Source of the DNA: Vicinamibacteraceae bacterium
GTDB lineage: Bacteria > Acidobacteriota > Thermoanaerobaculia > Multivoradales > Multivoraceae
Length of the DNA stretch: 64,000 bases
Reading direction: 5' to 3'
NCBI GenBank assembly: GCA_012270995.1
Contig: JAAXHG010000151.1
Location: 279-64,278 of the forward strand
Shown piece by piece: positions 1-64,000 of this stretch (position 1 is the first letter of the stretch; each line of letters opens with the position of its first letter). Under the pieces are notes generated by a model. The model made no database searches. It was given only the letters and a program-made list of their open reading frames with translations, and was not told the DNA's origin. Position numbers and translations under genes: made by a program.

Positions 1-7
1 CGAGCGG

Positions 8-826
8 GTGGCCGGGGCGCTGCTGCGCGAGCTGCTGCCGCGGGACGAGTACGTGATCGCCACCAAGGTATCCATGCCGATGGGCCGGTCGCCGAACCAG
101 GGCGGGCTGTCCCGCAAGCACATCATGGAGGGGGTCGACGGCTGCCTGCAACGGCTGGGCCTCGACTACATCGATCAGTTGATCATCCATCGGCACCCGC
201 ACGGCATTCCCGGCCAGGTCCAGGCACCGATCGAGGAGACGCTGGAGGCGCTGCACGACGTGGTGAAGGCGGGCAAGGCTCTCTACCTGGGCGCGTCGTC
301 CATGTTCGCGTGGCAGTTCACGGAGCTCCAGATGACGGCTCGGCAAAACGGCTGGACCGAGTTCGTGTCGATGCAGAACCACTACAACCTGGTCTACCGC
401 GAGGAAGAGCGGGAGATGAACCCGTACTGCGCCCGGACCGGCGTGGCGCTCACGCCCTGGTCGCCGCTGGCGCGTGGAATCCTGACCGGCTCGTACCGGG
501 GCAGCTTCGACGAGGGCGGCACGGACCGCTCGAAGGGCGGCGACCGGGTGCGCACCGAGATGCTCTACCGCGGCGCGGCCACTTTCGACATCGCCGACCG
601 GGTGGTCGAGGTGGCCGAGAAGTACGGCCGCGCGCCGGCGCAGATTGCGCTCGCCTGGCTGGTCAACAAGCCCGAAGTGACGTCGCCCGTCGTCGGCGTG
701 TCGAAGATCTCCCAGATCGAGCAGCTCGTCGAGGCGACGACGATCGAACTCGACGCGGACGACGTCGCCTACCTGGAGGAGCCGTACCAGCCGGTGGAAA
801 ACCTGCTGTCGCTCGGCCATTCGTAG
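8..826 (+). CDS. Aldo/keto reductase (5' part probably outside window)
   Basis: AKR motifs VIATKV, GLSRKHI, LQRLGLDYID, MQNHYNL, PWSPLARG. Confidence 0.9.
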   Translation: MAGALLRELLPRDEYVIATKVSMPMGRSPNQGGLSRKHIMEGVDGCLQRLGLDYIDQLIIHRHPHGIPGQVQAPIEETLEALHDVVKAGKALYLGASSMFAWQFTELQMTARQNGWTEFVSMQNHYNLVYREEEREMNPYCARTGVALTPWSPLARGILTGSYRGSFDEGGTDRSKGGDRVRTEMLYRGAATFDIADRVVEVAEKYGRAPAQIALAWLVNKPEVTSPVVGVSKISQIEQLVEATTIELDADDVAYLEEPYQPVENLLSLGHS

Positions 827-943
827 CCCGGCCAGCTCTCTGGCCGGTAGCCGACCAGCCGGGGCGAGTGCCCATGAAGTGGGTCGCCGGTTCCAGGCGC
901 TATCATCGGCTGCTGATTCTCGAACTGAACTGGGGACTCCCGC

Positions 944-2782
944 TTGAAGCATCGAGCCAGTCCAGGAAGCCGCGCGGCGACGGCGATCGCCTGCTGCATC
1001 GCCCTGCCGGCGGCCGCCGTCGGCGCGCCGGTCGATACCGCCGGTCACCCATGGGTTGGCGACCTGGCGCCGCTGGCCGAGTCGGACTTCGGCTACGAGC
1101 AGGCGGCGCACCTGCTGGAACGGGCGGGGTTCGGCGGCACGCCGGCGGAGATCGAGGAACTCGTTTCGCTCGGGCTGGAAGGCGCGGTCGCCCGGCTCGT
1201 CGACTACGAGGCGATCGACGACTTGGCGCTTGCGCCGTTCGACGAGTCCGGGATCTGGGATCCGGGAATGGACCCGTTCCCGCCCAGCCGGGCGGCGGCG
1301 GTGCGAAGGGCGCGGCGGCACGGACGGGCGCTCGGCGTCGACGTACTGCCCGAGGGTTCGTCGCGGCCGATCCAGCCCGTCGTCGACAAGTTCTTCTACG
1401 GGCTGCGCAGCAACGTGCTGGAGACGCGGCGGCTGGCGCTGTGGTGGGCCGACCGGATGGTGGCGACGCCGCGGCCGCTCGAAGAGAAGATGACCCTCTT
1501 CTGGCACGACCACTTCGCGACCTCGGAGGTCAAGGTCCGCGACGCCCGCAAGATGCACCTGCAGAACCGGACCCTGCGCGCTCACGCCACGGCGGACTTC
1601 AAGAGCCTGGTGCTCGCGGTCATGCGCGATCCGGCGATGCTGGTCTACCTCGACAACCGGGAGAACGTGAAGGACCACCCGAACGAGAACTTCGGCCGCG
1701 AGCTGCTCGAACTGTTCACGATGGGGATCGGCAACTACACCGAGCAGGACATCCGGGAGGCGTCGCGGGCGTTCACCGGCTGGACGAACGACGTCCTGGA
1801 CTTCCGGTTCAAAGCCGATCTCCACGACGACGGTCCGAAGACCTTCCTGGGGCGCGAGGGCGCCCTGGGCGGTGAGGAAGTGCTCGACATCATCCTCGAG
1901 CAGCCGGCCACCGGCGAGTTCCTCGCCGGCAGGGTCTACCGCTACCTGGTTCGGGAGGAGCTCGACTCGGCGCTCCAGGTCGAACTGGGTCGTCGCCTGC
2001 GCGAATCCGGGTACGAGATGAAGGCGCTGCTGCGGACGATCCTCTCGTCGCGGGACTTCTACAGCCCGCCGTCGGTCGCCACCCAGATCAAGAGCCCGGT
2101 CGCACTGTTCGTCTCGACCTACCGCAAGCTCGGCGTGCCGAGGGCGCCCACGGTGCCCGACGTGAACAGTCTCGCGGGGCGCCTGGGCCAACAACTGCTG
2201 TACCCGCCGAACGTCGCCGGCTGGGCGGGTGGACGGACCTGGATCACGCCGGCGACGTTGCTCGAGCGCGGCAACGCGATGCGCTCCGTCCTCTTTCCGC
2301 CCACCCTCGAGGAGTTCGGCCATCCGGACCGGCGGATGCCCGGGATCTACCGCCAGGTCGGCGAGCGGCTGGCGCGGGGCATGACGATCACGGCGGCGAC
2401 CAGGCAGGGCGACGCCGCGTCCAACACGCTGGCCGACGCGGACGAGGAGTACAACACCCGCTACGGCGGCTATCGCGGCTACGTGGTGGCCTACGAACGG
2501 GTCAAGCTCGTGCCGCGCCACGTCCTCGACGTTGACGTCCGGGCGATGGTGCTGGCGGCCGGCGCTACCGACGCCGAGGGAGCGGTCGACCACCTCCTGC
2601 ACCGGTTCCTGCGCGTTCCGCTGACGGGCCGAGGACGCGCGGCGCTGGTCCGGCACCTGGAGCGCGAGCTGGAGTCGACCGGTCTGAAAGCACAAGACCC
2701 CGGCGCACCGGAGAGAGTCGAGGAAGCGCTACGCTCGACGCTCTACCTCGTCTTCAGTTCGCCCGAGTATCAGTTGGGCTGA
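944..2782 (+). CDS. DUF1800 family exported protein
   Basis: AAHLLERAGFG, LEEKMTLFWHDHFAT, PAMLVYLDN, PNENFGRELLELFTMG, C-terminal SPEYQL; signal-like N-terminus. Confidence 0.9.
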   Translation: MKHRASPGSRAATAIACCIALPAAAVGAPVDTAGHPWVGDLAPLAESDFGYEQAAHLLERAGFGGTPAEIEELVSLGLEGAVARLVDYEAIDDLALAPFDESGIWDPGMDPFPPSRAAAVRRARRHGRALGVDVLPEGSSRPIQPVVDKFFYGLRSNVLETRRLALWWADRMVATPRPLEEKMTLFWHDHFATSEVKVRDARKMHLQNRTLRAHATADFKSLVLAVMRDPAMLVYLDNRENVKDHPNENFGRELLELFTMGIGNYTEQDIREASRAFTGWTNDVLDFRFKADLHDDGPKTFLGREGALGGEEVLDIILEQPATGEFLAGRVYRYLVREELDSALQVELGRRLRESGYEMKALLRTILSSRDFYSPPSVATQIKSPVALFVSTYRKLGVPRAPTVPDVNSLAGRLGQQLLYPPNVAGWAGGRTWITPATLLERGNAMRSVLFPPTLEEFGHPDRRMPGIYRQVGERLARGMTITAATRQGDAASNTLADADEEYNTRYGGYRGYVVAYERVKLVPRHVLDVDVRAMVLAAGATDAEGAVDHLLHRFLRVPLTGRGRAALVRHLERELESTGLKAQDPGAPERVEEALRSTLYLVFSSPEYQLG

Positions 2783-2793
2783 GGAGTTCCCCT

Positions 2794-4050
2794 ATGGCTG
2801 AACGACTTCCTTGCGGCTGTTCGCGGCGCGACTTCCTGCACCGCGGCCTCCTTGGACTCGGTGTCGCCGCCGGTCTGCCGGCGGTCCTTGGCCGTACGTC
2901 GGCGGCGCTCGCGCTGGAAGAACTGCGGTCGGGGATCGCCGACGCGTCGGGACGCATTTTGGTCGTCGTGGAACTCTCCGGCGGCAACGACGGGCTGAAC
3001 ACGGTCATCCCGTTCCGGAACGACGAATACTACCGAGTGCGCCCGAACCTGGGCATCCGCCCGAAGCGGGCGATCAAGCTCACCGAGGAGGCCGGGTTCC
3101 ACCCGTCGCTCGTCGGCATGGAGGGCCTGTACAAGGACGGGAACCTGGCGGTCGTCGAGGGCTGCGGCTATCCGAACCCGAGCCTGTCCCACTTCTCGTC
3201 GATGGGCTTCTGGCACACCGGCGTGCCGAACGGCGGCGAGGCGCTCGGCTGGCTTGGCCGTCTCGCCGACGATCACGGTCCGGACGGCACGCCGAACTAC
3301 ATCGTCAACGTGGCTAGCTCCCAGTCCCTGGCGGTGCGCGCGGCCCGGCACTCGCCATTGGTGTTCGACGACCCGGGCCGTCTGCGGCGCCAGGGCACGC
3401 CGGGCGAGAAGCAGGCGCTCGGCCAGTTCGGCACGGACGAGGCGAGCGGCAACGACGCGCTCGACTTCCTGCGCGGCACGGCCGCCAACGCCGCTTCCAG
3501 CGCGGCGCTCGTGCGGGACGCGTGGTCCGGCTACCGCACGCCGGTCGACTACGGCATCGGCGGCCTCGGCGCCGACCTGCGCAAGGTCGCGGCCCTGATC
3601 GAGGCCGAACTGCCCACCCGCATCTACTACGTGAGCTTCCGCGGCAACTCGTTCGACACCCATGTCCACCAGGCCGACACCCACGCCCGGCTGCTGATGT
3701 ACATGTCCGACGCGGTTGCCGGCTTCCTGCGCGACGTCGACCGAATCGGCCGGGCCGACGACGTGGCGGTGCTGATGTTCACCGAGTTCGGCCGGCGGGT
3801 GGAGGAAAACGCGAGCCTCGGCACCGACCACGGCACCGCGGGCCCGATGTTCGTCGCCGGCAAGGGCGTCGCCGGCGGCTTCTACGGCGACGCGCCTGAT
3901 CTCACCGATCTCGACGACGGCAACCTGAAGATGACGACCGACTTCCGGCGGGTCTACGCGTCGATGATCGAGGGCTGGATGGGCATGGACGACGCCTCCG
4001 CCGTCCTCAAGGGCGAGTTCCCGGCGCTGCCGGTGTTCGGCGTGACGTAG
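2794..4050 (+). CDS. DUF1501 family protein, Tat-exported
   Basis: SRRDFL Tat motif; LVVVELSGGNDGLNTVIP, SHF, FDTH, TEFGRR, GTDHG. Confidence 0.9.
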   Translation: MAERLPCGCSRRDFLHRGLLGLGVAAGLPAVLGRTSAALALEELRSGIADASGRILVVVELSGGNDGLNTVIPFRNDEYYRVRPNLGIRPKRAIKLTEEAGFHPSLVGMEGLYKDGNLAVVEGCGYPNPSLSHFSSMGFWHTGVPNGGEALGWLGRLADDHGPDGTPNYIVNVASSQSLAVRAARHSPLVFDDPGRLRRQGTPGEKQALGQFGTDEASGNDALDFLRGTAANAASSAALVRDAWSGYRTPVDYGIGGLGADLRKVAALIEAELPTRIYYVSFRGNSFDTHVHQADTHARLLMYMSDAVAGFLRDVDRIGRADDVAVLMFTEFGRRVEENASLGTDHGTAGPMFVAGKGVAGGFYGDAPDLTDLDDGNLKMTTDFRRVYASMIEGWMGMDDASAVLKGEFPALPVFGVT

Positions 4051-4064
4051 GCTTCGGGCCGGAA
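3915..4064 (+). repeat. 150-bp direct repeat, copy 1 (3' end of DUF1501 gene + 14 bp)
   Basis: Matches 5648-5797 with 2 substitutions. Confidence 0.95.
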
Positions 4065-4070
4065 ACCGTG

Positions 4071-4150
4071 GAGCCCGGACCGGCACTTCGTCTCCTTTCG
4101 GCCCATCTGCCGAATCTGAAGGGCTTGGCCATCCGCGACCGAGGCGGGGT
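4071..4150 (+). pseudogene. Fragment of the ATPase/TOPRIM gene (homologous to 14961-15041)
   Basis: gaccggcacttcgtctcctttcggcccatctgccgaatctgaagggcttggccatccgcgaccgag vs gaccggcacttcttctcccttcggccgatgctgccgaatctgaaggggctggcgattcgcgaccgag. Confidence 0.8.
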
Positions 4151-4181
4151 TGACACCGAGTCTTGGTTGTGTTCGGATCTT

Positions 4182-4260
4182 GGCTGCGGTGGCCGCTTGG
4201 AGCGGCTGATCGCAGTTTCCGCCTGAGCCCGACCCCCAGTTTGTAATGGGTAGGGCGGTT
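4182..4260 (+). ncRNA. Putative structured RNA upstream of NYN gene (candidate RNA antitoxin or leader)
   Basis: TTGACA at 4150-4155; hairpin 4182-4217 with G-U pairs; bulged hairpin GCCC-G-ACCC...GGGT-A-GGGC 4227-4256; followed by terminator. Confidence 0.45.
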
Positions 4261-4265
4261 GTCAT

Positions 4266-4296
4266 AGGGGCTCCCCAAGGGAGCCCCTCTTTGTTT
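4266..4296 (+). terminator. Intrinsic terminator directly upstream of NYN gene
   Basis: AGGGGCTCCC-caa-GGGAGCCCCT perfect 10-bp stem followed by ctttgttt. Confidence 0.75.
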
Positions 4297-4309
4297 GCCT
4301 GGAGGCATC

Positions 4310-5533
4310 GTGGACTACGTGGCGGTCTTCGTGGACGCCGGTTATCTGTTTGCTGCTGGTTCGGACGCTCTCAGCGGCAAGGTTCTCCCCCGAGGCGCAA
4401 CGCGCCTGGACTTGGACGACACCGTGGAGGCGCTGAAGGACATCGCCGAGCGAGCGTCCGGCGGCCTCCGGCTCCTGAGGATCTACTGGTACGACGGTAC
4501 CCAGGGGGAGCCGACCCTGATGCACCGTCGGCTAGCCAGGCACGCTCACGTCAAGGTGAGGCTGGGCATCGTGGACAGTCGCGGCCAGCAGAAGGGCGTG
4601 GATTCCCTCCTGGTGACGGACATGATCGCCTTGGCGCGCAACCGGGCGATGACGGAGTGCGTCCTGCTTTCCGGCGACGAGGACGTCAGGGTAGGGGTAC
4701 AACAGGCGCAGGAGTACGGAATTCGCGTTCACCTGTTGGGGGTGGGAACGGCGGCCTACAACCAGTCGGACCTGCTCGTTCAGGAAGCGGACGAACACTG
4801 GTTCTGGAAGGCAGACGATCTGAAGGCCTTCCTGACGATCAGGCTGCCGACCGAGACCGATGGGGCCAGGCCTCGCTCGCCCGAAGAGGTCGACCGGCGT
4901 TTGCTGGAGGTGGCGCGGACTGAGGCTGCCGAGGTCCCGGCGGGCGAGCGCGAGAAGATGAGCGGCTCCATCCGGCGCACAGGTCTACGGCCCAAGGAGA
5001 TAGACAGGCGGTTGTTGGGAAGGGCGGCAGGCGAGGCGCTTGACGGCGGGGTGCTGAGCGAGGAGCACAAGCGGCGTGTCCGAGACGCATTCCTGGAGTC
5101 CTTGGTCGAACTGCACGAGGTAGACACCGACGAAGCGTCCGGTTGCGCCCCTGAGGAGGTGTCCCGAGGCCGTCAGGGAGCGGCAAGTAGCGGCCAGTCC
5201 GCCGCGGAACAGATGGACGACGAACACGCGGACGCGGTCCAGGTGGACGAAGAACCCGCACTCGGCGCTGGAGATACGGCCGAGCGCTTGGTCGAAGTGG
5301 CGCGTAGCGAGGCGGAATCCGTGCCGGCGGGACGCCGAGAGGAGCTGATTCGCCACATCGAAGAGACCGGCTACCGGCCCCGAGAGGTCGACGCCGCCCT
5401 GCTGGCAAGGTGCTCGCGCGAGGTGCTCGGCGGCCGGGTGTTGGACGAAAGCCAACGGAAGCGGGCCCGGGACGCCTTCTCGGCGGCTCTGCGCGAGCTT
5501 CTACAGGTGGCGGCCGAGCCTGAAGACGAGTGA
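4310..5533 (+). CDS. NYN (LabA/DUF88, PIN-like) ribonuclease with duplicated C-terminal helical domain
   Basis: VFVDAGYL, LLRIYWYDG, QQKGVD, LLSGDED; GGAGG RBS at 4301 before GTG 4310; two ~70-aa C-terminal repeats. Confidence 0.88.
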   Translation: MDYVAVFVDAGYLFAAGSDALSGKVLPRGATRLDLDDTVEALKDIAERASGGLRLLRIYWYDGTQGEPTLMHRRLARHAHVKVRLGIVDSRGQQKGVDSLLVTDMIALARNRAMTECVLLSGDEDVRVGVQQAQEYGIRVHLLGVGTAAYNQSDLLVQEADEHWFWKADDLKAFLTIRLPTETDGARPRSPEEVDRRLLEVARTEAAEVPAGEREKMSGSIRRTGLRPKEIDRRLLGRAAGEALDGGVLSEEHKRRVRDAFLESLVELHEVDTDEASGCAPEEVSRGRQGAASSGQSAAEQMDDEHADAVQVDEEPALGAGDTAERLVEVARSEAESVPAGRREELIRHIEETGYRPREVDAALLARCSREVLGGRVLDESQRKRARDAFSAALRELLQVAAEPEDE

Positions 5534-5618
5534 TCGTCGGTTTGCTTACCGGTTCGCGGGCCTTGCTCCCTATCAGGGCGCCTCGTCGGCGGCTGCGGCA
5601 GCCTGTTCGTCGGCCAGC

Positions 5619-5797
5619 ATGTCCGACGCCGTCGCCGGCTTCCTGCGCGACGGCAAGCTGAAGATGACGATCGACTTCCGGCGGGTCTACGCGTCGATGA
5701 TCGAGGGCTGGATGGGCATGGACGACGCCTCCGCCGTCCTCAAGGGCGAGTTCCCGGCGCTGCCGGTGTTCGGCGTGACGTAGGCTTCGGGCCGGAA
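5619..5797 (+). repeat. Direct repeat copy 2: internally deleted duplicate of DUF1501 3' end
   Basis: 5619-5652 matches 3703-3736, joined at cgacg microhomology to 5648-5797 (= 3915-4064). Confidence 0.92.
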
Positions 5798-5862
5798 GGA
5801 TGTCCGGCTTCGGGGATCAGGTCGGCACTGAGATCGGACGGCACGGGAGGCCGCTGAGCGGG

Positions 5863-8226
5863 ATGAACAAGCGGGATCTGACCGAGACCGACATCCGCAC
5901 GAAGTTCATCACGCCCGCGCTGCGGAAGGCCGGGTGGGACGAGATGTCGCAGCTTCGCGAGGAGGTGAGCTTCACGGACGGCCGCATCACCGTGCGCGGC
6001 AAGCTGGTCTCGCGCGGCAAGCGGAAGCGCGCCGACTACGTCCTCGACTTCAAGCCGAACATTCCGGTCGCGGTGATCGAGGCGAAGGACAACAGGCACG
6101 GCGTCGGCGACGGCATGCAGCAGGCCTTGGACTACGCCGAGACCCTGAACATCCCGTTCGCGTTCTCGTCGAACGGCGACGGCTTCGTGTTCCACGACCG
6201 CACGGGGGCCAGTACGCCTCGCGAGACGAACCTGCCGCTCGACGCGTTTCCGTCACCGGTCGATCTGTGGGCCCGCTATCGGGCCTGGAAGGGCCTGGCG
6301 CCCGAAGCCGAGGAGATCGTCCTCCAGGATTACTTCGAGGACCCTGGCGGCAAGACGCCGCGCTACTACCAGATCAACGCCGTCAACGCGGCGGTCGAGG
6401 CCATCGCCAGAGGCCGGGACCGCGTCCTGCTCGTGATGGCCACGGGCACGGGCAAGACGTACACCGCCTTCCAGATCATCTGGCGGTTGTGGAGGGCGCG
6501 GCGCAAGAAGCGGATTCTGTTCCTCGCCGATCGCAACGTGCTGATCGACCAGACGATCGCGAACGACTTCCGCCCGTTCGGCGGCGCGATGACCAAGCTC
6601 TCGCGGCGGATCGACCCGTCCTACGAGGTCTACCTCGGCCTCTACCAGGCGATCACGGGGCCGGAGGAGCGGCAGAAGGCCTACCGGAAGCTGTCGCCTG
6701 GTTTCTTCGACCTGATCGTGATCGACGAGTGCCATCGCGGCAGCGTGGCCGAGGATTCGGCGTGGCGCGAGATCCTCGAGTACTTCTCGTCCGCCACGCA
6801 GATCGGTCTGACCGCGACGCCGAAGGAGACGAGGTACGTCTCGAACATCTCGTACTTCGGCGAGCCGGTTTACTCCTACTCCCTGAAGCAGGGCATTCGG
6901 GACGGTTTCCTCGCGCCCTACAAGGTGGTCAAGGTCCACATCGACCGGGACGTCGAAGGTTACCGTCCGGAGAAGGGCCAGCGTGACCGCGACGGCGAGG
7001 AGGTGGAAGACCGCGTCTACAACGCGCGCGACTTCGACCGTACCCTGGTCCTTGACGGACGCACGAAGCTCGTGGCGGAGAAGGTCACCGCCTTTCTGCG
7101 AGAGACCGGAGACCGCTTCCAGAAGGCGATCGTCTTCTGCGTCGATCAGGAGCACGCCGCCCGGATGCGCCAGGCGCTCGTCAACGAGAACGCCGATCTG
7201 GTCGAACGCAACGCGCGGTACGTCATGCGGATCACGGGCGCGGACGAGGCCGGAAAGGCCGAACTGGGCAACTTCATCGATCCGGAATCGACGCACCCGG
7301 TGCTCGTCACCACCTCGCGCCTGCTGTCCACCGGCGTCGATGTCCAGACCTGCCGCGTCATCGCGCTCGACCGTCCTGTCGGCTCGATGACCGAGTTCAA
7401 GCAGATCGTCGGCCGCGGCACGCGAGTGCACGAGGACACCGGGAAGCTCTACTTCACGCTGATGGACTTCCGCGGCGCGGCGGATCACTTCGCCGACCCG
7501 GAGTTCGACGGCGAACCGGCGCAGGTTTACGAGCCGGGCGAGGGCGACCCCATGGCGCCGCCCGACGACCTTGAAGAACCGGGGGAGAGTCTCGGGGACG
7601 ACGAGATGCGCGACCTGATGGGAAACGGTCTCCTGCCGCCGGGGCCGGGGCCGGGGCCGGGGAAGAAGATCTACGTCGACGGCGTCGAGGCGGACATCGT
7701 CGCGGAGCGCGTCCAGTACCTCGACGGCCGCGGCAAACTCGTGACCGAATCCCTGCGCGACTTCACGCGGAGGGCCTTGCGCCGGCGCTTCGCCAGCCTC
7801 GACGACTTCCTGAATCGGTGGAACGCGGCCGAGCGGAAGCAGGCGGTCATCGAAGAGGTGGCCGCGGAGGGCCTGCCGCTGTCGATCATCGTCCAGGAAC
7901 TGAACCGGGACCTGGACCCCTTCGATCTCGTCTGCCACGTCGCCTTCGACGCCAGGCCGCTCACCCGCCGCGAGCGGGCCGAGAACGTCAGGAAACGGGA
8001 CGTGTTCACGAAGTACGGAGGACAGGCCCGCGCGGTGCTCGGCGCCTTGCTCGAGAAGTACGCCGACGAGGGCGTCATCGATCTCGACGACGCCAACGTG
8101 CTCAGGATCCCGCCGCTCGACCGTCTCGGCACGCCGGTCGAGTTGGTCGGCGCCTTCGGCGGAAAGCCCGGTTTCCAGCGTGCCGTCCGCGATCTTCAAT
8201 CGGCGCTCTATGGCGAGGTCGCCTGA
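5863..8226 (+). CDS. hsdR: Type I restriction enzyme R subunit (EcoAI/EcoEI-like)
   Basis: ADYVL...IEAK nuclease motif; MATGTGKT, DECHRG, GLTATP, QIVGRGTR; EcoEI-type C-terminus. Confidence 0.93.
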   Translation: MNKRDLTETDIRTKFITPALRKAGWDEMSQLREEVSFTDGRITVRGKLVSRGKRKRADYVLDFKPNIPVAVIEAKDNRHGVGDGMQQALDYAETLNIPFAFSSNGDGFVFHDRTGASTPRETNLPLDAFPSPVDLWARYRAWKGLAPEAEEIVLQDYFEDPGGKTPRYYQINAVNAAVEAIARGRDRVLLVMATGTGKTYTAFQIIWRLWRARRKKRILFLADRNVLIDQTIANDFRPFGGAMTKLSRRIDPSYEVYLGLYQAITGPEERQKAYRKLSPGFFDLIVIDECHRGSVAEDSAWREILEYFSSATQIGLTATPKETRYVSNISYFGEPVYSYSLKQGIRDGFLAPYKVVKVHIDRDVEGYRPEKGQRDRDGEEVEDRVYNARDFDRTLVLDGRTKLVAEKVTAFLRETGDRFQKAIVFCVDQEHAARMRQALVNENADLVERNARYVMRITGADEAGKAELGNFIDPESTHPVLVTTSRLLSTGVDVQTCRVIALDRPVGSMTEFKQIVGRGTRVHEDTGKLYFTLMDFRGAADHFADPEFDGEPAQVYEPGEGDPMAPPDDLEEPGESLGDDEMRDLMGNGLLPPGPGPGPGKKIYVDGVEADIVAERVQYLDGRGKLVTESLRDFTRRALRRRFASLDDFLNRWNAAERKQAVIEEVAAEGLPLSIIVQELNRDLDPFDLVCHVAFDARPLTRRERAENVRKRDVFTKYGGQARAVLGALLEKYADEGVIDLDDANVLRIPPLDRLGTPVELVGAFGGKPGFQRAVRDLQSALYGEVA

Positions 8227-8229
8227 GAT

Positions 8230-9681
8230 ATGTCCGTCAGCACCCTGGTCAAGTCGATTCAGAACATCATGCGCCAGGACGCGGGCGTCGACGGCGACGC
8301 CCAGCGCATCAGCCAACTGTGCTGGATGTTCTTCCTCAAGATCATCGACGACCAGGACCAGGAACTCGAACTCTTCGACGACGGCTACCGCTCGCCCGTG
8401 CCCGCGGACCTGCGATGGCGGAGCTGGGCGGCCGACCCGGAAGGCATCACCGGCGAGGAACTGCTCGCCTTCGTCAACGGCGATCTCTTTCCCCGGCTCA
8501 AGGACCTCTCGCCCAGGACCGGCCCTCGCGCGAGCGTCGTGCGCGAAGTGTTCGAGGACGCGTACAACTACATGAAGTCGGGTCAGTTGATGCGGCAGGT
8601 GGTCAACAGGATCGACGGCATCGACTTCAACAACCTGGCCGCCCGCCAGCACTTCGGCGACATCTACGAGCAGATCCTGAACGACCTGCAATCGGCCGGC
8701 AACGCGGGCGAGTACTACACGCCGCGGGCCGTGACCACCTTCATGGCCCGGATGATCGACCCGAAGCCGGGCGAGATCCTGTTCGACCCGGCTTGCGGCA
8801 CGGGCGGGTTCCTCACCTGCGCCGTCCGGCACATGCGCGAGCGGTACGTGAAGCGGCCCGAGGACGAGACGGGCATGCAGGCGTCCCTCCGGGCCGTCGA
8901 GAAGAAGCCGCTTCCCCACATGCTCGCCACGACGAACATGCTGCTGCACGGCATCGAGGACCCGTCCTTCCTGCGCCACGACAACACCCTGGCGCGGCCC
9001 TACGTCTCCTGGGGCAAGGACGAGCGCGTGGACATCGTGCTGACCAATCCGCCGTTCGGCGGCAAGGAGGAGGACGGCATCGAGTCGAACTTCCCGCGGC
9101 ACTTCCGGACGCGGGAGACGGCGGATCTGTTCCTGGCCCTGATCGTCCGGCTGCTCAAGCCTGGAGGCAGGGCCGCCGTCGTCCTGCCGGACGGCTCCCT
9201 GTTCGGCGAAGGGGTCAAGACGCGGCTCAAGGAGCACCTGATGAAGGAGTGCAACCTGCACACCGTCGTGCGCCTGCCGAGCTCCGTGTTCCGTCCGTAC
9301 GCCTCGATCGGGACGAACCTGCTGTTCTTCGAGAAGGGCGAACCCACCGGGGACGTCTGGTTCTGGGAGCATCTCGTGCCCGAAGGCCAGAAGGCGTACT
9401 CCATGACACGGCCCATCCGGGTGGAGCATCTCGACGACTGCGCCGCCTGGTGGGGCGGGGCTGAGCGCGCGGGCCGGGAGGAGGGCGGCCGAGCCTGGAA
9501 GATGAGCGCCGAGGAGATCAGGGCGCGCGGCTACAACCTGGACATCCGGAACCCGCGCGCCGAGGAGGAGGACCTTGGCGATCCCGAGGCGCTTCTCGAG
9601 GAACTGACGAGCGCCGAGGCCGAGGTGGCGGCGGCGCGAGACGAGTTGAAGCGAGTCCTGACCGAGGCGCTCCTGCGGTGA
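8230..9681 (+). CDS. hsdM: Type I RM N6-adenine methyltransferase subunit
   Basis: GEYYTPR, DPACGTGGFL, TNPPFG. Confidence 0.95.
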   Translation: MSVSTLVKSIQNIMRQDAGVDGDAQRISQLCWMFFLKIIDDQDQELELFDDGYRSPVPADLRWRSWAADPEGITGEELLAFVNGDLFPRLKDLSPRTGPRASVVREVFEDAYNYMKSGQLMRQVVNRIDGIDFNNLAARQHFGDIYEQILNDLQSAGNAGEYYTPRAVTTFMARMIDPKPGEILFDPACGTGGFLTCAVRHMRERYVKRPEDETGMQASLRAVEKKPLPHMLATTNMLLHGIEDPSFLRHDNTLARPYVSWGKDERVDIVLTNPPFGGKEEDGIESNFPRHFRTRETADLFLALIVRLLKPGGRAAVVLPDGSLFGEGVKTRLKEHLMKECNLHTVVRLPSSVFRPYASIGTNLLFFEKGEPTGDVWFWEHLVPEGQKAYSMTRPIRVEHLDDCAAWWGGAERAGREEGGRAWKMSAEEIRARGYNLDIRNPRAEEEDLGDPEALLEELTSAEAEVAAARDELKRVLTEALLR

Positions 9682-11438
9682 ACGCCGACCGTTTGCTCGC
9701 GCTCTACGACCGCGTGGCGGAGGCGCCGGACGCCGTTGGCCGCCTGCGGCGATTCGTGCTGGACCTCGCCGTGCGGGGAAAGTTGGTGGAGCAGGATCCG
9801 GCGGATGAGCCGGCGTCGGAGTTGCTGAAGAGGATCGAGGCCGAGAAGGCGCGGTCGGTGAAGGCTGGGAACCTGAGAAGGCGGAAGCTGCCTTCTCGTT
9901 TCGGTGAGCCACCCTTCGCCCTTCCCGCGAATTGGCGTTGGTCTCGAATCGGCGACGTCGCAGGTGATCGAGGTCAGGGAATCCCCGACCGACCGTTTAC
10001 CTACATCGATGTGTCGGCCATCGACAAGAAGGCAGGTGTGGTCGCCGATCCGAGGGTGTTGGAGCCTGACAAGGCACCCAGCCGAGCTCGCAAGGTCGCA
10101 CGGTCCGGTGACGTTGTCTACTCCTGCGTTCGCCCGTACCTCTTGAATGTTGCCATCATCGAAGGTGATTACGACCCTCCCCCGATCGCCAGCACGGCAT
10201 TCGAGGTCTTGAACGGATACGGGCTCGTGCTGCCTCGGTACACGTGGATCGTCCTCCGCAGTTCGTTCATGATTGCGTGTGTTGAGCGAAGTCAGCGCGG
10301 CCAAGCGTACCCCGCGATCAACAGCACGGACTTCGCCGTTCTTCCTTTCCCACTCCCGCCCCTCGCCGAGCAGCACCGCATCGTCGCCAAGGTCGATGAA
10401 CTCATGGCCCTGTGCGACCGTCTGGACGAGGTCCGGGTCGCCCGCGAGGCTGGTCGGGATCGGTTGACCAGGGCCAGTCTGAGCCGCCTGAGCGCCCCCG
10501 AGCCCCCCGAAACGACCCGTTGCACGACCCGGGACGGCGGAAGCGTCGCCGCCGACCGCCCGGTCGCGGCGCGTCCGTTTCGTTCCCAGGCCCGGTTTGC
10601 CGTCGATGCCCTGCCCGCGCTCACCGCGCGCGCGGACCAGGTCGAGCATCTGCGCCAGACGATCCTCAACCTGGCCGTGCGTGGCAAGCTGGTGAGGCAG
10701 GACCCGGCGGACGAGTCGGCTTCGGAGTTGTTGAAGCGAATGACGGAGTCACTCCCGACACCGCGAAAGGTCCGGCAGCGGAAAACCGCTGCACGCCACG
10801 GCACTCCGGAGCGTCCCTTCGAGGTTCCTTGCTCTTGGAAATGGGCGGCGATCAACGTGGTCACTCAGGTGAACATGGGGCAGTCTCCCCGGTCCGAGCA
10901 CTACAACCGGACAGGTGCCGGCATGCCCTTTTTCCAGGGGAAGGCGGACTTCGGAGTGCGCCATCCTACTCCGCGCTTCTGGTGTACCAAGCCAACCAAG
11001 ATCGCCGAGCCCGGAGACATTCTGCTCTCGGTTCGCGCGCCCGTGGGGCCAACGAACGTGGCCGCTCAGAGATGCTGTATCGGACGGGGCTTGGCAGCAC
11101 TGCGTCCGCTTCCAGGACTCTCCTCCGACTTCCTACTACTCACCCTGCGAGCCTTTCGTGCCGACTTGGCGGCGCAGGGCTTCGGGACTACATTCGAGGC
11201 AATCACCAAGAAACAGTTGCTGTCCTACGGGCTCCCTCTCGCGCCCCTCGCCGAGCAGCGCCGCATCGTCGCCAAGGTCGACGAACTCATGGCGCTCTGC
11301 GATCGCCTGGAGGCAGGACTTGGCACTGCGGAGGCCAACCGAGGTCGTCTGCTCGACTCCCTGCTCCGTGACTCACTGACCTCTCACGAGACCGCGAGCG
11401 CCCAAGATGCCCTTGGCGCTGCGAGAGCCGGGGCATGA
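9678..11438 (+). CDS. hsdS: Type I RM specificity subunit
   Basis: Two TRDs bounded by repeated LAVRGKLV.QDPADE.ASELL and PLAEQ.RIVAKVDELMALCDRL. Confidence 0.93.
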   Translation: MNADRLLALYDRVAEAPDAVGRLRRFVLDLAVRGKLVEQDPADEPASELLKRIEAEKARSVKAGNLRRRKLPSRFGEPPFALPANWRWSRIGDVAGDRGQGIPDRPFTYIDVSAIDKKAGVVADPRVLEPDKAPSRARKVARSGDVVYSCVRPYLLNVAIIEGDYDPPPIASTAFEVLNGYGLVLPRYTWIVLRSSFMIACVERSQRGQAYPAINSTDFAVLPFPLPPLAEQHRIVAKVDELMALCDRLDEVRVAREAGRDRLTRASLSRLSAPEPPETTRCTTRDGGSVAADRPVAARPFRSQARFAVDALPALTARADQVEHLRQTILNLAVRGKLVRQDPADESASELLKRMTESLPTPRKVRQRKTAARHGTPERPFEVPCSWKWAAINVVTQVNMGQSPRSEHYNRTGAGMPFFQGKADFGVRHPTPRFWCTKPTKIAEPGDILLSVRAPVGPTNVAAQRCCIGRGLAALRPLPGLSSDFLLLTLRAFRADLAAQGFGTTFEAITKKQLLSYGLPLAPLAEQRRIVAKVDELMALCDRLEAGLGTAEANRGRLLDSLLRDSLTSHETASAQDALGAARAGA

Positions 11439-12583
11439 CTCGCGTGCCGGTAACCCCGGAGATGCTGCGCTGGGCCTGTGAGCGCTCCGGGCGCGGCATG
11501 GCGGACCTTGCGGCCCGCGTTCCTCAGCTTCCGGCCTGGGTACGAGGCGAGAAAAAGCCGACGCTCAAGCAGCTGGAGAAACTCGCCGCGGCTACGCGGA
11601 CGCCGTTCGGCTACCTGTTCCTGCGCGAACCGCCGGAGGAGCGCCTTCCGGTTCCCGACTTTCGCACCGTGTGGGGCGCCTCGCGGACGAGACCGAGTCC
11701 CGACCTGCTGGACACGCTCTACGCCATGCAGCGTCGCCAGGACTGGCTCCGGGAGTGCCTGCTCGAGAGCGACGTGGAACCGCTGCCGTTTGCGGGAAGC
11801 GCCCGTTTGACGGATGACCCGGCGTCCGTGGGTCACGAGATGCGGCGAGTACTCGGTCTCGATGACGGTTGGGCGGCGGGCGTAAGCACTTGGCGGGACG
11901 CCGTGAGGGAGCTTCGTCGGACCATCGAGCAGGCCGGCGTGATGGCCGTGATCAACGGAGTCGTCGGGAACAGCACAAGCCGGAAGCTGAGCGTGGAGGA
12001 GTTTCGAGGCTTTGCGCTCGCCGATGCCTACGCGCCGTTGATCTTTGTGAACGGCGCCGACGCCAAGTCGGCGCAGATGTTCACGCTCGCTCACGAGCTG
12101 GCTCACATCTGGCTTGGCACGGAGGGGGTCTCCGGCTTCGCGTCCCTGTTCCCCGGCGGTTCGGAGGTGGAGGACTGGTGCAACGCCGCCGCGGCTGAAC
12201 TTCTCGTCCCATCGGAAGAACTGGCGCCTCGTTGGCACGAGGTGAGGAGGGGGCCAAGGCCCTTCGAGACGCTCGCCCGGGCGTTCAAGGTGAGTCCGGT
12301 CGTTGCCGCCCGCCGGGCGCTGGACCTGGACCTTGTCGACGGCGACGTTTTTCGCAACTTCTACAGGCGGTATGTCAAACGCGATCGTGCGACTGGCGCC
12401 AGTTCCACTGGGGGCGACTTCTACAACAACCAGAACACCCGTGTGGGCGAGCTGTTCGCGTCCCACGTGCTCCGCGCGGCGATGGAGGGCCGCATTGGAT
12501 TCAAGGAAGCCTACGACCTGACTGGCTTGCGTGGCGGCACCTTCCAGAAGTACGCGAGGCGACTGGGCGTGAATCTCCCATGA
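11435..12583 (+). CDS. XRE-HTH + ImmA/IrrE (peptidase M78/DUF955) protein
   Basis: N-terminal HTH (WVRGEKKPTLKQLEKLA); FTLAHELAH HExxH; E..CN..AAELL. Confidence 0.9.
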   Translation: MTRVPVTPEMLRWACERSGRGMADLAARVPQLPAWVRGEKKPTLKQLEKLAAATRTPFGYLFLREPPEERLPVPDFRTVWGASRTRPSPDLLDTLYAMQRRQDWLRECLLESDVEPLPFAGSARLTDDPASVGHEMRRVLGLDDGWAAGVSTWRDAVRELRRTIEQAGVMAVINGVVGNSTSRKLSVEEFRGFALADAYAPLIFVNGADAKSAQMFTLAHELAHIWLGTEGVSGFASLFPGGSEVEDWCNAAAAELLVPSEELAPRWHEVRRGPRPFETLARAFKVSPVVAARRALDLDLVDGDVFRNFYRRYVKRDRATGASSTGGDFYNNQNTRVGELFASHVLRAAMEGRIGFKEAYDLTGLRGGTFQKYARRLGVNLP

Positions 12584-13103
12584 CCAAGGACACGACCTAC
12601 CTCGTGGACTCGGATGTGTTCATCACGGCGAAGAACCTGTACTACGCGTTCGGCTTGTGCCCCGGGTTCTGGAAGAGCGTTCTGCACCACCACCGCGGGG
12701 GGAGGATCTTCAGCGTCGACCGGGTTCGCGGTGAACTCCTCGTGGTACCGAGACGGAGGATCTCGTGCAGTGGGTCAAGGAAGAGGTTCCGCGGGAGTTC
12801 TTTCTTCCGGTGGATGCCGATGCTGTCGTGAGCGCCTACACGGAGATCATGATGTGGGTGCAGCGCCACGCGAGGTACTTCGACCACGCCAAGGCGAAGT
12901 TCGCCACGGGCGCGGACGGCTGGTTGGTTGCCTGCGCGCGGGTTCAGGGCGCGGCCGTGGTCACGAACGAGACGGAGGCGCCCGAGTCCCGGAGGGAGAT
13001 CAAACCTCCCGACGTGTGCGAGGAGTTCGGTGTGGAGCACCCCAACGTCTTCGAGATGCTCCGGGCGCTGGACGTCCGGTTCAACTGGACGGAGGCCCGT
13101 TGA
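12580..13103 (+). pseudogene. DUF4411 PIN-like nuclease, frameshifted near 12742
   Basis: YLVDSDVFITAKNLYYAF..CPGFW in one frame continues as EDLVQWVK...ADGWLVACA..VVTNE..IKPPDVC in another; ATGA overlap with upstream gene. Confidence 0.82.
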
Positions 13104-13116
13104 GTCACCTTGGCAC

Positions 13117-13659
13117 ATGATCGACTTCCGCCTGGACAACAACTGCCTCGTCAATCTCGATCCAGGCGCCTCCGACAAAGCGAGGAACCACGACAGCGCG
13201 GCTGCTCTTCGAGAATTGGTCAAACAGGCACCGGAGCACGTCTGGTTCTCCTGGGAGAGCTCCTCCGAACGAGGTCCCGGCGGCGCAGAGCCCGAGAGGT
13301 TCCCGGCACGATTCCGTGAACGCCTTCAGAGGATAGGCATCGCAGAAAGCCAAGGCGTGTTGTCCGCGTCGGTCGTTGGACACATGCGGTTGGACTACTC
13401 TCGCCTGCCAATGGAGAACGAAAGCGTCCTGTCGAGATCGATGGCGCAAGTGCTGCTTGGCCATGCGCTGGTAGACGAGAGGAAGAGAAGCCGGCGGTGT
13501 GACGTATGGGAGTCAGGCCATGAGCCTTGTCCAGATTCGCGCAGAGCCGAGCGGCTGGAAGTGCGAACGCGGCTGCGTGGGAGAGCGGTTCGGAGAGCCT
13601 ATGGCGCAGCTTCTGGTCTGGTTGTCGTCGGAGTGGCGGCTCACGCCGAAGGAGTGTGA
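13117..13659 (+). CDS. Hypothetical protein, possibly degenerate PIN-like
   Basis: MIDFRLDNNCLVNL N-terminus resembles a PIN beta1-Asp motif; C-terminal half looks degraded. Confidence 0.4.
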   Translation: MIDFRLDNNCLVNLDPGASDKARNHDSAAALRELVKQAPEHVWFSWESSSERGPGGAEPERFPARFRERLQRIGIAESQGVLSASVVGHMRLDYSRLPMENESVLSRSMAQVLLGHALVDERKRSRRCDVWESGHEPCPDSRRAERLEVRTRLRGRAVRRAYGAASGLVVVGVAAHAEGV

Positions 13660-13722
13660 GGCCGCCTTGGGAGTACCGAGAACCCGGCACCAGGAAGCGT
13701 GGTGTGGAGGAGAGTCGAGAAG

Positions 13723-15519
13723 ATGAGGCACCTGCACTACCTGACGATCGAGAACTTCAAGGGGTTCGGCGACGCCGTTCGCATCGAGCTCGACCACCCC
13801 GCGGTGCTTGTCGGTCCGAACAACTGCGGCAAGACGACGGCGCTTCAGGCGATCGCGCTGTGGTCCCAGGCGGTCCGGACGTGGTTCGATCGCAAGGGGC
13901 GGGCGCCTCCGAAGGAACGTACGGCGACGGGGCTGAGCCGCCTGGCCGTCGTTGCGGTTCCCGTTCGGAGCATGCGCGACTATTGGCACAACATGATCGT
14001 CAGGACGGGACGCGCGAACGTACCGCTCGACATCACGCTCGGGGTTTCCCGGAGCAATCGGGTTGAACCGGTCACCATGCGGTTCCGTTCGTTCGGGGAC
14101 GAAACGGTGTACTGCACGCCGACCGATAAGACCCTGGAAGTCCCCGAGTTCATCGAGGCGGCGGCCAGTCTGAATGTCCGACTGCTGTACCCGATGTCCG
14201 GCATCGAAACCGAGGAGCCGGTGGTTCAACCCGGCCGAATCGACGTGCTGCTCGGTCAGGGCCAGACGGCGCAGGTGCTGCGGAACCTGTGTCTCATGGC
14301 GTTTCGAGCGGACCACGCCGCGTGGGCGCGGATACAGGAACTGGTGAAACGTCTGTTTGCGGTGGACCTCGAGAAACCCGTCGAAACCGCGCGAGGGGCA
14401 ATAGACCTCTTCTACCGGCAGCATGGCGTGCGGAGGCCGGTCGACATCGCGCTTGCTGGTCGAGGGCTTCAGCAGATGCTCCTCATCCTTGCGTACCTGC
14501 ATTCGCACCCTCGAAGCGTCCTCCTGATCGACGAACCGGATGCGCATCTGGAGATTCTCCGCCAAAGGCAGGCCTACGTGCTGCTCCGCGACGAGGCCGC
14601 GCGAAGCGAGTCCCAGGTCGTGCTCGTCACGCACTCCGAGGTCATCCTGGGAGAAGCGCTGGAGCGAAATCTGACACTCCTTCACGGCGGGACGGCCGAC
14701 GAGCTGGCGTCCAGGAGCGCCATCGTGTCCGCGCTGCGGCACTACGGGGCCGAGCACTACATCCGCGCCCGCCAGAGCGGTTACGTGCTCTATGTCGAAG
14801 GCGGCAGCGACTTCGCCGTGTTGCGGGCGCTGGCGACGAGACTGGGCCATCCTGCCGCCGGCGTGTGGGACGAGAACGCGAACGTCTACTACGTTCGGGA
14901 CAACTATCCCGCGACCGACGAGGCATCCGAACTCGAACGAGTCGAGGAGGGCTTCGGTCTGAGTCCCGACCGGCACTTCTTCTCCCTTCGGCCGATGCTG
15001 CCGAATCTGAAGGGGCTGGCGATTCGCGACCGAGACGGGGTCCCGCGCGAGGACTCGACCGAGGGAGGTCTGACTACGTCGTACTGGCATCGCTACGAGA
15101 TCGAGAACTACATCGTGAGCCCCGAGGTCCTGCGCGCGTATACGGCCCACGCATACCGGGACCTGCCGCTCTTCGACGAGTTTCGCCGCGAGACCGAAGA
15201 AGTGCTCGATGAACTGGTTCTCGAAGCGGTCTTTGGCGGGAGGGAGCGCGACTTTCGCACCTGGAAGAGGCTGGAACCCGAACCGGCGCGCCTGTTGTGG
15301 GAAGCCCGGACCACGGGACTCAAGCTCAGCGACTTCGCCGAGGAGTTCTTTCGGCGGCTGGCGGAGAGGCTCGGTCACGCGATGCTGCTCAGGAAGCGGG
15401 ACCTTCATCAACTCGTCAGTTTCGTGGCGCCGGAGGTCATTGCGGATGAAGTGTCCGAGAAGCTGGGGCTGCTCGCCGATTTGTTCGAGAATGCGAACGC
15501 GAGCGACGATCACGGGTGA
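13723..15519 (+). CDS. ABC/AAA ATPase fused to TOPRIM-like domain (OLD-family/PARIS-fusion-like nuclease)
   Basis: IENFKGF, Walker A GPNNCGKT, signature GRGLQQ, LLIDEPDAHL, THS; YVEGGSD, DRD, YEIENY. Confidence 0.85.
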   Translation: MRHLHYLTIENFKGFGDAVRIELDHPAVLVGPNNCGKTTALQAIALWSQAVRTWFDRKGRAPPKERTATGLSRLAVVAVPVRSMRDYWHNMIVRTGRANVPLDITLGVSRSNRVEPVTMRFRSFGDETVYCTPTDKTLEVPEFIEAAASLNVRLLYPMSGIETEEPVVQPGRIDVLLGQGQTAQVLRNLCLMAFRADHAAWARIQELVKRLFAVDLEKPVETARGAIDLFYRQHGVRRPVDIALAGRGLQQMLLILAYLHSHPRSVLLIDEPDAHLEILRQRQAYVLLRDEAARSESQVVLVTHSEVILGEALERNLTLLHGGTADELASRSAIVSALRHYGAEHYIRARQSGYVLYVEGGSDFAVLRALATRLGHPAAGVWDENANVYYVRDNYPATDEASELERVEEGFGLSPDRHFFSLRPMLPNLKGLAIRDRDGVPREDSTEGGLTTSYWHRYEIENYIVSPEVLRAYTAHAYRDLPLFDEFRRETEEVLDELVLEAVFGGRERDFRTWKRLEPEPARLLWEARTTGLKLSDFAEEFFRRLAERLGHAMLLRKRDLHQLVSFVAPEVIADEVSEKLGLLADLFENANASDDHG

Positions 15520-15526
15520 CGCCGGG

Positions 15527-15560
15527 CGCCTGGAGGTGTCGCGGTGGATCGGGTGACGTT
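15527..15560 (+). pseudogene. Probable remnant of an NYN gene start (RBS + first codons)
   Basis: gcctggagg...GTG GAT CGG GTG vs gcctggagg..GTG GAC TAC GTG at 4297-4321. Confidence 0.4.
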
Positions 15561-15722
15561 GATCACCGCGAAACCGGCCGACAGTCAGCCGGGTCATCCA
15601 GCGGGCTGGAAATGCGACGGTTAGCGTTAGCGTTAGCCGCGTACCGGTGGGAAGCTGGATTTTGACCCCACTGCCCGCCGGCGCCGACCGGGACGGCGGC
15701 CATGGCCGCCTATAATGCGGCG

Positions 15723-16220
15723 ATGGACGCCGTGTACGACCGCCTGCTTGCGGAGGTCACGGCCGCCTGCCGCCGGTGCTACGGCGAGCGCCTGCTTTCT
15801 CTCGCGGTCTTCGGGTCCGTCGGGCGGGGCACGCCGCGCTCCGACTCGGACATCGACCTGTTGCTCGTCGCGGCCGACCTGCCGGACGGGCCGGTGGCGC
15901 GCAACGAGGAGTTCAGGGCCGTCAGGAAGGCCATGGCCCCAAGTCTGAAGGCGGTCGGAGCGGAAGGGCTGCACCCGGAACTGTCGCCGATCATAAAGAC
16001 CCGCGCCGAACTCGACCGGGGCACGCCGCTTCTGCTCGACATGACGGAGGACGCCCGCATCCTGCACGACCCGCGGGGCATTCTCGCCGCCGCCCTCGAC
16101 CGGCTTCGGAGGCGGCTCCGTGAGTTGGGCTCGCGACGCATCTGGCGGGGCCGCCGCTGGTACTGGGACCTCAAGCCGGATTACCGGCCCGGCGAGATCT
16201 TCGAGCTCTTCGGGCGGTGA
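15723..16220 (+). CDS. Minimal nucleotidyltransferase (MNT) antitoxin
   Basis: FGSVGRG..SDIDLL motif; GTGA overlap with HEPN gene. Confidence 0.88.
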   Translation: MDAVYDRLLAEVTAACRRCYGERLLSLAVFGSVGRGTPRSDSDIDLLLVAADLPDGPVARNEEFRAVRKAMAPSLKAVGAEGLHPELSPIIKTRAELDRGTPLLLDMTEDARILHDPRGILAAALDRLRRRLRELGSRRIWRGRRWYWDLKPDYRPGEIFELFGR

Positions 16221-16651
16221 CGAACGGCGCCCTGGCCGCCAGCTATCTGGCGAAGGCGACTCTGCGCCTCGAAATCCTGCCGATGCTCTTCGATCGGGCC
16301 GGCTACTCCGACGTGGTCCGCGAGGCGCAGGAGATCGTGGAACTGGCGCTCAAGGGAATGCTGCGTCAGGCGGGCATCGAGGCCCCGCACTGGCACGACG
16401 TAGGCGGCGTGCTGCGCGAGCACGCGAGTCGGTTCCCCACGGCGGCGGACGCCACGATCGACGACCTCGCGGAACTCTCCGCGTGGCTGCGCGAGAACCG
16501 GGAACTCTCGTTCTATGGAGACGACGACTTCATCCCGACTGAACGCTACACCCGCGAGGACGCTCAACGCGCGATCGACGGCGCCCGATCGGCGGTGTCC
16601 GTTGCCGGGACGGTGATCGGAAACGACGCGAAGCGGCACGGAAACCGCTGA
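16217..16651 (+). CDS. HEPN-domain toxin (MNT-HEPN TA)
   Basis: AQEIVELALKG, HD, R..SFYG HEPN pattern; coupled to MNT. Confidence 0.85.
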   Translation: MTNGALAASYLAKATLRLEILPMLFDRAGYSDVVREAQEIVELALKGMLRQAGIEAPHWHDVGGVLREHASRFPTAADATIDDLAELSAWLRENRELSFYGDDDFIPTERYTREDAQRAIDGARSAVSVAGTVIGNDAKRHGNR

Positions 16652-16656
16652 GACGG

Positions 16657-16761
16657 ATGGACAAGCGAGCGCTCTCGGAGCGCGAAGCCCGGACGATGTT
16701 CATCACGCCCGCCCCGCGCGGGATGCGGCAGGCGCTGGACTGCGCCGAGATTCTGAACGTA
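16657..16761 (+). pseudogene. Collapsed hsdR remnant
   Basis: MDKRALSEREARTMFITPA~MNKRDLTETDIRTKFITPA joined in frame to MRQALDCAEILNV~MQQALDYAETLNI. Confidence 0.8.
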
Positions 16762-16856
16762 CGGCCGCGCGTCGGCGTGCTGCCGCCGGTATCGACTTCA
16801 CGAGTACCGGCCCCTGAACATGTCTTTTTCAAAGTTCGGGTTACAATCCGTCATGG

Positions 16857-18053
16857 ATGATGGAGAGGAGAGTCCTCCCACGACGGGTTGAGCGAGCGGT
16901 GAACGAGGCGCTTGCTCGGCAGGCGGCCGTGGGCCTCATCGGGCCTCGTCAGGTTGGCAAGACGACGCTGGCCTGGCGGATCGCCGAGAGCCGGGACGCT
17001 CTCTACCTCGACCTGGAGTCCAGCGCCGACCGGATCAAGCTCGGCGACCCGAACCTGTTCCTTGGCGAGTACGAGGACCGGCTCGTGGTGCTGGACGAGA
17101 TTCACCGGGCGCCGGAGCTCTTCCGCGACCTTCGTGGACTGATCGACCGGGGAAGGCGGCGGGGCAAACGCCACGGTCGCTTTCTGATTCTGGGGTCGGC
17201 GAGTATCGATCTGCTTCGGCAGTCCGGCGAGAGTCTTGCCGGGAGGATCGAGTACGTCGAGCTCGGACCGGTGGACGTTCTGGAGATCGCCGCCGAGGCC
17301 CCGCCTCTGACCTCGTTGTGGTTGCGCGGGGGATTCCCGGACAGCCTCCTCGCCGACAGCGACGCGGAGAGTCTGGCGCTGCGACAGAGCTTCGTGCGCA
17401 CGTACCTGCATCGGGACGTGTTCGATCTGACCGGGAGGCGTTTGCCGGCCGAGACGTTGGAACGTCTGTGGACGATGCTCGCGCACGGCCAGGGTACGGT
17501 TCTGAATGCGTCGAAACTGGCTGCGAGCCTGGCCGTCAGCGCACCCACGGTGTCGACCTACGTCGATCTCCTGGTCGATCTGATGCTCGTGCGGCGGTTG
17601 CCGCCGGTTCGGGCGAACGTCGGCAAGCGCTTGGTCAAGTCGCCCAGGGTCTACGTCAGGGACAGCGGCCTGGTGCATGCTCTGCTCGGCATCGCCGACT
17701 ACAACGCGCTGGCCGGGCACCCCGTCGCGGGCGCGAGCTGGGAGGGCTTCGTCGTGGAGAATCTCCTCGGGGCGGCGCCGCAAGGCGCCCGGGCTGGTTT
17801 CTACCGCACCCGCTCCGGCGCCGAGATCGACCTCGTCCTTGAGCTGCCCGGCGAGCAGCGGCCATGGGCCATCGAGATCAAGCGCGCGTCGGCGCCGCGG
17901 CCGAGTCGGGGCCTCCACCACGCGCGGGAGGACGTGAAGGCTGACCGCACCTACATCGTCGTCGGCGGCGCGGAGCGCTATCCGGTGGCGAGGGGGATTG
18001 AGGTCATCGGTCTCGCCGACCTGACTCGTCTCCTGGCCCGCGAGCGGCCGTAG
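16857..18053 (+). CDS. AAA_14 ATPase with DUF4143 (PD-D/ExK-like) C-terminus
   Basis: GPRQVGKTTL, VLDEIH, ILGSAS, ESLAGR, GGFP, KSPRVY, EIDLVL..IEIK. Confidence 0.9.
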   Translation: MMERRVLPRRVERAVNEALARQAAVGLIGPRQVGKTTLAWRIAESRDALYLDLESSADRIKLGDPNLFLGEYEDRLVVLDEIHRAPELFRDLRGLIDRGRRRGKRHGRFLILGSASIDLLRQSGESLAGRIEYVELGPVDVLEIAAEAPPLTSLWLRGGFPDSLLADSDAESLALRQSFVRTYLHRDVFDLTGRRLPAETLERLWTMLAHGQGTVLNASKLAASLAVSAPTVSTYVDLLVDLMLVRRLPPVRANVGKRLVKSPRVYVRDSGLVHALLGIADYNALAGHPVAGASWEGFVVENLLGAAPQGARAGFYRTRSGAEIDLVLELPGEQRPWAIEIKRASAPRPSRGLHHAREDVKADRTYIVVGGAERYPVARGIEVIGLADLTRLLARERP

Positions 18054-18093
18054 GTGGTCGATGCGGCAACGGCGGCGTGACTCAGGCCGAAGC

Positions 18094-18402
18094 ATGACCC
18101 GCGCACCAGTAAGCCCGGAGACACTGCGCTGGGCCCGTGAGCGTCGGCCCGGCGAGATCTTCGAGATTTTCGGACCGTGACGGGCGGCGCGCTCGCCGCC
18201 AGCTATCTGAGGAAGGCGTTTGCGGCGGAGAGGGTGGATGGACTACTTGGCGGTCCCGAGGCCGGTCGACGCGATCCTGTTCGCGAGGCCGAATTCGGCG
18301 ATTGGCGGCGAGCTCTTGAGTGACGGCTAGAAGGAGAGCGTCCGAACGGCTTTCCTGGAGTTCCTGATCGAGCTTCACCAGGCTGCGACTGTCGATCGCT
18401 GA
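18094..18402 (+). pseudogene. Mosaic of collapsed ImmA/IrrE, MNT, HEPN and NYN fragments
   Basis: MTRAPVSPETLRWARE (ImmA start) fused to RPGEIFEIFGP* (MNT end); GTG TGGALAASYL (HEPN start); MDYLAV + PRPVDAILFAR...VRTAFLEFLIELH (NYN start + C-terminal repeat). Confidence 0.8.
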
Positions 18403-18435
18403 CCGGCGCTGCCCGTGTTCGGCGCGACATAGGGC

Positions 18436-19068
18436 TCACCGGATCTCGACGTAGCGGGCGAGCCGCTCCACCTCGTCGTCGTCGACGTACTTTCCGATTT
18501 CGCGACGGAATTGGGACATCGCTTCGTAGGGACGGTACTCCTCGAACTCGTGACGCATGCGGCGGCCGACGCCGGGGATGCTCAGAATGTCCTCGCCGGA
18601 GGCGGTGTTCAGATCGATGCGGACGTAGACGTACTGGGCGAGTCGCGCCACTTCGTCGTCGTCGACGTACTTGCCGATCTCGCGGTGGAACTGGGCCAGC
18701 GCAGTGTAGGGACGGTACTCCTCGAACTCGTGGGTCATGCGGCGCCCGACCCCGGGGATGAGCCCGATTTCCTCGGAGGTCGCCTCGTTCAGGTCGATGG
18801 GGACCCAGATCGCGCCGTAGACGGCGTCGTACTGGTCTTCGGCCACGTGGGCGGAGACGACGGCGTGAAGGTCGGCGGCCTGCAGGAAGGGGCGGCCGTC
18901 CACGATGGCGGCGACCGCGTCTCCGTCGAGCCCGTCGACTGCGGAGAGTTCTTCCTCGCTGGCGAGGTTTGGGTTCAGCAGTCCGTTGTTCGCGCCGACC
19001 TGAGCGGCGGCGGGGATTCCGAGAGAGAACAGGACCGCGGTAGCCCAGATTAGGTTGCGTCGATTCAT
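18436..19068 (-). CDS. Exported ComEA-like helix-hairpin-helix repeat protein
   Basis: Signal peptide; three IDLN.A..E.I..IPGVG-type HhH units. Confidence 0.8.
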   Translation of the reverse strand: MNRRNLIWATAVLFSLGIPAAAQVGANNGLLNPNLASEEELSAVDGLDGDAVAAIVDGRPFLQAADLHAVVSAHVAEDQYDAVYGAIWVPIDLNEATSEEIGLIPGVGRRMTHEFEEYRPYTALAQFHREIGKYVDDDEVARLAQYVYVRIDLNTASGEDILSIPGVGRRMRHEFEEYRPYEAMSQFRREIGKYVDDDEVERLARYVEIR

Positions 19069-19193
19069 CGGCTGATCCTGAGTTGGGGTTGAGAGTGAGG
19101 GGGAGGCGGCGACCGCAGGGTCAATCGTGTGTAGCCGGGAGCACAGACGTCCAGCATGGCGAAGACGCTCCGGAGCTGGAGCTGCGCCACGAA

Positions 19194-19682
19194 TCAGGCG
19201 GCTTCGGGTAGTCCGGCGAGGACCAGCTCGGATGGCTTGGGGTTGTTGGTGGGTGCGGTCTCGACGAACAACGTGACGCTATGGCGAAGGGCGGGATTCG
19301 GTCGCACCGGGAGTTCGGACTGGACCAGGCCGGCTGCGACCTTCTTTCTCGCCGCGTCGAACGCGTGAGCGGCCCAGGCGTCCGTGTCCTTGAAGAACCC
19401 GGAGACCTTCCGCTCGAACACGTCGAAGTCGGGCGCGTCCGCAGCGATGTCGTAGAGCGCGAGTTCCGTGTTCGTTTTCAGGTCGAGGTAGGCCTCGATC
19501 AGGGTGTCGCCCACGCCGGCGACGCCGCCCGGCTTCAGGCCGTGCGCGAGGAAGCCGTCCTCCTCCTCGGTGACCACGGCGCCCCCACGAAACTCGACGC
19601 CGGCGGCGAAGCCCGGGCCTTGTACGGGGATCTGTAATCGGAACACGATCGGGTAGACCGTGTCCGGCATGGGATCGATCAT
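19194..19682 (-). CDS. Hypothetical protein, HicB-like antitoxin fold suspected
   Basis: EEEDGFLAHGLKPGGVAGVGDTLIEAYLDL resembles HicB N-domain. Confidence 0.5.
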   Translation of the reverse strand: MIDPMPDTVYPIVFRLQIPVQGPGFAAGVEFRGGAVVTEEEDGFLAHGLKPGGVAGVGDTLIEAYLDLKTNTELALYDIAADAPDFDVFERKVSGFFKDTDAWAAHAFDAARKKVAAGLVQSELPVRPNPALRHSVTLFVETAPTNNPKPSELVLAGLPEAA

Positions 19683-19722
19683 GTCGGTCTCGCTCTTCGA
19701 CGTGGGAGGCGGGAAGGTTGGA

Positions 19723-20148
19723 TCAGCGGCTTTCCCGGCCGGCAGCCGGGTGCTGGAGGGCGACGAGTATACCGAGCAGACCCAGCATGGTCATCGCTCC
19801 CGGCGCCAGGGTCGGCATGGCGCCGCCCAGACTCTCCGTGATGAGCTCGAGCCCGCCGGAGTTCGGGTGCAGCTCCTGCTCGAACTCGACGTTCGACTGG
19901 AAGTGGAAGTAGACGCCCAACAGTCCGGCGGGCACGTAGGCCGCCAGCAGGATGCGGAACGTCCGGACTGCGGTGCGGGACGGACGCGCGGCCAGCCACA
20001 CCCCCACAGTCGTGCCGGCGACGATGAGCACCAACGGGATCCACTGCCGCCAGTCTTCGTAGTGGTCCAGCAGATACAACTCCGCCAGTAGCCCCACCGC
20101 TCCGAAGAGCAGGATGTACAGCAGGTACCGCCGCCAGGCCTCGATCAC
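19723..20148 (-). CDS. Hypothetical 4-TM membrane protein
   Basis: Hydrophobic helices; overlaps ADH stop codon. Confidence 0.75.
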   Translation of the reverse strand: MIEAWRRYLLYILLFGAVGLLAELYLLDHYEDWRQWIPLVLIVAGTTVGVWLAARPSRTAVRTFRILLAAYVPAGLLGVYFHFQSNVEFEQELHPNSGGLELITESLGGAMPTLAPGAMTMLGLLGILVALQHPAAGRESR

Positions 20149-22310
20149 GGGGCCTGAGAGCCCTGCTCGTCGGCGAGCATGTTGCGGCGGTAGAGCACGT
20201 AGGCCTTGATCAGGGCGACGTCGTCGCGGGCGAGGACGGGGGCGAAGCTGGGCATGCCGAGGTCGACGAGGGCGCCTTCAAGCAAGGCTGCCTCGTAGGA
20301 GTTGAAGACGCGCTGTGACGATTGCCGCAGGTCCGGTGTGACGCCGCCGGAGACGGCGCCGTAGCCGTGGCAGACGAGGCAGTACTGGTTGAACAGCCGG
20401 CGTCCGGCGTCGATGTCCTCCGCCTCTGCGCCGTGGTCTATGCGGGTGACCCGGATCTCGCGGCGTTCCTGTCGCTCGATCGGCCTGCCGGTGGCGCCGA
20501 GGGCGTAGACGACGATCCGGCCTTCGGACTCGACGGCTTGCCGGGCCGAGCGGCTGCCGACGATGCCGAAGGCGCCGCCCCAGCCGGACATCACCGCGAT
20601 GTACTGGGTGCCGCCGGACTCGAAGGTGATCGGCGGCGCGATGACGCCGCTGCCGGTGTAGCTCTCCCAGAGCTTCTCACCGTCGTCGGCGCGGTACGCG
20701 GTCAACTGGCCGAAGGGGGTGCCCTGGAAGACAAGGTTGCCGGCGGTGGCCAGCGTGCCGCCCGACCAGGGCATCGTGTACTGGGCCCGCCAGACCTCGC
20801 GCTGCGCGACGGGATCCCAGGCCAGCAGGTGGCCGGAGAGCAGGGCCGGCGGCGCGTCCTCGGCCAGCATCTGGCCTGAGAGGCCGGTGGCGTCGACGAT
20901 TGCCTGCGGAATGTCCTCGGGAGACGCCGCGCGCACTCCCAGGTTCCACTGCCCCGGGGTGTACTCGTAGTTGGGATCCGGGACGTAGAAGTTCCCCATC
21001 TCCATCGCCGGGATGTAGACGAGGCCGGTCTTCGGGCTGAAAGCCATCGGGTGCCAGTTGTGGCCGCCGAGCGGCCCCGGCATTACGTTGACGGTCTGGT
21101 CGGTGTAGCGCGCTCCCGCGAGCTCGACCGGCCGGCCGCTCGCCAGATCGACATGGCTGGCCCAGGTGACGGTGACGAACTCCTCGGCCGAGATCAGTTC
21201 GCCGGTGCGGCGATCGAGGACGTAGAAGAAGCCGTTCTTCGGCGCCTGCATGAGAACCTGGCGGACGCGGCCGCCGATCGGCAGCTCGGCGAGCATGATC
21301 GGCTGCGTGGCGGTGTAGTCCCAGGTGTCGCCGGGCGTCGTCTGGTAGTGCCAGACGTACTCGCCGGTGTCGGGGCGGACCGCCACGATGGAGGACAGGA
21401 AGAGGTTGTCGCCGCCGCCGGGGCTACGCAGATTGCGGTCCCAGGGCGCGCCGTTGCCGACGCCGAGGTACAGCAGGTCGAGTTCCGGGTCGTAGACGAT
21501 GGAATCCCAGACCGTGCCGCCGCCGCCTCCCGTCCACCACTCGCCGGTCCAGGTCTCGGCGGCCATTCGCATCGCCTCGTTCTCGAAGCCGTCCGCCGGG
21601 TTGCCGGGCACGGTGTAGAAGCGCCAGGCGCGCTCGCCGGTCTCCGCGTCGTAGGCGTCGACGTAGCCGCGCACGCCGTACTCGGCGCCGCTGTTGCCGA
21701 TGATCACCTTGCCCCTGGCGATCCGGGGCGCGCCGGTGATCGTGTACATCGAGTCCTCGGGCACGGTCATCGCCGACCAGGCGAGTTCTCCGGTCTCGGC
21801 GTCGATGGCGATCAGACGGCCGTCGAGCGTGGCGGAGATCACCTTGCCGCGGTACAGGGCGGCGCCGCGGTTGACCGCATCGCAGCAGGTCTTGTTCGCG
21901 ATCGAGCGCGAAACTTCCGGGTCGTAGGTCCACAGCGGTTCGCCGGTCACCGCGTCGAGGGCGTAGATCACGTTCCAGGCGCCGGTCGCGTACATCACGC
22001 CGTCGACGATCAGCGGGGTGGCCTCGAGGCCGCGCTTCGTGTTCGTCTCCTGGACCCAGGCGATGCCGAGCTGATCCACATTGCCGTCGTTGATCTGGTC
22101 CAGGACGCTGTAGCGCTGCTCCTTGTAGGTGCCCCCGTAGGTCAGCCAGTCGCCGGTGCGTCCGGCGGCGCCGATCAGAGCGGCGTCGTCGACCGCGTAG
22201 GCGGCCTCTGCCCGGCGGGGCGGCGGTTGGGCGACTGTAGCGGCGGTCAGGAATAACGACGCCGTAACCGCGCCCAGCGTCTGGACGCTAGAGGTACGTG
22301 AAGATCTCAT
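20145..22310 (-). CDS. PQQ-dependent quinohaemoprotein alcohol dehydrogenase (type II)
   Basis: Signal peptide, vicinal CC (TCCDAVNRG), W-docking repeats, WDYTA, QAPKNGF, C-terminal CLVCH heme c. Confidence 0.92.
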   Translation of the reverse strand: MRSSRTSSVQTLGAVTASLFLTAATVAQPPPRRAEAAYAVDDAALIGAAGRTGDWLTYGGTYKEQRYSVLDQINDGNVDQLGIAWVQETNTKRGLEATPLIVDGVMYATGAWNVIYALDAVTGEPLWTYDPEVSRSIANKTCCDAVNRGAALYRGKVISATLDGRLIAIDAETGELAWSAMTVPEDSMYTITGAPRIARGKVIIGNSGAEYGVRGYVDAYDAETGERAWRFYTVPGNPADGFENEAMRMAAETWTGEWWTGGGGGTVWDSIVYDPELDLLYLGVGNGAPWDRNLRSPGGGDNLFLSSIVAVRPDTGEYVWHYQTTPGDTWDYTATQPIMLAELPIGGRVRQVLMQAPKNGFFYVLDRRTGELISAEEFVTVTWASHVDLASGRPVELAGARYTDQTVNVMPGPLGGHNWHPMAFSPKTGLVYIPAMEMGNFYVPDPNYEYTPGQWNLGVRAASPEDIPQAIVDATGLSGQMLAEDAPPALLSGHLLAWDPVAQREVWRAQYTMPWSGGTLATAGNLVFQGTPFGQLTAYRADDGEKLWESYTGSGVIAPPITFESGGTQYIAVMSGWGGAFGIVGSRSARQAVESEGRIVVYALGATGRPIERQERREIRVTRIDHGAEAEDIDAGRRLFNQYCLVCHGYGAVSGGVTPDLRQSSQRVFNSYEAALLEGALVDLGMPSFAPVLARDDVALIKAYVLYRRNMLADEQGSQAP

Positions 22311-22478
22311 GGTTTGGATTCTCCTTGAGCCTGGGAGCGGGGGCATCCCGCCAGCATCCGGACGATCACGCTGCTGTCCCGGCTCGTCGTCTGGGTCCCC
22401 TGACGGCAGCGTAAGGGCGACGAGGACCGGTGGCGTACCGCCGCCGCCGCGACGGCGGTGACGAGGCCGGATGTGTGG

Positions 22479-22952
22479 TCAGGACAGGAGCCCGATCAGG
22501 CGGGCGTAGACCGAAACGCTGGTCCAGATGCCGATCGAGAGAAAGCCGACCACCTTTGGCCAATGCCCGAGCGTTCCCTCTTCCGCGAACGCGACCCGGC
22601 GGCGGATCGTGAAGTTGAAGAGCAGCCCGATGACGATGATCTGCATCTTCCACCAGAAGAAGGGGCTGTAGTACTGCTTGAGCGCCGTGGACAGGACCTG
22701 GGGCGCGCCGGTCACGAACAGGGCGACGAAGCTCCAGATCATCCAGCGGTCGGCCTCGCGGGCAAGCTCGTTGAGAGGCGTCTTGATCAGACCGCGGCCG
22801 AGCAGCCGGATGTCGACCAGCAGGACGGCCCCGGCGAACGCCACCAGCGCGACCAGGTGAGCGCACTGGATGATTGGCGACGCCCAGGTCGCCTCCAGCA
22901 TCCAGGCGCTGAAGGACAGGCCCTGCATCCACTCGAAGAAGGACTGCATCAT
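22479..22952 (-). CDS. DUF6644-like membrane protein
   Basis: H in TM1, DIRLLG, YYSPFFWWKM, SIGIW..V...R.I. Confidence 0.75.
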   Translation of the reverse strand: MMQSFFEWMQGLSFSAWMLEATWASPIIQCAHLVALVAFAGAVLLVDIRLLGRGLIKTPLNELAREADRWMIWSFVALFVTGAPQVLSTALKQYYSPFFWWKMQIIVIGLLFNFTIRRRVAFAEEGTLGHWPKVVGFLSIGIWTSVSVYARLIGLLS

Positions 22953-22973
22953 GGAAAGGTCCCCGCGGCCTCT

Positions 22974-23498
22974 TCAGGCGCCGATGTTCAGGTTGTTCCA
23001 CCACTGCGGCATCAGGCCGCTGTAGGCCATCATCCGTCCGGTCACCACGACGGCCGCCCACAACACCAGAGAGACGACGCCGGCGAGGCGGGCGTTCATC
23101 GGGATCTCCCGCCCCTCGTCCCACGCCTCCATCGACTTGGAGGTCGCGTAGTGGAACCAGAACATGTTGATGCCGGCGACCAGCATCAGCGCCATCTTGG
23201 CCCAGAAGTAGAAGTTGCCGTAGTAGCGCATCGGCTGGCTGTAGAGCAGCAGGCCGCCGGTGATCAGGTTGACGCCGTAGCCGGTCAGCGCCCACGGGAA
23301 CAGGCGGGTCGGAATCTCCGACACCAGCTCCTTCTTCAGCGTCAGCCCGACGAGGCGCATGTCCCAGTAGGCGATCAGGCCGGCGAACAGGCACATGCTG
23401 ACGACGTGAATCGTCAGCATGGTCGGGTACGCGTTCAGCGACTCCCGCAGCGCGATGCTGCTGGGAAGCGCGTCAACCCACTCGAAGAGGCTGCGCAT
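22974..23498 (-). CDS. DUF6644-like membrane protein (paralog)
   Basis: HVVS, DMRLVG, YYGNFYFWAKM, SLVLWAAVVVTGRMMAY. Confidence 0.78.
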   Translation of the reverse strand: MRSLFEWVDALPSSIALRESLNAYPTMLTIHVVSMCLFAGLIAYWDMRLVGLTLKKELVSEIPTRLFPWALTGYGVNLITGGLLLYSQPMRYYGNFYFWAKMALMLVAGINMFWFHYATSKSMEAWDEGREIPMNARLAGVVSLVLWAAVVVTGRMMAYSGLMPQWWNNLNIGA

Positions 23499-23546
23499 GA
23501 AGGTCCGTGGGTACTCGCGAGCCGGAAATTGCGTCGCCGAGGAAAA

Positions 23547-24071
23547 CTACTTGCAGCGGAGCGATTCCGGGTAGCGGCGATAGATCGCGTGGCAATCTTC
23601 GCACGCGCCGGCGAGATCGTTCGTCAGCTCGCTGACCGTGTCGCGGTCCTCTTCGCGCGCCGCGGCGTAGATCTTCTTCGCGACCTCCGTCAACTGCTTC
23701 GCGTATTTCCGGTAGTCCTCGGCGCCCACCGGCGCCGGCGTGCCGTTCTGGCACATGCGGTCCGGCTTCACGATCAGCGGTTCGACCTCGGCCAGGGCCA
23801 GGGCCGCCTGCTGCGGAACCTGCCAGCCGGTGTAGATCCCGGAGAAGAGGGAGGAGACGGTGCCGTCACCCTCTTCGGCCGGGTCCGGCGGGCGCCCAGG
23901 GTCGGTCATCTGTACGTCGAACAGGAAGTTCGAGTTCGGGAACAGGATGGCGCGCATCAACTCGGCGAGATTGCCGACCGGCTCCTCGTGCTCGGAGGCG
24001 TTGATCGGCGTCGCGGCGATCGCCGCGCAGGCCGCGAGAACAACGGCGGCCGTCAGGTTCTTCGAGCGCAT
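23547..24071 (-). CDS. Exported class II cytochrome c (c'-like)
   Basis: Signal peptide; helical; C-terminal CEDCH. Confidence 0.8.
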   Translation of the reverse strand: MRSKNLTAAVVLAACAAIAATPINASEHEEPVGNLAELMRAILFPNSNFLFDVQMTDPGRPPDPAEEGDGTVSSLFSGIYTGWQVPQQAALALAEVEPLIVKPDRMCQNGTPAPVGAEDYRKYAKQLTEVAKKIYAAAREEDRDTVSELTNDLAGACEDCHAIYRRYPESLRCK

Positions 24072-24271
24072 ATCCGGGATCTCCTTCGCCTCGGGGGCAT
24101 TGACGGGTGGCGTCTGCGGTGCCGGCGCCGCGTTAGTGTAACCCAGAGCCCGGCGAGCCCGCGCTGACGGAGCGCAGGTTCGCGCCGCGCCCGGCGGCAG
24201 CTCCTTCGCCGCCGGCGGCCGCGGGGGCACCCTGAAGCCGGGCCGGCCGCGAGCCGGCTTCTCCTGGGATT

Positions 24272-24772
24272 CTAATCGCTCGATCCCTCCTCCGGGGCAC
24301 TCCTGAGGGGTTCAGCCGACGCCGTCGTTGCGATCAGCCACTGCATCTCGAGCCCCGCGGTGCGGTGGATCGCGAACTCGGCGACCCGGGGATCGCCGAC
24401 GATGCGCAGGAACTCCGCACGCGAGGGGTACTCGACCAGGGCCACCTGGTGGAAGTACTCGTCGGTGTCGCCGATGACCATCGAGTCGACCCGACCGGAC
24501 CAGATCAGCCGGGCGCCCTGGGAGGTGACCCACTGGATCATCTGGGCGCCGTACTTTCCGTAGGCCTCCTGGCCGGACAGGCCCTCGTCGGGAGCGTCGG
24601 CCTCCTTCTTGAACCGCAGCAGGTTGACCATGACGACCGGGCCCTCGGCCGGCCCCTTCAGGAGTTCCTCGATCTGTTCGGGTTCGGGTGCGATCTGGGC
24701 CATGGCGCCTCCAGCGGCCAGCACGGCTGCGGCGAAAGTGATGAACGTAGCGGCGAAAACGGGTCGGATCAT
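24272..24772 (-). CDS. DUF1330 domain protein
   Basis: PVVMVNLLRF, VALVEYPSR, HRTAGLE. Confidence 0.8.
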   Translation of the reverse strand: MIRPVFAATFITFAAAVLAAGGAMAQIAPEPEQIEELLKGPAEGPVVMVNLLRFKKEADAPDEGLSGQEAYGKYGAQMIQWVTSQGARLIWSGRVDSMVIGDTDEYFHQVALVEYPSRAEFLRIVGDPRVAEFAIHRTAGLEMQWLIATTASAEPLRSAPEEGSSD

Positions 24773-24796
24773 GACAGGCTCCTCTCTGGTGGGAAG

Positions 24797-26065
24797 TCAG
24801 GCGGGCGAGCTGACCGCCATGGGTTGGAACTTCATGTAGGTGAGCGACCGCCACAGCCACTCCAGCGGTCCGAAGCGGAAGCGGGCCAGCCACCACGGCG
24901 ACCAGGTGAGTTGCAGAACCCAGATCGCGACCACGATGCCGGCCTGCCCCAGGCGGCTCACCTGCTCGTACAGGCCGAGGCCGTGGCCGTAGAAGATGAG
25001 CGTGCAGATGACGCTCTGGCTGATGTAGTTCGTGAAGGCCATCCTGCCGGCGGCCTGAAGTCGCCGCTGCAAGGCTGGGAGCCAGCCGTTCTGGACGGCG
25101 AGCATGACCAGGCCGACGTAGCCGAGGAAAACGCCGATCGAGCCGACGTAGTTGAACGTCTGCCCCTGGAACATCGAGTGCTCGAAGGCGAAGTCGTGCC
25201 GAGTGTTGTACAAGACGCCGAGCAGGACGACCGGCAGGCCCAGAGCGAAGCCCAGGGAGGCCATGCGCCGATAGAAGGCCGGTGAACTCCGGGCCGAAAG
25301 CACGCCGAGTTTGTAGAGCCCCATGCCGACCAGCATCAACCCGCCGCTGCGCCAGAGAAACACCATCAGGAAGACGAAGGTCTCCAGTTCGAGCGCGGCG
25401 ATGCTGCGCGCGGGAAGCTGGGTGGCCCAGCCCGACTGGTAGGTCGCGGTTTCCGCTTCGACTTCGGCCGCCGGCGGCGTCCAGCCGGCGCCGAGGGCGG
25501 CGCGCGCATCGGGCGGCATGTTCGGAACGGCCGCCGCGATCGACAGGAAGAGGACGGGCGTGACCGCGGTCATTGCGAACCCGCCGACCAGCAGCCGGCT
25601 CGGCCGCAGGTTGCGCAGGCTGTAGAGCAGGAAGCCGCACAGCGCGTACGGCACGAGGATGTCCCCGTACCAGATCAAGTGGGCGTGCGCGAGACCGAGC
25701 AGGAGGAGCCAGAGCTGACGGCGGTAGTGGACCCCGGTGGCCGGGACGCCGCGCGCGGCGGCTCGCTCGCTCATGAGGGCCATGCCGGCGCCGAACAGGG
25801 TCGAGAAGATCGACATGAACTTCATGTCGAAGAAGACGTGGCTTACGAACCAGACCCAGACGCCGGAACCCGCCAGCTTGTCGTTTGCGACCGGGTTCAG
25901 GTACGCGGCCGTGACCATGGAGTAGCTCTGCACGTTCATCGCCAGGATGCCCAGCACGGCAAAGCCGCGCAGGACATCGATGGCCGCGACCCGCTCGGCG
26001 GCCCTGACCGGGGAACCGGCGGCCGGTCGAGCGACCGCCTCCCTCGCGGGGCCCGTAGCCGTCAT
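24797..26065 (-). CDS. DUF418 (YeiB-like) membrane protein
   Basis: IDVLRGFAVLGIL, FSTLFG, GDILVPY, GRMAFTNY, GPLEWLWR. Confidence 0.9.
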   Translation of the reverse strand: MTATGPAREAVARPAAGSPVRAAERVAAIDVLRGFAVLGILAMNVQSYSMVTAAYLNPVANDKLAGSGVWVWFVSHVFFDMKFMSIFSTLFGAGMALMSERAAARGVPATGVHYRRQLWLLLLGLAHAHLIWYGDILVPYALCGFLLYSLRNLRPSRLLVGGFAMTAVTPVLFLSIAAAVPNMPPDARAALGAGWTPPAAEVEAETATYQSGWATQLPARSIAALELETFVFLMVFLWRSGGLMLVGMGLYKLGVLSARSSPAFYRRMASLGFALGLPVVLLGVLYNTRHDFAFEHSMFQGQTFNYVGSIGVFLGYVGLVMLAVQNGWLPALQRRLQAAGRMAFTNYISQSVICTLIFYGHGLGLYEQVSRLGQAGIVVAIWVLQLTWSPWWLARFRFGPLEWLWRSLTYMKFQPMAVSSPA

Positions 26066-26074
26066 TCCCGCCCC

Positions 26075-26983
26075 CTAGTCGTCGGCCAGAAAGGCCCGGG
26101 TCACCGCGACGAACTCGTCGAGCTGGTCGTGATGAACCCAGTGGCCGGCGCCGTCGAAGTTTCGGAGGTCGGCGTTCCGGAAGGCTCCGATCCGGCCGTC
26201 CTCGACCGGGTCGCTGGCCCAGCTCTCCGTGCCTCGCACCAGCAGGGTGGGGCAGGTGATCCGGCCCCAGATGTTGCGGAGTTCCTCTTCGGCTGCCTGA
26301 TACGGAGGAATCGCGCGTACGTAGTTGTCGAACTTCCAGGAGTAGGTGCCGTCTTCATTGCGCGCCATGCCGTTGACCGTGAGATGGCGCGCCTGCTCCG
26401 CGCTGAGGAAGCTGTTGACCTCCTGCATCCGCTCGGCCGCGGCGTCGAGCGACGGATAACGTCGCGGCCGCCGTCCGGCGAGTTTCTGCATGTAGCCGAT
26501 CCAGTCCCTCATCCGCTCGTCGACCGTCCGGGAACGCCGTTCGGCAAGGACCTTCGGCGCCGGGCCCATGCCTTCGATCGCAACCAGCTTGTGGACGTTG
26601 TCCGGGTACAGGCCGGTGTAGTGCAGGGCGATGTTGGCGCCCATCGAGTGGGCGACGATCCGGACCGGAAAACGGTCGAGCGCCTCGAGGAGCTGCGCGA
26701 TGTCGAGGACGAAGTCGGTGATCGCGTACATGCCGCCGATCGCCCACTCGCTGTCGCCATGACCGCGCAGGTCCGGCGCCACGATGTGGTAGTCGCCTCG
26801 CAGCGCGTTCGCCACCCAGTCCCAGTTGTGGGCGTGGTCGCGGCCGCCGTGGATCAGCACCAGCGGCGGTTTGTCCTCGTTGCCCCAGTTCAGGTAGTGG
26901 AGCCGCAGTCGCTGCGAGACGTAGAACTGCGAAGACGGGCCGACGATGTCCCGAAAGGGACTGTTTCTGAAGGCGGTGCTCAC
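26075..26983 (-). CDS. Alpha/beta hydrolase
   Basis: LIHGG, DLRGHGDS, HSMG nucleophile elbow, GHWVH. Confidence 0.9.
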   Translation of the reverse strand: MSTAFRNSPFRDIVGPSSQFYVSQRLRLHYLNWGNEDKPPLVLIHGGRDHAHNWDWVANALRGDYHIVAPDLRGHGDSEWAIGGMYAITDFVLDIAQLLEALDRFPVRIVAHSMGANIALHYTGLYPDNVHKLVAIEGMGPAPKVLAERRSRTVDERMRDWIGYMQKLAGRRPRRYPSLDAAAERMQEVNSFLSAEQARHLTVNGMARNEDGTYSWKFDNYVRAIPPYQAAEEELRNIWGRITCPTLLVRGTESWASDPVEDGRIGAFRNADLRNFDGAGHWVHHDQLDEFVAVTRAFLADD

Positions 26984-27068
26984 GGGTTGACGTCGGGGCT
27001 GGGAGCGGGGGTTGCTGCGATCATGAGGTGCGCGCGAGCGCTCTCCTGTTGTTGGGAATGGAGGTTTG

Positions 27069-27683
27069 TCATTGGCCGCTGGCGTCGGGGCGTGGAGGGT
27101 TGATCATGATGTGCGCTCCCGCGGCGCCGGGGAACATCAGCCAGGGCGCGCCGGGCGCCGGGCGGGTCGTCAGACCGGTCGATTCGGGCGTCGCGTACGG
27201 CGTGTAGATCACCCAGCGCAGGTAGGCGTCGTTCACCTCGCCGGTCGCGGCGTCGAATCCGCTGCCGTGGAGCACGTACAGGGTGCGCGGTTCCCGCGGC
27301 ATGGGCAGCCTGCCCTCGGCGATCTCCCGTTCGCGAATGTCGATCCGTTCCTGGCCTTCGATGCCCTGGGCGAGCAGTTCGCGGCCGCGCGCCATGAAGG
27401 GCTCGAGCGACTCGTGGTAGCAGGCGACGCTCCACTGCGCGTCGCCCGGTCGGGCAGCCAGGCAGACGAGGTCGTTGCTGCCGGCGCGGAGCTCGACCAC
27501 CTTGCCGTCGGCGGTCCAGCCGAGCACGCGTGCGCCGTGCCGCCGGTCCTCCGGCGCCGCCTGGATGGCGGCGGCAAGCTGCGCCCCGGCGTCGGCCGGT
27601 TCGGCGGCCCAGGAGGCTGCGGCCAGGCAACCCAACGCCAGCACCGCGATCGTTGCGCTCAAGCCCCTCGTCCTGACCTTCAC
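27069..27683 (-). CDS. Exported hypothetical protein
   Basis: AGGAGG RBS + GTG; signal peptide; PWLMFPG..GAHIMI. Confidence 0.7.
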   Translation of the reverse strand: MKVRTRGLSATIAVLALGCLAAASWAAEPADAGAQLAAAIQAAPEDRRHGARVLGWTADGKVVELRAGSNDLVCLAARPGDAQWSVACYHESLEPFMARGRELLAQGIEGQERIDIREREIAEGRLPMPREPRTLYVLHGSGFDAATGEVNDAYLRWVIYTPYATPESTGLTTRPAPGAPWLMFPGAAGAHIMINPPRPDASGQ

Positions 27684-27801
27684 CCTGTACCTCCTGTTCC
27701 TGCTCGCATCGCGCGAGCGAGGGACAGCGTATCGCGGCCGAGTTGCCCCGTCCGCTAACCTTCGCCCGTTTCGTGGTCCAGGAACTCCCGGAGTAACGCA
27801 C

Positions 27802-28536
27802 ATGATCGATCTGCACTACTGGCCGACGCCGAACGGCAAGAAGGTCACGATCCTCCTGGAAGAGTGCGGCTTGCCCTACCGCATCGTGCCCTGCCGGATC
27901 GGCTTCGGCGACCAGTTCAAGGAGGAGTTCCTGGCCATCTCCCCGAACAACCGGATGCCGGCGATGGTCGACCACGAGCCGGCCGACGGCGGCGAGCCGA
28001 TCGCACTCTTCGAGTCGGGCGCGATCATGATGTACATCGCCGAGAAGGCGGGACAGTTCTATCCCCGGGATCTGCGTGCGCGTCACGAGGTGAACCAGTG
28101 GCTCATCTGGCAGATGGCGAATCAGGGGCCGAAGTCGGGCGAGTGCGGCCACTTCCGTCGCCTGCGCGACACGGAGGGCGACCAGAGTTACGCCGTGCGC
28201 CGCTTCACCGACGAGGTGAACCGGCTCTACGGCGTGATGAACAACCGGCTCTACGACCGGCGCTTTCTCATCGGCGACGAGTACACGATCGCCGACATGA
28301 TCTGCTATCCGTGGACGATTCGCTGGAAGGACCAGCAGCAGGACATCGAGGAGTTCCCATACTTCAAGCGGTGGTTCGAAGAGGTCGGCGCCCGTCCGGC
28401 GGTCCAGCGCGGCATGGACGTCTCCAGCGGCGAAGCGATCGACTACGCCAACCTCTCCGACGAAGAACGCGAACGCCTGAAGAAACTGCTCTACAACCAG
28501 CGCGCCCGGCCGGCGCCGGTGGGCGGGCTGCCGTAG
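27802..28536 (+). CDS. Glutathione S-transferase (YfcG/YghU-like)
   Basis: WPTPNGKK, SPNNRMP, FESGAI, YTIAD. Confidence 0.92.
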   Translation: MIDLHYWPTPNGKKVTILLEECGLPYRIVPCRIGFGDQFKEEFLAISPNNRMPAMVDHEPADGGEPIALFESGAIMMYIAEKAGQFYPRDLRARHEVNQWLIWQMANQGPKSGECGHFRRLRDTEGDQSYAVRRFTDEVNRLYGVMNNRLYDRRFLIGDEYTIADMICYPWTIRWKDQQQDIEEFPYFKRWFEEVGARPAVQRGMDVSSGEAIDYANLSDEERERLKKLLYNQRARPAPVGGLP

Positions 28537-28573
28537 CGGCGGGGCGGCGGCGTCGGACGCACCCGCCCGTCTT

Positions 28574-28735
28574 TGGGGCAGGAGGGGTCAGCTCCCAGCT
28601 GACGCTCGCGCTCTGGGGGATATGGAAGTGGTTGCGCTCGCTCCGCTTCACTCGCTTCGGTTGGGCGTCGGCTGGTGGAGTGTCGTCGGGCGTCGCTCGT
28701 TCAGAGGCACCTGGGAGCTGACCCCTCCTGCCCCA
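28574..28735. mobile_element. MITE/REPIN-like element with 25-bp perfect terminal inverted repeats
   Basis: tggggcaggaggggtcagctcccag (28574-28598) / ctgggagctgacccctcctgcccca (28711-28735). Confidence 0.65.
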
Positions 28736-28821
28736 GACAGGCTGGACAGTGTCGTGTGGGCACAGCGCACCAAACTGGGCGCGCCGGCGTCCTCGCCGGC
28801 CTTTGAGGATCGCGCGAGGCG

Positions 28822-29742
28822 CTAGCCTCGCTCCTTTGCGAATGCGACTGTGCTGCGCAGCTCTTCGTAGGAACCGTGACCCGTGGCCGGCTCTACGATG
28901 CGCATCCATTCCTGGTTCCAGACGTGGATGACCTCCGGTGGCACCTCCCGGGTGCCTTCTCCCGACTTGCCCTTGCGGACCTTGGAGGTTGTGCCGGAGG
29001 CGGGGAGGCCGCAGGCGGCGTTGCGGGCGTTGCGGACGAGGTGGTCGTCGAACTTCGAGCCGTGTTCACGCATGAAGTCGATCGATGCCTGGCGGGTGGC
29101 GATCTCGATGCTGGGGTGCTTGGGGTCGAGGCCGAGGAAGGCGGCGACGCGGGCGGTGGCGGCGGGGGGGTCGGCGACGATGTCCTCGAAGCAGAGCCAG
29201 AGGGTGTCCGGGTCGAGACGCTTCGGCCACCAGGACACGAGGTGTTCCCAGTAGCGGCCGCTGCGGGTGCCGTGGAAGACGAAATCGAGGGCGAAGTCGC
29301 GGATCGAGACCGTGCCGGGCTCGAAGACCCAGCCGCTGAAGAAGTGGAAGAAGGAGACGAGTGAATCGACCGGGTCGCGGACGACGAAGATGTTGCGCCC
29401 GTCCTGCGGGGCCAGGTCCCGGCTCAGGTGAGTCTTGAAGGCGCGCGGTTCGGCGCGCTGGGGCGCGTCGAGGTCGAGGCCGACGTCGTGGGCGACTTCG
29501 ATCCAGGGGACGACTTCCGTGATCTCGTCGAAGTCCATGTCGCCGCCGGTGCGGAGCCCGTGGACGATCTGCTGCATCAGGGTCGTGCCCGCCTTGGGGT
29601 AGGTGGCAATGAGGATGTCGGTGGGCCGCAGACGGAAGTTGCGTCCCCTTTCGACTCCCTCGCGTGTGGTGAAGCCGGCCATGCGCCGCGTGATGCCGTC
29701 GACGGTTGCAGCCCGGCGCGGCTCCTGTGCGGCGACGCTCAC
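28822..29742 (-). CDS. PAPS-dependent sulfotransferase (Sulfotransfer_1)
   Basis: ATYPKAGTT 5'-PSB, KTHL, RDPVDSLVS 3'-PB, RKG. Confidence 0.9.
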   Translation of the reverse strand: MSVAAQEPRRAATVDGITRRMAGFTTREGVERGRNFRLRPTDILIATYPKAGTTLMQQIVHGLRTGGDMDFDEITEVVPWIEVAHDVGLDLDAPQRAEPRAFKTHLSRDLAPQDGRNIFVVRDPVDSLVSFFHFFSGWVFEPGTVSIRDFALDFVFHGTRSGRYWEHLVSWWPKRLDPDTLWLCFEDIVADPPAATARVAAFLGLDPKHPSIEIATRQASIDFMREHGSKFDDHLVRNARNAACGLPASGTTSKVRKGKSGEGTREVPPEVIHVWNQEWMRIVEPATGHGSYEELRSTVAFAKERG

Positions 29743-30545
29743 TCGAGCACCTCGGCCGACAGGTCGACGCCGACCGGGCAGTGGTCCGAGCCGGTGACGT
29801 TGGTCAGGATGAAGGCCCGTTCGACGAAGCGCATCGCGGCCGCCGAGGCGAGCACCAGGTCGATCCGCCAGCCGACGTTCCGCTCGCGCGCGCCATATGC
29901 CTGCCGCCACCAGCTGTAGCGCACCGTGTCCGAGTGCAGGCTGCGGAAGGTGTCGATCCAGCCGGCGTCGAGCCAGCGCTGGAGTTCCTCGCATTCTTCG
30001 GGCAGGAACCCGGAGTTCCTGCGGTTCTGTTTCGGTCGGGCCAGATCGATCGGCTGCGGCGCCGTGTTGAAGTCGCCCATGACGAGGACGCGATAGCCGG
30101 CTTCGCGCGCCCGGTCGACCTGGTCGAACAGGGCGCGGTAGAAGTCCAGCTTGTAGGGCACGCGGCTGTTGTCGCGCTTGCTGCCGCTGCCCTTGGGGAA
30201 GTAGACGTTGGCGACCAGCAGGTTGCCGAACAGGGCCAGTTGCAGGCGCCCCTCGGCGTCGAAGCGATGTTCCCCGAGCGACGTGCGGACCCAGGCCGGC
30301 TTGAGGCGGGAGTAGAGGCCGACGCCGGAGTAGCCGGGCCGCTCGGCGCTCGAGAAGGAGGTGTGCCAGCGCGTGGGCCGGCGCAGTTCCGGCGCCAGTT
30401 GTTCCGCACGGGCCTTGGTCTCCTGCAGCCCGACGATCTGCGCGCGGCTCTTTCCCAGCCACTCGAGGAAGCCCTTGCGCCCGGCGGCGCGCAGGCCGTT
30501 CACGTTCCAGGAGACGACGCGGATACGTCGCCGGCGGGGACTCAG
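29739..30545 (-). CDS. xth: Exodeoxyribonuclease III (start codon uncertain)
   Basis: SWNVNGLRA, LQETK, GYSGV, GDFN, GWRID, SDHCP. Confidence 0.9.
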   Translation of the reverse strand: MSPRRRRIRVVSWNVNGLRAAGRKGFLEWLGKSRAQIVGLQETKARAEQLAPELRRPTRWHTSFSSAERPGYSGVGLYSRLKPAWVRTSLGEHRFDAEGRLQLALFGNLLVANVYFPKGSGSKRDNSRVPYKLDFYRALFDQVDRAREAGYRVLVMGDFNTAPQPIDLARPKQNRRNSGFLPEECEELQRWLDAGWIDTFRSLHSDTVRYSWWRQAYGARERNVGWRIDLVLASAAAMRFVERAFILTNVTGSDHCPVGVDLSAEVLE

Positions 30546-31183
30546 ATCCGGCTCCGTTTCGCCGAACCGACGTCGTACGACATGATCATCATGTCGCGGG
30601 TACGCCCGGAGCGGTCGATCACCCAGTCCGTCAGCAGGGCCTCGGGTGAGAAGCCGAGTTGTTCGAAGAGCCGGCGGGCGCCGATCTGTTCGCGCGTCAT
30701 CTGGGCCACGAGCTTGAGCAGACGGAGGTCGTGCGCGAGGTCGAACGCGCGCCGGGTCAGGACGCGGCCGAGGCCGGAGCGGCGATGATCCTCGGCGACG
30801 AGTACGCGGATCTCGCCCAGGTGGCTCATCCACTGGGCGCCGCGGAGGTTCAGGCTGCCGTAGCCGACCAGTACATCGTTGCAGTGGGCGAGCGTGGTGA
30901 ACCGGCTTCCCGAAACCGCGTCGCGGATCCAGTCCTCGACGATCGCCGGATCGGTGAGATCGGAGCGCAGGAACTGGAGATCGATCTCGGGCAGCGCCCG
31001 CGCGAGCGCCACGACGTCGTCGCGGTCGTCCGACCTCAGGCGGCGCAGGTCGTACACGCGGTTGCCGCACGTGACCCGATCGACCGAGTCCGTGTTCTCG
31101 TGGCGAGGCGCTGGATCAGCGGCGCGCCGGCCCGGTCCCGGTTGCGGGACCGCGGCAGTCAGGGCACTGCGGAGTACGGACAT
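30542..31183 (-). CDS. GNAT family N-acetyltransferase
   Basis: V.EDHRRSGLGR motif A; FEQLGF..E. Confidence 0.8.
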   Translation of the reverse strand: MSVLRSALTAAVPQPGPGRRAADPAPRHENTDSVDRVTCGNRVYDLRRLRSDDRDDVVALARALPEIDLQFLRSDLTDPAIVEDWIRDAVSGSRFTTLAHCNDVLVGYGSLNLRGAQWMSHLGEIRVLVAEDHRRSGLGRVLTRRAFDLAHDLRLLKLVAQMTREQIGARRLFEQLGFSPEALLTDWVIDRSGRTRDMMIMSYDVGSAKRSRI

Positions 31184-31315
31184 GTGGGAAGCCAACGATG
31201 CCGGCCCGGCCGGCCGATCGTTCAACGCTAGCACCAGCCGCCGGCTTCGGGCTACAACCTGAGTCGGGCGGTCGGGTATCGTCGCGCGCGAACCGAATCA
31301 GGGAGGTATCTCGAT

Positions 31316-32386
31316 ATGGCTCCGATCCCGAAGGGCGGTACGGTCGCGGTCACGGGCAGCGCCGGCTTCGTCGGCGGCTGGACGGTCCGGCTGCTGCTGG
31401 ACAAGGGCTACCGGGTGCGCGCCTGCGTGCGCGACGCGAACGACCCGGAGAAGACGACCTTCCTGCGGGAGATGCCGGGCCATGCCTCGGGCCGCCTCAC
31501 GATCCACTCGGCGAACCTGGACGAGGCCGGCTGCTTCGACGACATCTTCGCCGGCTGCCACGGCGTCGCCCATGTGGCGCACGTCAGCGACTACAACGAC
31601 TTCGACTACGTGAAGCACGTCTGCGACCACATGGTGGAGAGCATCGAGAAGTCGGGTTCGGTGACCCGCGTGGTCGTCACTTCGAGCATCGCCGCCGTCA
31701 TCATGGAGGCGGACATCTACGAGTTCGTCCGCCGGCCCGTCCTGTACGAGGACCGCTATCCGGACGAGTCGAACCCGAAGCGGACGCCGGAGCGTGGCCA
31801 CGGTTACTCGATGAGCAAGATCTACGCTCAGCAGGCGTTCACCGAGGCTGCGGAGAAGAGTGGCCGCTGGGACGCGATCACCTGCTGCCCGGGCGACAAC
31901 GTGGGGCCCATCCTGTCGGCGCACCAGAAGGAGAAGGGGCCCTGGCAGCACAACATCGAGCTGATGCTGCTGGGCGCGTGCGAGCAGACCCAGGCCTACC
32001 GGCCCTGGATGACGGTCGACGTGCGTGACGACGCCGAGTGCCACATCCGGCTGCTCGAGAGCGTCAACGTCAAGAATGGTGAGCGCTTCATCGCCTGGTC
32101 GGCGGACGCCGTGCCGGTGGAGGAGATCAACGCCGGCATCGACCGGCTGCTGCCGGAACTCCGCCACGACACGCCGGCGGTCACCGAAATCCACCCCGAA
32201 CACATACAGAAGCGCGAAAAGGAACTGCGAGGCATCTGGGCCGGCGTCGAGCTGCGCAACGACCGGATGCGGGCCGCGACGGGCATCACGTTCCGTCCCT
32301 TCGACGAGTCCCTGCGCGACTGCGTGGAGTCCCTGATCACCGTGGCCGGGGTGGAGCCGAAGATGCGACCGGAAGAGGATCCGTGA
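31316..32386 (+). CDS. NAD-dependent epimerase/dehydratase (DFR-like extended SDR)
   Basis: VTGSAGFVG, VTSS, YSMSK. Confidence 0.88.
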   Translation: MAPIPKGGTVAVTGSAGFVGGWTVRLLLDKGYRVRACVRDANDPEKTTFLREMPGHASGRLTIHSANLDEAGCFDDIFAGCHGVAHVAHVSDYNDFDYVKHVCDHMVESIEKSGSVTRVVVTSSIAAVIMEADIYEFVRRPVLYEDRYPDESNPKRTPERGHGYSMSKIYAQQAFTEAAEKSGRWDAITCCPGDNVGPILSAHQKEKGPWQHNIELMLLGACEQTQAYRPWMTVDVRDDAECHIRLLESVNVKNGERFIAWSADAVPVEEINAGIDRLLPELRHDTPAVTEIHPEHIQKREKELRGIWAGVELRNDRMRAATGITFRPFDESLRDCVESLITVAGVEPKMRPEEDP

Positions 32387-32646
32387 TGGCGACGCGCGCC
32401 GGCTGACCCGAAGAGCGGCGTGGCGGACGAGGCCGGAGGCAGGCGACGGATAGTCAACCGGCGCCGGTCGCCATGATCGCGGAAGATGCTCCCGTCGGCG
32501 TCAGCGCCGGTCCGCCACCCTTGGCCCCGTCCGCTTTGCCGCGCCATGCGGCGGGCGGATTCGTTCGCGGGTCGCCGTCGCCTTCGCGTTGCACGCGGCG
32601 TCACTGGAGGGCGGGATTCTCGCAAGAGTCGGTTAGTGTTCGCGAC

Positions 32647-33873
32647 GTGGCGGGAGCATCGCCGGAAGGCCACGGAAGGAACCCGACAAGACCGGGAACG
32701 AAGGAGACGCCGCCGTCTCTCGAGTTGTTCACGGGAGCGGGTGGACTCGCGCTCGGTACGCGGGCGGCGGGCTTCAGGCACGTCGCCCTTCTCGATTGGA
32801 ACAGCGACGCGTGCAGGACTCTCCGGGAGAACGTCAGGCATGGCGTCCTGCCCGGTGTCGCGGACTGGAACGTCGTCGAGGGTGACGTGCGCGACTGCGA
32901 CTACGCGTCCTTCGGCTCGGTCCAACTGGTGGCGGGCGGCCCGCCATGCCAGCCTTTCAGCATCGGCGGCAAGCACCGAGGCATGGACGACGGAAGGGAC
33001 ATGATTCCCGAGTTCATTCGCGCCATACGCGAGGTCAAGCCGGCCGCGTTCCTGTTCGAGAACGTCAAGGGGCTGACTCGCGCGGCCTTCAAGAACTACC
33101 TCTCGTACATCGAATTGCGTCTCCGACATCCCGAAGTTCTCTCGCGACGGGGCGACGCCTGGGTGGATCACCTGGCGCGGCTCGAGGAGGTCCACACTCG
33201 AGGAAGTCGGGAAGGACTTCACTACCGAATCGTGCGTCGGCTGCTCAACGCCGCGGACTACGGCGTGCCGCAGACGCGAGAACGCGTGTTCATCGTCGGC
33301 ATTCGAGGCGATCTCGACACGGAATGGCGTTTTCCTGAACCGACTCACTCACGGGAGAGGCTTCACTACGACCAGTGGGTTTCGGGTGAGTACTGGGAAG
33401 AGCACGATCTCGATAGACCCGAGTTGCCGGAGCGACTGGCCGGCGCCGTAAGTCGTCTTCCGACCATGTTCCCGCCGGTCCGGAAGCCCTGGGCAACGCT
33501 CCGCGACTCCATATCGGACCTTCCCGAACCCAGGCCGTGCCGCGATCGGCCGGACGCCCTGTTCCACAGGCTTCAGCCGGGGGCACGCGCGTATCCCGGA
33601 CACACGGGAAGTCCGCTCGATCTGCCGGCCAAGACGCTCAAGGCGGGCGTGCATGGAGTGCCCGGTGGGGAGAACATGATCGCGTTCTCCGATGGGGCCG
33701 TGCGTTATCTGACCGTGAGGGAGGCGGCAAGGGTACAGACCTTTCCCGACGCTTGGCGCTTTACGGGAAGCTGGACGGAGACGATGAGACAACTGGGCAA
33801 CGCCGTGCCCGTGAGACTCGCCGCCACCCTGGCGGCGAGCATCGCGGCGAGCCTGGTCCCCGAGGATGCCTGA
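32647..33873 (+). CDS. DNA (cytosine-5) methyltransferase (start uncertain)
   Basis: ELFTGAGG, GGPPCQPFS, ENV, QTRER, GNAVP. Confidence 0.92.
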   Translation: MAGASPEGHGRNPTRPGTKETPPSLELFTGAGGLALGTRAAGFRHVALLDWNSDACRTLRENVRHGVLPGVADWNVVEGDVRDCDYASFGSVQLVAGGPPCQPFSIGGKHRGMDDGRDMIPEFIRAIREVKPAAFLFENVKGLTRAAFKNYLSYIELRLRHPEVLSRRGDAWVDHLARLEEVHTRGSREGLHYRIVRRLLNAADYGVPQTRERVFIVGIRGDLDTEWRFPEPTHSRERLHYDQWVSGEYWEEHDLDRPELPERLAGAVSRLPTMFPPVRKPWATLRDSISDLPEPRPCRDRPDALFHRLQPGARAYPGHTGSPLDLPAKTLKAGVHGVPGGENMIAFSDGAVRYLTVREAARVQTFPDAWRFTGSWTETMRQLGNAVPVRLAATLAASIAASLVPEDA

Positions 33874-34470
33874 GCCGAAGCCGTACGATCCGCTCGATTA
33901 CGCCAACCTCACGATCAACCTGTCCGGGAGCTCATGGGGCGGACGCCCGGGAGCTTGCCCCTTGCGGAGCGGTTTGGCGGTTCCGGCGTCTACGCGCTGT
34001 TCTACGACGGGGACTACGAGCCCTACGCGCCCCTCTGCTCTTCCGACGCAACCCATCCCATCTACGTGGGCAAGGCCGTGCCTCCGGGCGCGAGAAAGGG
34101 AGCGGTCGCGCCGGATGAACTCGCTCCAGCGTTACACGGCCGCATACAGGAACACGCGAACTCCCTCGAGGCCGCCGGCAATCTCAGCGTAGCCGACTTC
34201 GCGTGTCGCTACCTGGTCGTTGTCCCGCTCTGGATCACGATGGCGGAGCGGTTTCTGATCGAGCGCTACCAGCCTTGCTGGAACGTCTGCATCGAAGGGT
34301 TCGGTCTCCACGATCCAGGCAAGGGGAGGCTCGGGGCACTACGCCCCTGGTGGGACACCCTTCATCCTGGGAGGCCGTGGGCAGCCAGGCTTCAGCCACG
34401 CGACCAGGCCGAAGCGAGAGCGCGTCTTCGCGCCTTCACCGCGCCCGGGACTACTCCAGGAACGCCTTGA
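33866..34470 (+). pseudogene. Eco29kI-family GIY-YIG restriction endonuclease, frameshifted near 33922
   Basis: PYDPLDY.NL, GVYALFY...IYVGKAVP.G.RKG, GFGLHDPGKGR, WDTLHPGRPWA; split over two frames. Confidence 0.85.
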
Positions 34471-34876
34471 CGGTGCTCTCGAGGCGATCAAGGTCCTTGG
34501 TCTCGCACTCCCAGATGACGAGAACCCTCCAGCCCATTTCCCGGAGCGCTGCTTGATTCACCCGATCGCGCCGCGCGTTGCCGTCCAGCTTGTTCCTCCA
34601 GAAGTCGCGGCGCTCCGGTGACTTCGGCAGGCGGTTCCGCGAGCATCCTTCGTGGCGATGCCAGAAGCACCCATGGACAAAGACGGCCTTGCGGCGTGAA
34701 GGGAACACAAGGTCCGGTCGGCCGGGAAGGTCGTTCGCGTGAAGGCGGTAACGGTACCCCAGGCCGTGGATGAGCCGCCGAACCCGGAGCTCGGGCTTTG
34801 TGTCCCTGGATCGGACCCGGCGCATTCGCTCGCTTCGCTCGCGGGCGGTAAGGGTATCGAGGCTGCTTTGTTCCAC
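34451..34876 (-). CDS. vsr: Very short patch repair endonuclease
   Basis: RSERMRRVRSRDTKPEL, LPGRPD, FVHGCFWH, WECE. Confidence 0.92.
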   Translation of the reverse strand: MEQSSLDTLTARERSERMRRVRSRDTKPELRVRRLIHGLGYRYRLHANDLPGRPDLVFPSRRKAVFVHGCFWHRHEGCSRNRLPKSPERRDFWRNKLDGNARRDRVNQAALREMGWRVLVIWECETKDLDRLESTVKAFLE

Positions 34877-34913
34877 TTGGGGCAGGCCAACTATAGAGAA
34901 ACGGGGGTTTCCT

Positions 34914-35074
34914 GGCGGCGCTTCGGCGCAGTACGGCTCGGACGTGATCGCGGGGATCATGAACTTCCTGCTCAAGGAGCGCGGTCCGGCGGTTCGTTCG
35001 AGGTACTGATCGGCCTGTACGACGCGGTCGACGGCGAGTCCGTCACCGTTGCCGGCAACGCCGGCCTGCCCTAA
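34914..35074 (+). pseudogene. TonB-dependent receptor fragment (plug/barrel junction)
   Basis: GASAQYGSDVIAGIMNFLLK, then frameshift to GGSFEV..GLYD..DGESVTVAGNAGLP. Confidence 0.7.
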
Positions 35075-35127
35075 CCGGAACACCCGGGATGCGGTCTACA
35101 GCGGCGGCGGGTAAGTCCGTTCCGCGT

Positions 35128-38100
35128 TCAGACCTCTACCCGAGACCGCCGCATAGCCGGCGCGGCCTGGGGGAGGTGCATCCCGGCTTTCCGGCGGCCG
35201 CGGATGGCCCGTCGCCGTTCCCGCCCGCGTTCGACGAGGAGATAGAGCGAGGGCACGAAGATCAGCGTGATCAACGTCGAGGCGAGCAGGCCGCCGACAA
35301 CCACTCGGGCCAGCGGCGCCTGGAGTTCGGCGCCTTCGCCGATTCCGAGGGTCAGCGGCAGCAGGCCGAGGGCGGTGGTCAGCGTCGTCATCAGGATCGG
35401 TCGCAGGCGGCGGCGCGATCCTCGGATCAGCGCCTCGTGGAGAGTGCAGCCGACGTCGCGGCGCATGCGGTTCACGTTGTCCACCAGCACGATCGCGTTG
35501 TTGACCACGATGCCGACCAGCACGACCAGACCGAGGAATGAGTTCATGTTCAGGGTCGTTCCGGTGACCGCCAGGGTCAGCAGCACGCCGAGTAACGAGA
35601 ACGGCACGGCGGTCATGATGACCAGGGGCTGGACCAGGGACTCGAACTGCACCGCCATCACCGTGTAGACGAGGAAGACCGCGAGCAGCACGCCGATCAG
35701 GAGCTCCACGAAGACCTGGCGCTGCTCTTCCAGCTCACCGCCCATGTCGATCGTGAAGCCGTAGGGTGTTTCGATCCGCGCCAGCGCCGCCTCGACATCG
35801 CTTGCCGCGTCGCTGAACCGCCTGCCGTCGATGCCGGCGAGGACCTGCATGTAGCGTTCCTGGTTCTCCCGGTTGATGGACAGGGGCCCCTCGCCCGGAT
35901 TGATGCTGGCGATCGAACCCAGGGGCACGATGTCGCCGCGCGGAGTGACGATGGGGAGCTGCGGCAACTGTTCGATGCGCAGGCGGTCCTCGGGCTGGAG
36001 CTGGACCCGGATGTCGAACTCGTCGCCCTGGTCGCGGAACTTGGTCGCCACCCGTCCGAGGACGTAGTGCTCGACGGCGTCGGCGACCTGGCTGCCGTTG
36101 AGGCCGAGTTCGGCGAGGCGGGCCCGATCGACCCGCAGGGTTCGTTCGAGCTGGCCGGACTCGCGGTCGAGCCGGGGATGGACGACCCCGGGAATCGCCG
36201 CCATCGCGTCGATCACGCGTTGGGCGAGCTCATCGCCCTCGTCCAGGTCGTGGCCGCGGATCTCGACGACCAGGCGGGCGTCCTGTCCGCCGCGCATCAT
36301 GCGCATCATCATGTTGTTGGACGAGGCGTAGAGCTGGATCTGAGCCGCCGGGACGTCGGCGACGGCATGGCGGATCGACGCGAGGATCTCCTCCTGGCCG
36401 CGACTCCGATCGGTCAGCGGGGTGAGCAGGATCTCCATCGTGCCCTGGTTGGACTGGGCGGGCCGCCACCAGCTCTCGGGACCGGCGGTCGTGATCAGGC
36501 TGTCGAGTTCGTCGGGTCTGAGCGCGCCGCGGACCCGGGTCTCGATCTCTTCCATCGTGCCTGTGGTCTCGTCAAGCGGAGCGCCCACCGGCATCTCGAC
36601 CTGCATGTTGAGCCGGCCCTCGTCGCTCTCGGGCATCAGCTCGAGACCGATGATGGGCACCAGCGCAAAGGAACCGAGCAGGAGGACGACGGCCGTGGCC
36701 ATTACCAGGCCGGGTCTGCCGAGGGCCCACTCGATCATTCGGCCGTAGGCCATGTCGACCGGCCCGAGCTCGGCGACGCGATCGTCCGTCACCTGGCGGC
36801 TCTTCGGGACCTCCCGCAGCCAGCGGGCGGCGGCGGCCGGGATCAGCGTGAGGGCGACGAACAGCGCGCAGAGCAGGGCGAAACTGACCGTGATCGCCAA
36901 CTGGTTGAAGAAGATGCCGGCGAATCCGGAGATGAAGACCACCGGCAGGAAGACGGCCACCGTGGTCAGCGTGCCGGCGGCGATCGCCATCGCCACCTCG
37001 TTGCTTCCGGCGACCGCCGCGGCGGTGGGGCGTCCGCCCTCGTGGAGCCGGCGGTAGATGCTCTCGAGCACCACGATCGACCCGTCGACCAGCATGCCGA
37101 CGCCGAGCGCGATGCCGGCGAGGGAGATCACGTTCAGCGTGAAACCGTTGAAGTACATCAGGGCGACCGTCGCCAGCACCGAAATCGGAATCGCGGCGCC
37201 GACGATCAGGGTGGCTCGCATGTCGCGGAGGAAGAACATCAGCACGAGCACCGCCAGCACGGCGCCGAACAGAGCTCCCAACTGGACGTTGTTCACGGCC
37301 TGCCGGATGAAGGCGGCGCCGTCCATGAGGATCGTGATCTCGGCGCGGCCGGCGTAGTCTCGGTTGATCGCGTCGATCTCGCGTTTCAATCGATCCACGA
37401 CCTCGACCGTGTTCGAGCCGGACTGTTTCATCACGAACATCCGCATGCCTTCGGTGCCGTTGATCCACAGCTCGTTCGTCATTTCGCGGATGCCGTCGTC
37501 GACCCGTCCGACGTCCCGGACCAAGATCGGCCGGCCGTCGCGGATGGCGACGATCGTGTTCTCGACGTCCACCTTGCGCTCGAACTCGCCGATCGCGCGG
37601 ATCAGGACCTCCCGCCCGGTCTCGAGCATGTCGCCGGCCGAGACGTTCCGGTTCTCGCGGGACAGGGCGTTGGTGACCTCGCTCGGCGTGATCCCGAGCG
37701 CGGCCATCCGGTCGGCGGCGAGCTGGACCTGGATCTCCCGCACGCGGCCGCCCTGGATGTCCACCGACGCGACGCCGGGCAGGCGTTCCAGCCGCCGGCT
37801 GATCGTCTGTTCGGCCATGTGGCGGACCTGGCGCGCGTCGCCCGTGCCCGACAGGCCCAGGAAGACGACCGGCATGTCGGAGAGGTTGAACTTGAACAGC
37901 GTTGGTTCGGACGCGTCTTCGGGCAGCATGCCGCGCACGAAGTCGAGCTGCTCGCGGATGTCGTTCACGACTTCGTTCAGGTCGACGCCCCAGTCGAACT
38001 GGGCCTGGATGCTGCTCATGCCCTCCGCGGACATGGAATTCAACCGGTCGAGGCCGGTGACGGTGGAGAGCGCCTGCTCGACCGGCCTGGTGATCAGGCT

Positions 38101-38280
38101 CTCCATCTCCTCCGGCGCCACGCCCTCGTAGGTCGTGGTGATCGAGATCCGGGGCATGTCGACCTCGGGCATCAGGTCGACGGCGAGCTGGCGCATGGCG
38201 ACGAGGCCGAGCACGACGACGCAGACGTAGAGCATGGTCACGCCCACCGGACGGTTGGCGGAGAGGCGGGGGAGGTTCAT
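35128..38280 (-). CDS. RND efflux permease (AcrB/MdtB family)
   Basis: GMLVDGSIVVLE, GIVVNNAIVLVD, RLRPILMT. Confidence 0.95.
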   Translation of the reverse strand: MNLPRLSANRPVGVTMLYVCVVVLGLVAMRQLAVDLMPEVDMPRISITTTYEGVAPEEMESLITRPVEQALSTVTGLDRLNSMSAEGMSSIQAQFDWGVDLNEVVNDIREQLDFVRGMLPEDASEPTLFKFNLSDMPVVFLGLSGTGDARQVRHMAEQTISRRLERLPGVASVDIQGGRVREIQVQLAADRMAALGITPSEVTNALSRENRNVSAGDMLETGREVLIRAIGEFERKVDVENTIVAIRDGRPILVRDVGRVDDGIREMTNELWINGTEGMRMFVMKQSGSNTVEVVDRLKREIDAINRDYAGRAEITILMDGAAFIRQAVNNVQLGALFGAVLAVLVLMFFLRDMRATLIVGAAIPISVLATVALMYFNGFTLNVISLAGIALGVGMLVDGSIVVLESIYRRLHEGGRPTAAAVAGSNEVAMAIAAGTLTTVAVFLPVVFISGFAGIFFNQLAITVSFALLCALFVALTLIPAAAARWLREVPKSRQVTDDRVAELGPVDMAYGRMIEWALGRPGLVMATAVVLLLGSFALVPIIGLELMPESDEGRLNMQVEMPVGAPLDETTGTMEEIETRVRGALRPDELDSLITTAGPESWWRPAQSNQGTMEILLTPLTDRSRGQEEILASIRHAVADVPAAQIQLYASSNNMMMRMMRGGQDARLVVEIRGHDLDEGDELAQRVIDAMAAIPGVVHPRLDRESGQLERTLRVDRARLAELGLNGSQVADAVEHYVLGRVATKFRDQGDEFDIRVQLQPEDRLRIEQLPQLPIVTPRGDIVPLGSIASINPGEGPLSINRENQERYMQVLAGIDGRRFSDAASDVEAALARIETPYGFTIDMGGELEEQRQVFVELLIGVLLAVFLVYTVMAVQFESLVQPLVIMTAVPFSLLGVLLTLAVTGTTLNMNSFLGLVVLVGIVVNNAIVLVDNVNRMRRDVGCTLHEALIRGSRRRLRPILMTTLTTALGLLPLTLGIGEGAELQAPLARVVVGGLLASTLITLIFVPSLYLLVERGRERRRAIRGRRKAGMHLPQAAPAMRRSRVEV

Positions 38281-39563
38281 CCTCGGCCTCGGAATCCGGC
38301 GGCGCCGGTGGGGGAGGGCTGTGCTTCCGATGGTTGGGGCTCGTTCTGGACCACCCGGACGGGCGCGCCGTGGCCCAACTGGTTGTGGCCCATCGTCAGG
38401 ACGAGTTCGCCGGCCTCGATCGGTCCGGCGATCGCGCTGTACTCTCCGGAGCGGCCCGCGACGGTGACCGCGCGCCACTGGGCGAGGCCGTCGACCGGCA
38501 CCATGACGCCGGTGGAACGCGCGCCGTCCATCGCCACCCGTTCCAGCAGGGCGGTGCCCGGCACGATCAGGGCATTGTCCAGGTCGCGCAGGCTGACGGA
38601 GACGTCGGCGTACATTCCCGGCAGGAGCAGGTCGTCCGTCTCGGACAGCTCGCCCTCGACGAGGACGGTGCGGTCGTTGCGGCGCACCTCGCCGGCGAGC
38701 CGGCGCACGATGCCGGAGAATGTCCGTTCGCCCGTGGCCTCGGTGGCCACGTCGAAGGCGGCGCCGGTCTGGACCGCGGCAAGATCGCGTTCCGGCACCC
38801 GGAACTGGACCAGGAGCGGCGCTTCCTCGACCAGTCGGAGAATCGGCGTGCCCGGCTGGACCAGGGCGCCGCGGTCCAGGTAGCGGTCCGAGACGACCGC
38901 GTCGAAGGGCGCCCGCACGCGGGTATTGGCGAACTGCTCGGCGAGCAGCGCCTCGCGGGCGGCGGACTGCTGAACCTGGGCCTCCCCGGCGGCCAGGTTC
39001 GCCTTGGTCGTCGCGTATTGGGAGGTGACCTGCTGCTGCTCCTGCTCGGAAAGGAGACCCTGGTCGTAGAGCTCCATCGCCCGCTCATAGTCGGCTTCGA
39101 CGCCGACGAGCTCGGCCGCGGCGCGATCGCGGTTCGCCTCGGCGACGCCGAGCTGGCCGCGTGCCTCCTGGAGCTGGTTCCTCACTTCGACGTCGTCGAT
39201 CACGGCGATCACCGTGCCGGCTGCGACCCGCTGGCCGATTCGTGCCGGCACGTCGATCAGGAGCCCTGAAACCTGCGGCGAGATGTCGGAGACCTCGCCC
39301 ACGAGTTCGCCCGAGTAGGCGGTGCGCACGGAGAGGTGCCCTCGGCGGGCCGCCTCCGCGCGCACCGGCACGGCCTGGGCCATCACGGCGTCGGCGCCCA
39401 CCGCTGCGGCTCCGGCCTGCTGCGAACGGCCGAGGGCGATGACGGCGGCCGCCGCCAGGACCACGACTGCGGCCACAATGCCGGCGATCTGTGGGCCGCT
39501 GATCCGACGACGCTGTCTGCCGGCCGGTTGGGAGGCGGCTCGTCCGGTTTGAAGTATGGCCAT
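38277..39563 (-). CDS. RND periplasmic adaptor (MFP)
   Basis: TM anchor, lipoyl-like halves, coiled coil, RAPFDAVV, LLPGMY. Confidence 0.92.
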   Translation of the reverse strand: MAILQTGRAASQPAGRQRRRISGPQIAGIVAAVVVLAAAAVIALGRSQQAGAAAVGADAVMAQAVPVRAEAARRGHLSVRTAYSGELVGEVSDISPQVSGLLIDVPARIGQRVAAGTVIAVIDDVEVRNQLQEARGQLGVAEANRDRAAAELVGVEADYERAMELYDQGLLSEQEQQQVTSQYATTKANLAAGEAQVQQSAAREALLAEQFANTRVRAPFDAVVSDRYLDRGALVQPGTPILRLVEEAPLLVQFRVPERDLAAVQTGAAFDVATEATGERTFSGIVRRLAGEVRRNDRTVLVEGELSETDDLLLPGMYADVSVSLRDLDNALIVPGTALLERVAMDGARSTGVMVPVDGLAQWRAVTVAGRSGEYSAIAGPIEAGELVLTMGHNQLGHGAPVRVVQNEPQPSEAQPSPTGAAGFRGRG

Positions 39564-39607
39564 CGTCTTGTCGTTCTTTCTGTTGCTGGTCCTGTTGGAC
39601 GGTTCGT

Positions 39608-40153
39608 CTACGCGGTGCCGGGCCGGGAGTTGCCGTCGCGGCTCTCCATGGCGTTGAGGACGGTGCGGAGGCTGTCGGCGAGGATGCCGTAGAAGCGGAT
39701 GAACCCGTCCAGACGGTCAGCGACGACGCCGGTGCCGTCCGCGCTCGGACGTAGGGCCTGCTTCATCTCCTCGGCCATGGCCTGCCGGTCACGGAATCGG
39801 TCGACGACCCGTTGCAGGAGGCCGGGCTGCTCGTTGATCTGGAAGTAGTCGCGTCGGTCGCCCGGGCGCGTGACCCGTTCGATCACGCTCATGTTCTCCA
39901 GCAGGCGGGTGTTCGTGCTGATGCTGCCTCGACTGACGCGAAGCCGCTCGGCCAGGTGGTCGAAACGAAGAGGTTGCGGCGACAGGATGAGCAGCCCCAC
40001 GAGGCGGCCCGCGATCCTGGGCAGGCGGTCCTCTTCGAGTGCCAGCCCCATGCCCTCGATGAAGCGTTCCTCGGCGGCGTGAAGCGCGAAGTCGGCCGCC
40101 GCGGCGGGCTCGGCGGATCGGTCCGGGGCGGGAACAGGTTCGGAGACGGTCAT
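39608..40153 (-). CDS. GbsR/MarR family transcriptional regulator
   Basis: LPRIAGRL.G.L, LRVSRGSIS, PGDRRDYF. Confidence 0.88.
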   Translation of the reverse strand: MTVSEPVPAPDRSAEPAAAADFALHAAEERFIEGMGLALEEDRLPRIAGRLVGLLILSPQPLRFDHLAERLRVSRGSISTNTRLLENMSVIERVTRPGDRRDYFQINEQPGLLQRVVDRFRDRQAMAEEMKQALRPSADGTGVVADRLDGFIRFYGILADSLRTVLNAMESRDGNSRPGTA

Positions 40154-40161
40154 GGGTCAGA

Positions 40162-40191
40162 GATGTTGGAACATCCGGTTTGTTTTGTCAA
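40162..40191 (-). promoter_or_regulatory. Promoter (-35 TTGACA) with palindromic operator for the regulator-RND operon
   Basis: TTGACA on minus strand at 40191-40186; palindrome GATGTTggAACATC at 40162-40175 over the expected -10. Confidence 0.55.
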
Positions 40192-40274
40192 GACTGAACA
40201 AGATGAACGACTGGTGCCTGCGGCTTGCAGGCTTCCCGGTTGCGTTCTGCGGCGCGAGGCCCTAGTTTCGAGCG

Positions 40275-40664
40275 GTGCCGAAGTCAGGCGGCAGGCAGCG
40301 CCCACTCCTGGTGCCCCTCGCGGTGGGCCTTGCCATGCTGGTCTTCGCGCTGCTGCAGTTCAACGACCCGGATCCGCTGATCTGGGTGGGCTACTACCTG
40401 GCGGTCGCCGGCGCCTGCGCGGTCGCCGCGTTCCGGCCGCTGCCCCGGGTCGTGTTTCTGGCACTGGCAGCCGTGACGCTGGCGGGGGCCGTGCTGACCC
40501 TTCCCGGCTTCGCTGACTGGGTTCTGCACCGGCCGACCAGCGATCTCTGGGCACCAATGTCGGCCGACCGCCTGTACATCGAGCACAGCCGGGAACTACT
40601 GGGTCTCCTGATCGGCGGCGCCTGCCTGGTGACGGCGCACCGGCTCTCGCGGCGTGGTCGCTAG
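40275..40664 (+). CDS. TMEM220-like membrane protein
   Basis: QFNDPDPLIW...Y; E.SRE.LGL. Confidence 0.8.
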   Translation: MPKSGGRQRPLLVPLAVGLAMLVFALLQFNDPDPLIWVGYYLAVAGACAVAAFRPLPRVVFLALAAVTLAGAVLTLPGFADWVLHRPTSDLWAPMSADRLYIEHSRELLGLLIGGACLVTAHRLSRRGR

Positions 40665-40715
40665 TGGTCGCCGCTTCGCGGCGGCGTTGTTGTCCGCGGG
40701 CCAGAAGGCCCGAGG

Positions 40716-42005
40716 CTACTCCACCGCAGCGCTCATCATGAAGCCCATCATCATCTCGTCGGTGGAGGGCTGGCCGAAGCGGACCGTGCGATTCGAGTCG
40801 AAGCCGTAGCGGGCCGCCTTCTCGGGCGAGTTGTCGTACCAGGCGGTGTACTCGATTCGCGTGCCCCTGGGAATGCGCTTCATCTGGTCGTAGTAGTAGA
40901 CCGTCTGCCAGGAGAAATCGAACTCGGGCACCTCCAGCAGCACTTCGGTCGTGCCGTCGGAGTAGAACGCCTCGAAGCGCGCGGACTTTCCGCGCATGTG
41001 CATGTGCGGCATGAGCGCGATGATGTCCGTGTCCCGCTGCGCGACCGTGGAGTAGGGGCCGACCTGGTGGTTGCCGTCGTTCGGCGGGATCGCGAAGGTG
41101 AAGTTCATGATCGGCCGCAGCCCCGAGCCGAGCGAACGCTTGACGGGTTCATCGGCGAAGATGAAGCCGATCGACGACTGGTCCCACACGCCCGTGCCGT
41201 CGCCGGGCTCCTTGTGGTAGTGGATGTCGAACGTCACCCGCGATCCCTTCCTGAGCAGGAAGCCGTAGCCCTCCGGATACCGGTTGGCGTCGCTGCCGGA
41301 GGAGACGCCGCCCATGTAGTTGCCCGCGTTCTCCGGTGAGGGGGCGATCTGATCCTGGTTCGGGAACTCGGGAGGCGGCGGCAACTCGCCGTTCTCGTCC
41401 GGCGCCAGCAGGTGGAGGTTGAAGTGGTGGATGATGTCGCTGTCCGGCTTGCACTGGAACGCGACGACCCAGCGGTCCTCCGGCAGGTCTTCTTCGGTCA
41501 GAACGTAGGAGAACGCCGCATAGAGGTCTTCGACATCGTCCTCGACGAAGTAGGGCTCGGGCATCGTCACGACCAGGTCGGGTTCACCGACGACCCATCC
41601 CCCCGTGCTCGGGAACTCGCGCGGTGGCGGGGCGTCCGTCGCGTCGCCGGCGGTGGCGCCGGAGGTGGACCAGTTCACCAGGATTTCGATCTCGTTCGGT
41701 CCCAGCACGCGTTCGTTCGCGAACGTGCCGTCGTGTCGCGGGTGCGCGTCCCACGGTGGCATCTCGCGGGCGGCGACCGTGCGCGCGATCGATCTGGCCC
41801 AGGGTCGCACTTCGCTGTACGTGGTCAGGGCCATCGGCGCCCTCATACCGCCGTAGTTCGCGCCGGCCGGCCGGTGGCAGTCCTGACAGTGCATCTGGAG
41901 CACCGGCAGCACGTCGGCGTAGAAGGTCGGCGCGTCGCGATCGGCCGCGGCGGCGGGTCCGGCAGCCAGGGCGAGGACGAGCAGGGGCAGGGCGGCTTGT
42001 CTCAT
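40716..42005 (-). CDS. Exported heme c + copper type II monooxygenase-like protein
   Basis: CQDCH; IIHH, HYH, PHMH, DEM. Confidence 0.75.
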   Translation of the reverse strand: MRQAALPLLVLALAAGPAAAADRDAPTFYADVLPVLQMHCQDCHRPAGANYGGMRAPMALTTYSEVRPWARSIARTVAAREMPPWDAHPRHDGTFANERVLGPNEIEILVNWSTSGATAGDATDAPPPREFPSTGGWVVGEPDLVVTMPEPYFVEDDVEDLYAAFSYVLTEEDLPEDRWVVAFQCKPDSDIIHHFNLHLLAPDENGELPPPPEFPNQDQIAPSPENAGNYMGGVSSGSDANRYPEGYGFLLRKGSRVTFDIHYHKEPGDGTGVWDQSSIGFIFADEPVKRSLGSGLRPIMNFTFAIPPNDGNHQVGPYSTVAQRDTDIIALMPHMHMRGKSARFEAFYSDGTTEVLLEVPEFDFSWQTVYYYDQMKRIPRGTRIEYTAWYDNSPEKAARYGFDSNRTVRFGQPSTDEMMMGFMMSAAVE

Positions 42006-42045
42006 GGACCGAGGCTACCAGCCGGCGGACCGAGCCGGCGTTGGG

Positions 42046-45000
42046 TCAGGCGGTCGCCAACTGCTGATCGGGGTGCATCTCGTCGACATCGACGCCGACG
42101 ATCCTCGAAACCCCCCGTTCCTCCATCGTCACGCCGTAGAGCGTGCTCGCCGCCTGCATCGTCAGTTTGTTGTGGGTGATGACGAGGAACTGGGTTTCGG
42201 CCGACATCCGCTTCAGCATGTCGACGAAGCGCAGGATGTTCGCGTCGTCGAGGGGTGCGTCGACCTCGTCGAGGATGCAGAAGGGCGAGGGCTTGGTCTG
42301 GAAGAGCGCGAACAGCAGGGCGATCGCCGCCAGCGCCTTCTCGCCGCCCGACAGCAGCATGAGGTACTGCGCCCGCTTGCCCGGCGGCCGGGCCTTGATC
42401 TCGATACCACACTCGAGAGGGTCGTCCTCGTCCATCAGTCGCATCTCCGCTTCGCCGCCGCGGAAGAGTTCCGTGAAGGTGCGCCCGAAGTTCTCGTTCA
42501 CTTCGCGGAAGGCGGCGACAAAACGCTCGGAGGAGGTCCTGTCGATGTCGCGGATCGTGCGCTTCAGGCTCTCGATGGACTCCACGACGTCGTTCCGCTG
42601 CCCGGTCAGGAACTCGTGCCGCTCCTGGTGTTCGTCGTACTCGTCGGCGGCGAGGACGTTGACCGGCCCCATCCGCTCCAGCAGGGCTCGGCGCCGCGCG
42701 AGTTCTTCGGTCATCGCTTCCAGGTCGGGCGCCTCGTCGGTACCGACCACGCGGAGTTCCCGGTCGGCCAGGTCGCACCCGAATTCCTGGCTGTAGTCCC
42801 GACCCAGGTGCTCGGACTCCTGCTGCAGGCCGGCCTGCCGGATCCGCAGTTCCTCGATCCGGCCGCGCAGCTCGTCGCGGCGGGCGCCCTGCTCCCGGAG
42901 TTGCGCCTCGAGCTTACGGCCACGCTCCCGTTCTTCGTCGAGGGCCTGCTGAGCGCCGGCGGCTTCGTCCTTTGCGTTCGTGCGCTGGGCGAGCGCCTCG
43001 TCCAGCTCCCGGCGCGCCGCGGCTGCGGCGGCTTCGTGCTCGCCGATGCGCCGGCGTAGCCGCTCCGTCTCGGCGGCCCAGGCTGCGTCGGCCTCCTTGA
43101 GCGATGCGATCTGGCCCTCGACGCGTTCCCGTTCGCTTCGTTCCGAGGTGGCGCGCTCCTCGATCAGGTCGAGTTGACCCTGCCGCCCGGCTCCGGCGGT
43201 GAGGTGGTCTTCGCGCTCGCTGCGGGCACGTTCGACCGCGGCGCTCGCGTCGTCGGCCGCCTGCTCCAGGTCGGCGAGCCGGTTCTCGGCGTCTTCGATC
43301 TCCTTCTCGACTCCAGACCGCCTTGCCCCTCTCGCTTCGATCTCGCCTTCCAGTTCGTCGTGTTCGGCCCGCGCCGTCCGGTGCTCGGCACGAAGGGCGG
43401 CGCGCCGTTCGCCGATGTCCTCAAGACGCGCCTTCGCCACCGCCAGTTGCTCGCGAAGTTCCGCCGCGGCCCGCTCCAGGCGCTGGCCCTCCGCGGCGGC
43501 CCGGCGAATGCGCTCGCGCGCTGCCTCGATCTCGGTGCCGTGCGCGGAACGGCGTCGTTCGAGTTCGTCGATCGAGTGCTCCAGGTCCTCCATCTCCCGC
43601 TGGCGGCCGAGCGCGCCGAGCGCCGCCTGCTCGCCGCGGACCGTGACCCGGCCGGCCTCGATCCAGAGACGGTCCCGGCACAGGAAGGCGACGCCTGGGT
43701 GGTCCGGCGCCAGACGGTCCGCATCCTCCGGAGTCTTGACGAGGTAGGCGGGGGGCAGGGCGCCGCGGGCTTCCTCGGCAAGTCCGAGAGCGGACGGCAG
43801 GTCGCTGACGATCGCCGGATCCTCGACCGGCGGGAGGCGCTTCCCGCCGTTGCCGGCGCGCAGCAGCGTGGCCTGGAAGTCGGAGCCGCCGATCGCGCGG
43901 GCGATGACCAGGGCGTCCTCGTCAGCGGGTGTCATGACGGCACCCTGCAGCGGTCCGAGAAACAGGTCGAGGCTGTGCTCCCAGCCCTCGGGCACGGCCA
44001 CCTCGTCTCCCAGGAAGCGGGGTTCCGGGAGACCCAGTTCGAGCAGGGCCCGCCGAATCTCGCTTCGCCGTTCGGCGTCGCGCTGACCCAGTTCGTCGAG
44101 CACGGCCGCCCTCTTCTGCGCCTCGATGAGCTCCTCGCGGCAGGTTTCGAGTTCGGCCTGCGCCTGCCTTCGACGGTTGCGGTCCTCTTCGAGCGCGGCG
44201 GCCACGCGCCGGGCGGTCCCGGTTTCGTTGTCCAGCGCCACCTCCAGGGACTCGATCTTGGTGCGGACGGCTCCGAGCTCCCGATCGATCGCCCTGAGCG
44301 CGTCCCGGCTGCGAAGGAGGACCTCGTCCGCGCGTTCGCGGCGATCGACCGCCTTCTCGCTGCCGATGCGTTCGGCGACCAGACGGCTGCGCAGTTCGCG
44401 CTGGTGCGTTCGGCATGCAGCGAGTTCGTCCAGGAGCAGGCGCTGCCGCTTGCGGGCTTCCGCGATCGTGGCGTCGGCCTTGCCGATCCGCCGCCGATCC
44501 TCCTGGACGGCGGCAAGGGCCTGCTCGCGTTTCGACTGGAGCTGCCGCCGCCGTCCGAGCAGAGCGGCCAGGCGTTCTTCGGCCGCCGAGCGGTCGCGTC
44601 GCCGCCGCTCGGCACTCTCGGCGCCGGACTCGAGTCGTTCGGCGATTTCAGCGAGAGTGCCGCGGGCGCCGTCGATCTGTGCCTGACGTCCCTCGATCAC
44701 CGCGAGCAGCTTCGCCTGGCGCTCGTTCGAGCGCACGGCGTCCTCGGTGCGGGCTTCGATCACCTCCTGGCAGGCGGCGAACTCCGCGTTTCCCCGTGCG
44801 AGTTCAGCCAACAGGTCGGCCTCGCGGTCCGTTTCCTGCTTCAGGGTCGCGGCCAGATCGTCCAGGTCGGCCCGAAGGAGAACCCAGCGCTCCCGGAACA
44901 CCTTGTCGAGCAGGTCGCGGTAGGCCTGCCGGCGCTCTCCGAAGCGACGGGCCGCGTTTGCCTGCCGTTTCAGGGAGCGCAGTCGACGCTCCACCTCGGC

Positions 45001-45588
45001 GATGATGTCGTCGAGACGGAGCAAGGCGGCGGTCGCGTCCTCGAGCTTGAGCGACGCCAGGCGCTTGCGGTTCTTGTAGCGGGTGATGCCGGCCGCTTCC
45101 TCGAGGAGCTTGCGCCGGTCCTGGGGTTTGCCCGACAGGATCATTCCGATCCGCCCCTGCTCGATCACGGAGTAGGCGCGGATGCCCAGACCCGTGTCCA
45201 TCAGGATGTCGCGGACGTCCTTGAGTCGGACGACGCGATCGTTCAACCGGTATTGGGCGTCGCCGCCGCGGTAGATGCGGCGACCGATCGTGATCCGGCC
45301 ATCCTCCGCTTGCGGCGTCGTGCCGTCGGTGAGGAAGGTGAGACTGACCTCCGCCATCCCCAGGGGCTTGCGCTGGTGGCTGCCGCCAAATATGACTTCC
45401 TCCATGGAGGATCCACGGAGGGACTTGGGGCTCTGCTCGCCCAGCACCCAGGTGACCGCCTCGGCCAGGTTGCTCTTGCCGCAGCCGTTCGGCCCGACGA
45501 TCGCGGTGATGCCCGGCGCGAAGCGGCTGGTGATCGGCTCGACGAAGGTCTTGAAGCCGTTGACCTCGAGACGTTCCAGTTTGAGCAT
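42046..45588 (-). CDS. smc: Chromosome segregation protein SMC
   Basis: GPNGCGKSN, long coiled coils, LSGGE, LDEVDAPLD. Confidence 0.95.
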   Translation of the reverse strand: MLKLERLEVNGFKTFVEPITSRFAPGITAIVGPNGCGKSNLAEAVTWVLGEQSPKSLRGSSMEEVIFGGSHQRKPLGMAEVSLTFLTDGTTPQAEDGRITIGRRIYRGGDAQYRLNDRVVRLKDVRDILMDTGLGIRAYSVIEQGRIGMILSGKPQDRRKLLEEAAGITRYKNRKRLASLKLEDATAALLRLDDIIAEVERRLRSLKRQANAARRFGERRQAYRDLLDKVFRERWVLLRADLDDLAATLKQETDREADLLAELARGNAEFAACQEVIEARTEDAVRSNERQAKLLAVIEGRQAQIDGARGTLAEIAERLESGAESAERRRRDRSAAEERLAALLGRRRQLQSKREQALAAVQEDRRRIGKADATIAEARKRQRLLLDELAACRTHQRELRSRLVAERIGSEKAVDRRERADEVLLRSRDALRAIDRELGAVRTKIESLEVALDNETGTARRVAAALEEDRNRRRQAQAELETCREELIEAQKRAAVLDELGQRDAERRSEIRRALLELGLPEPRFLGDEVAVPEGWEHSLDLFLGPLQGAVMTPADEDALVIARAIGGSDFQATLLRAGNGGKRLPPVEDPAIVSDLPSALGLAEEARGALPPAYLVKTPEDADRLAPDHPGVAFLCRDRLWIEAGRVTVRGEQAALGALGRQREMEDLEHSIDELERRRSAHGTEIEAARERIRRAAAEGQRLERAAAELREQLAVAKARLEDIGERRAALRAEHRTARAEHDELEGEIEARGARRSGVEKEIEDAENRLADLEQAADDASAAVERARSEREDHLTAGAGRQGQLDLIEERATSERSERERVEGQIASLKEADAAWAAETERLRRRIGEHEAAAAAARRELDEALAQRTNAKDEAAGAQQALDEERERGRKLEAQLREQGARRDELRGRIEELRIRQAGLQQESEHLGRDYSQEFGCDLADRELRVVGTDEAPDLEAMTEELARRRALLERMGPVNVLAADEYDEHQERHEFLTGQRNDVVESIESLKRTIRDIDRTSSERFVAAFREVNENFGRTFTELFRGGEAEMRLMDEDDPLECGIEIKARPPGKRAQYLMLLSGGEKALAAIALLFALFQTKPSPFCILDEVDAPLDDANILRFVDMLKRMSAETQFLVITHNKLTMQAASTLYGVTMEERGVSRIVGVDVDEMHPDQQLATA

Positions 45589-45651
45589 GGGTGCTTCGGG
45601 CAGCGGAGCGGCCGGCTGCCATGCGGGAACTTAGCAGCTTTCATGCATATG

Positions 45652-45699
45652 TCACAACTCGTTGTGTCGCGCCCGTAGGCTTTCCACAACATATAGCGC
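45652..45699. promoter_or_regulatory. Candidate tandem NrdR boxes between smc and pyrR
   Basis: tCACAActcgTTGTGt (45652) and cCACAAcATATAGcGc (45684), 32 bp apart. Confidence 0.55.
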
Positions 45700-45731
45700 G
45701 AGCCGCTGACGGCTGATACGCTCCCGCGCCA

Positions 45732-46282
45732 GTGGCCGAACTGACCGTCAAGAGGACTCTGTTCGACGCCCGCCAGATGGCGCGAATGATGCGCCGGATG
45801 GCCGCCGAACTCGTCGAACGGGCCGGCGGCACGGACACGTTGATGCTGGTCGGCGTGCGCACTCGCGGCGTCCCTCTGGCCGACTTCGTCGCCGCCGAGA
45901 TCGTGCGCACCGAGGGCGTCGAGTTGCCGGTCGGCATTCTCGACATCACGCTCTACCGCGATGATCTCTCGACGATCGCGCCGCAACCCGTGGTCAAGGA
46001 GAGCGTCTTGCCGGTGCCGATCGAAGACAGGATCGTCGTGCTCTGCGACGACGTGCTCTACAGCGGCCGGACGATCCGCGCCGCGATGGACGCGCTGATG
46101 GACTACGGCCGGCCGAAGGCGATCCGGCTTGCGGTGCTGATCGACCGCGGCCATCGCGAGCTGCCGATCCACGCGGACTGCATCGGCGAGACCGTGCAGA
46201 CGACGGACACCGAAGTGATCAAGGTCTCCTACGCCGCCACCGACGACGGCAAGGAGATGGTCGAACTCCTCGAGCGCGAAGG

Positions 46283-46286
<4 letters not shown>
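45732..46286 (+). CDS. pyrR: Bifunctional pyr regulator/UPRTase PyrR
   Basis: [27 protein letters not shown]. Confidence 0.95.
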
Positions 46287-47230
<944 letters not shown>

Positions 47231-47231
47231 C

Positions 47232-48521
47232 GTGACGGCGGCCTTGGTGATCCGTGGCGGCCGGGTCGTGGACCCGAGCCAGGAACTCGACGGACCGGCC
47301 GACCTGCTGATCGAGGACGGCGCGGTCACGGCGTGCGGTCCGGGGCTCCGGACGCCGGAGGGCGCGGAGGAAGTGGATGCCTCCGGCCAGGTGGTGACCC
47401 CTGGGCTCATCGACATGCACGTCCACCTGCGGGAGCCGGGGCAGGAGTACAAGGAGACGATCGAGAGCGGCACGCTCGCTGCCGCCGCGGGGGGCTTCGT
47501 CGCGGTCGCCTGCATGCCGAACACCGAGCCGGTGAACGACGATCCCTCCGTCACCGAGTTCATCCTCCGGCAGGCGGAACGGGCCGGCTGGGCGCGCGTG
47601 TACCCGATCTCGGCGGTGAGCAGAGGCCTGGAGGGCCGGGAACTGACCGAGTTCGGGGCCCAGCGCCGGGCCGGTGCCGTGGCGGTATCGGACGACGGCC
47701 GGCCGGTCTGGAACGCGGCTCTCATGCGACAGGCTCTGCGCTACGCCCGGCACTTCGATCTGCCGGTGATCCAGCACGCGGAGGAACTCCAACTCTCGGG
47801 TGACGGGGTGATGCACGAGGGCGCGTTCTCGACCCGGCTGGGAGTCGAGGGGATTCCTGGCGCCGCCGACGACGTGATGGTCGGCCGCGACCTGATGCTC
47901 GCCGCGGACACGGGCGGGCGCTACCACCTGGCGCACATGTCGACCGTCCGCAGCCTGGCGCTGGTCCGGAGCGCGAAGGCGGACGGTTGCCGGGTCACGG
48001 CCGAGGTCTCGGCGCATCACCTGCTGCTCTGTGACGAGGATGTCTTCGATTCCGGCCTCGACCCGGACTTCAAGATGCACCCGCCGCTCCGCAGCGCCTC
48101 CGACCGGGACGCTCTCGTCTCCGGCATCGCCGACGGCTCGATCGACGCGATCGCGAGCGATCACGCGCCCCATCATCCGGACGAAAAGGAACTCGACTTC
48201 GTGGCCGCGCCGAACGGCGTGGTGGGGCTCGAAACGACGCTCAGCCTGTGCCTGGACCGGCTGGTGGGGCCGGGCGTGATCGAGCTGGCGCGGCTGGTCG
48301 AGCTGCTCTCGGTGGCGCCGGCGCGGATACTCGGCATTCCGGGCGGAAGCCTGGCTCCGGGCTCGCCCGGCGACGTGACGTTGATCGACCTCGACCGCGA
48401 AGTCGCGGTCGACCCGGCCGCCTTTCACAGCAAGTCGCGCAACACGCCCTTCGCGGGCTGGAAGCTGCGCGGCGCTCCGGCCGGCACGATCGTCGGCGGC
48501 CGGGTGATCGAGTTGCCGTAG
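47232..48521 (+). CDS. pyrC: Dihydroorotase
   Basis: DMHVHLREPG, MPNT, PPLR, SDHAPH. Confidence 0.94.
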   Translation: MTAALVIRGGRVVDPSQELDGPADLLIEDGAVTACGPGLRTPEGAEEVDASGQVVTPGLIDMHVHLREPGQEYKETIESGTLAAAAGGFVAVACMPNTEPVNDDPSVTEFILRQAERAGWARVYPISAVSRGLEGRELTEFGAQRRAGAVAVSDDGRPVWNAALMRQALRYARHFDLPVIQHAEELQLSGDGVMHEGAFSTRLGVEGIPGAADDVMVGRDLMLAADTGGRYHLAHMSTVRSLALVRSAKADGCRVTAEVSAHHLLLCDEDVFDSGLDPDFKMHPPLRSASDRDALVSGIADGSIDAIASDHAPHHPDEKELDFVAAPNGVVGLETTLSLCLDRLVGPGVIELARLVELLSVAPARILGIPGGSLAPGSPGDVTLIDLDREVAVDPAAFHSKSRNTPFAGWKLRGAPAGTIVGGRVIELP

Positions 48522-48544
48522 CCGGCGGCCGCGGCGGTCGGTCT

Positions 48545-49351
48545 TCAACCGATGCTGCGGCCCCCGTCGACATCGAGGCAGACGCCGGTGAGGAAGGCGG
48601 CGTCGTCGGAGGCGAGATAGGCGACGGCGGCGGCGACGTCCTCCGGTTCGGCGAGGCGGCCGAGCGGAATCGTCGCCTCGAGGACCTCGCGTCCCTTCTC
48701 GCCCAGCGGCCGGCCGCCGGACGGCCCCTTCATGAAGTCCGTGTCGGCGGCGACCGGGTTCACCGCGTTGACCCGAATGCCGTGCGGAGCGAGTTCCGAG
48801 GCCAGGCCCCGGGTCAGCGTGACCACGGCCCCCTTCGTCGCGTTGTAGGCGGTCAGGCGCGGCCGTGGACGTACCGCGCCGATCGAGGCCGTGTTGACGA
48901 TCACGCCGCCGCCGCGTTCGAGCAGTCGCGGCACACCGTGCACCGCGCCCAGATAGACGCTCTTGACGTTGACCTCGAAGATGCGGTCGTAGTCCGCCTC
49001 GGACAGTTCCCAGAGCGGCTTCGCCCGGTGGCAGTAGCCCGCGTTGTTCACGAGGATGTCGATGCCGCCGAAGGCGCCGCAGGTCCGTTCCATCAGACGT
49101 CGCAGGTCGTCGCCCTGAGAGACGTCGACGGTCTCGAAGAGGACTCTTGAACCGCGCTTCGCGAGTTGCGCCGTGGTCCGTTTTCCCTTCGACGAATCGA
49201 TATCCGCGAGCGCCACTGCGGCGCCCTCGCGGGCAAGCCTCCGGGCGATCGCCCGGCCGAAACCGCCTGCGGCGCCGGTCACGACGGCGACCTTGCCGGT
49301 GAAGCGGGAGTCCTGGTGCACCGGGGTGTTGCTGCCGTTCGAGTCATCCAT
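48545..49351 (-). CDS. Short-chain dehydrogenase/reductase
   Basis: TGAAGGFG, NNAG, YNATK. Confidence 0.92.
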   Translation of the reverse strand: MDDSNGSNTPVHQDSRFTGKVAVVTGAAGGFGRAIARRLAREGAAVALADIDSSKGKRTTAQLAKRGSRVLFETVDVSQGDDLRRLMERTCGAFGGIDILVNNAGYCHRAKPLWELSEADYDRIFEVNVKSVYLGAVHGVPRLLERGGGVIVNTASIGAVRPRPRLTAYNATKGAVVTLTRGLASELAPHGIRVNAVNPVAADTDFMKGPSGGRPLGEKGREVLEATIPLGRLAEPEDVAAAVAYLASDDAAFLTGVCLDVDGGRSIG

Positions 49352-49478
49352 GCCGAGAGTCTCCCTGAATAGGGGGGCTACGCTAGCGGTCATCCGTGCG
49401 GCCCACAAAGGGGCGCACGGAGTGGGTCGCGGGTGGCGCGAGGCGCCACCCGGGTCTGGCGCCGGACGCGGGGAGTTG

Positions 49479-50972
49479 ATGGAAGACCGGGAACCAGTCA
49501 AGCGGCATGTCGTCGTCGTCGGCGCGGGCAACGCGGCGCTGTGCGCGGCGCTCTCGGCGCGGGAGGGCGGCGCGTCGGTGACCGTGCTGGAACGGGCGCC
49601 CCGGCGGGAGCATGGCGGCAACAGCCGCTTCACGATGGCGTCGATGCGGTTCGCGTACGCCGATCTCGACGAGCTGCAGGAAGTTGCCGGTCCCCTGAGC
49701 GCCGAAGAGATCGGGGCGAGCGACTTCGGGTCCTACCCGGAGCGTCGGTTCCTCCAGGATCTGGAGCGGATGAGCGGAGGCCGGGCCGACCGGGATCTGG
49801 TCGAGACCCTCGTCGCTCGAAGCCGCCACACGTTGCGCTGGATGCGTGGGCTCGGCGTGGAGTTCGTTCCGCTCTACTCCGGTCAGGCGTTCGAGGTCGA
49901 CGGCAAGCGCCGGTTCTGGGGCGGCCTGACGCTGCAGGCGCGCGGCGGCGGCCCCGGCCTGGTGGCTGCGCTGCGGCGGGCGGCGGAGAGGACCGGCATC
50001 GGGATCCTTCACGAGCGCCGCGCGGTCGGCCTGCTCATGGACGGCGGGGGGGTTCGCGGCGTCGAAGTCGACGAACCGTCGGGTGTCCGTTCCCTGCCGG
50101 CGGACGCCGTGGTGCTGGCCAGCGGCGGCTTCGAGGCGAACCGCGAGTGGCGGCGACAGTACCTGGGCGAGGGGTGGGAGGCGGCCAGGGTGCGCGGCAG
50201 CCGCTACAACACGGGCGACGGCATCCGGATGGCGCTCGAGGCCGGCGCGGCGCGCGCCGGACAGTGGACCGGCTGTCACGCGGTCGCCTGGGACCTGAAC
50301 TCGCCCGAGGTCGGCAATCTGGAGGTCCGGCATCGATACCAGAAGCACAGCTATCCGCTCGGCATCGTCGTCAACGCCCGCGGCGAGCGATTCCTCGACG
50401 AGGGCGCGGACTTCCGGAACTACACCTACGCGCGCTACGGGCGCGAAGTGCTGGAGCAGCCCGGCCGGTTCGCATGGCAGGTCTTCGACGCCCGGGTCGC
50501 CGGTCTGCTCCGGAACGAGTACCGGCAGGCGCATGCGACCCGGGTGACGGCCGGCTCGGTGAAGGAACTCGCGGGCCGCATCGAGGGCGTCGACGAACGC
50601 GGTTTCCTCCGTACGGTGCGGGAGTTCAACGGCGCGGTACGGCGGGACGTGCCCTTCGATCCCAGCGTCAGGGACGGACGCTCGACCCGCGGCCTCGATC
50701 CGGAGAAGTCGAACTGGGCCAATCCGCTCGAGCAGCCGCCCTTCGAGGCGTACGCCGTCACGTGCGGCATCACGTTCACCTTCGGCGGCCTGTCGGTGGA
50801 TGCCGGGGCGCGGGTCCTGGACGAGGCGGGGCGGGCGATGCCCGGCCTGTTCGCGGCGGGCGAACTGGTTGGAGGCCTGTTCTACGACAACTACCCCGGC
50901 GGCGCCGGCCTGACGGCCGGCGCGGTCTTCGGCCGGATGGCCGGCGCCGGGGCGGCGGGACGCGATGGCTGA
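49479..50972 (+). CDS. tcuA: FAD-dependent tricarballylate dehydrogenase TcuA-like flavoprotein
   Basis: VGAGNAA, GGNSRFT, GITFTFGG, NYPGGAGL. Confidence 0.8.
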   Translation: MEDREPVKRHVVVVGAGNAALCAALSAREGGASVTVLERAPRREHGGNSRFTMASMRFAYADLDELQEVAGPLSAEEIGASDFGSYPERRFLQDLERMSGGRADRDLVETLVARSRHTLRWMRGLGVEFVPLYSGQAFEVDGKRRFWGGLTLQARGGGPGLVAALRRAAERTGIGILHERRAVGLLMDGGGVRGVEVDEPSGVRSLPADAVVLASGGFEANREWRRQYLGEGWEAARVRGSRYNTGDGIRMALEAGAARAGQWTGCHAVAWDLNSPEVGNLEVRHRYQKHSYPLGIVVNARGERFLDEGADFRNYTYARYGREVLEQPGRFAWQVFDARVAGLLRNEYRQAHATRVTAGSVKELAGRIEGVDERGFLRTVREFNGAVRRDVPFDPSVRDGRSTRGLDPEKSNWANPLEQPPFEAYAVTCGITFTFGGLSVDAGARVLDEAGRAMPGLFAAGELVGGLFYDNYPGGAGLTAGAVFGRMAGAGAAGRDG

Positions 50973-52014
50973 CCGGCGCTCCGGCGGCAACTACGACCTC
51001 TGGGAGATCCAGATTCACGGCCCGGGCGGCAACGTGCGCTACATGAGGGTCACGAAGTTGCGGCTACAGCTCGTCGTCTCCCTGGCCGTCGTGTTCCTCG
51101 CCTGTTTCGTCAACGCCGTCGCGGCGGCGCCGACGTTGATCCGGCTCGAGTTGTTCCGGGCCGACCAGGTCGAGTTGGTCGAGGCCCGCCTGCGTTTCGG
51201 CGAGAGGTTCGAGGCGCTTGCCGGACGCTACGCGGAGATCCGGGCCGTGGCCTCCGATCTCGACGACCGTCTCTGCAAGGTGGTTCTCGCCTACGGCGTC
51301 GAGGGGTCGGCGGCGGATGCCTGCGGATTGCCGATCGATCTTGGAATCGCGCCGGGGGCGACGATCTCCGCGGAGCAGACCCGGCAGGTGCGGGAAGCAA
51401 TTGAGAAGGATAGGGAGGGTGTCGTCAAGCGCCTCGCCGGTCGCCTGGAAGCAGCAGTCGAGGTCGAGGCCGAGCGGCCCGACCTGGTCCAGTTCACGCC
51501 GTCCGCGTCCCCGCTTCGTGGCGACGACTTCGTTCTGGTCGCCCCCTTCGGCGAGACCACGAATCGCGTGACGTCGGTCCCCGAGTTCCACTACGGGATC
51601 GATCTGGCGGCTCCGGCCGGCGCGCCGGTCCGGGCGACCGCCGCCGGCCGGGTGACCTTTGCCGGTGGCGGTTCCACCCTTGGACCTGCGTGGAGACGTT
51701 ACGGCCGCATGCTGGGAATCCGCCACGGCGACGGTTTCATCACCGTCTACGGTCACCTGGGAGACACCGAGGTCCGCGCCGGACAGCGAATCGAGCGAGG
51801 CCAGAGGATCGGGACGGTGGGAACGACCGGCTGGAGCGTCGAGCCGAACCTGCACTATGGCATCCTCCGCCGCCGGAACGATGGAAGCTACGAGCCCGTG
51901 GACCCGAGGATCCACATCCTCGACTACCGCTGGCGCGATGAGCAGGCCCTGGTCTCCGGCGTTGCGCCGGCGCCGGACGGCTTCCCGGCGTTGCCGCGGA
52001 CGCTGCTGCGGTAG
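50965..52014 (+). CDS. M23 family metallopeptidase
   Basis: HYGID; second zinc motif appears as NLHY (HxH degenerate). Confidence 0.85.
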   Translation: MADRRSGGNYDLWEIQIHGPGGNVRYMRVTKLRLQLVVSLAVVFLACFVNAVAAAPTLIRLELFRADQVELVEARLRFGERFEALAGRYAEIRAVASDLDDRLCKVVLAYGVEGSAADACGLPIDLGIAPGATISAEQTRQVREAIEKDREGVVKRLAGRLEAAVEVEAERPDLVQFTPSASPLRGDDFVLVAPFGETTNRVTSVPEFHYGIDLAAPAGAPVRATAAGRVTFAGGGSTLGPAWRRYGRMLGIRHGDGFITVYGHLGDTEVRAGQRIERGQRIGTVGTTGWSVEPNLHYGILRRRNDGSYEPVDPRIHILDYRWRDEQALVSGVAPAPDGFPALPRTLLR

Positions 52015-52035
52015 GGGTGGCCTTGTCCAAGTGAG

Positions 52036-52698
52036 ATGCGAATGAAGTACCGAGCCGTGATCTTCGACCTGGGGGGCGTCGTCTTCGGTTCGCCCCTGCA
52101 CGCGATCCGCCGCTACGAGCTGGCCAACGGGATCGAGGAGAACTTCGTCAACCGCCTGGTTGTCTCGGCCGGGCCGGCGGGGTCCTGGCAGCGGATGGAG
52201 CGGGGCGAACTGGTCATGGGACCGGAGTTCTTCGCCGCCTTCGACCGCGACGTGGAGGCGGCCGATCCGGCGGTCGCGGATCGGTTCTCGGCCGAGGACA
52301 TGATGGCGGCGATCGCCGAGGAGTCGATGGCGCGGCCGCAGATGGTCGAGGCGCTGCGGCGGCTGCGGGCGGAGGGCTACACGGTGGCGGCGCTGACCAA
52401 CAACTGGGTCAGCGAGGAGGAGCGCGAACCGGAGGACGTGGAGGAGGCAGCGATGCGGGCCGAGGTCCGCGCCCTGTTTCACGACTACGTCGAATCGAGC
52501 GTCGTCGGCCTGCGCAAGCCGGATCCGGCGATCTACGAACTGGCCTGCCGCCGGCTCGGCGTCGAGCCGGGAGAGGCCGTGTTCCTGGACGACATCGGGT
52601 CGAACCTGAAGAGCGCGCGGGCCCTCGGCATGACGACGATCAAGGTCGACGACCCGGACGAGGCCCTCGCGGAGCTGTGGCGGACGCTCGGGTCCTGA
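52036..52698 (+). CDS. HAD family phosphatase
   Basis: IFDLGGV, LTNN, KPDP, FLDD. Confidence 0.9.
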   Translation: MRMKYRAVIFDLGGVVFGSPLHAIRRYELANGIEENFVNRLVVSAGPAGSWQRMERGELVMGPEFFAAFDRDVEAADPAVADRFSAEDMMAAIAEESMARPQMVEALRRLRAEGYTVAALTNNWVSEEEREPEDVEEAAMRAEVRALFHDYVESSVVGLRKPDPAIYELACRRLGVEPGEAVFLDDIGSNLKSARALGMTTIKVDDPDEALAELWRTLGS

Positions 52699-52719
52699 CC
52701 GGGCGCCGCCGTCAGCCGG

Positions 52720-53529
52720 TCACCGGCCCTGCGCCGACTCCGGCTGGGTGAAGGTCAGATCGACCATGGCGGTGAGGCCGTCGAGCAGGGTGACGCCGGA
52801 CCGCATCGTGCCGAGACGTTCGTGCCAGGCCTCGATCGTGTAGGTGCCAGGCGGGAGCCCGCGAATCTCGAACGAGCCGTCCGGTCCGGTGACGGCGAAG
52901 TAGGGATGGCTGAACACCGCCAGGTAGGTCGACATCCACGGGTGAACGTCGCACTTGATGCGAAACGCCGGCTCTTCGTCGGTGAAGGAGAAGGTGGCGC
53001 GCTTGATGGCCCCCGGCATGGCGCGATTGAAGGGCGCGTTGATCTCGGACAGCGAATGGACGTTGTGCAGCAGTTCATCGGAGTTCAGGACCAGGAGATC
53101 CTGGCCGACCATGATGCCGGCGACGCGGGGCGTGTACCGGCAGCCCACCTGGTCGATGACGGGAGGCTCGGCCAGGGGGTACGGTCCAGGCGGAAGGTTG
53201 TCGGCGACGTAGACCAGGACGTTGGCCAGCCCGGCCTCTTCGTCGACGTCGAGAATCTCGGGGAAGACGGGCTCGGTGTGCTTGGCGGCGCAGGCCGGGT
53301 CGGCGTCCATGTTCAGGGGTCGCAGGCGGGGCAGGTCGCCGTCGTAGCGGACGGCGCCGGCGATCGTGCTGCTGCCGAGCGGCTCGGTGGGCGGGGCCTC
53401 GGCGGCCGGTTCGGACGGCGGATCGCTGCCCCCGTCGCCGCCGCAGCCGGCCAGGACGAGAGCCAGGGTGAAGACAAGGAAGGCCGTGAACGAGGCGGAT
53501 CGAAGAGTGCAAGTCGGTATGCAGGCCAT
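52720..53529 (-). CDS. Lipoprotein with cupredoxin-like and carboxypeptidase-regulatory-like domains
   Basis: LAGC lipobox; HNVH...CDVHPWM; paralog of 57148-57864. Confidence 0.8.
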   Translation of the reverse strand: MACIPTCTLRSASFTAFLVFTLALVLAGCGGDGGSDPPSEPAAEAPPTEPLGSSTIAGAVRYDGDLPRLRPLNMDADPACAAKHTEPVFPEILDVDEEAGLANVLVYVADNLPPGPYPLAEPPVIDQVGCRYTPRVAGIMVGQDLLVLNSDELLHNVHSLSEINAPFNRAMPGAIKRATFSFTDEEPAFRIKCDVHPWMSTYLAVFSHPYFAVTGPDGSFEIRGLPPGTYTIEAWHERLGTMRSGVTLLDGLTAMVDLTFTQPESAQGR

Positions 53530-53724
53530 CCGCGCATTCTAGGCGCTCGGGCTCGCCGCTTCGCGGCCTCGCGCTTCCTGCCGGCCAGAGGGCCGGCGCA
53601 CCGACAGGCGCCGCGCGGCGTGCGGTCCGTTTCCTTGACCCGGATGGGGGCCGGTGTTAGCTTCCGCGCGATTCGTGGTCCGGCCCGCCCTTGAGGGTGC
53701 CGCCGCCCTATTCCCACGCCCTCG

Positions 53725-55185
<1,461 letters not shown>

Positions 55186-55186
55186 C

Positions 55187-55795
55187 ATGGGCCTGATGCA
55201 ACTGGACGTCCCGGAAGCGTCCGGCGGCTACAGCCACTACGGCGTGCTGGCCCGCTTCCGGACCGCCAAGGAGCTCTACCGCGCCTGCGAGGCGGTCAGG
55301 GACGCCGGCTACTCGAAGTGGGACGCGCTCACGCCGTTCCCGGTTCACGGCCTGGAGAAGGCGATGGGCCTCAAGCCGTCCAAGCTGCCCTTCGTCGTGC
55401 TGGCGACGGGTCTTGGCGGCGCCGGACTCGGCTTCGGCCTGCAGAGCTGGGTTCACATCATGGCCTATCCGCTGGTCATCAGCGGCAAGCCGCTCTTCAC
55501 CTGGCCGGCGTTCGTGCCGGTGACCTTCGAGCTCGGCGTGCTCGGCGCGGCGCTGGGCGCCGTGCTCGGCATGTTCGCGTTCAACAAGCTGCCGACCTAC
55601 CACCATCCGCTGTTCCGCTCGCCGAACTTCGCCCGGGTGACCGACGACGGTCTGTTCATCGCGATCGAAGCCTGGGATCCGAAGTACGACGACCAGGACA
55701 CGGCCGAGTTCCTGAGCGGGCTCGGCGCGGCCGAGGTCGAGCACGTGCCGATCGAGGATCCGGCGGATGACGGAGACGGGGCAGAGGGCGCCTGA
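55187..55795 (+). CDS. actD: ACIII subunit (DUF3341)
   Basis: TPFPVHGL, SGKP, FVPVTFELGVL. Confidence 0.9.
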   Translation: MGLMQLDVPEASGGYSHYGVLARFRTAKELYRACEAVRDAGYSKWDALTPFPVHGLEKAMGLKPSKLPFVVLATGLGGAGLGFGLQSWVHIMAYPLVISGKPLFTWPAFVPVTFELGVLGAALGAVLGMFAFNKLPTYHHPLFRSPNFARVTDDGLFIAIEAWDPKYDDQDTAEFLSGLGAAEVEHVPIEDPADDGDGAEGA

Positions 55796-57030
55796 TGGCA
55801 CACGGACCGCGCATCGTCGATCTCGATCGACTGGTCATCCGGCCGGGCAGCGGCTGGGAGCGCCTGCCGCCCGTCGCGGGCGCGGTCGGCGTCGTCTTTA
55901 CGGCCTTGTCGATCGTGCTGGCAAGGGGCTCCGGGGAGAGCACGAAGCAGTTCTTCCACTCCTGGCTCGTGGCCGTCGTCTTCTTCCTCTGCATCGGCCT
56001 GGGCTGTCTGTTCTTCGTGCTGATTCACCACGCGACGAAGGCGGGCTGGGGCGTCGTGGTGCGCCGCCTGGCCGAGAACCTGGCCTGCACGGTGCCGGTG
56101 CTGGCGGTCCTGTTCATTCCGGTCGTGGCCCTGGGCATGTACGACCTGTTCCACTGGACCCACGCCGACGCGGTGGCCCACGACCGCTTGCTGCGGGTCA
56201 AGGAGCCGTGGCTGAACGAGACCGGCTTCTGGATTCGGACGGGGATCTACTTCGTGGTCTGGAGCGGGTTGGCGCTCTACTTCCGGAACGCGTCGCGGCG
56301 GCAGGACGACAGCGGCGACGAGACGCTCTCCCACCGGATGGCGCGATTCAGCCCCGTTGCCGTCGCCCTGTTCGCGGTGACGCTGACGTTCGCCGGCTTC
56401 GACTGGCTGATGTCGCTGGAGCCGCACTGGTACTCGACGATGTTCGGCGTCTACTTCTTCGCCGGCACGGTCGTCTCGGCGTTCGCGGCGCTGACCGTCC
56501 TTACCCTGGCATTCGAACGGTCGGGCCACTTCCGGGGCGTGATCACCGGCGAGCACTTCCACGATCTCGGCAAGCTGCTGTTCGCCTTCACGGTGTTCTG
56601 GGCGTACATCGCCTTCAGCCAGTTCTTCCTGATCTGGTACGCCAACATCCCGGAGGAGACGAACTGGTTCCTGAGCCGCCTGCACGGCACGGACCTCAAC
56701 CCGGCGGACTGGCGCCCGGCGACCATGCTGCTGGCCATCGGCCACTTCGCCGTCCCGTTCTTCTTCCTCATGCCCCGGACGATCAAGCGCAATCGCACCC
56801 TGCTCCTGGTTGGCGCCCTCTGGATGCTGGCGATGCACCTCTGGGACGTGTTCTGGCTGGTGATGCCGAACCTGCACCGGGAGATGACGTTCAGCCTTCT
56901 CGACCTGACCTGCTTGCTCGGCGTGGGCGGAGTGTTCCTGGCAACCGCGGGCTGGTTGCTGAACCGCGGCTCGCTGGTGCCGTCCCGGGATCCGCGGCTG
57001 GTCGAGTCCCTGGCCTTCGAGAACATCTGA
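55795..57030 (+). CDS. actF: ACIII subunit F
   Basis: DWLMSLEPHWYSTMFG, FSQFFLIWYANIPEE. Confidence 0.9.
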   Translation: MAHGPRIVDLDRLVIRPGSGWERLPPVAGAVGVVFTALSIVLARGSGESTKQFFHSWLVAVVFFLCIGLGCLFFVLIHHATKAGWGVVVRRLAENLACTVPVLAVLFIPVVALGMYDLFHWTHADAVAHDRLLRVKEPWLNETGFWIRTGIYFVVWSGLALYFRNASRRQDDSGDETLSHRMARFSPVAVALFAVTLTFAGFDWLMSLEPHWYSTMFGVYFFAGTVVSAFAALTVLTLAFERSGHFRGVITGEHFHDLGKLLFAFTVFWAYIAFSQFFLIWYANIPEETNWFLSRLHGTDLNPADWRPATMLLAIGHFAVPFFFLMPRTIKRNRTLLLVGALWMLAMHLWDVFWLVMPNLHREMTFSLLDLTCLLGVGGVFLATAGWLLNRGSLVPSRDPRLVESLAFENI

Positions 57031-57147
57031 GGCGTCGCCGACCCGCGCCGTCCGTCAGTCGTTCGTCTTGTTCCACTCGCCGGTCCTTGCTACGCTGCGC
57101 ACCGTCCAAGGACCTCTCGCAAACACTCCCTGTCAAGGAGCATCGAC

Positions 57148-57864
57148 ATGATTCCGAAGCAGACGATCCGCGTCTGTGCCGTTCTTCTCGCCCTCGCCCT
57201 GGCTACCTCCTCGGTGGCGCTCGGCGGCACGATTGTGGGCAAAGTCACGTACGAAGGCCGGACGCCTCCGCAACGTCCGATGAGGATGGACGCCGACCCG
57301 AAGTGTGCCGAGAAGCACAGCGGCACGGTTCTCGACCAGACGTTCACGATCGGGGATGGCGGCGGCTTCGCCAACGTCTTCCTGGTAGTCACCGACGGCC
57401 TCGAAGGGAAGTCCTTCGATGCGCCTTCGCAGCCCGTCGTCATGGACCAGAACGGCTGCATCTACACGCCGCGCGTCATGGGCATCCAGGTCGGGCAGCA
57501 GTTCAAGGTGCTGAACTCGGACGGACTGCTGCACAACGTCCACTCGCTTTCCAAGGACAACCCCCCGTTCAACCGGGCGATGCCGGCCAGCGTGACCGAG
57601 GCCGACTACAGCTTCGACAAGACGGAACGCTTCCGCATCAAGTGCGACGTCCATCCCTGGATGACTTCCTGGGTGACGGTCGTCGATCATCCGTTCTACG
57701 CGGTGTCCGGCGCCGACGGCTCCTTCCGCATCGAGAACGTACCGGCCGGCACCTACACGATCGAGGCCCGGCACGAGTTCGAGAGGTTCAAGATCTACTC
57801 CGAGACCGTTGAGGTCAGCGACAGCGCCACGGCGACGGTGAACTTCGTCTTCAAGCCGGAGTAG
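57148..57864 (+). CDS. Exported cupredoxin-like/carboxypeptidase-regulatory-like protein
   Basis: Signal peptide; DQNGCIYTP, HNVH, CDVHPWM. Confidence 0.8.
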   Translation: MIPKQTIRVCAVLLALALATSSVALGGTIVGKVTYEGRTPPQRPMRMDADPKCAEKHSGTVLDQTFTIGDGGGFANVFLVVTDGLEGKSFDAPSQPVVMDQNGCIYTPRVMGIQVGQQFKVLNSDGLLHNVHSLSKDNPPFNRAMPASVTEADYSFDKTERFRIKCDVHPWMTSWVTVVDHPFYAVSGADGSFRIENVPAGTYTIEARHEFERFKIYSETVEVSDSATATVNFVFKPE

Positions 57865-57904
57865 CCCGGGAACCCCAGAAAGCAGCAAGAAAGGAGCGGC
57901 GTCC

Positions 57905-59665
57905 ATGGCGGAGCCCGTTCACGCTTCACCCGCACACGAAGAGCATCACCACGAGCAGAGCTTCTGGCGGAAGTACATCTTCTCGACCGATCACAAGGTG
58001 ATCGGCGTCCAGTACGCCGTCACCGGACTGGCGTTTCTCCTCTTCGGGTTCGGCCTGATGATGGTGATGCGGTGGCAGCTCGCTTATCCGGACACACCCA
58101 TTCCCTGGTTGGGCTCGCTGCTCGGCGAGAACCGGGTGGGTGCGAACGGCAGCATGCTGCCGGACTTCTACAACGAGCTCGGCGCCATGCACGGCACGAT
58201 CATGGTGTTCCTGGGCGTCGTGCCGCTGGCTGTCGGCGGCTTCGGCAACTTCGTGATGCCGCTGCAGCTCGGGGCGCCGGACATGGCGTTCCCGCGCATC
58301 AACATGATCAGCTACTGGTGCCTGTTCATGGGCGGCGTGACGATGTTCGGCAGCTTCTTCCTGCCGAACGGGGCCGCGGGCAACGGCTGGACCTCCTACT
58401 CGCCGCTCGCAGACACCGCGCTCAACGGCCAGACGGCGTGGCTGATCGGGATGATCTTCCTGATCACGTCGTCGCTGCTCGGTGCGATCAACTTCATCAC
58501 CACGGCGATCCAGTTGCGTGCCCCCGGCATGACCTGGATGCGCCTGCCGTTCTTCTGCTGGGCCCAGATCGTCACCGCGTTCCTGCTGCTGCTCGCCTTC
58601 CCGCCGCTCGAGGCCGCGGGCGTGCTGCAGTTGATGGACCGGGTCGCGAGCACGAGCTTCTTCATCCCCGAGGGCCTGGTGATCGGCGGCGAGGTGGCGG
58701 AGTTCAGCGGCGGCGGCAGCCCGTTGCTCTGGCAGCACCTGTTCTGGTTCCTCGCCCATCCCGAGGTCTACGTCCTGATCCTGCCGGCGATGGGCATCGT
58801 CGCCGAGGTCATCGCGAACAACTCGCGCAAGCCGCTCTGGGGCTACCGCTCGATGGTGTACTCGCTGATCTTCCTCGGCTTCATGAGCTTCATCGTCTGG
58901 GCGCACCACATGTTCATCACCGGCATGGGCTCGGTGATGTCCACGTTCTTCCAGACGACGACGATGATCATCTCGATCCCATCGGTGATCATCCTGAGCG
59001 CGCTGTTCATCTCGCTGTGGGGCGGCTCCATCCGCTTCAACACGGCGATGCTGTTCGCGCTCGGCTTCCTGCCGATGTTCGGCATCGGAGGACTGACGGG
59101 CCTGCCGCTCGGGCTGTCGGCGGCGGATATCCCGCTGCACGACACCTACTACGTGATTGGGCACTTCCATTACGTGGTCGCGCCGGGAACCCTGTTCGCG
59201 CTGTTCGCCGGCGTCTACTACTGGTTCCCGAAGGTCACCGGGCGCAAGATGAACGAGTTCCTGGGCAAGCTCCACTTCTGGCCCTCTCTCGTCTTCATGA
59301 ACGGGGTTTTCTTCCCGATGATGATCCAGGGCCTGAACGGCGTCTCCCGGCGCCTGGCCGACGGCGGCATCACCTACGACTTCGCCGGCGAGGTCGCCGG
59401 GCTGAACCGGATGATGTCGGTTTCGGCCTGGTGCCTGGCGGTGGCCCAGATTCCGTTCATCATCAACTTCTTCATGAGCATCCGGAACGGCAAGAAGGCC
59501 GGCCGCAACCCCTGGAACTCGACCACCGTCGAGTGGTTGGCGCCGTCGCCGGCTCCGCACGGCAACTTCGATCAGCCGATCGAGGTTGTGCGCGGGCCGT
59601 ACGAGTACAGCGTCCCGGGTAGCGACAAGGACTACGTCCCACAGGCCGAACCGGCCTCCACCTGA
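57905..59665 (+). CDS. ctaD: Heme-copper oxidase subunit I (A1-type)
   Basis: HGTIM, HPEVY, WAHH, HDT..HFH. Confidence 0.95.
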   Translation: MAEPVHASPAHEEHHHEQSFWRKYIFSTDHKVIGVQYAVTGLAFLLFGFGLMMVMRWQLAYPDTPIPWLGSLLGENRVGANGSMLPDFYNELGAMHGTIMVFLGVVPLAVGGFGNFVMPLQLGAPDMAFPRINMISYWCLFMGGVTMFGSFFLPNGAAGNGWTSYSPLADTALNGQTAWLIGMIFLITSSLLGAINFITTAIQLRAPGMTWMRLPFFCWAQIVTAFLLLLAFPPLEAAGVLQLMDRVASTSFFIPEGLVIGGEVAEFSGGGSPLLWQHLFWFLAHPEVYVLILPAMGIVAEVIANNSRKPLWGYRSMVYSLIFLGFMSFIVWAHHMFITGMGSVMSTFFQTTTMIISIPSVIILSALFISLWGGSIRFNTAMLFALGFLPMFGIGGLTGLPLGLSAADIPLHDTYYVIGHFHYVVAPGTLFALFAGVYYWFPKVTGRKMNEFLGKLHFWPSLVFMNGVFFPMMIQGLNGVSRRLADGGITYDFAGEVAGLNRMMSVSAWCLAVAQIPFIINFFMSIRNGKKAGRNPWNSTTVEWLAPSPAPHGNFDQPIEVVRGPYEYSVPGSDKDYVPQAEPAST

Positions 59666-59686
59666 CCGTTCGAGGGCGCACAAGAG

Positions 59687-60286
59687 ATGGAAATTCCGTA
59701 CACGGTAGAAGCCCACCCCGAAACGGGCCTCAACAACGGCAAGATCGGGATCTGGCTGTTCCTGACCTCGGAGGTCATGCTGTTCGGCGCGCTGTTCGCC
59801 ACCTTCATCATGCTTCGCCTCGGGTCGGACGGGCAGTGGGCTCACATGCAGGAAGAGGCGGAGCTGAACATCCCGCTCGCGACGATCAACACGATCGTGC
59901 TGATCGCCTCCAGTCTGACGATGGTAATGGCCTGGGCTTCCCTGATGCGCGGGCAGTTGGGCCGGTTCAAGCTGTTCGGGTGGGCCACCGTCGGCTGTGG
60001 CGGCATCTTCCTCGTCATCAAGTACTTCGAGTACACGGCGAAGTTCGCGCACGACCACTTTCCGTCGTCGAACACCTACCTCGCGATCTACTTCACGATG
60101 ACGGGGCTGCACGCCCTGCACGTGATCGGCGGCATGGCCTGGAACGCCTACTTCACCGGGCCGGGGTCGAAGCTGTTCCACACGAACCGGCAGTGGTTGA
60201 CCGACCGAGTCGAGCACTCGGGGCTGTTCTGGCACTTCGTCGACCTCGTCTGGATCTTCCTCTTCCCCGTCTTCTACCTCCTGTAG
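59687..60286 (+). CDS. ctaE: Cytochrome c oxidase subunit III
   Basis: WLFLTSE, TGLHALH, WHFVD. Confidence 0.92.
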   Translation: MEIPYTVEAHPETGLNNGKIGIWLFLTSEVMLFGALFATFIMLRLGSDGQWAHMQEEAELNIPLATINTIVLIASSLTMVMAWASLMRGQLGRFKLFGWATVGCGGIFLVIKYFEYTAKFAHDHFPSSNTYLAIYFTMTGLHALHVIGGMAWNAYFTGPGSKLFHTNRQWLTDRVEHSGLFWHFVDLVWIFLFPVFYLL

Positions 60287-60338
60287 GTGACGGCCTGATT
60301 GCCTCATCCGATAGCTACCCTGGAGCAAGTTGCAGCCC

Positions 60339-60668
60339 ATGAGTGACCACGCCGATCTCGACAAGACCGTCCGCACGTACATCCTGGTGTTCGTCGCCCT
60401 GATGGTGGGCACCCTCGTTACCGTTCTGGCGGCGGAACTCGATGTCTCCGTGCCGTTGGCGATCACCATCGGCCTGTTCATCGCCACCGTGAAGGCGTCT
60501 CTGGTCGCCTGCTTCTTCATGCACCTGATCGACGAGAAGAGGGTCATCTACTGGGCTCTGGCGCTGACGGGAGCGTTCCTCGTTGCCTTGGTGGCCCTGC
60601 CACTGCTGACCTCTGTGATCGACCAGCTCGGACACTTCACCTCCGGCGGAGGCGCCGAGCCGCACTGA
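60339..60668 (+). CDS. Cytochrome c oxidase subunit IV
   Basis: KASLVACFFMHL. Confidence 0.88.
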   Translation: MSDHADLDKTVRTYILVFVALMVGTLVTVLAAELDVSVPLAITIGLFIATVKASLVACFFMHLIDEKRVIYWALALTGAFLVALVALPLLTSVIDQLGHFTSGGGAEPH

Positions 60669-60675
60669 TCGAACC

Positions 60676-61191
60676 ATGAACCTGAAGGTCATTCACATCG
60701 TCTTCGTGGGCAGCGCCGTCCTGCTGGCGCTGTTCTTCGGCGGTTGGTGCCTCGCCCAGGGCGGCGGCTACGCGGTGGGCGCCTTCCTGTCCTTCGCGGT
60801 CGCGGCCGCTCTGGTCTGGTACGGCGTCTGGTTCTGGCGCAAGATCACGACGCCCGAAGAGGAGTGGGCGCGGCGCCGCAAGCTGTTCCGCACGATCCCG
60901 GTCGTCGCCGCGGCCTGGCTGTTCGCTTCCGAACCCGCGGCCTGGGCCTGCAGGGCCTGCTACGGCGGCCTGGGCGACGAGGGCGTCGGCGGGGGCATCT
61001 TCGGCGGCGGCGGGGGCGGCGGAATGCTGGACGCCGCGCGTGCCGGGGCCTGGTTCCTGCTCGGCTCGGTGTTCGCGATGCAGATCGCCTTCGTTCTCTT
61101 CTTTCTCTATCTCCGGCGCCGCGCGCGCCGGTTCCGCGAAGACCCCGTGCCGCCCTGGTGGAGCACAGTTGAGGAGCCTCTCAAGTCATGA
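60676..61191 (+). CDS. Membrane protein with CxxC (oxidase-associated)
   Basis: TM helices; AWACRACYG; Gly-rich linker. Confidence 0.7.
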   Translation: MNLKVIHIVFVGSAVLLALFFGGWCLAQGGGYAVGAFLSFAVAAALVWYGVWFWRKITTPEEEWARRRKLFRTIPVVAAAWLFASEPAAWACRACYGGLGDEGVGGGIFGGGGGGGMLDAARAGAWFLLGSVFAMQIAFVLFFLYLRRRARRFREDPVPPWWSTVEEPLKS

Positions 61192-61991
61192 TGGATGCCA
61201 TGTTCCCGGTGGCTGCTTCGGAGCACGCCGGCGAGATCGACAACATGATCGACGCGGTGCATTACCTGATGCTCGCGCTCTTCATCGTCTGGGGCGTGTT
61301 CTTCGTCTACACGCTGATGCGCTTCCGGGCCGGCCGGAATCCGAAGGCGGACTACGTCGGCGTCAAGAGCAAGGCGAGCACGGTTGGCGAGGTGCTGGTC
61401 GCGATCGCCGAGGGCATTCTCCTGCTCGGCTTCTCGATCCCGATGTGGGCGGAGCGGGTCGACGAAGTGCCTGACGAGTCCGAAGCAACCGTAGTGCGCG
61501 TCGTGGCGCAGCAGTTCGCGTGGAACGTCTGGTACCCGGGCGCCGACGGCGAGTTCGGCGCGGCGGACGTGAACCTGGTCGACGAGGCGACGAACCCGAT
61601 CGGCCTCGACCGCGATGATCCGGCTGGCGCCGACGACATCTGGACGGTCAACCAGTTGCACCTGCCGGTCCGCAAGGCGGCGATCATCCACCTGTCTTCG
61701 AAGGACGTGATCCACAGCTTCAACCTGCCGAACATGCGGATCAAGCAGGACGCCATCCCCGGGCTGTCGATCCCGGTCTGGTTCGTCCCCACGATGACGA
61801 CCGCCCAGATCCGGGAAGAGACGGGCAATCCCGACTACGTCTACGAGATCGCCTGCGCCCAGCTCTGCGGCAACAGCCACTACTCGATGCGGGGCTTCCT
61901 GACCGTCCACACCGAGGAGGAGTTCCAGGCCTGGCTCGACGAAGAGGCGTCCTACCTCGGCGACAGCGACGACGACTTCTTCGACTTCTGA
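61188..61991 (+). CDS. ctaC: Cytochrome c oxidase subunit II (no fused heme c)
   Basis: QFAW, DVIHSF, CAQLCGNSHYSM CuA site. Confidence 0.93.
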   Translation: MMDAMFPVAASEHAGEIDNMIDAVHYLMLALFIVWGVFFVYTLMRFRAGRNPKADYVGVKSKASTVGEVLVAIAEGILLLGFSIPMWAERVDEVPDESEATVVRVVAQQFAWNVWYPGADGEFGAADVNLVDEATNPIGLDRDDPAGADDIWTVNQLHLPVRKAAIIHLSSKDVIHSFNLPNMRIKQDAIPGLSIPVWFVPTMTTAQIREETGNPDYVYEIACAQLCGNSHYSMRGFLTVHTEEEFQAWLDEEASYLGDSDDDFFDF

Positions 61992-62005
61992 GGCCCGGAG
62001 AAATC

Positions 62006-62575
62006 GTGGCGGTTCGGCTTGCGGCCTTGGTACTGGGTGTTGCGTTCACCTCGCCAGGTTGGTCGCAGACACCCATCGGGGGAGATAGCGTTGGGGCTGC
62101 AGGGCGCGAGCAGGCAACCGAATTGGAGAGGTTCGAGAGCCGCACCGGCCGAGCTACGGTGCTTGGCTACACCGTGCTTGGAGTGGCTGGTAGCGTTGAG
62201 GTGTCGGCTCGAGAGTACCGTGATGCCGGTCACCCTGCCGACGTTACTGCGGGACTGCTGCTGGAAGTCACGCAATGGTACCCCTCGGAAAGATCCCGGG
62301 CGTCCTTCGTTGATGAAGACGAAATAGACGGTCTTCTTCGCGGCATCGACTACATTCTCCAGAACGCAACTAGCGAAGTCACGCGCTTCTCGAACTTTGA
62401 AGTCCGTTACAGAACCAAGGGCGGTTTCGGTGTAGCTGCCTTCAGCAGTGGCGAGACCATCGGAGTGGTCTTCCAGAGCGGAGACGTTCAGTACTCGTTT
62501 GGTCGCCTTGTGCACTTGTGGCAGCTTCGAGAGTTGATCGTCCGGGCACAGGCGCTCTTGAGAAAGGATGCCTGA
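62006..62575 (+). CDS. Exported hypothetical protein (lower GC)
   Basis: Signal peptide; atypical codon usage. Confidence 0.65.
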   Translation: MAVRLAALVLGVAFTSPGWSQTPIGGDSVGAAGREQATELERFESRTGRATVLGYTVLGVAGSVEVSAREYRDAGHPADVTAGLLLEVTQWYPSERSRASFVDEDEIDGLLRGIDYILQNATSEVTRFSNFEVRYRTKGGFGVAAFSSGETIGVVFQSGDVQYSFGRLVHLWQLRELIVRAQALLRKDA

Positions 62576-62673
62576 ACCGCGACTTCCCGGCGAGCCTGCG
62601 GGGGCAGAAGCTGGGTGCGACGGCGTCTCGCCGGCATCCGGCGCAAAGCGCGGGTTCTGGACTTTCTGCCGCG

Positions 62674-63276
62674 TTAGCGGCTTCCCGGACCGAACTCCCG
62701 TTTCACGGCTGCCCACAGGGCGTCGGCGTCCAGTTCGAGTTCGGGCCGGTTGGGTGACCGCCACTTGCCGTTTTCCGGCGCGTGGACGGCGTAGAAACCG
62801 TCCTGAAGCACCAGGAACGTGATGAGACGGCGCCGAGGATCGACGATCCAGTACTCTTGGATCCCGGACTGAGCGTAGAGGCTGAGCTTGTGGATCTGAT
62901 CGCGGCTCGCGGTTGACGCTGAAAGGACCTCGACCACGAGATCGGGCGGTCCCTCGATCCAGTTCTGGATGATGCTCCGGTTTCGCCGGGAGATGTAGAG
63001 GATGTCGGGCTGTACGACCGAGTGGTCGGCCAAGTGGACGTCCATCGGCGCTACGAGCGCCATTCCGCCGGTCCCTTCCGCCGCGGCGGCGAGGAGGCGC
63101 CAGAGCTCGGTCACGAGATACTGGTGGAGGGGGATGGGACTGGGACTCAAGTACAACCTGCCGAAGATCAGTTCGCAGCGGGGTTCGTCGGGCAGGACCG
63201 CGTAGTCGGCCCGGCGGTACGGCCCGAGCTTCCCGTGCAGCGTGGGCGGCGGCTGATCGAGCAGCGTCACGGACAT
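62674..63276 (-). CDS. Uma2/DUF820 family endonuclease
   Basis: VQPDI, PDLVVEVLS.ST, K...Y...GI.EYWIVDP. Confidence 0.92.
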   Translation of the reverse strand: MSVTLLDQPPPTLHGKLGPYRRADYAVLPDEPRCELIFGRLYLSPSPIPLHQYLVTELWRLLAAAAEGTGGMALVAPMDVHLADHSVVQPDILYISRRNRSIIQNWIEGPPDLVVEVLSASTASRDQIHKLSLYAQSGIQEYWIVDPRRRLITFLVLQDGFYAVHAPENGKWRSPNRPELELDADALWAAVKREFGPGSR

Positions 63277-63475
63277 GCAAGGAGTATACGGTTTGCGGCC
63301 CGGTCGGCGTCCAAGGCTGCGCCGACTTCCTCGAGTCGAGCCGCCAACCGAGGGCCGCGCCTGACAGTATCCATGTTGTCAAGAGGCGTTGCGAGGCGTG
63401 AGCGAGGCGTGTGAGATCGGCGTTCGGGGTTGGTTGTTGCTTGCGGCGATTCTCGGGTCCACGATGGGGGTTCTG

Positions 63476-64000
63476 TCACGCAGCGCCGTGGCTGTTTCGG
63501 GGTTCCCAGAGACGGTCCTGCCGGAGCAGGGCGTTAGCGAGGACGATGAGCTTGCGCATGACGGCCGTGATGGCGACCTTGGGAGGTTTGCCGGCGTCTT
63601 TCAGGTTTCGGTAGGTCTTTCCATGTCGGGATGGATCGGATCGCGGCGAGTGCGGGCATGTAGAGCATGCGGCGGACCTGGCTTCGGCCTCCGGAGATGA
63701 AGCCGTGTCCCTTCCAGAGGCCGGATTCCCTGGTCATCGGGGCGAGGCCGGCGAGGCTGGCGGCGGTGGATCGGTTCAGTTGGCCGAGTTCGGGGCATAC
63801 GGGCGATCAGGCCAGCGGCGGTGATTTCGGAGACGCCGGGTATCGAGATGAGGATGTCGGTCTTGCGGGTGGAGCAGCTTTCTGATTTCCGCGTCGATCC
63901 GCTCGATCTGCCGCTCGATCTGTTGGAGACGGTTTCGGTTCTGGCGTTTGAGAACCGCAAGGCGGAGGTGCTTGCCGCGGTTCAGGATGGCGGTTCGGTC
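63476..64000 (-). mobile_element. IS110-family transposase pseudogene (multiple frameshifts; continues past window edge)
   Basis: SIPGV, AGLAP..RESG.WKG..ISGGR..VR..LYM, KVAITAVMRKL spread over several frames. Confidence 0.85.

What the first reader, a model, noticed from the sequence alone, without database searches (positions are those of the whole stretch)
4150..5533. Candidate RNA-antitoxin/NYN-RNase module with type III TA-like architecture
Seen: TTGACA (4150), then two compact hairpins (4182-4217; 4227-4256), a perfect 10-bp GC stem with a T-rich tail (4266-4296), a small inverted repeat over the RBS (TGCCT-gg-AGGCA, 4296-4307), then the NYN ribonuclease gene. Known: promoter > structured RNA > intrinsic terminator > RNase is the layout of type III TA/Abi systems (ToxIN, CptIN, TenpIN), where the terminator keeps the RNA antitoxin in excess. 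Inference: this is an NYN/LabA-family anti-phage toxin neutralised or guided by a cis-encoded ~110-nt RNA. It is the first gene of a defence island. The -10 element is not clear.
Basis: partly seen in the sequence, partly recalled or inferred. Interest (0 to 1): 0.85.

Follow-up and report, generated by a model that had tools for sequence, protein, structure and literature searches.

The report
Conserved leader RNA gating NYN ribonuclease
A small structured RNA with a built-in transcription stop, found in no RNA family library searched, sits in front of a mobile ribonuclease gene here and in many other bacteria, plasmids and prophages, and probably keeps that enzyme in check.

Summary
At 4150-4310 there is a -35 box, an extended -10, two hairpins, a GC-rich intrinsic terminator and an RBS, followed by a LabA-type NYN gene at 4310-5533.

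The promoter > hairpin > UA-rich linker > terminator > NYN layout recurs upstream of homologs that share only 40-65% protein identity:
- 64 of 78 metagenome loci
- 17 of 18 viral-contig loci
- 4 of 4 alphaproteobacterial plasmid loci

On a structure-blind alignment, 15 of 17 pairs show compensatory changes. Rfam 15 has no such family. Within genomes the element is single-copy and tied to NYN.

It is not a type III TA member. It has no tandem repeats, and the protein has the NYN fold rather than a ToxN-like one.

The cassette stands alone with no conserved protein partner. It is sporadic and often decayed. It occupies a genomic hotspot here, moron-like positions in prophages, and sits beside a RES-Xre TA on a named Sinorhizobium plasmid.

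Best reading (0.4): a partner RNA made in excess that restrains the RNase, which is type III-like logic. Close rival (0.3): a cis-acting autoregulatory attenuator. Toxicity and a short transcript remain untested.

The parts
4071..4150 (+). Relic of an AriA/GajA/OLD-like ATPase gene. It lies just upstream of the promoter and is not part of the module.
   Evidence: 86% identical over 80 nt to 14961-15041, which lies inside ORF 13699-15519. PADLOC gives AriA/GajA hits for that ORF.
4150..4178 (+). Promoter: -35 TTGACA (4150-4155), 17-nt spacer, TG (4170-4171), -10 TCGGAT (4173-4178)
   Evidence: Sequence. The same register is kept in the 7 closest leaders. A promoter-like site lies upstream of the RNA in 37 of 59 distinct homologous leaders, against 1 of 59 control windows. 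The consensus scan did not call it.
4184..4215 (+). Hairpin P1, an accessory 5' hairpin found only in the window's subgroup
   Evidence: Fold. 2 of 5 outer pairs change on both sides among 8 sequences. Absent from most homologs, in which the -10 ends 4-9 nt before P2.
4219..4258 (+). Hairpin P2, the core of the motif. Outer stem 4219-4223/4254-4258, inner stem 4227-4230/4248-4251, loop 4231-4247 (GAC...AAU).
   Evidence: All 8 P2 pairs change on both sides in the 44-leader alignment. The consensus loop ends are GAYUA...RAAU. The covariance-model hit is 4227-4296 at 34.8 bits.
4259..4265 (+). Linker UUGUCAU (family consensus YUAYUA / CAUACAAA)
4266..4297 (+). Intrinsic terminator: stem-loop 4266-4288 and U-rich tail 4289-4297
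   Evidence: 7 of 9 stem pairs change on both sides across homologs. My script finds a terminator-like hairpin 8-56 nt before the start codon in 61 of 77 metagenome loci.
4301..4305 (+). Ribosome-binding site GGAGG
   Evidence: Sequence
4310..5533 (+). NYN gene, 407 aa. NYN domain aa 4-163. Four-helix C-terminal domain aa ~186-282, duplicated at aa ~314-407.
   Evidence: Pfam. AlphaFold2 mean pLDDT 88.6. Fold matches to 2qip and the MARF1 NYN domain. Family alignments with invariant Asp residues. Typical relatives are 265-307 aa with one C-terminal domain.
5618..5797 (+). Duplicated, internally deleted 3' end of the DUF1501 gene. It is a scar between the NYN cassette and the type I R-M island.
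   Evidence: 5648-5797 is 99% identical to 3915-4064, and 5618-5652 is 94% identical to 3702-3736. In relatives hsdR follows DUF1501 directly.

Best explanation
This is a self-contained RNA-RNase cassette. One sigma-70-type promoter fires just upstream of a hairpin, which has conserved GAYUA...RAAU loop ends and a UA-rich linker. Most transcripts stop at the GC-rich intrinsic terminator, giving a stable RNA of about 70 nt (about 110 nt here, because of the extra hairpin P1). The LabA-type NYN ribonuclease is made only by read-through.

The short RNA is the protein's own partner. It is bound by the four-helix C-terminal domain and/or the active site, and so holds the nuclease in check. The terminator sets the excess of RNA over protein. 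This is the logic of a type III toxin-antitoxin or abortive-infection module, carried out by unrelated parts: a single non-repeated hairpin RNA and a NYN-fold enzyme.

Shown: the anatomy, its conservation and covariation, its exclusive link to this gene family, and the stand-alone, mobile nature of the cassette.

Inferred: that the short RNA accumulates, that it binds the protein, and that the protein is harmful when unrestrained.
For: 1. The RNA is real.
- On a structure-blind MAFFT alignment of 44 leaders, 86.3% of cells pair, against 77.3% in shuffles (0 of 500 reach it).
- The covariation score is 0.441 against 0.254.
- 15 of 17 pairs change on both sides.
- Slid controls pair at 62% or less.

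2. The RNA is tied to the gene.
- The covariance model hits directly upstream of NYN in 64 of 78 metagenome loci that have upstream sequence; 47 of these score 38.7 bits or more. The hit ends 0-46 nt before the start codon.
- The same holds in 17 of 18 viral-contig loci and in 4 of 4 plasmid loci.
- In the own genome and in 5 other NYN-bearing genomes, the best hit is always the NYN leader.
- Among 151 genomes of the phylum, only the NYN leaders of G225 and G152 score above 50 bits, and G000's own leader scores 34.8. The next 12 hits that I read (27-33 bits) are ordinary gene-end terminators with no NYN nearby.

3. There is one promoter for both products. A promoter-like site occurs in 37 of 59 distinct leaders, against 1 of 59 controls. 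In 27 of the 37 the -10 ends 4-9 nt before the hairpin.

4. No protein partner exists. No neighbouring gene is shared by more than 4 of the 80 loci.

5. The RNA occurs as a free-standing extra copy.
- Azospirillum thermophilum has two units upstream of NYN. Each has its own promoter-like site and an identical terminator (40.9 and 31.5 bits).
- L051 has a second unit 540 nt past NYN (35.3 bits).

6. The terminator stem sequence is unusually conserved. For example, two pairs are G-C in 42 of 44 leaders. This hints that the stem is read as part of the RNA.

7. The cassette has the lifestyle of conflict cargo.
- It is sporadic: 11 of 401 genomes of the phylum and 6 of 41 other genomes of the genus.
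- Several copies are frameshifted or have lost the nuclease core.
- It is one of several alternative cargos at a hotspot.
- It sits among tail genes and next to AbiTii, Rha and Bro in viral contigs.
- It sits next to a RES-Xre TA on pNGR234a.

8. Catalytic-type Asp residues are invariant in 77 sequences, and the fold is NYN.
Against: - There is no measurement of toxicity, RNA binding or a short transcript.
- The only RNA-library data are assembled contigs. One contig (X3, 99% identical) runs from 4241 across the terminator to 4530, and another (X1) runs from 4011 to 4907. This is compatible with read-through or with DNA carry-over, and says nothing about a short RNA.
- Extra RNA copies were seen in only 2 of about 100 loci and could be duplication debris. 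The second Azospirillum unit and the L051 unit score in or near the range that plain terminators reach (up to 32.7 bits), so I rely on reading them.
- The neighbours I could name in 8 acidobacterial loci are housekeeping genes.
- PADLOC and NCBIfam do not know the protein as a defence gene.
- By base rate (my own knowledge), leader motifs in front of genes for RNA-binding proteins are usually cis-acting autoregulatory sites.
- 14 of 78 loci lack the element. They fall in a few small clades, so the enzyme can exist without it.
Confidence: 0.4

Rival explanations
1. A purely cis-acting autoregulatory attenuator. The leader is a binding or cleavage site (a substrate mimic) for the NYN protein. 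The protein then tunes its own synthesis by changing termination or leader stability. The terminated RNA has no role of its own.
For: - The motif is exclusive to one family of RNA-cleaving proteins.
- The terminator sits 0-46 nt before the start codon, the usual geometry of attenuators.
- The L051 second copy lies 58 nt before another ORF, as a transferable cis element would.
- From my own knowledge, not from a call: RNase E, RNase III and PNPase autoregulate through their 5' leaders, and eukaryotic Regnase-1 does so through a stem-loop in its own mRNA.
Against: - I saw no conserved alternative (antiterminator) pairing.
- The upstream unit in A. thermophilum has its own promoter-like site and terminator and no ORF of its own. 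That makes little sense for a cis-only element.
- 6 distant homologs of the L051 second gene have no motif.
- The gene is accessory and mobile, not a housekeeping RNase that needs homeostasis.
Confidence: 0.3
2. A riboswitch, or a leader read by a factor other than NYN. Candidates are a small molecule or ion, a tRNA, or a host or phage antitermination factor. The factor decides whether the terminator forms.
For: - There are conserved unpaired nucleotides next to a terminator, as in terminator-type riboswitches.
- In prophages the cassette lies inside late (tail) gene regions. Antiterminated transcription could read through it there.
Against: - The element is a single simple hairpin.
- It is tied to only one gene family, with no transport or metabolic genes.
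- No conserved antiterminator was seen and no extra covarying pairs were found.
Confidence: 0.12
3. A passive expression cassette. A strong promoter, a stabilising 5' hairpin and a leaky terminator simply keep the level of a mobile gene low and insulated. Nothing senses or binds the RNA.
For: - Morons in prophages typically carry their own promoter and terminator (my own knowledge).
- The cassette is found in such positions.
Against: A passive hairpin would not keep specific loop ends (GAYUA...RAAU) and a specific linker across phyla while its stem covaries. Nor would it keep a near-constant terminator stem sequence.
Confidence: 0.1
4. The hairpins are chance structures, or are only the terminator of the upstream DUF1501 gene.
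For: The terminator lies 216 nt downstream of the DUF1501 stop codon. GC-rich DNA folds readily.
Against: The same element travels with NYN in unrelated genomic contexts that have no DUF1501 gene. The covariation is strong. The fold z-score is -3.3.
Confidence: 0.02

Closest known systems
Type III toxin-antitoxin / abortive-infection systems (ToxIN, CptIN, TenpIN)
   Same: The order is promoter > short structured RNA > intrinsic terminator > endoribonuclease gene on one transcript, so RNA should exceed protein. The module has two parts and no protein antitoxin. It occurs on mobile elements and prophages.
   Different: - The RNA is a single hairpin, not an array of 2-5.5 tandem repeats.
- The protein has a NYN (PIN-like) fold plus a four-helix domain, not a ToxN/AbiQ-type fold.
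- There is no evidence that the enzyme processes the RNA, or that it is toxic or anti-phage.
LabA/DUF88 NYN-domain proteins (Pfam PF01936; structures 2qip and the MARF1 NYN domain)
   Same: The N-terminal 165 aa match the family by sequence and by fold, and keep the acidic residues. Sources name relatives 'LabA/DUF88 family' or 'NYN domain-containing protein'.
   Different: This subfamily adds a four-helix C-terminal domain of about 95 aa. That domain has no clear solved relative (best Z 6.8, within the noise for helical bundles). It is not the OST-HTH/LOTUS domain that I recall as often fused to NYN; Pfam found none. The subfamily also carries the leader RNA.
Autoregulatory 5' leaders of ribonuclease genes (rne, rnc, pnp leaders; Rfam rne5, rne-II, Actino-pnp). 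Names are recalled from memory.
   Same: A structured leader specific to the gene of an RNA-cleaving enzyme.
   Different: Those genes are universal housekeeping genes, and their leaders are not built around an intrinsic terminator. None of these Rfam models matches here.
Terminator-type attenuators and riboswitches
   Same: A conserved hairpin with unpaired conserved bases, followed by a terminator just before the RBS.
   Different: No alternative pairing was found. The element is linked to one gene family only. Free-standing extra copies exist.
Partner RNAs encoded beside nuclease genes of mobile elements (omega RNA of IscB/TnpB, bridge RNA of IS110). Recalled from memory.
   Same: A conserved structured RNA encoded next to, and upstream of, a mobile nuclease-type gene. 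These RNAs were first seen only as 'RNA motifs'.
   Different: The RNA here is much smaller. The variable part is only about 5-11 nt of the loop. There is no transposon structure and no evidence of guiding.

Membership tests
Type III toxin-antitoxin (ToxIN/CptIN/TenpIN) | The antitoxin gene is an array of tandem direct repeats | tested here: not met
   Tandem Repeats Finder at minimum score 30 finds nothing in 3900-4310. The repeat finder shows no repeat inside the leader. Homologous leaders have one unit, apart from two separate promoter-bearing units in A. thermophilum.
Type III toxin-antitoxin (ToxIN/CptIN/TenpIN) | The toxin belongs to the ToxN/AbiQ, CptN or TenpN protein families | tested here: not met
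   Pfam finds only NYN. PADLOC finds 0 families. The predicted fold matches NYN structures.
Type III toxin-antitoxin (ToxIN/CptIN/TenpIN) | An intrinsic terminator lies between the RNA and the toxin gene, on one transcription unit | tested here: met
Type III toxin-antitoxin (ToxIN/CptIN/TenpIN) | The toxin is growth-inhibiting, and it binds and processes the RNA | not testable with these tools
   Needs expression and binding assays.
NYN / LabA-DUF88 (PF01936) | Profile match above the curated cut-off | tested here: met
   48.2 bits against 24.2, aa 4-163
NYN / LabA-DUF88 (PF01936) | NYN (PIN-like) fold | tested here: met
   Foldseek: 2qip, E 8.5e-7, TM(target) 0.74. MARF1 NYN domain 5yaa/6fdl, E 1.5e-4 to 5.5e-4. 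Model pLDDT 88.6.
NYN / LabA-DUF88 (PF01936) | Conserved acidic active-site residues | tested here: met
   D62, D98, D104, D123 and D161 are invariant, and D9 and D125 are 90% or more conserved, in 77 sequences. Which of them bind metal is inferred.
NYN / LabA-DUF88 (PF01936) | Ribonuclease activity | not testable with these tools
   Needs a biochemical assay.
Any Rfam 15 RNA family | Covariance-model match to the leader | tested here: not met
   E-value scans of window 3500-6500 and of 12 homologous loci give no hit on the leader at E <= 1.
Rho-independent (intrinsic) terminator | GC-rich stem-loop followed by a U-rich tract | tested here: met
   10-bp stem, 8 G-C pairs, tail CUUUGUUUG. Conserved in 61 of 77 loci by my script.
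Riboswitch | Mutually exclusive terminator and antiterminator pairing, conserved across members | tested here: inconclusive
   None was seen by reading the alignments or by mutual information. No dedicated search was run.
Known anti-phage defence systems (PADLOC 2.0) | Protein matches a defence-system model | tested here: not met
   0 families for the NYN protein

The most novel reading that the evidence does not exclude
The leader is a trans-acting partner RNA that licenses or programmes the NYN nuclease, rather than merely blocking it. The conserved loop ends and linker would dock on the protein, and the variable 5-11 nt in the middle of the loop would select the RNA target. That would make it a minimal RNA-guided ribonuclease, carried by prophages, plasmids and hotspots across several phyla.
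Probability: 0.07. Interest if true: 0.92.

Novelty: new variant of a known kind. Interest (0 to 1): 0.7.

Why it matters
The protein family is large and has no known function. At least 2,844 protein clusters match at E <= 1e-20, named only 'LabA/DUF88' or 'NYN domain protein'.

This analysis gives the family a conserved RNA companion that is in no RNA library. I also found it in no paper in seven full-text searches.

If the RNA restrains the enzyme, this would be a fourth kind of RNA-antitoxin module, free of repeats and with a new toxin fold. It would be spread over Acidobacteriota, Alphaproteobacteria and, probably, Gemmatimonadota, and over prophages. If the RNA acts only in cis, it is a new autoregulatory attenuator class for a bacterial RNase.

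Either way it is directly testable in cultured, harmless strains such as Sinorhizobium fredii NGR234 (gene NGR_RS31030) or Azospirillum.

Tried and rejected
- RBS inverted repeat (4296-4307): rejected. The loop would be 2 nt, and the repeat is not conserved beyond the 97%-identical relative.
- Upstream ORF: the AUG inside the conserved AAUGG could start a small ORF. The GGAUUAUA...GAAUC subgroup has no AUG there, and the stems covary as RNA. Rejected.
- Loop-linker pseudoknot: some leaders show 4-nt complementarity by eye, but others show same-sense repeats instead (CUAC in both loop and linker). Mutual information over 34 canonical leaders gave only subgroup signal. Not supported.
- Conserved antiterminator: none was seen by reading. 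No dedicated search was run.
- Rfam: nothing on the leader.
- RNA evidence: only one look was allowed. Three metatranscriptome runs are kept as assembled contigs, which cannot show ends, strand or level. The raw-read run X11 laid 0 reads. There is therefore no verdict on a short transcript.
- C-terminal domain: no PDB relative by sequence profile (best E 0.044), by Foldseek (best E 0.94) or by VIA-align wide (best Z 6.8 for RomX and 6.1 for lambda Q, inside the noise stated for helical bundles). The ESM Atlas finds the same domain only in other NYN proteins.
- Genome-contig scan with the single protein found only 2 loci. I used the genome search and the metagenome scan instead.
- L051 second motif copy: its downstream gene is a real, conserved hypothetical protein of about 315 aa (30 clusters). 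Six homologs at 25-28% identity in Acidobacteriota have no motif. I could not read close relatives of that gene.
- Defence-island enrichment: I tested only immediate neighbours in a handful of loci, not statistically.
- The protein tree is the quick tree, because the careful search did not finish. One row (L074) is labelled 'motif' on the strength of a minus-strand hit only. L028 is labelled 'none' although by eye it has a hairpin, a CUACGUAG linker and a terminator.
- The covariance model misaligns P2 of the window's own subgroup. The window's score of 34.8 bits therefore understates the match, and scores of 20-33 bits overlap those of plain terminators. For viral and plasmid loci I relied on position and on reading the sequences.
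- Complex prediction was not used, because it takes no RNA.
- No supplementary files were consulted. Papers were seen only as search listings and abstract starts; none was opened.
- Genome G128 is flagged unpublished. It enters only as one of the 151 genomes tallied (its single hit scored 24.7 bits).
Full report
**What is at the coordinates**

- A perfect -35 box, TTGACA, at 4150-4155.
- Hairpin P1 at 4184-4215.
- Hairpin P2 at 4219-4258.
- A 7-nt linker.
- A 10-bp stem-loop at 4266-4288, with 8 G-C pairs and the tail CUUUGUUUG.
- GGAGG at 4301-4305 and a GTG start at 4310.

The ORF 4310-5533 matches Pfam NYN (PF01936) over aa 4-163 at 48.2 bits, against a cut-off of 24.2. The 163-nt stretch folds at -78.1 kcal/mol. 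Shuffles average -62.6, z = -3.3, and none of 200 shuffles folds as well.

The consensus promoter scan called nothing. Comparison places the -10 at TCGGAT (4173-4178), 17 nt after the -35, with an extended-10 TG at 4170-4171. The 7 closest leaders keep the same register.

The small inverted repeat over the RBS would have a 2-nt loop and is not conserved. I drop it.

**The organism and the gene's distribution**

The nearest titled record is a MAG of the Acidobacteriota, class Thermoanaerobaculia, whose protein is 96% identical.

The gene is sporadic:
- 8 of 61 relatives, counting the own genome
- 7 of 57 genomes of the family, all of them in the genus (6 of 41 other genomes)
- 11 of 401 genomes sampled from the phylum

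Several copies in the genus are broken. They carry a frameshift after aa 125, deletions of the nuclease core (aa 27-148) or internal stop codons. Three metagenome copies are truncated.

It is. In relatives that share 48-75% protein identity the same order recurs: TTGACA, a -10, hairpin(s), a GGGGCUCC...GGAGCCCC terminator, a U-rich tail and the start codon. The stems are visibly compensated.

A scan of metagenome contigs with a 10-protein alignment found 412 relatives, of which 80 loci were kept. Their upstream 130 nt show the same anatomy in most cases. My own hairpin script finds a terminator-like hairpin 8-56 nt before the start codon in 61 of 77 loci.

The core is a hairpin of about 8 bp. 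Its loop begins GAYUA and ends RAAU. It is followed by a linker of the type YUAYUA, or CAUACAAA in one clade, and then the terminator.

I wrote one structure on a MAFFT alignment of 44 leaders that was made without reference to structure.
- 86.3% of cells pair, against 77.3% in shuffles (0 of 500 as high).
- The covariation score is 0.441 against 0.254.
- 15 of 17 pairs change on both sides.
- Sliding the partner by 1-3 columns drops pairing to 42-62%.

For the window's own subgroup of 8 leaders, the window-derived structure, which includes P1, pairs in 84.1% of cells. Shuffles give 80.6% (10 of 500 as high) and slid versions give 58% or less. This is modest support on a small set, and the structure was derived from one of the sequences.

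**Specificity**

I built a covariance model, R1, and searched with it.
- It hits directly upstream of NYN in 64 of the 78 metagenome loci that have upstream sequence, ending 0-46 nt (median 12) before the start codon. 59 hits score 24.5 bits or more and 47 score 38.7 bits or more.
- In the own genome there is one good hit, the leader at 34.8 bits. The next hit scores 19.2 bits.
- In 5 other NYN-bearing genomes the best hit is always the NYN leader (55.4, 50.8, 43.9, 43.4 and 24.8 bits). All other hits score 21.8 bits or less.
- In 151 genomes of the phylum, only the NYN leaders of G225 and G152 exceed 50 bits. The next 12 hits that I read (27-33 bits) are plain terminators at gene ends with no NYN nearby.

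Scores of about 33 bits or less are therefore not diagnostic on their own. The model also misaligns the split P2 of the window's subgroup.

Rfam 15 has no family for the element.

On a quick protein tree the motif is spread over the whole family (65 of 77 rows). The rows without it cluster in a few small clades (6 changes, against 11.4 in shuffles). This pattern fits an old association with a few losses.

**One promoter for RNA and gene**

A sigma-70-like site lies within 70 nt upstream of the model hit in 37 of 59 distinct leaders, against 1 of 59 control windows taken inside the ORFs. In 27 of the 37, the -10 ends 4-9 nt before the model start, so the transcript begins at the foot of P2. In the remaining 10, to which the window's type belongs, it ends 13-42 nt upstream, which leaves room for an extra 5' hairpin.

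There is no room for a second promoter between the terminator and the start codon. NYN can therefore be made only by read-through.

**The protein**

AlphaFold2 with 77 sequences gives a mean pLDDT of 88.6. The N-terminal domain matches the LabA-like structure 2qip (E 8.5e-7) and the MARF1 NYN domain. Acidic residues D62, D98, D104, D123 and D161 are invariant, and D9 and D125 are nearly so.

The family is uniform in length at 265-307 aa: NYN domain, linker and one four-helix domain. The window's protein has 407 aa because that C-terminal domain is duplicated.

The C-terminal domain has no convincing solved relative. The ESM Atlas finds it only in other NYN proteins, of Pseudomonadota and Actinomycetota.

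PADLOC and NCBIfam have no model for the protein. At least 2,844 protein clusters match at E <= 1e-20. Where they are named at all, the names are 'LabA/DUF88 family' or 'NYN domain-containing protein'.

**Context: a stand-alone, mobile cassette**

No neighbouring gene is shared by more than 4 of the 80 metagenome loci. In 8 acidobacterial loci the flanking genes I could name are housekeeping genes, such as an M50 peptidase, lipoamide-dehydrogenase-like, fabD-like and a DNA glycosylase.

In the window's genus the site downstream of the DUF1501 gene is a hotspot. Among 29 other genomes:
- 10 have DUF1501-HHH-PQQ dehydrogenase.
- 4 have DUF1501-PQQ dehydrogenase.
- 3 have NYN there.
- 6 have an HsdR-like gene there.
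- 6 have something else.

In the window the same HHH and PQQ genes lie at 18436-19068 and 20145-22346. The order here is DUF1501, the NYN cassette, a 180-nt duplicated and internally deleted copy of the DUF1501 3' end (5618-5797), and then hsdR, whose start codon at 5800 follows at once. After that come the rest of the type I R-M system, an M78/HTH gene and an AriA/GajA-like ATPase.

NYN is thus not the first gene of that island. It is a separate cargo of the same hotspot, and this genome holds both states joined at the DUF1501 repeat. A chimeric assembly of two strains cannot be excluded with the tools at hand.

The 80 nt just before the promoter (4071-4150) are a decayed piece of a paralog of the ATPase gene at 13699-15519. 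This is another sign of past rearrangement at the site.

**Beyond the phylum**

- Eighteen IMG/VR viral contigs encode relatives. 17 of them have a model hit ending just before the gene. Read by eye, these have a promoter, a longer hairpin with ACUAC in the loop, a CAUACAAA linker and a terminator.
- Of the 10 neighbours I scanned, 7 are phage or conflict genes: a JAB/NlpC tail protein, a tip attachment protein J, a tail tube protein, TerL, Rha, Bro-N and AbiTii. Three had no family. This is the position of a moron.
- Thirteen plasmid records hold relatives, 4 of them full-length.
- On pNGR234a of Sinorhizobium fredii NGR234, and on a related plasmid, the gene lies next to a RES-Xre toxin-antitoxin pair and a ThiF-family gene. 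Both have the leader (31.1 bits).
- Azospirillum oryzae has one unit.
- Azospirillum thermophilum has two units 171 nt apart. Each has its own promoter-like site and the same terminator sequence. The upstream unit has no ORF of its own.
- Metagenome locus L051 also has a second unit, 540 nt past NYN and 58 nt before a conserved hypothetical gene. Distant homologs of that gene lack the unit.

**RNA data**

Only assembled contigs of three metatranscriptome runs touch the region. One contig, 99% identical, spans 4241-4530 across the terminator. Another spans 4011-4907, and a third begins at 4315. The raw-read run gave no reads. Contigs show neither ends nor strand and may derive from DNA. This neither supports nor refutes a short transcript.

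**What it most likely is**

Shown:
- a conserved, covarying RNA element that is new to Rfam and consists of a hairpin, a linker and an intrinsic terminator;
- its transcription from the same promoter as an active-looking NYN ribonuclease gene, to which it is almost exclusively tied;
- a cassette that stands alone and moves.

Inferred: the cassette has no protein partner, so whatever controls the enzyme is in the RNA.

I put 0.4 on a partner RNA made in excess that binds and restrains the enzyme. This is type III-like logic. What favours it is the free-standing extra units, the sequence-conserved terminator stem and the conflict-type lifestyle of the cassette.

I put 0.3 on a purely cis-acting autoregulatory attenuator. 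What favours it is the base rate for leaders of RNA-binding proteins and the geometry of the element.

I put 0.12 on a riboswitch or another outside factor, 0.1 on a passive expression cassette, and about 0.02 on chance.

**Comparison with known systems**

The cassette works like a type III TA locus in its layout. It fails two defining features of that class: there are no repeats and the toxin family does not match. It should not be filed there.

The protein is a member of the LabA/DUF88 NYN family.

I found no description of the RNA, or of an NYN-based RNA-antitoxin module, in seven full-text searches. I saw only search listings and abstract starts. Subscription journals and supplementary files were not covered.

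**Verdict**

The feature is real. It is a new variant of a known kind of system, it is widespread, and it can be tested directly in harmless cultured strains. Interest: 0.7.

Noticed in passing
window 3702-4064 and 5618-5797: The 3' end of the DUF1501 gene is present twice. 150 nt are 99% identical and 35 nt are 94% identical, and the second copy lacks the 178 nt in between. The two copies bracket the NYN cassette, and hsdR starts 3 nt after the second copy. This is either a nested recombination at a hotspot or a chimeric join of two strains in the assembly.
   Followed up: partly
genus-wide: loci L171-L199; window 4050-18436: The site downstream of DUF1501 is an integration hotspot in the genus. 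Among 29 genomes it is empty (DUF1501-HHH-PQQ) in 10 and has DUF1501-PQQ in 4. It holds NYN in 3, an HsdR-like gene in 6 and something else in 6. In the window about 12.6 kb of defence genes lie between NYN and the HHH gene.
   Followed up: partly
window 4071-4150 versus 14961-15041: An 80-nt decayed fragment lies between the DUF1501 stop codon and the NYN promoter. It is 86% identical to part of the AriA/GajA/OLD-like ATPase gene at 13699-15519 and carries two compensating 1-nt indels.
   Followed up: partly
window 4865-5155 and 5249-5530: The four-helix C-terminal domain of the NYN protein is duplicated in this genome and in its 96%-identical relative. 68 distinct relatives are 223-307 aa long, mostly 265-307, which leaves room for only one copy. 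The linker between the two copies holds a 30-nt tandem repeat at 5203-5259.
   Followed up: partly
L201 (Azospirillum thermophilum plasmid) 2700-3000: Two leader units lie in tandem upstream of one NYN gene. Each has a promoter-like site and the same terminator sequence. The upstream unit is a free-standing small RNA gene.
   Followed up: partly
L051 2840-3801: A second copy of the motif has its own TTGACG-17-TATGCT promoter and a loop made of CUA repeats. It lies 540 nt past NYN and 58 nt before a conserved hypothetical gene of about 315 aa (30 clusters, one of them named from a Gemmatimonadaceae MAG).
   Followed up: yes
L146-L163 (IMG/VR contigs): The NYN cassette occurs inside predicted phage genomes, between tail genes or next to AbiTii, Rha, Bro-N and TerL. 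This is the position of a moron.
   Followed up: partly
L200, L203 (pNGR234a and pSS05631a): On two Sinorhizobium symbiosis plasmids the NYN cassette is convergent with a RES-Xre type II toxin-antitoxin pair and lies near a ThiF-family adenylyltransferase. In the NGR234 record the annotated NYN start lies about 200 nt inside the homology region.
   Followed up: no
L021 1068-1125 and L022 1077-1134: Truncated tRNA-like matches (29-32 bits) lie about 400 nt downstream of NYN in two complete acidobacterial genomes. They may be an attachment-site remnant.
   Followed up: no
window 16185-16258/18145-18218, 5846-5924/16640-16718, 18440-18799: There are further repeats inside the island. A 74-nt repeat (86% identical) flanks the AAA_14/DUF4143 ATPase gene. 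A 75%-identical copy of the hsdR 5' end lies at 16640. A 180-nt tandem duplication lies inside the HHH gene.
   Followed up: no
L012, L014, L015, L016, L017, L060, L061, L086: NYN pseudogenes carry frameshifts, premature stops or a deletion of the nuclease core. Most still carry an intact leader. L012 has lost the terminator and L017 has lost the leader.
   Followed up: partly

Follow-up and report, generated by a model that had tools for sequence, protein, structure and literature searches.

This study asked what is represented by a short row of truncated gene ends at positions 18074-18433 of the window (the window being the whole stretch of Vicinamibacteraceae bacterium DNA that was analysed, 64,000 nucleotides), and whether these ends are debris or a working device. 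An earlier note had described the row as ordered fragments of island genes, and had explained it either as a collapsed earlier copy of the intact island nearby or as gene ends retained as landing pads for swapping defence cassettes. The reading favoured here, at a probability of about 0.78, is that the row is what remains of the right-hand end of an older, decayed layer in a stacked defence-gene array at a hotspot. The stubs are today most likely without function, dead debris rather than a working device.

The hotspot is bounded by two convergent, conserved genes. On the left is a gene for a DUF1501 protein (2536-4050, plus strand; Pfam PF07394), referred to below as X, and on the right a gene for a helix-hairpin-helix (HHH) protein (18436-19068, minus strand; Pfam HHH_3). 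X was found in 41 of the 42 genomes of the genus and the HHH gene in 32 of them at a match threshold of E<=1e-20. Judged by coordinates, 12 of the 42 have an empty site, with the two genes spaced 9-18 nt apart (four of these were checked by sequence), and 18 carry an insert of 0.27-14.4 kb; the remainder comprise one genome with the two genes on different contigs, one without a match to X and ten without a match to the HHH gene. Conserved flanks around a site that is empty in some relatives agree with eroded gene remnants in a variable hotspot. The 4.1-kb insert of one relative (G016) holds no ORF that passes the codon filter. No integrase or relaxase domain was seen among the Pfam-scanned ORFs of this locus and of the relatives' loci, a scan that was not exhaustive. 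A DDE transposase in G064 is the sole mobile-element domain seen among the ORFs scanned.

In the window, the hotspot carries a series of intact genes, all on the plus strand and most recognised by Pfam. The leftmost is an NYN-domain gene (4310-5533; PF01936), a long allele in which the C-terminal repeat is duplicated and which shares about 70% DNA identity with the NYN gene of G008. Next is a block of hsdR-hsdM-hsdS-ImmA/IrrE-DUF4411 (5779-13103), collinear with G034 at 81.6% over 7560 aligned bases, followed by an AAA_21/AAA_15 ATPase gene of AriA/GajA/OLD-like type (13699-15519; Pfam and PADLOC), which among the loci fetched occurs in this genome only and has no collinear match in relatives. 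An MNT-HEPN pair with 21 bp of upstream sequence (15681-16651) comes next, the segment 15681-16722 being collinear with G063 at 83.3%, including the junction between HEPN and an hsdR remnant. The last is a DUF4143/AAA_14 cassette (16807-18057; PADLOC PDC-S01), the ends of which agree to about 20 bp among the window, G024, G028 and G003, and which is reduced to a 5' stub in G012. Integron-like attC sites were considered and set aside, just 20 bp being present 3' of the DUF4143 stop.

The row itself, 360 bp long, begins to the right of this cassette and runs, in order, from an hsdS 3' end and ImmA 5' end, through an MNT 3' end and HEPN 5' end, to an NYN upstream region with six codons, an NYN 3' end and a DUF1501 tail, all in the plus orientation. 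The first stub (18074-18143) joins the last 20 bp of hsdS (18074-18093) to 16 codons from the ImmA start; the resident ImmA gene has its counterpart at 11427-11497, which aligns with 18086-18153 at 80% (E 6e-11), and the stub is 78.6% identical to G064/G025. The second (18145-18218) holds the last 12 codons of MNT, a GTGA overlap (GTG at 18177-18179, TGA at 18178-18180) and the first 14 codons of HEPN, and matches both the resident pair (16185-16258; E 2e-17) and G063 at 86.5%. These two stubs form a single ORF of 28 codons (18094-18180), which reads MTRAPVSPETLRWARE+RRPGEIFEIFGP*. The third stub (18218-18255) is a 38-bp piece made up of 20 bp of NYN upstream sequence and the first six codons from ATG 18238. 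It is 94.7% identical to the corresponding region of G008 and G032, and it resembles the start of the resident NYN gene only weakly, over 17 bp and at 24 bits, a score within the range of the shuffles. In frame with it is the fourth stub (18256-18402), the last 48 codons of NYN, with an internal TAG at 18328-18330 and a TGA stop at 18400-18402; between the two NYN pieces precisely 224 codons (672 bp) have been deleted. The row closes with tail 3, the terminal 31 bp of X in a third copy (18403-18433; 90% identical to 4021-4051), which abuts the HHH stop exactly as X does in empty sites.

That these are true gene fragments is supported by a control in which 100 dinucleotide-preserving shuffles of 18086-18402 were compared with the window. 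The best shuffle scores had a median of 29.7, a 95th percentile of 35.4 and a maximum of 42.5 bits, against observed self-matches of 79.7, 58.3 and 52.5 bits. All four pieces of the earlier description were borne out: the in-frame fusion of the ImmA start to the MNT end, the retained GTGA overlap with 14 HEPN-like codons, the in-frame joining of an NYN start to its C-terminal end with one TAG (the start being recognisable from relatives), and the hsdR remnant further left. To these the present analysis adds the hsdS stub, two tails of X, a fragment of the AAA_21 gene and a second hsdR piece. None of the parent proteins can be encoded by what is left (16, 12, 14, 6 and 48 codons, with the TAG inside the NYN remnant), ORFs local to the row gave no Pfam match, and the genome holds no further copy of the row beyond the paralogous genes.

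Additional remnants lie elsewhere in the array. The hsdR remnant (16620-16819, plus strand) is in two pieces, one with the upstream region and about 20 codons (16620-16722, of which 16634-16718 matches 5839-5924 at 76%) and one with codons ~110-145 (16719-16819), joined in frame; the stop of the resulting ORF (16657-16860) shares an ATGA with the start of DUF4143. The spacer 3' of X holds a plus-strand fragment of the AAA_21 gene (4071-4150), 86% identical to 14961-15041 inside the resident copy. Together with the second hsdR piece, this makes two fragments that are internal rather than terminal, a point against the favoured reading. Across this locus and its relatives, stubs of hsdR, hsdS, DUF4411, DUF4143 and AAA_21 were also found. 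The final 31 bp of X (4021-4051) is the sequence repeated as a tail, and a much longer copy of the X 3' end, tail 2 (5642-5797, 156 bp, plus strand), forms a direct repeat bounding the NYN module; 5648-5797 matches 3915-4064 at 98.7% over 150 bp, and tail 2 is preceded by non-X sequence. Direct repeats of the DUF1501 3' end therefore stand at unit boundaries, the arrangement that tandem accretion would produce.

Comparison with related species places full-length ImmA, MNT-HEPN and NYN genes at the same position and in the same order as the fragments (G033, G063, G034, G024, G035 and G008). The hotspot of G033 reads MNT-HEPN, NYN stub, tail, HHH; that of G063 reads MNT-HEPN-hsdRMS-ImmA-DUF4411; G034 and G024 carry hsdRMS-ImmA, and G008 an intact NYN gene of 278 aa. 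Further evidence comes from NYN. Stub 4 is 85.0-86.4% identical to the NYN genes of G033, G012, G008 and G029a but 67.7% to the resident gene, from which it follows that the split between the resident and stub NYN alleles predates the split between species. Its divergence equals that of the flank (85.0/85.7% for the stub and 86.1/87.0% for the HHH gene, against G033/G012), 18256-18427 aligns at 87% with the 3' end of the gene in G008, and the right junction of the NYN stub with tail 3 is the same as in G008, G033, G012 and G029a. The HEPN/hsdR junction held in common with G063 means that part of the stack is older than this genome. The idea of a collapsed earlier copy of an island thus stands in substance, given the full genes of the relatives and the orthologous NYN stub and tail, but not as a duplicate of the resident island, since the NYN stub belongs to another allele line. 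Likewise, the expectation that relatives would carry full genes at the stub positions was borne out, and the expectation of shared breakpoints was not. The number of hsdR codons kept is 27, 8 or about 24, depending on the genome, and the NYN deletions are of 366 bp (with two different junctions) or 672 bp. Nor are the breakpoints random: they are concentrated close to the ends of genes, and most preserve the reading frame.

Under the favoured reading, the older layer would have had the order (hsdR-hsdM-)hsdS-ImmA and, further on, MNT-HEPN-NYN and a DUF1501 tail. Successive deletions, using at most imperfect short matches between ends, would have removed the middles of the genes and spared four stubs that are still collinear, since a deletion does not change the order of what it leaves. 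The intact genes to the left (NYN, hsdRMS-ImmA-DUF4411, AAA_21, MNT-HEPN and DUF4143) would be younger or separately acquired layers, presumably stacked beside the DUF1501 3' end repeats, and tail 2 could have been a homology pad for such stacking. Stubs tend to cross gene boundaries and to be fused in frame, probably because, for as long as a downstream gene was of use, a deletion would have survived only if it spared the promoter-proximal start, the ribosome-binding region of the next gene and the stop/start overlap.

Another history, in which the island was copied once or twice within this genome by unequal crossing-over at the DUF1501 tails and the copies then suffered complementary losses, would explain why the array is flanked by direct repeats and why three series keep one order (with stubs primed: AAA_21'-NYN-tail; hsdR-hsdM-hsdS-ImmA-DUF4411-AAA_21-MNT-HEPN; hsdR'-hsdS'-ImmA'-MNT'-HEPN'-NYN'-tail). 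It is nevertheless unlikely, because the NYN stub is closer to other species than to the resident gene, to the same degree as the flanking gene, and because G063 has the same HEPN/hsdR junction; the remaining stubs are 76-86% identical to the resident copies and 71-86% to those of relatives, about equally distant from both. Still less probable is the suggestion that gene ends are kept as homology for integrase-free swapping of defence cassettes. Gene-end stubs do recur in several genomes, and in the window the DUF4143 cassette sits between hsdR stubs on the left and the hsdS/ImmA stub on the right. It is the only cassette seen between hsd stubs, however; elsewhere (G024, G028, G003 and G012) it is flanked by a DUF4411 stub, the HHH gene or X, and no stub pair was found to enclose two different cassettes. 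Efficient RecA-dependent recombination is usually quoted as requiring roughly 25 bp of identity. Stubs and intact copies share exact runs of 9-21 bp at 68-86% identity and their breakpoints differ between genomes, which leaves the landing pad idea unsupported for these stubs. Only tail 2 would qualify, and its 150-bp, 98.7% repeat could have let an incoming NYN-plus-tail allele recombine in ahead of the resident array.

Two further possibilities concern the reality and the activity of the row. If strain variants in a metagenome had been joined at shared sequence, stubs and intact genes could belong to separate chromosomes: the genome is in 201 contigs, public runs holding the stretch include metagenomes, and the layers meet near repeated sequence. 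This is very improbable, as a separate assembly of a public run, which may be the source sample, has a contig that covers 17359-18684 without differences, running from the DUF4143 end across all the stubs to the HHH gene. The 156-bp tail 2 follows non-X sequence, which would not be expected had the 31-bp tail simply served for joining on short words, and the single-contig genomes G063 and G033 have comparable stacked, stub-bearing arrays. The 14-kb stack as a whole comes from the 201-contig assembly, the second assembly covering only 17359-18684. Least probable of all is that ORF 18094-18180 and the sequence after it are still translated, either with an effect on the 3' ends of convergent DUF4143/HHH transcripts or with a micropeptide as the product. 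The ORF is open, the ImmA upstream region is present, a stop-on-start GTGA overlap lies at its end, and similar micro-ORFs from hsdR starts precede intact ImmA genes in other genomes. A coupled leader needs an intact gene downstream, and here there is none, HEPN being reduced to 14 native codons and NYN carrying the TAG; nor was a match spanning the ImmA/MNT junction found in the 61 genomes searched, or an exact match in metagenome contigs. There is no structured RNA signal either: a search of 3900-19300 against Rfam returned nothing at E<=1, and 18054-18440 folds no more stably than its shuffles (z -0.10). No promoter-like site was found in 16500-19200, and both terminator-like sites of this interval fall within the HHH gene. 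Three RNA runs under the same species label placed 0 reads on 16400-19200 and are uninformative on expression.

The frames of the junctions may be of more general interest. Overlapping stop and start codons (ATGA, GTGA) allow translational coupling, and in-frame deletions can be non-polar. Eight of the 10 scorable coding-to-coding junctions are in frame (binomial P=0.0034, for a tally made by eye after the pattern was seen and over related genomes that are not independent), and G065, which retains no intact gene, supplies the two exceptions. The tally excluded the hsdR micro-ORF of G028, for which the gene of origin on the 3' side is uncertain, junctions that are non-coding on one side (HEPN stub to NYN upstream, second hsdR piece to DUF4143 upstream, and the left-hand ends of G062, G003, G012 and G032), and an apparent in-frame deletion in a copy of X at 5618-5652, which was rejected as probably a join at a 17-bp internal DUF1501 repeat or a weak match. 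When 80 ImmA loci, drawn from 287 ImmA relatives and spanning many phyla, were scanned for motifs, an hsdR N-terminus turned up upstream in six; in all six it lies in the frame that closes on the TGA overlapping the ImmA ATG, and five are continuous ORFs. Micro-ORFs running from one start codon to the next gene's start are seen in the window at 18094-18180 (GTGA) and 16657-16860 (ATGA), in the G035-type loci, and in G023, G028, L062, L067 and L085. Since ImmA begins ATGA in most loci (its second codon starts with A), the overlap itself is no evidence. HEPN/MNT pairs elsewhere are known as toxin-antitoxin systems; if this one is too, coupling HEPN to an ImmA-MNT fusion would be unfavoured, as it leaves HEPN without MNT, and the fusion may have come out in frame by chance, at odds of 1 in 3.

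As in translational coupling, the micro-ORFs extend from the lost gene's own start to the start codon of the next gene. They are natural products, formed again and again where hsdR-hsdM-hsdS collapsed before ImmA, and the coupling is putative. The hsdR-start micro-ORFs that end on the ImmA start, which recur in several phyla, and the excess of in-frame junctions suggest selection for non-polar, translationally coupled deletions, and the non-random breakpoints are likely due to selection that keeps downstream genes expressed, not to recombination. It could be speculated, at odds well short of even, that boundary stubs were selected as in-frame adaptor micro-ORFs, each retaining the promoter-proximal start of a lost gene and the stop/start overlap with any cassette that follows, the row being a fossil chain of such adaptors, and, separately, that the DUF1501 3' end served as homology for integrase-free stacking.

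Comparable systems are known. Belot et al. 2026 (PMC13617665) described erosion of chromosomal toxin-antitoxin and defence loci in variable 'spots', and proposed their integrase-free spread through recombination of flanking core genes. There, as here, remnants were found by permissive similarity searches in syntenic intervals, loss proceeded by truncation and deletion, and islets lacked mobile-element genes. The present locus differs in having several cassettes cut to stubs of 38-178 bp in one row, beside intact paralogous copies, and with most junctions in frame, a pattern not mentioned in the available part of that report. Tandem accretion of genomic islands and cis-mobilizable elements (reviewed in PMC5704250; Dehalococcoides ssrA islands, PMC3146451) is, as far as excerpts of those sources go, similar in that the array adjoins the 3' end of a target gene, with direct repeats of that end (of 31 and 150 bp in this locus and of 20 bp at ssrA), and in that older, decayed units lie beside newer ones with the integrase gone. 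In this case the target is a protein gene, DUF1501, one repeat is, at 150 bp, longer than a usual att core, and no integrase or relaxase occurs among the ORFs scanned. Defence hotspots between core genes are known in E. coli (PMC10121019) and Pseudomonas (PMC10250203), and share with this locus a fixed site between two conserved genes that is often empty and otherwise holds varied defence systems. The hotspot described here lies in a genus that public records title Candidatus Multivorans, its contents are single small cassettes rather than the islands of at least 10 genes in E. coli, and it contains stubs, which the portion of PMC10121019 that was available does not treat.

The stub row is an unusually legible example of how a defence hotspot turns over, by stacking and then by whittling of the older layers, and short "intergenic" spacers in defence islands can be read as history rather than as new elements. 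The frame pattern is a more useful lead than the stub row itself. If the adaptor reading is true, type I restriction genes and others could be dropped repeatedly and their neighbours not silenced; and if in-frame collapses that end on the next start survive best, translational coupling would constrain the decay of operons in defence islands.

The 382 bp separating the stop codon of the DUF4143 gene from that of the helix-hairpin-helix (HHH) gene hold a row of short gene stubs (18074–18433). From the left, these are the 3' end of hsdS (18074–18093), 16 codons of ImmA (18094–18141), 12 codons and the stop of MNT (18142–18180), the GTG start and 14 codons of HEPN (18177–18218), the NYN upstream region (18218–18237), six NYN codons (18238–18255), the last 48 NYN codons with a TAG at 18328 (18256–18402), and a tail from the DUF1501 gene (tail 3, 18403–18433). 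All elements that the earlier note named under 18094–18402 are present; tail 3, absent from it, matches the DUF1501 3' end at 4021–4051 and 5754–5784 (90%). A sensitive self-comparison of the window aligned 18145–18218 with 16185–16258 (86.5%, 79.7 bits), 18086–18153 with 11427–11497 (80%, 58.3 bits), 18297–18395 with 5035–5133 (67.7%, 52.5 bits) and 18251–18387 with 5375–5512 (60%). The first three scores are significant against a shuffled background, since 100 dinucleotide-preserving shuffles of 18086–18402 gave at most 42.5 bits (median 29.7). The NYN start is weak against the resident, intact NYN (17 bp) and was settled by relatives: in G008 and G032 the NYN upstream region and first codons match 18218–18255 at 94.7% identity. 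A contig from another public run, which may be the source sample, covers 17359–18684 with zero differences, so the stub stretch itself is no assembly slip.

Around the row, in a window of 67% G+C, Pfam matches on the forward strand identify DUF1800 (929–2782), DUF1501 (2536–4050), NYN (4310–5533), hsdR (5779–8226), hsdM (8227–9681), hsdS (9678–11438), ImmA/IrrE with a weak helix-turn-helix match (11435–12583), DUF4411 (12735–13103), an AAA_21/AAA_15 ATPase (13699–15519), an MNT nucleotidyltransferase (15702–16220), HEPN (16217–16651) and, beyond a 67-codon forward ORF (16657–16860), a DUF4143/AAA_14 ATPase (16857–18053); HHH (18436–19068) and a PQQ dehydrogenase (20145–22346) lie on the reverse strand. 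PADLOC likens ImmA to RmrA/CapP-like models, the AAA_21/AAA_15 ATPase to AriA/GajA/Old-like models and the DUF4143 gene to PDC-S01. Between DUF4411 and the AAA_21 gene lie roughly 600 bp (13104–13698) that gave no Pfam match among the ORFs tried on either strand and no collinear match among relatives. The hsdS gene is only 41–43% identical to those of G034, G063 and G024, against 83–90% for hsdR and hsdM; this reflects the familiar exchange of target-recognition domains, and one part of the G024 hsdS is 77% identical. Within HHH some 190 bp are duplicated in tandem (18440–18629 and 18620–18809, 79%), and copies of the gene are shortened or contain stops in G008, G029, G065, G064 and G025.

The space between DUF1501 and HHH is a hotspot across the 42 genomes of the genus in the collection, with spacing taken from the coordinates of sequence matches. 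The two genes are convergent and 9–18 nt apart in 12 genomes, and lie 0.27–14.4 kb apart in 18, this one included; they are on separate contigs in one, the DUF1501 match is absent from another, and an HHH match was not found in ten at E ≤ 1e-20. In all four fetched empty sites the HHH match starts within 30 nt of the DUF1501 match end. Filled sites hold hsdRMS-ImmA-DUF4411 (G034), the same preceded by an internal hsdR fragment and MNT-HEPN (G063), hsdRMS-ImmA, a damaged DUF4411 and DUF4143 (G024), or a damaged hsdR, ImmA, damaged DUF4411 and DUF4143 (G028). Others have hsdR and hsdS stubs before ImmA-DUF4411 (G035, G025, G064 and, with a shorter stub, G023), ImmA-DUF4411 (G027), an hsdR fragment with MNT-HEPN and a shortened NYN (G033), an intact NYN of 278 aa (G008), a damaged NYN (G012, G032, G029) or fragments only (G065). 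On these contents, the places of the stubs are taken by full genes in relatives, with the gene order preserved. The 100-bp internal hsdR fragment (like window 6851–6955, 80–83%) between DUF1501 and MNT, at 1295–1387 of the oriented G063 locus (L039) and 6638–6740 of that of G033 (L028), is a further remnant from an older layer. G025 (L032 and L033) and G064 (L043) carry the DUF1800-DUF1501-HHH locus twice, about 12 kb apart, each copy with its own hotspot content, and in G064 a DDE transposase (DUF772/DDE_Tnp_1) sits between the copies. The insert of about 4.1 kb in G016 (L045) has no ORF of at least 60 codons with genome-typical third-position G+C.

The earlier note had offered a collapsed older copy of the island as one reading of the row, and the comparison with relatives supports it. 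The right junction, of NYN stop, DUF1501 tail and HHH stop, is common to G008, G033, G012 and G029a, and tail 3 with HHH equals the empty-site junction inspected in G007, G015 and G031. The NYN stub is 85.0–86.4% identical to the NYN of those four relatives, close to the adjacent HHH gene (86.1% to G033, 87.0% to G012), and only 67.7% to the resident NYN. Judged by these identities, the stub is orthologous to the NYN of these relatives and came down with the flank, the intact NYN at 4310 being another allele. Compared with the G008 NYN the stub is short by exactly 672 bp, and compared with those of G033 and G029a by 306 bp. Identity of the MNT/HEPN stub is 86.5% both to the resident pair and to G063; for the ImmA stub it is 80% to the resident gene and 73–79% to its counterparts in relatives. 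The two alignments meeting at the ImmA/MNT junction overlap in a short, imperfectly matching G+C-rich stretch, and a few bases are shared at the NYN junction; these features fit ordinary illegitimate deletion.

Similar layering extends through the array. The 67-codon ORF consists of the hsdR upstream region with about 20 codons (16620–16722), hsdR codons ~110–145 joined in frame (16719–16819), and a conserved 50 bp preceding DUF4143, whose start its stop overlaps as ATGA. The DUF4143 cassette (16807–18057), with some 50 conserved bases before its start, recurs in G024, G028 and G003 with ends that agree to about 20 bp; G012 retains a 5' stub of it, and the flanks differ in each genome. To the left, 4071–4150 repeats an internal stretch of the AAA_21 gene at 86% identity, and 5648–5797 (tail 2) is a 98.7% copy of the DUF1501 3' end (150 bp, including 14 bp downstream). 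From 5648 the sequence is collinear with the DUF1501 end and hsdRMS-ImmA-DUF4411 of G034 over 7560 aligned bases, and 15681–16722 with MNT-HEPN-hsdR of G063, HEPN/hsdR junction included. The locus thus reads as one gene order in three partial series, from the AAA_21 fragment through NYN to tail 2, from hsdR to HEPN, and from the hsdR stub through the hsdS, ImmA, MNT, HEPN and NYN stubs to tail 3. Simple duplication within the genome would account for the gene order but not for the divergence of NYN; the likelier history is that versions of the array, related to one another yet diverged, were stacked beside repeats of the DUF1501 3' end.

The other reading, that the retained termini act as landing pads for cassette exchange, is unsupported for these stubs. 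Exact identity with intact copies runs to 9–21 bp, a poor substrate for homologous recombination, and breakpoints differ among genomes, which speaks against fixed recombination sites: 27 hsdR codons are kept in G035, G064 and G025, eight in G023 and about 24 in G028. Two distinct junctions, three codons apart (..GTKLQ|TSNQ.. and ..GT|SMTSNQ..), delete 122 codons in frame, including the Pfam NYN core, in G033 (L028:7027–7497) and G029a (L035, about 1658–2128), both leaving 156-aa ORFs whose C-terminal part may be kept for a reason. In the window, a 28-codon ORF ends at GTGA, 14 native HEPN codons follow, and the NYN stub carries a stop codon. Searches of the stub stretch gave no Rfam match, nothing unusual in RNA folding and no promoter or terminator patterns; the RNA runs yielded not a single read and are silent on expression.

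Random breakpoints in relatives, as expected of plain decay, were not observed: although positions vary by genome, eight of ten scorable coding-to-coding joins are in frame. These are ImmA-MNT, NYN 5'-3' and the two hsdR parts in the window, and in relatives the hsdR-hsdS joins of the G035 type and G023, NYN in G033 and G029a, and hsdR 154–502 in G065; both out-of-frame joins are in G065, which has no intact gene left. The binomial P of 0.0034 comes from joins scored by eye after the pattern was noticed, some perhaps of common ancestry. For a more neutral check, 80 ImmA loci (L057–L136), the best 80 of 287 relatives (64–90% identical), were scanned for an hsdR N-terminus pattern in three frames over 900 bp upstream of ImmA. 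All six matches lie in the frame ending on the TGA that overlaps the ImmA ATG; five form continuous micro-ORFs, with one junction common to L058 and L059 and separate ones in L062, L067 and L085, and the sixth, in L086, is interrupted. Five distinct junctions in one frame give P = 0.004. The last ~13 hsdS codons, with a purine-rich stretch directly upstream of the ImmA start, persist in many ImmA loci lacking hsdS; the ATGA overlap of ImmA is in part forced by its second codon. The genomes of these relatives are titled as many phyla (Acidobacteriota, Gemmatimonadota, Chloroflexota (Caldilineaceae), Rhodothermales, Gamma- and Alphaproteobacteria, Spirochaetia, Planctomycetota and others), and the ImmA/IrrE cassette seems to move widely across them. 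The simplest reading of the junctions is that, since stops and starts overlap in such operons, upstream deletions would persist mainly if they kept a start codon, the initiation region of the next gene and a stop at the overlap.

In E. coli (PMC10121019) and Pseudomonas (PMC10250203), hotspots are described that lie between core genes and hold varying defence systems, and chromosomal toxin-antitoxin loci are known to erode to remnants and to spread without an integrase by recombination at flanking core genes (PMC13617665). The array also resembles the tandem accretion of islands, in which older units are decayed and target 3' ends repeated (PMC5704250, PMC3146451), but differs in having no recombinase among the ORFs scanned here. 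Given these likenesses, the stub row counts as a clear new instance of a process already known. Literature searches found no paper on in-frame collapse junctions in defence islands, which does not prove that none exists; the tendency of junctions to be in frame and to keep gene boundaries is a lead of modest novelty and merits a proper count.
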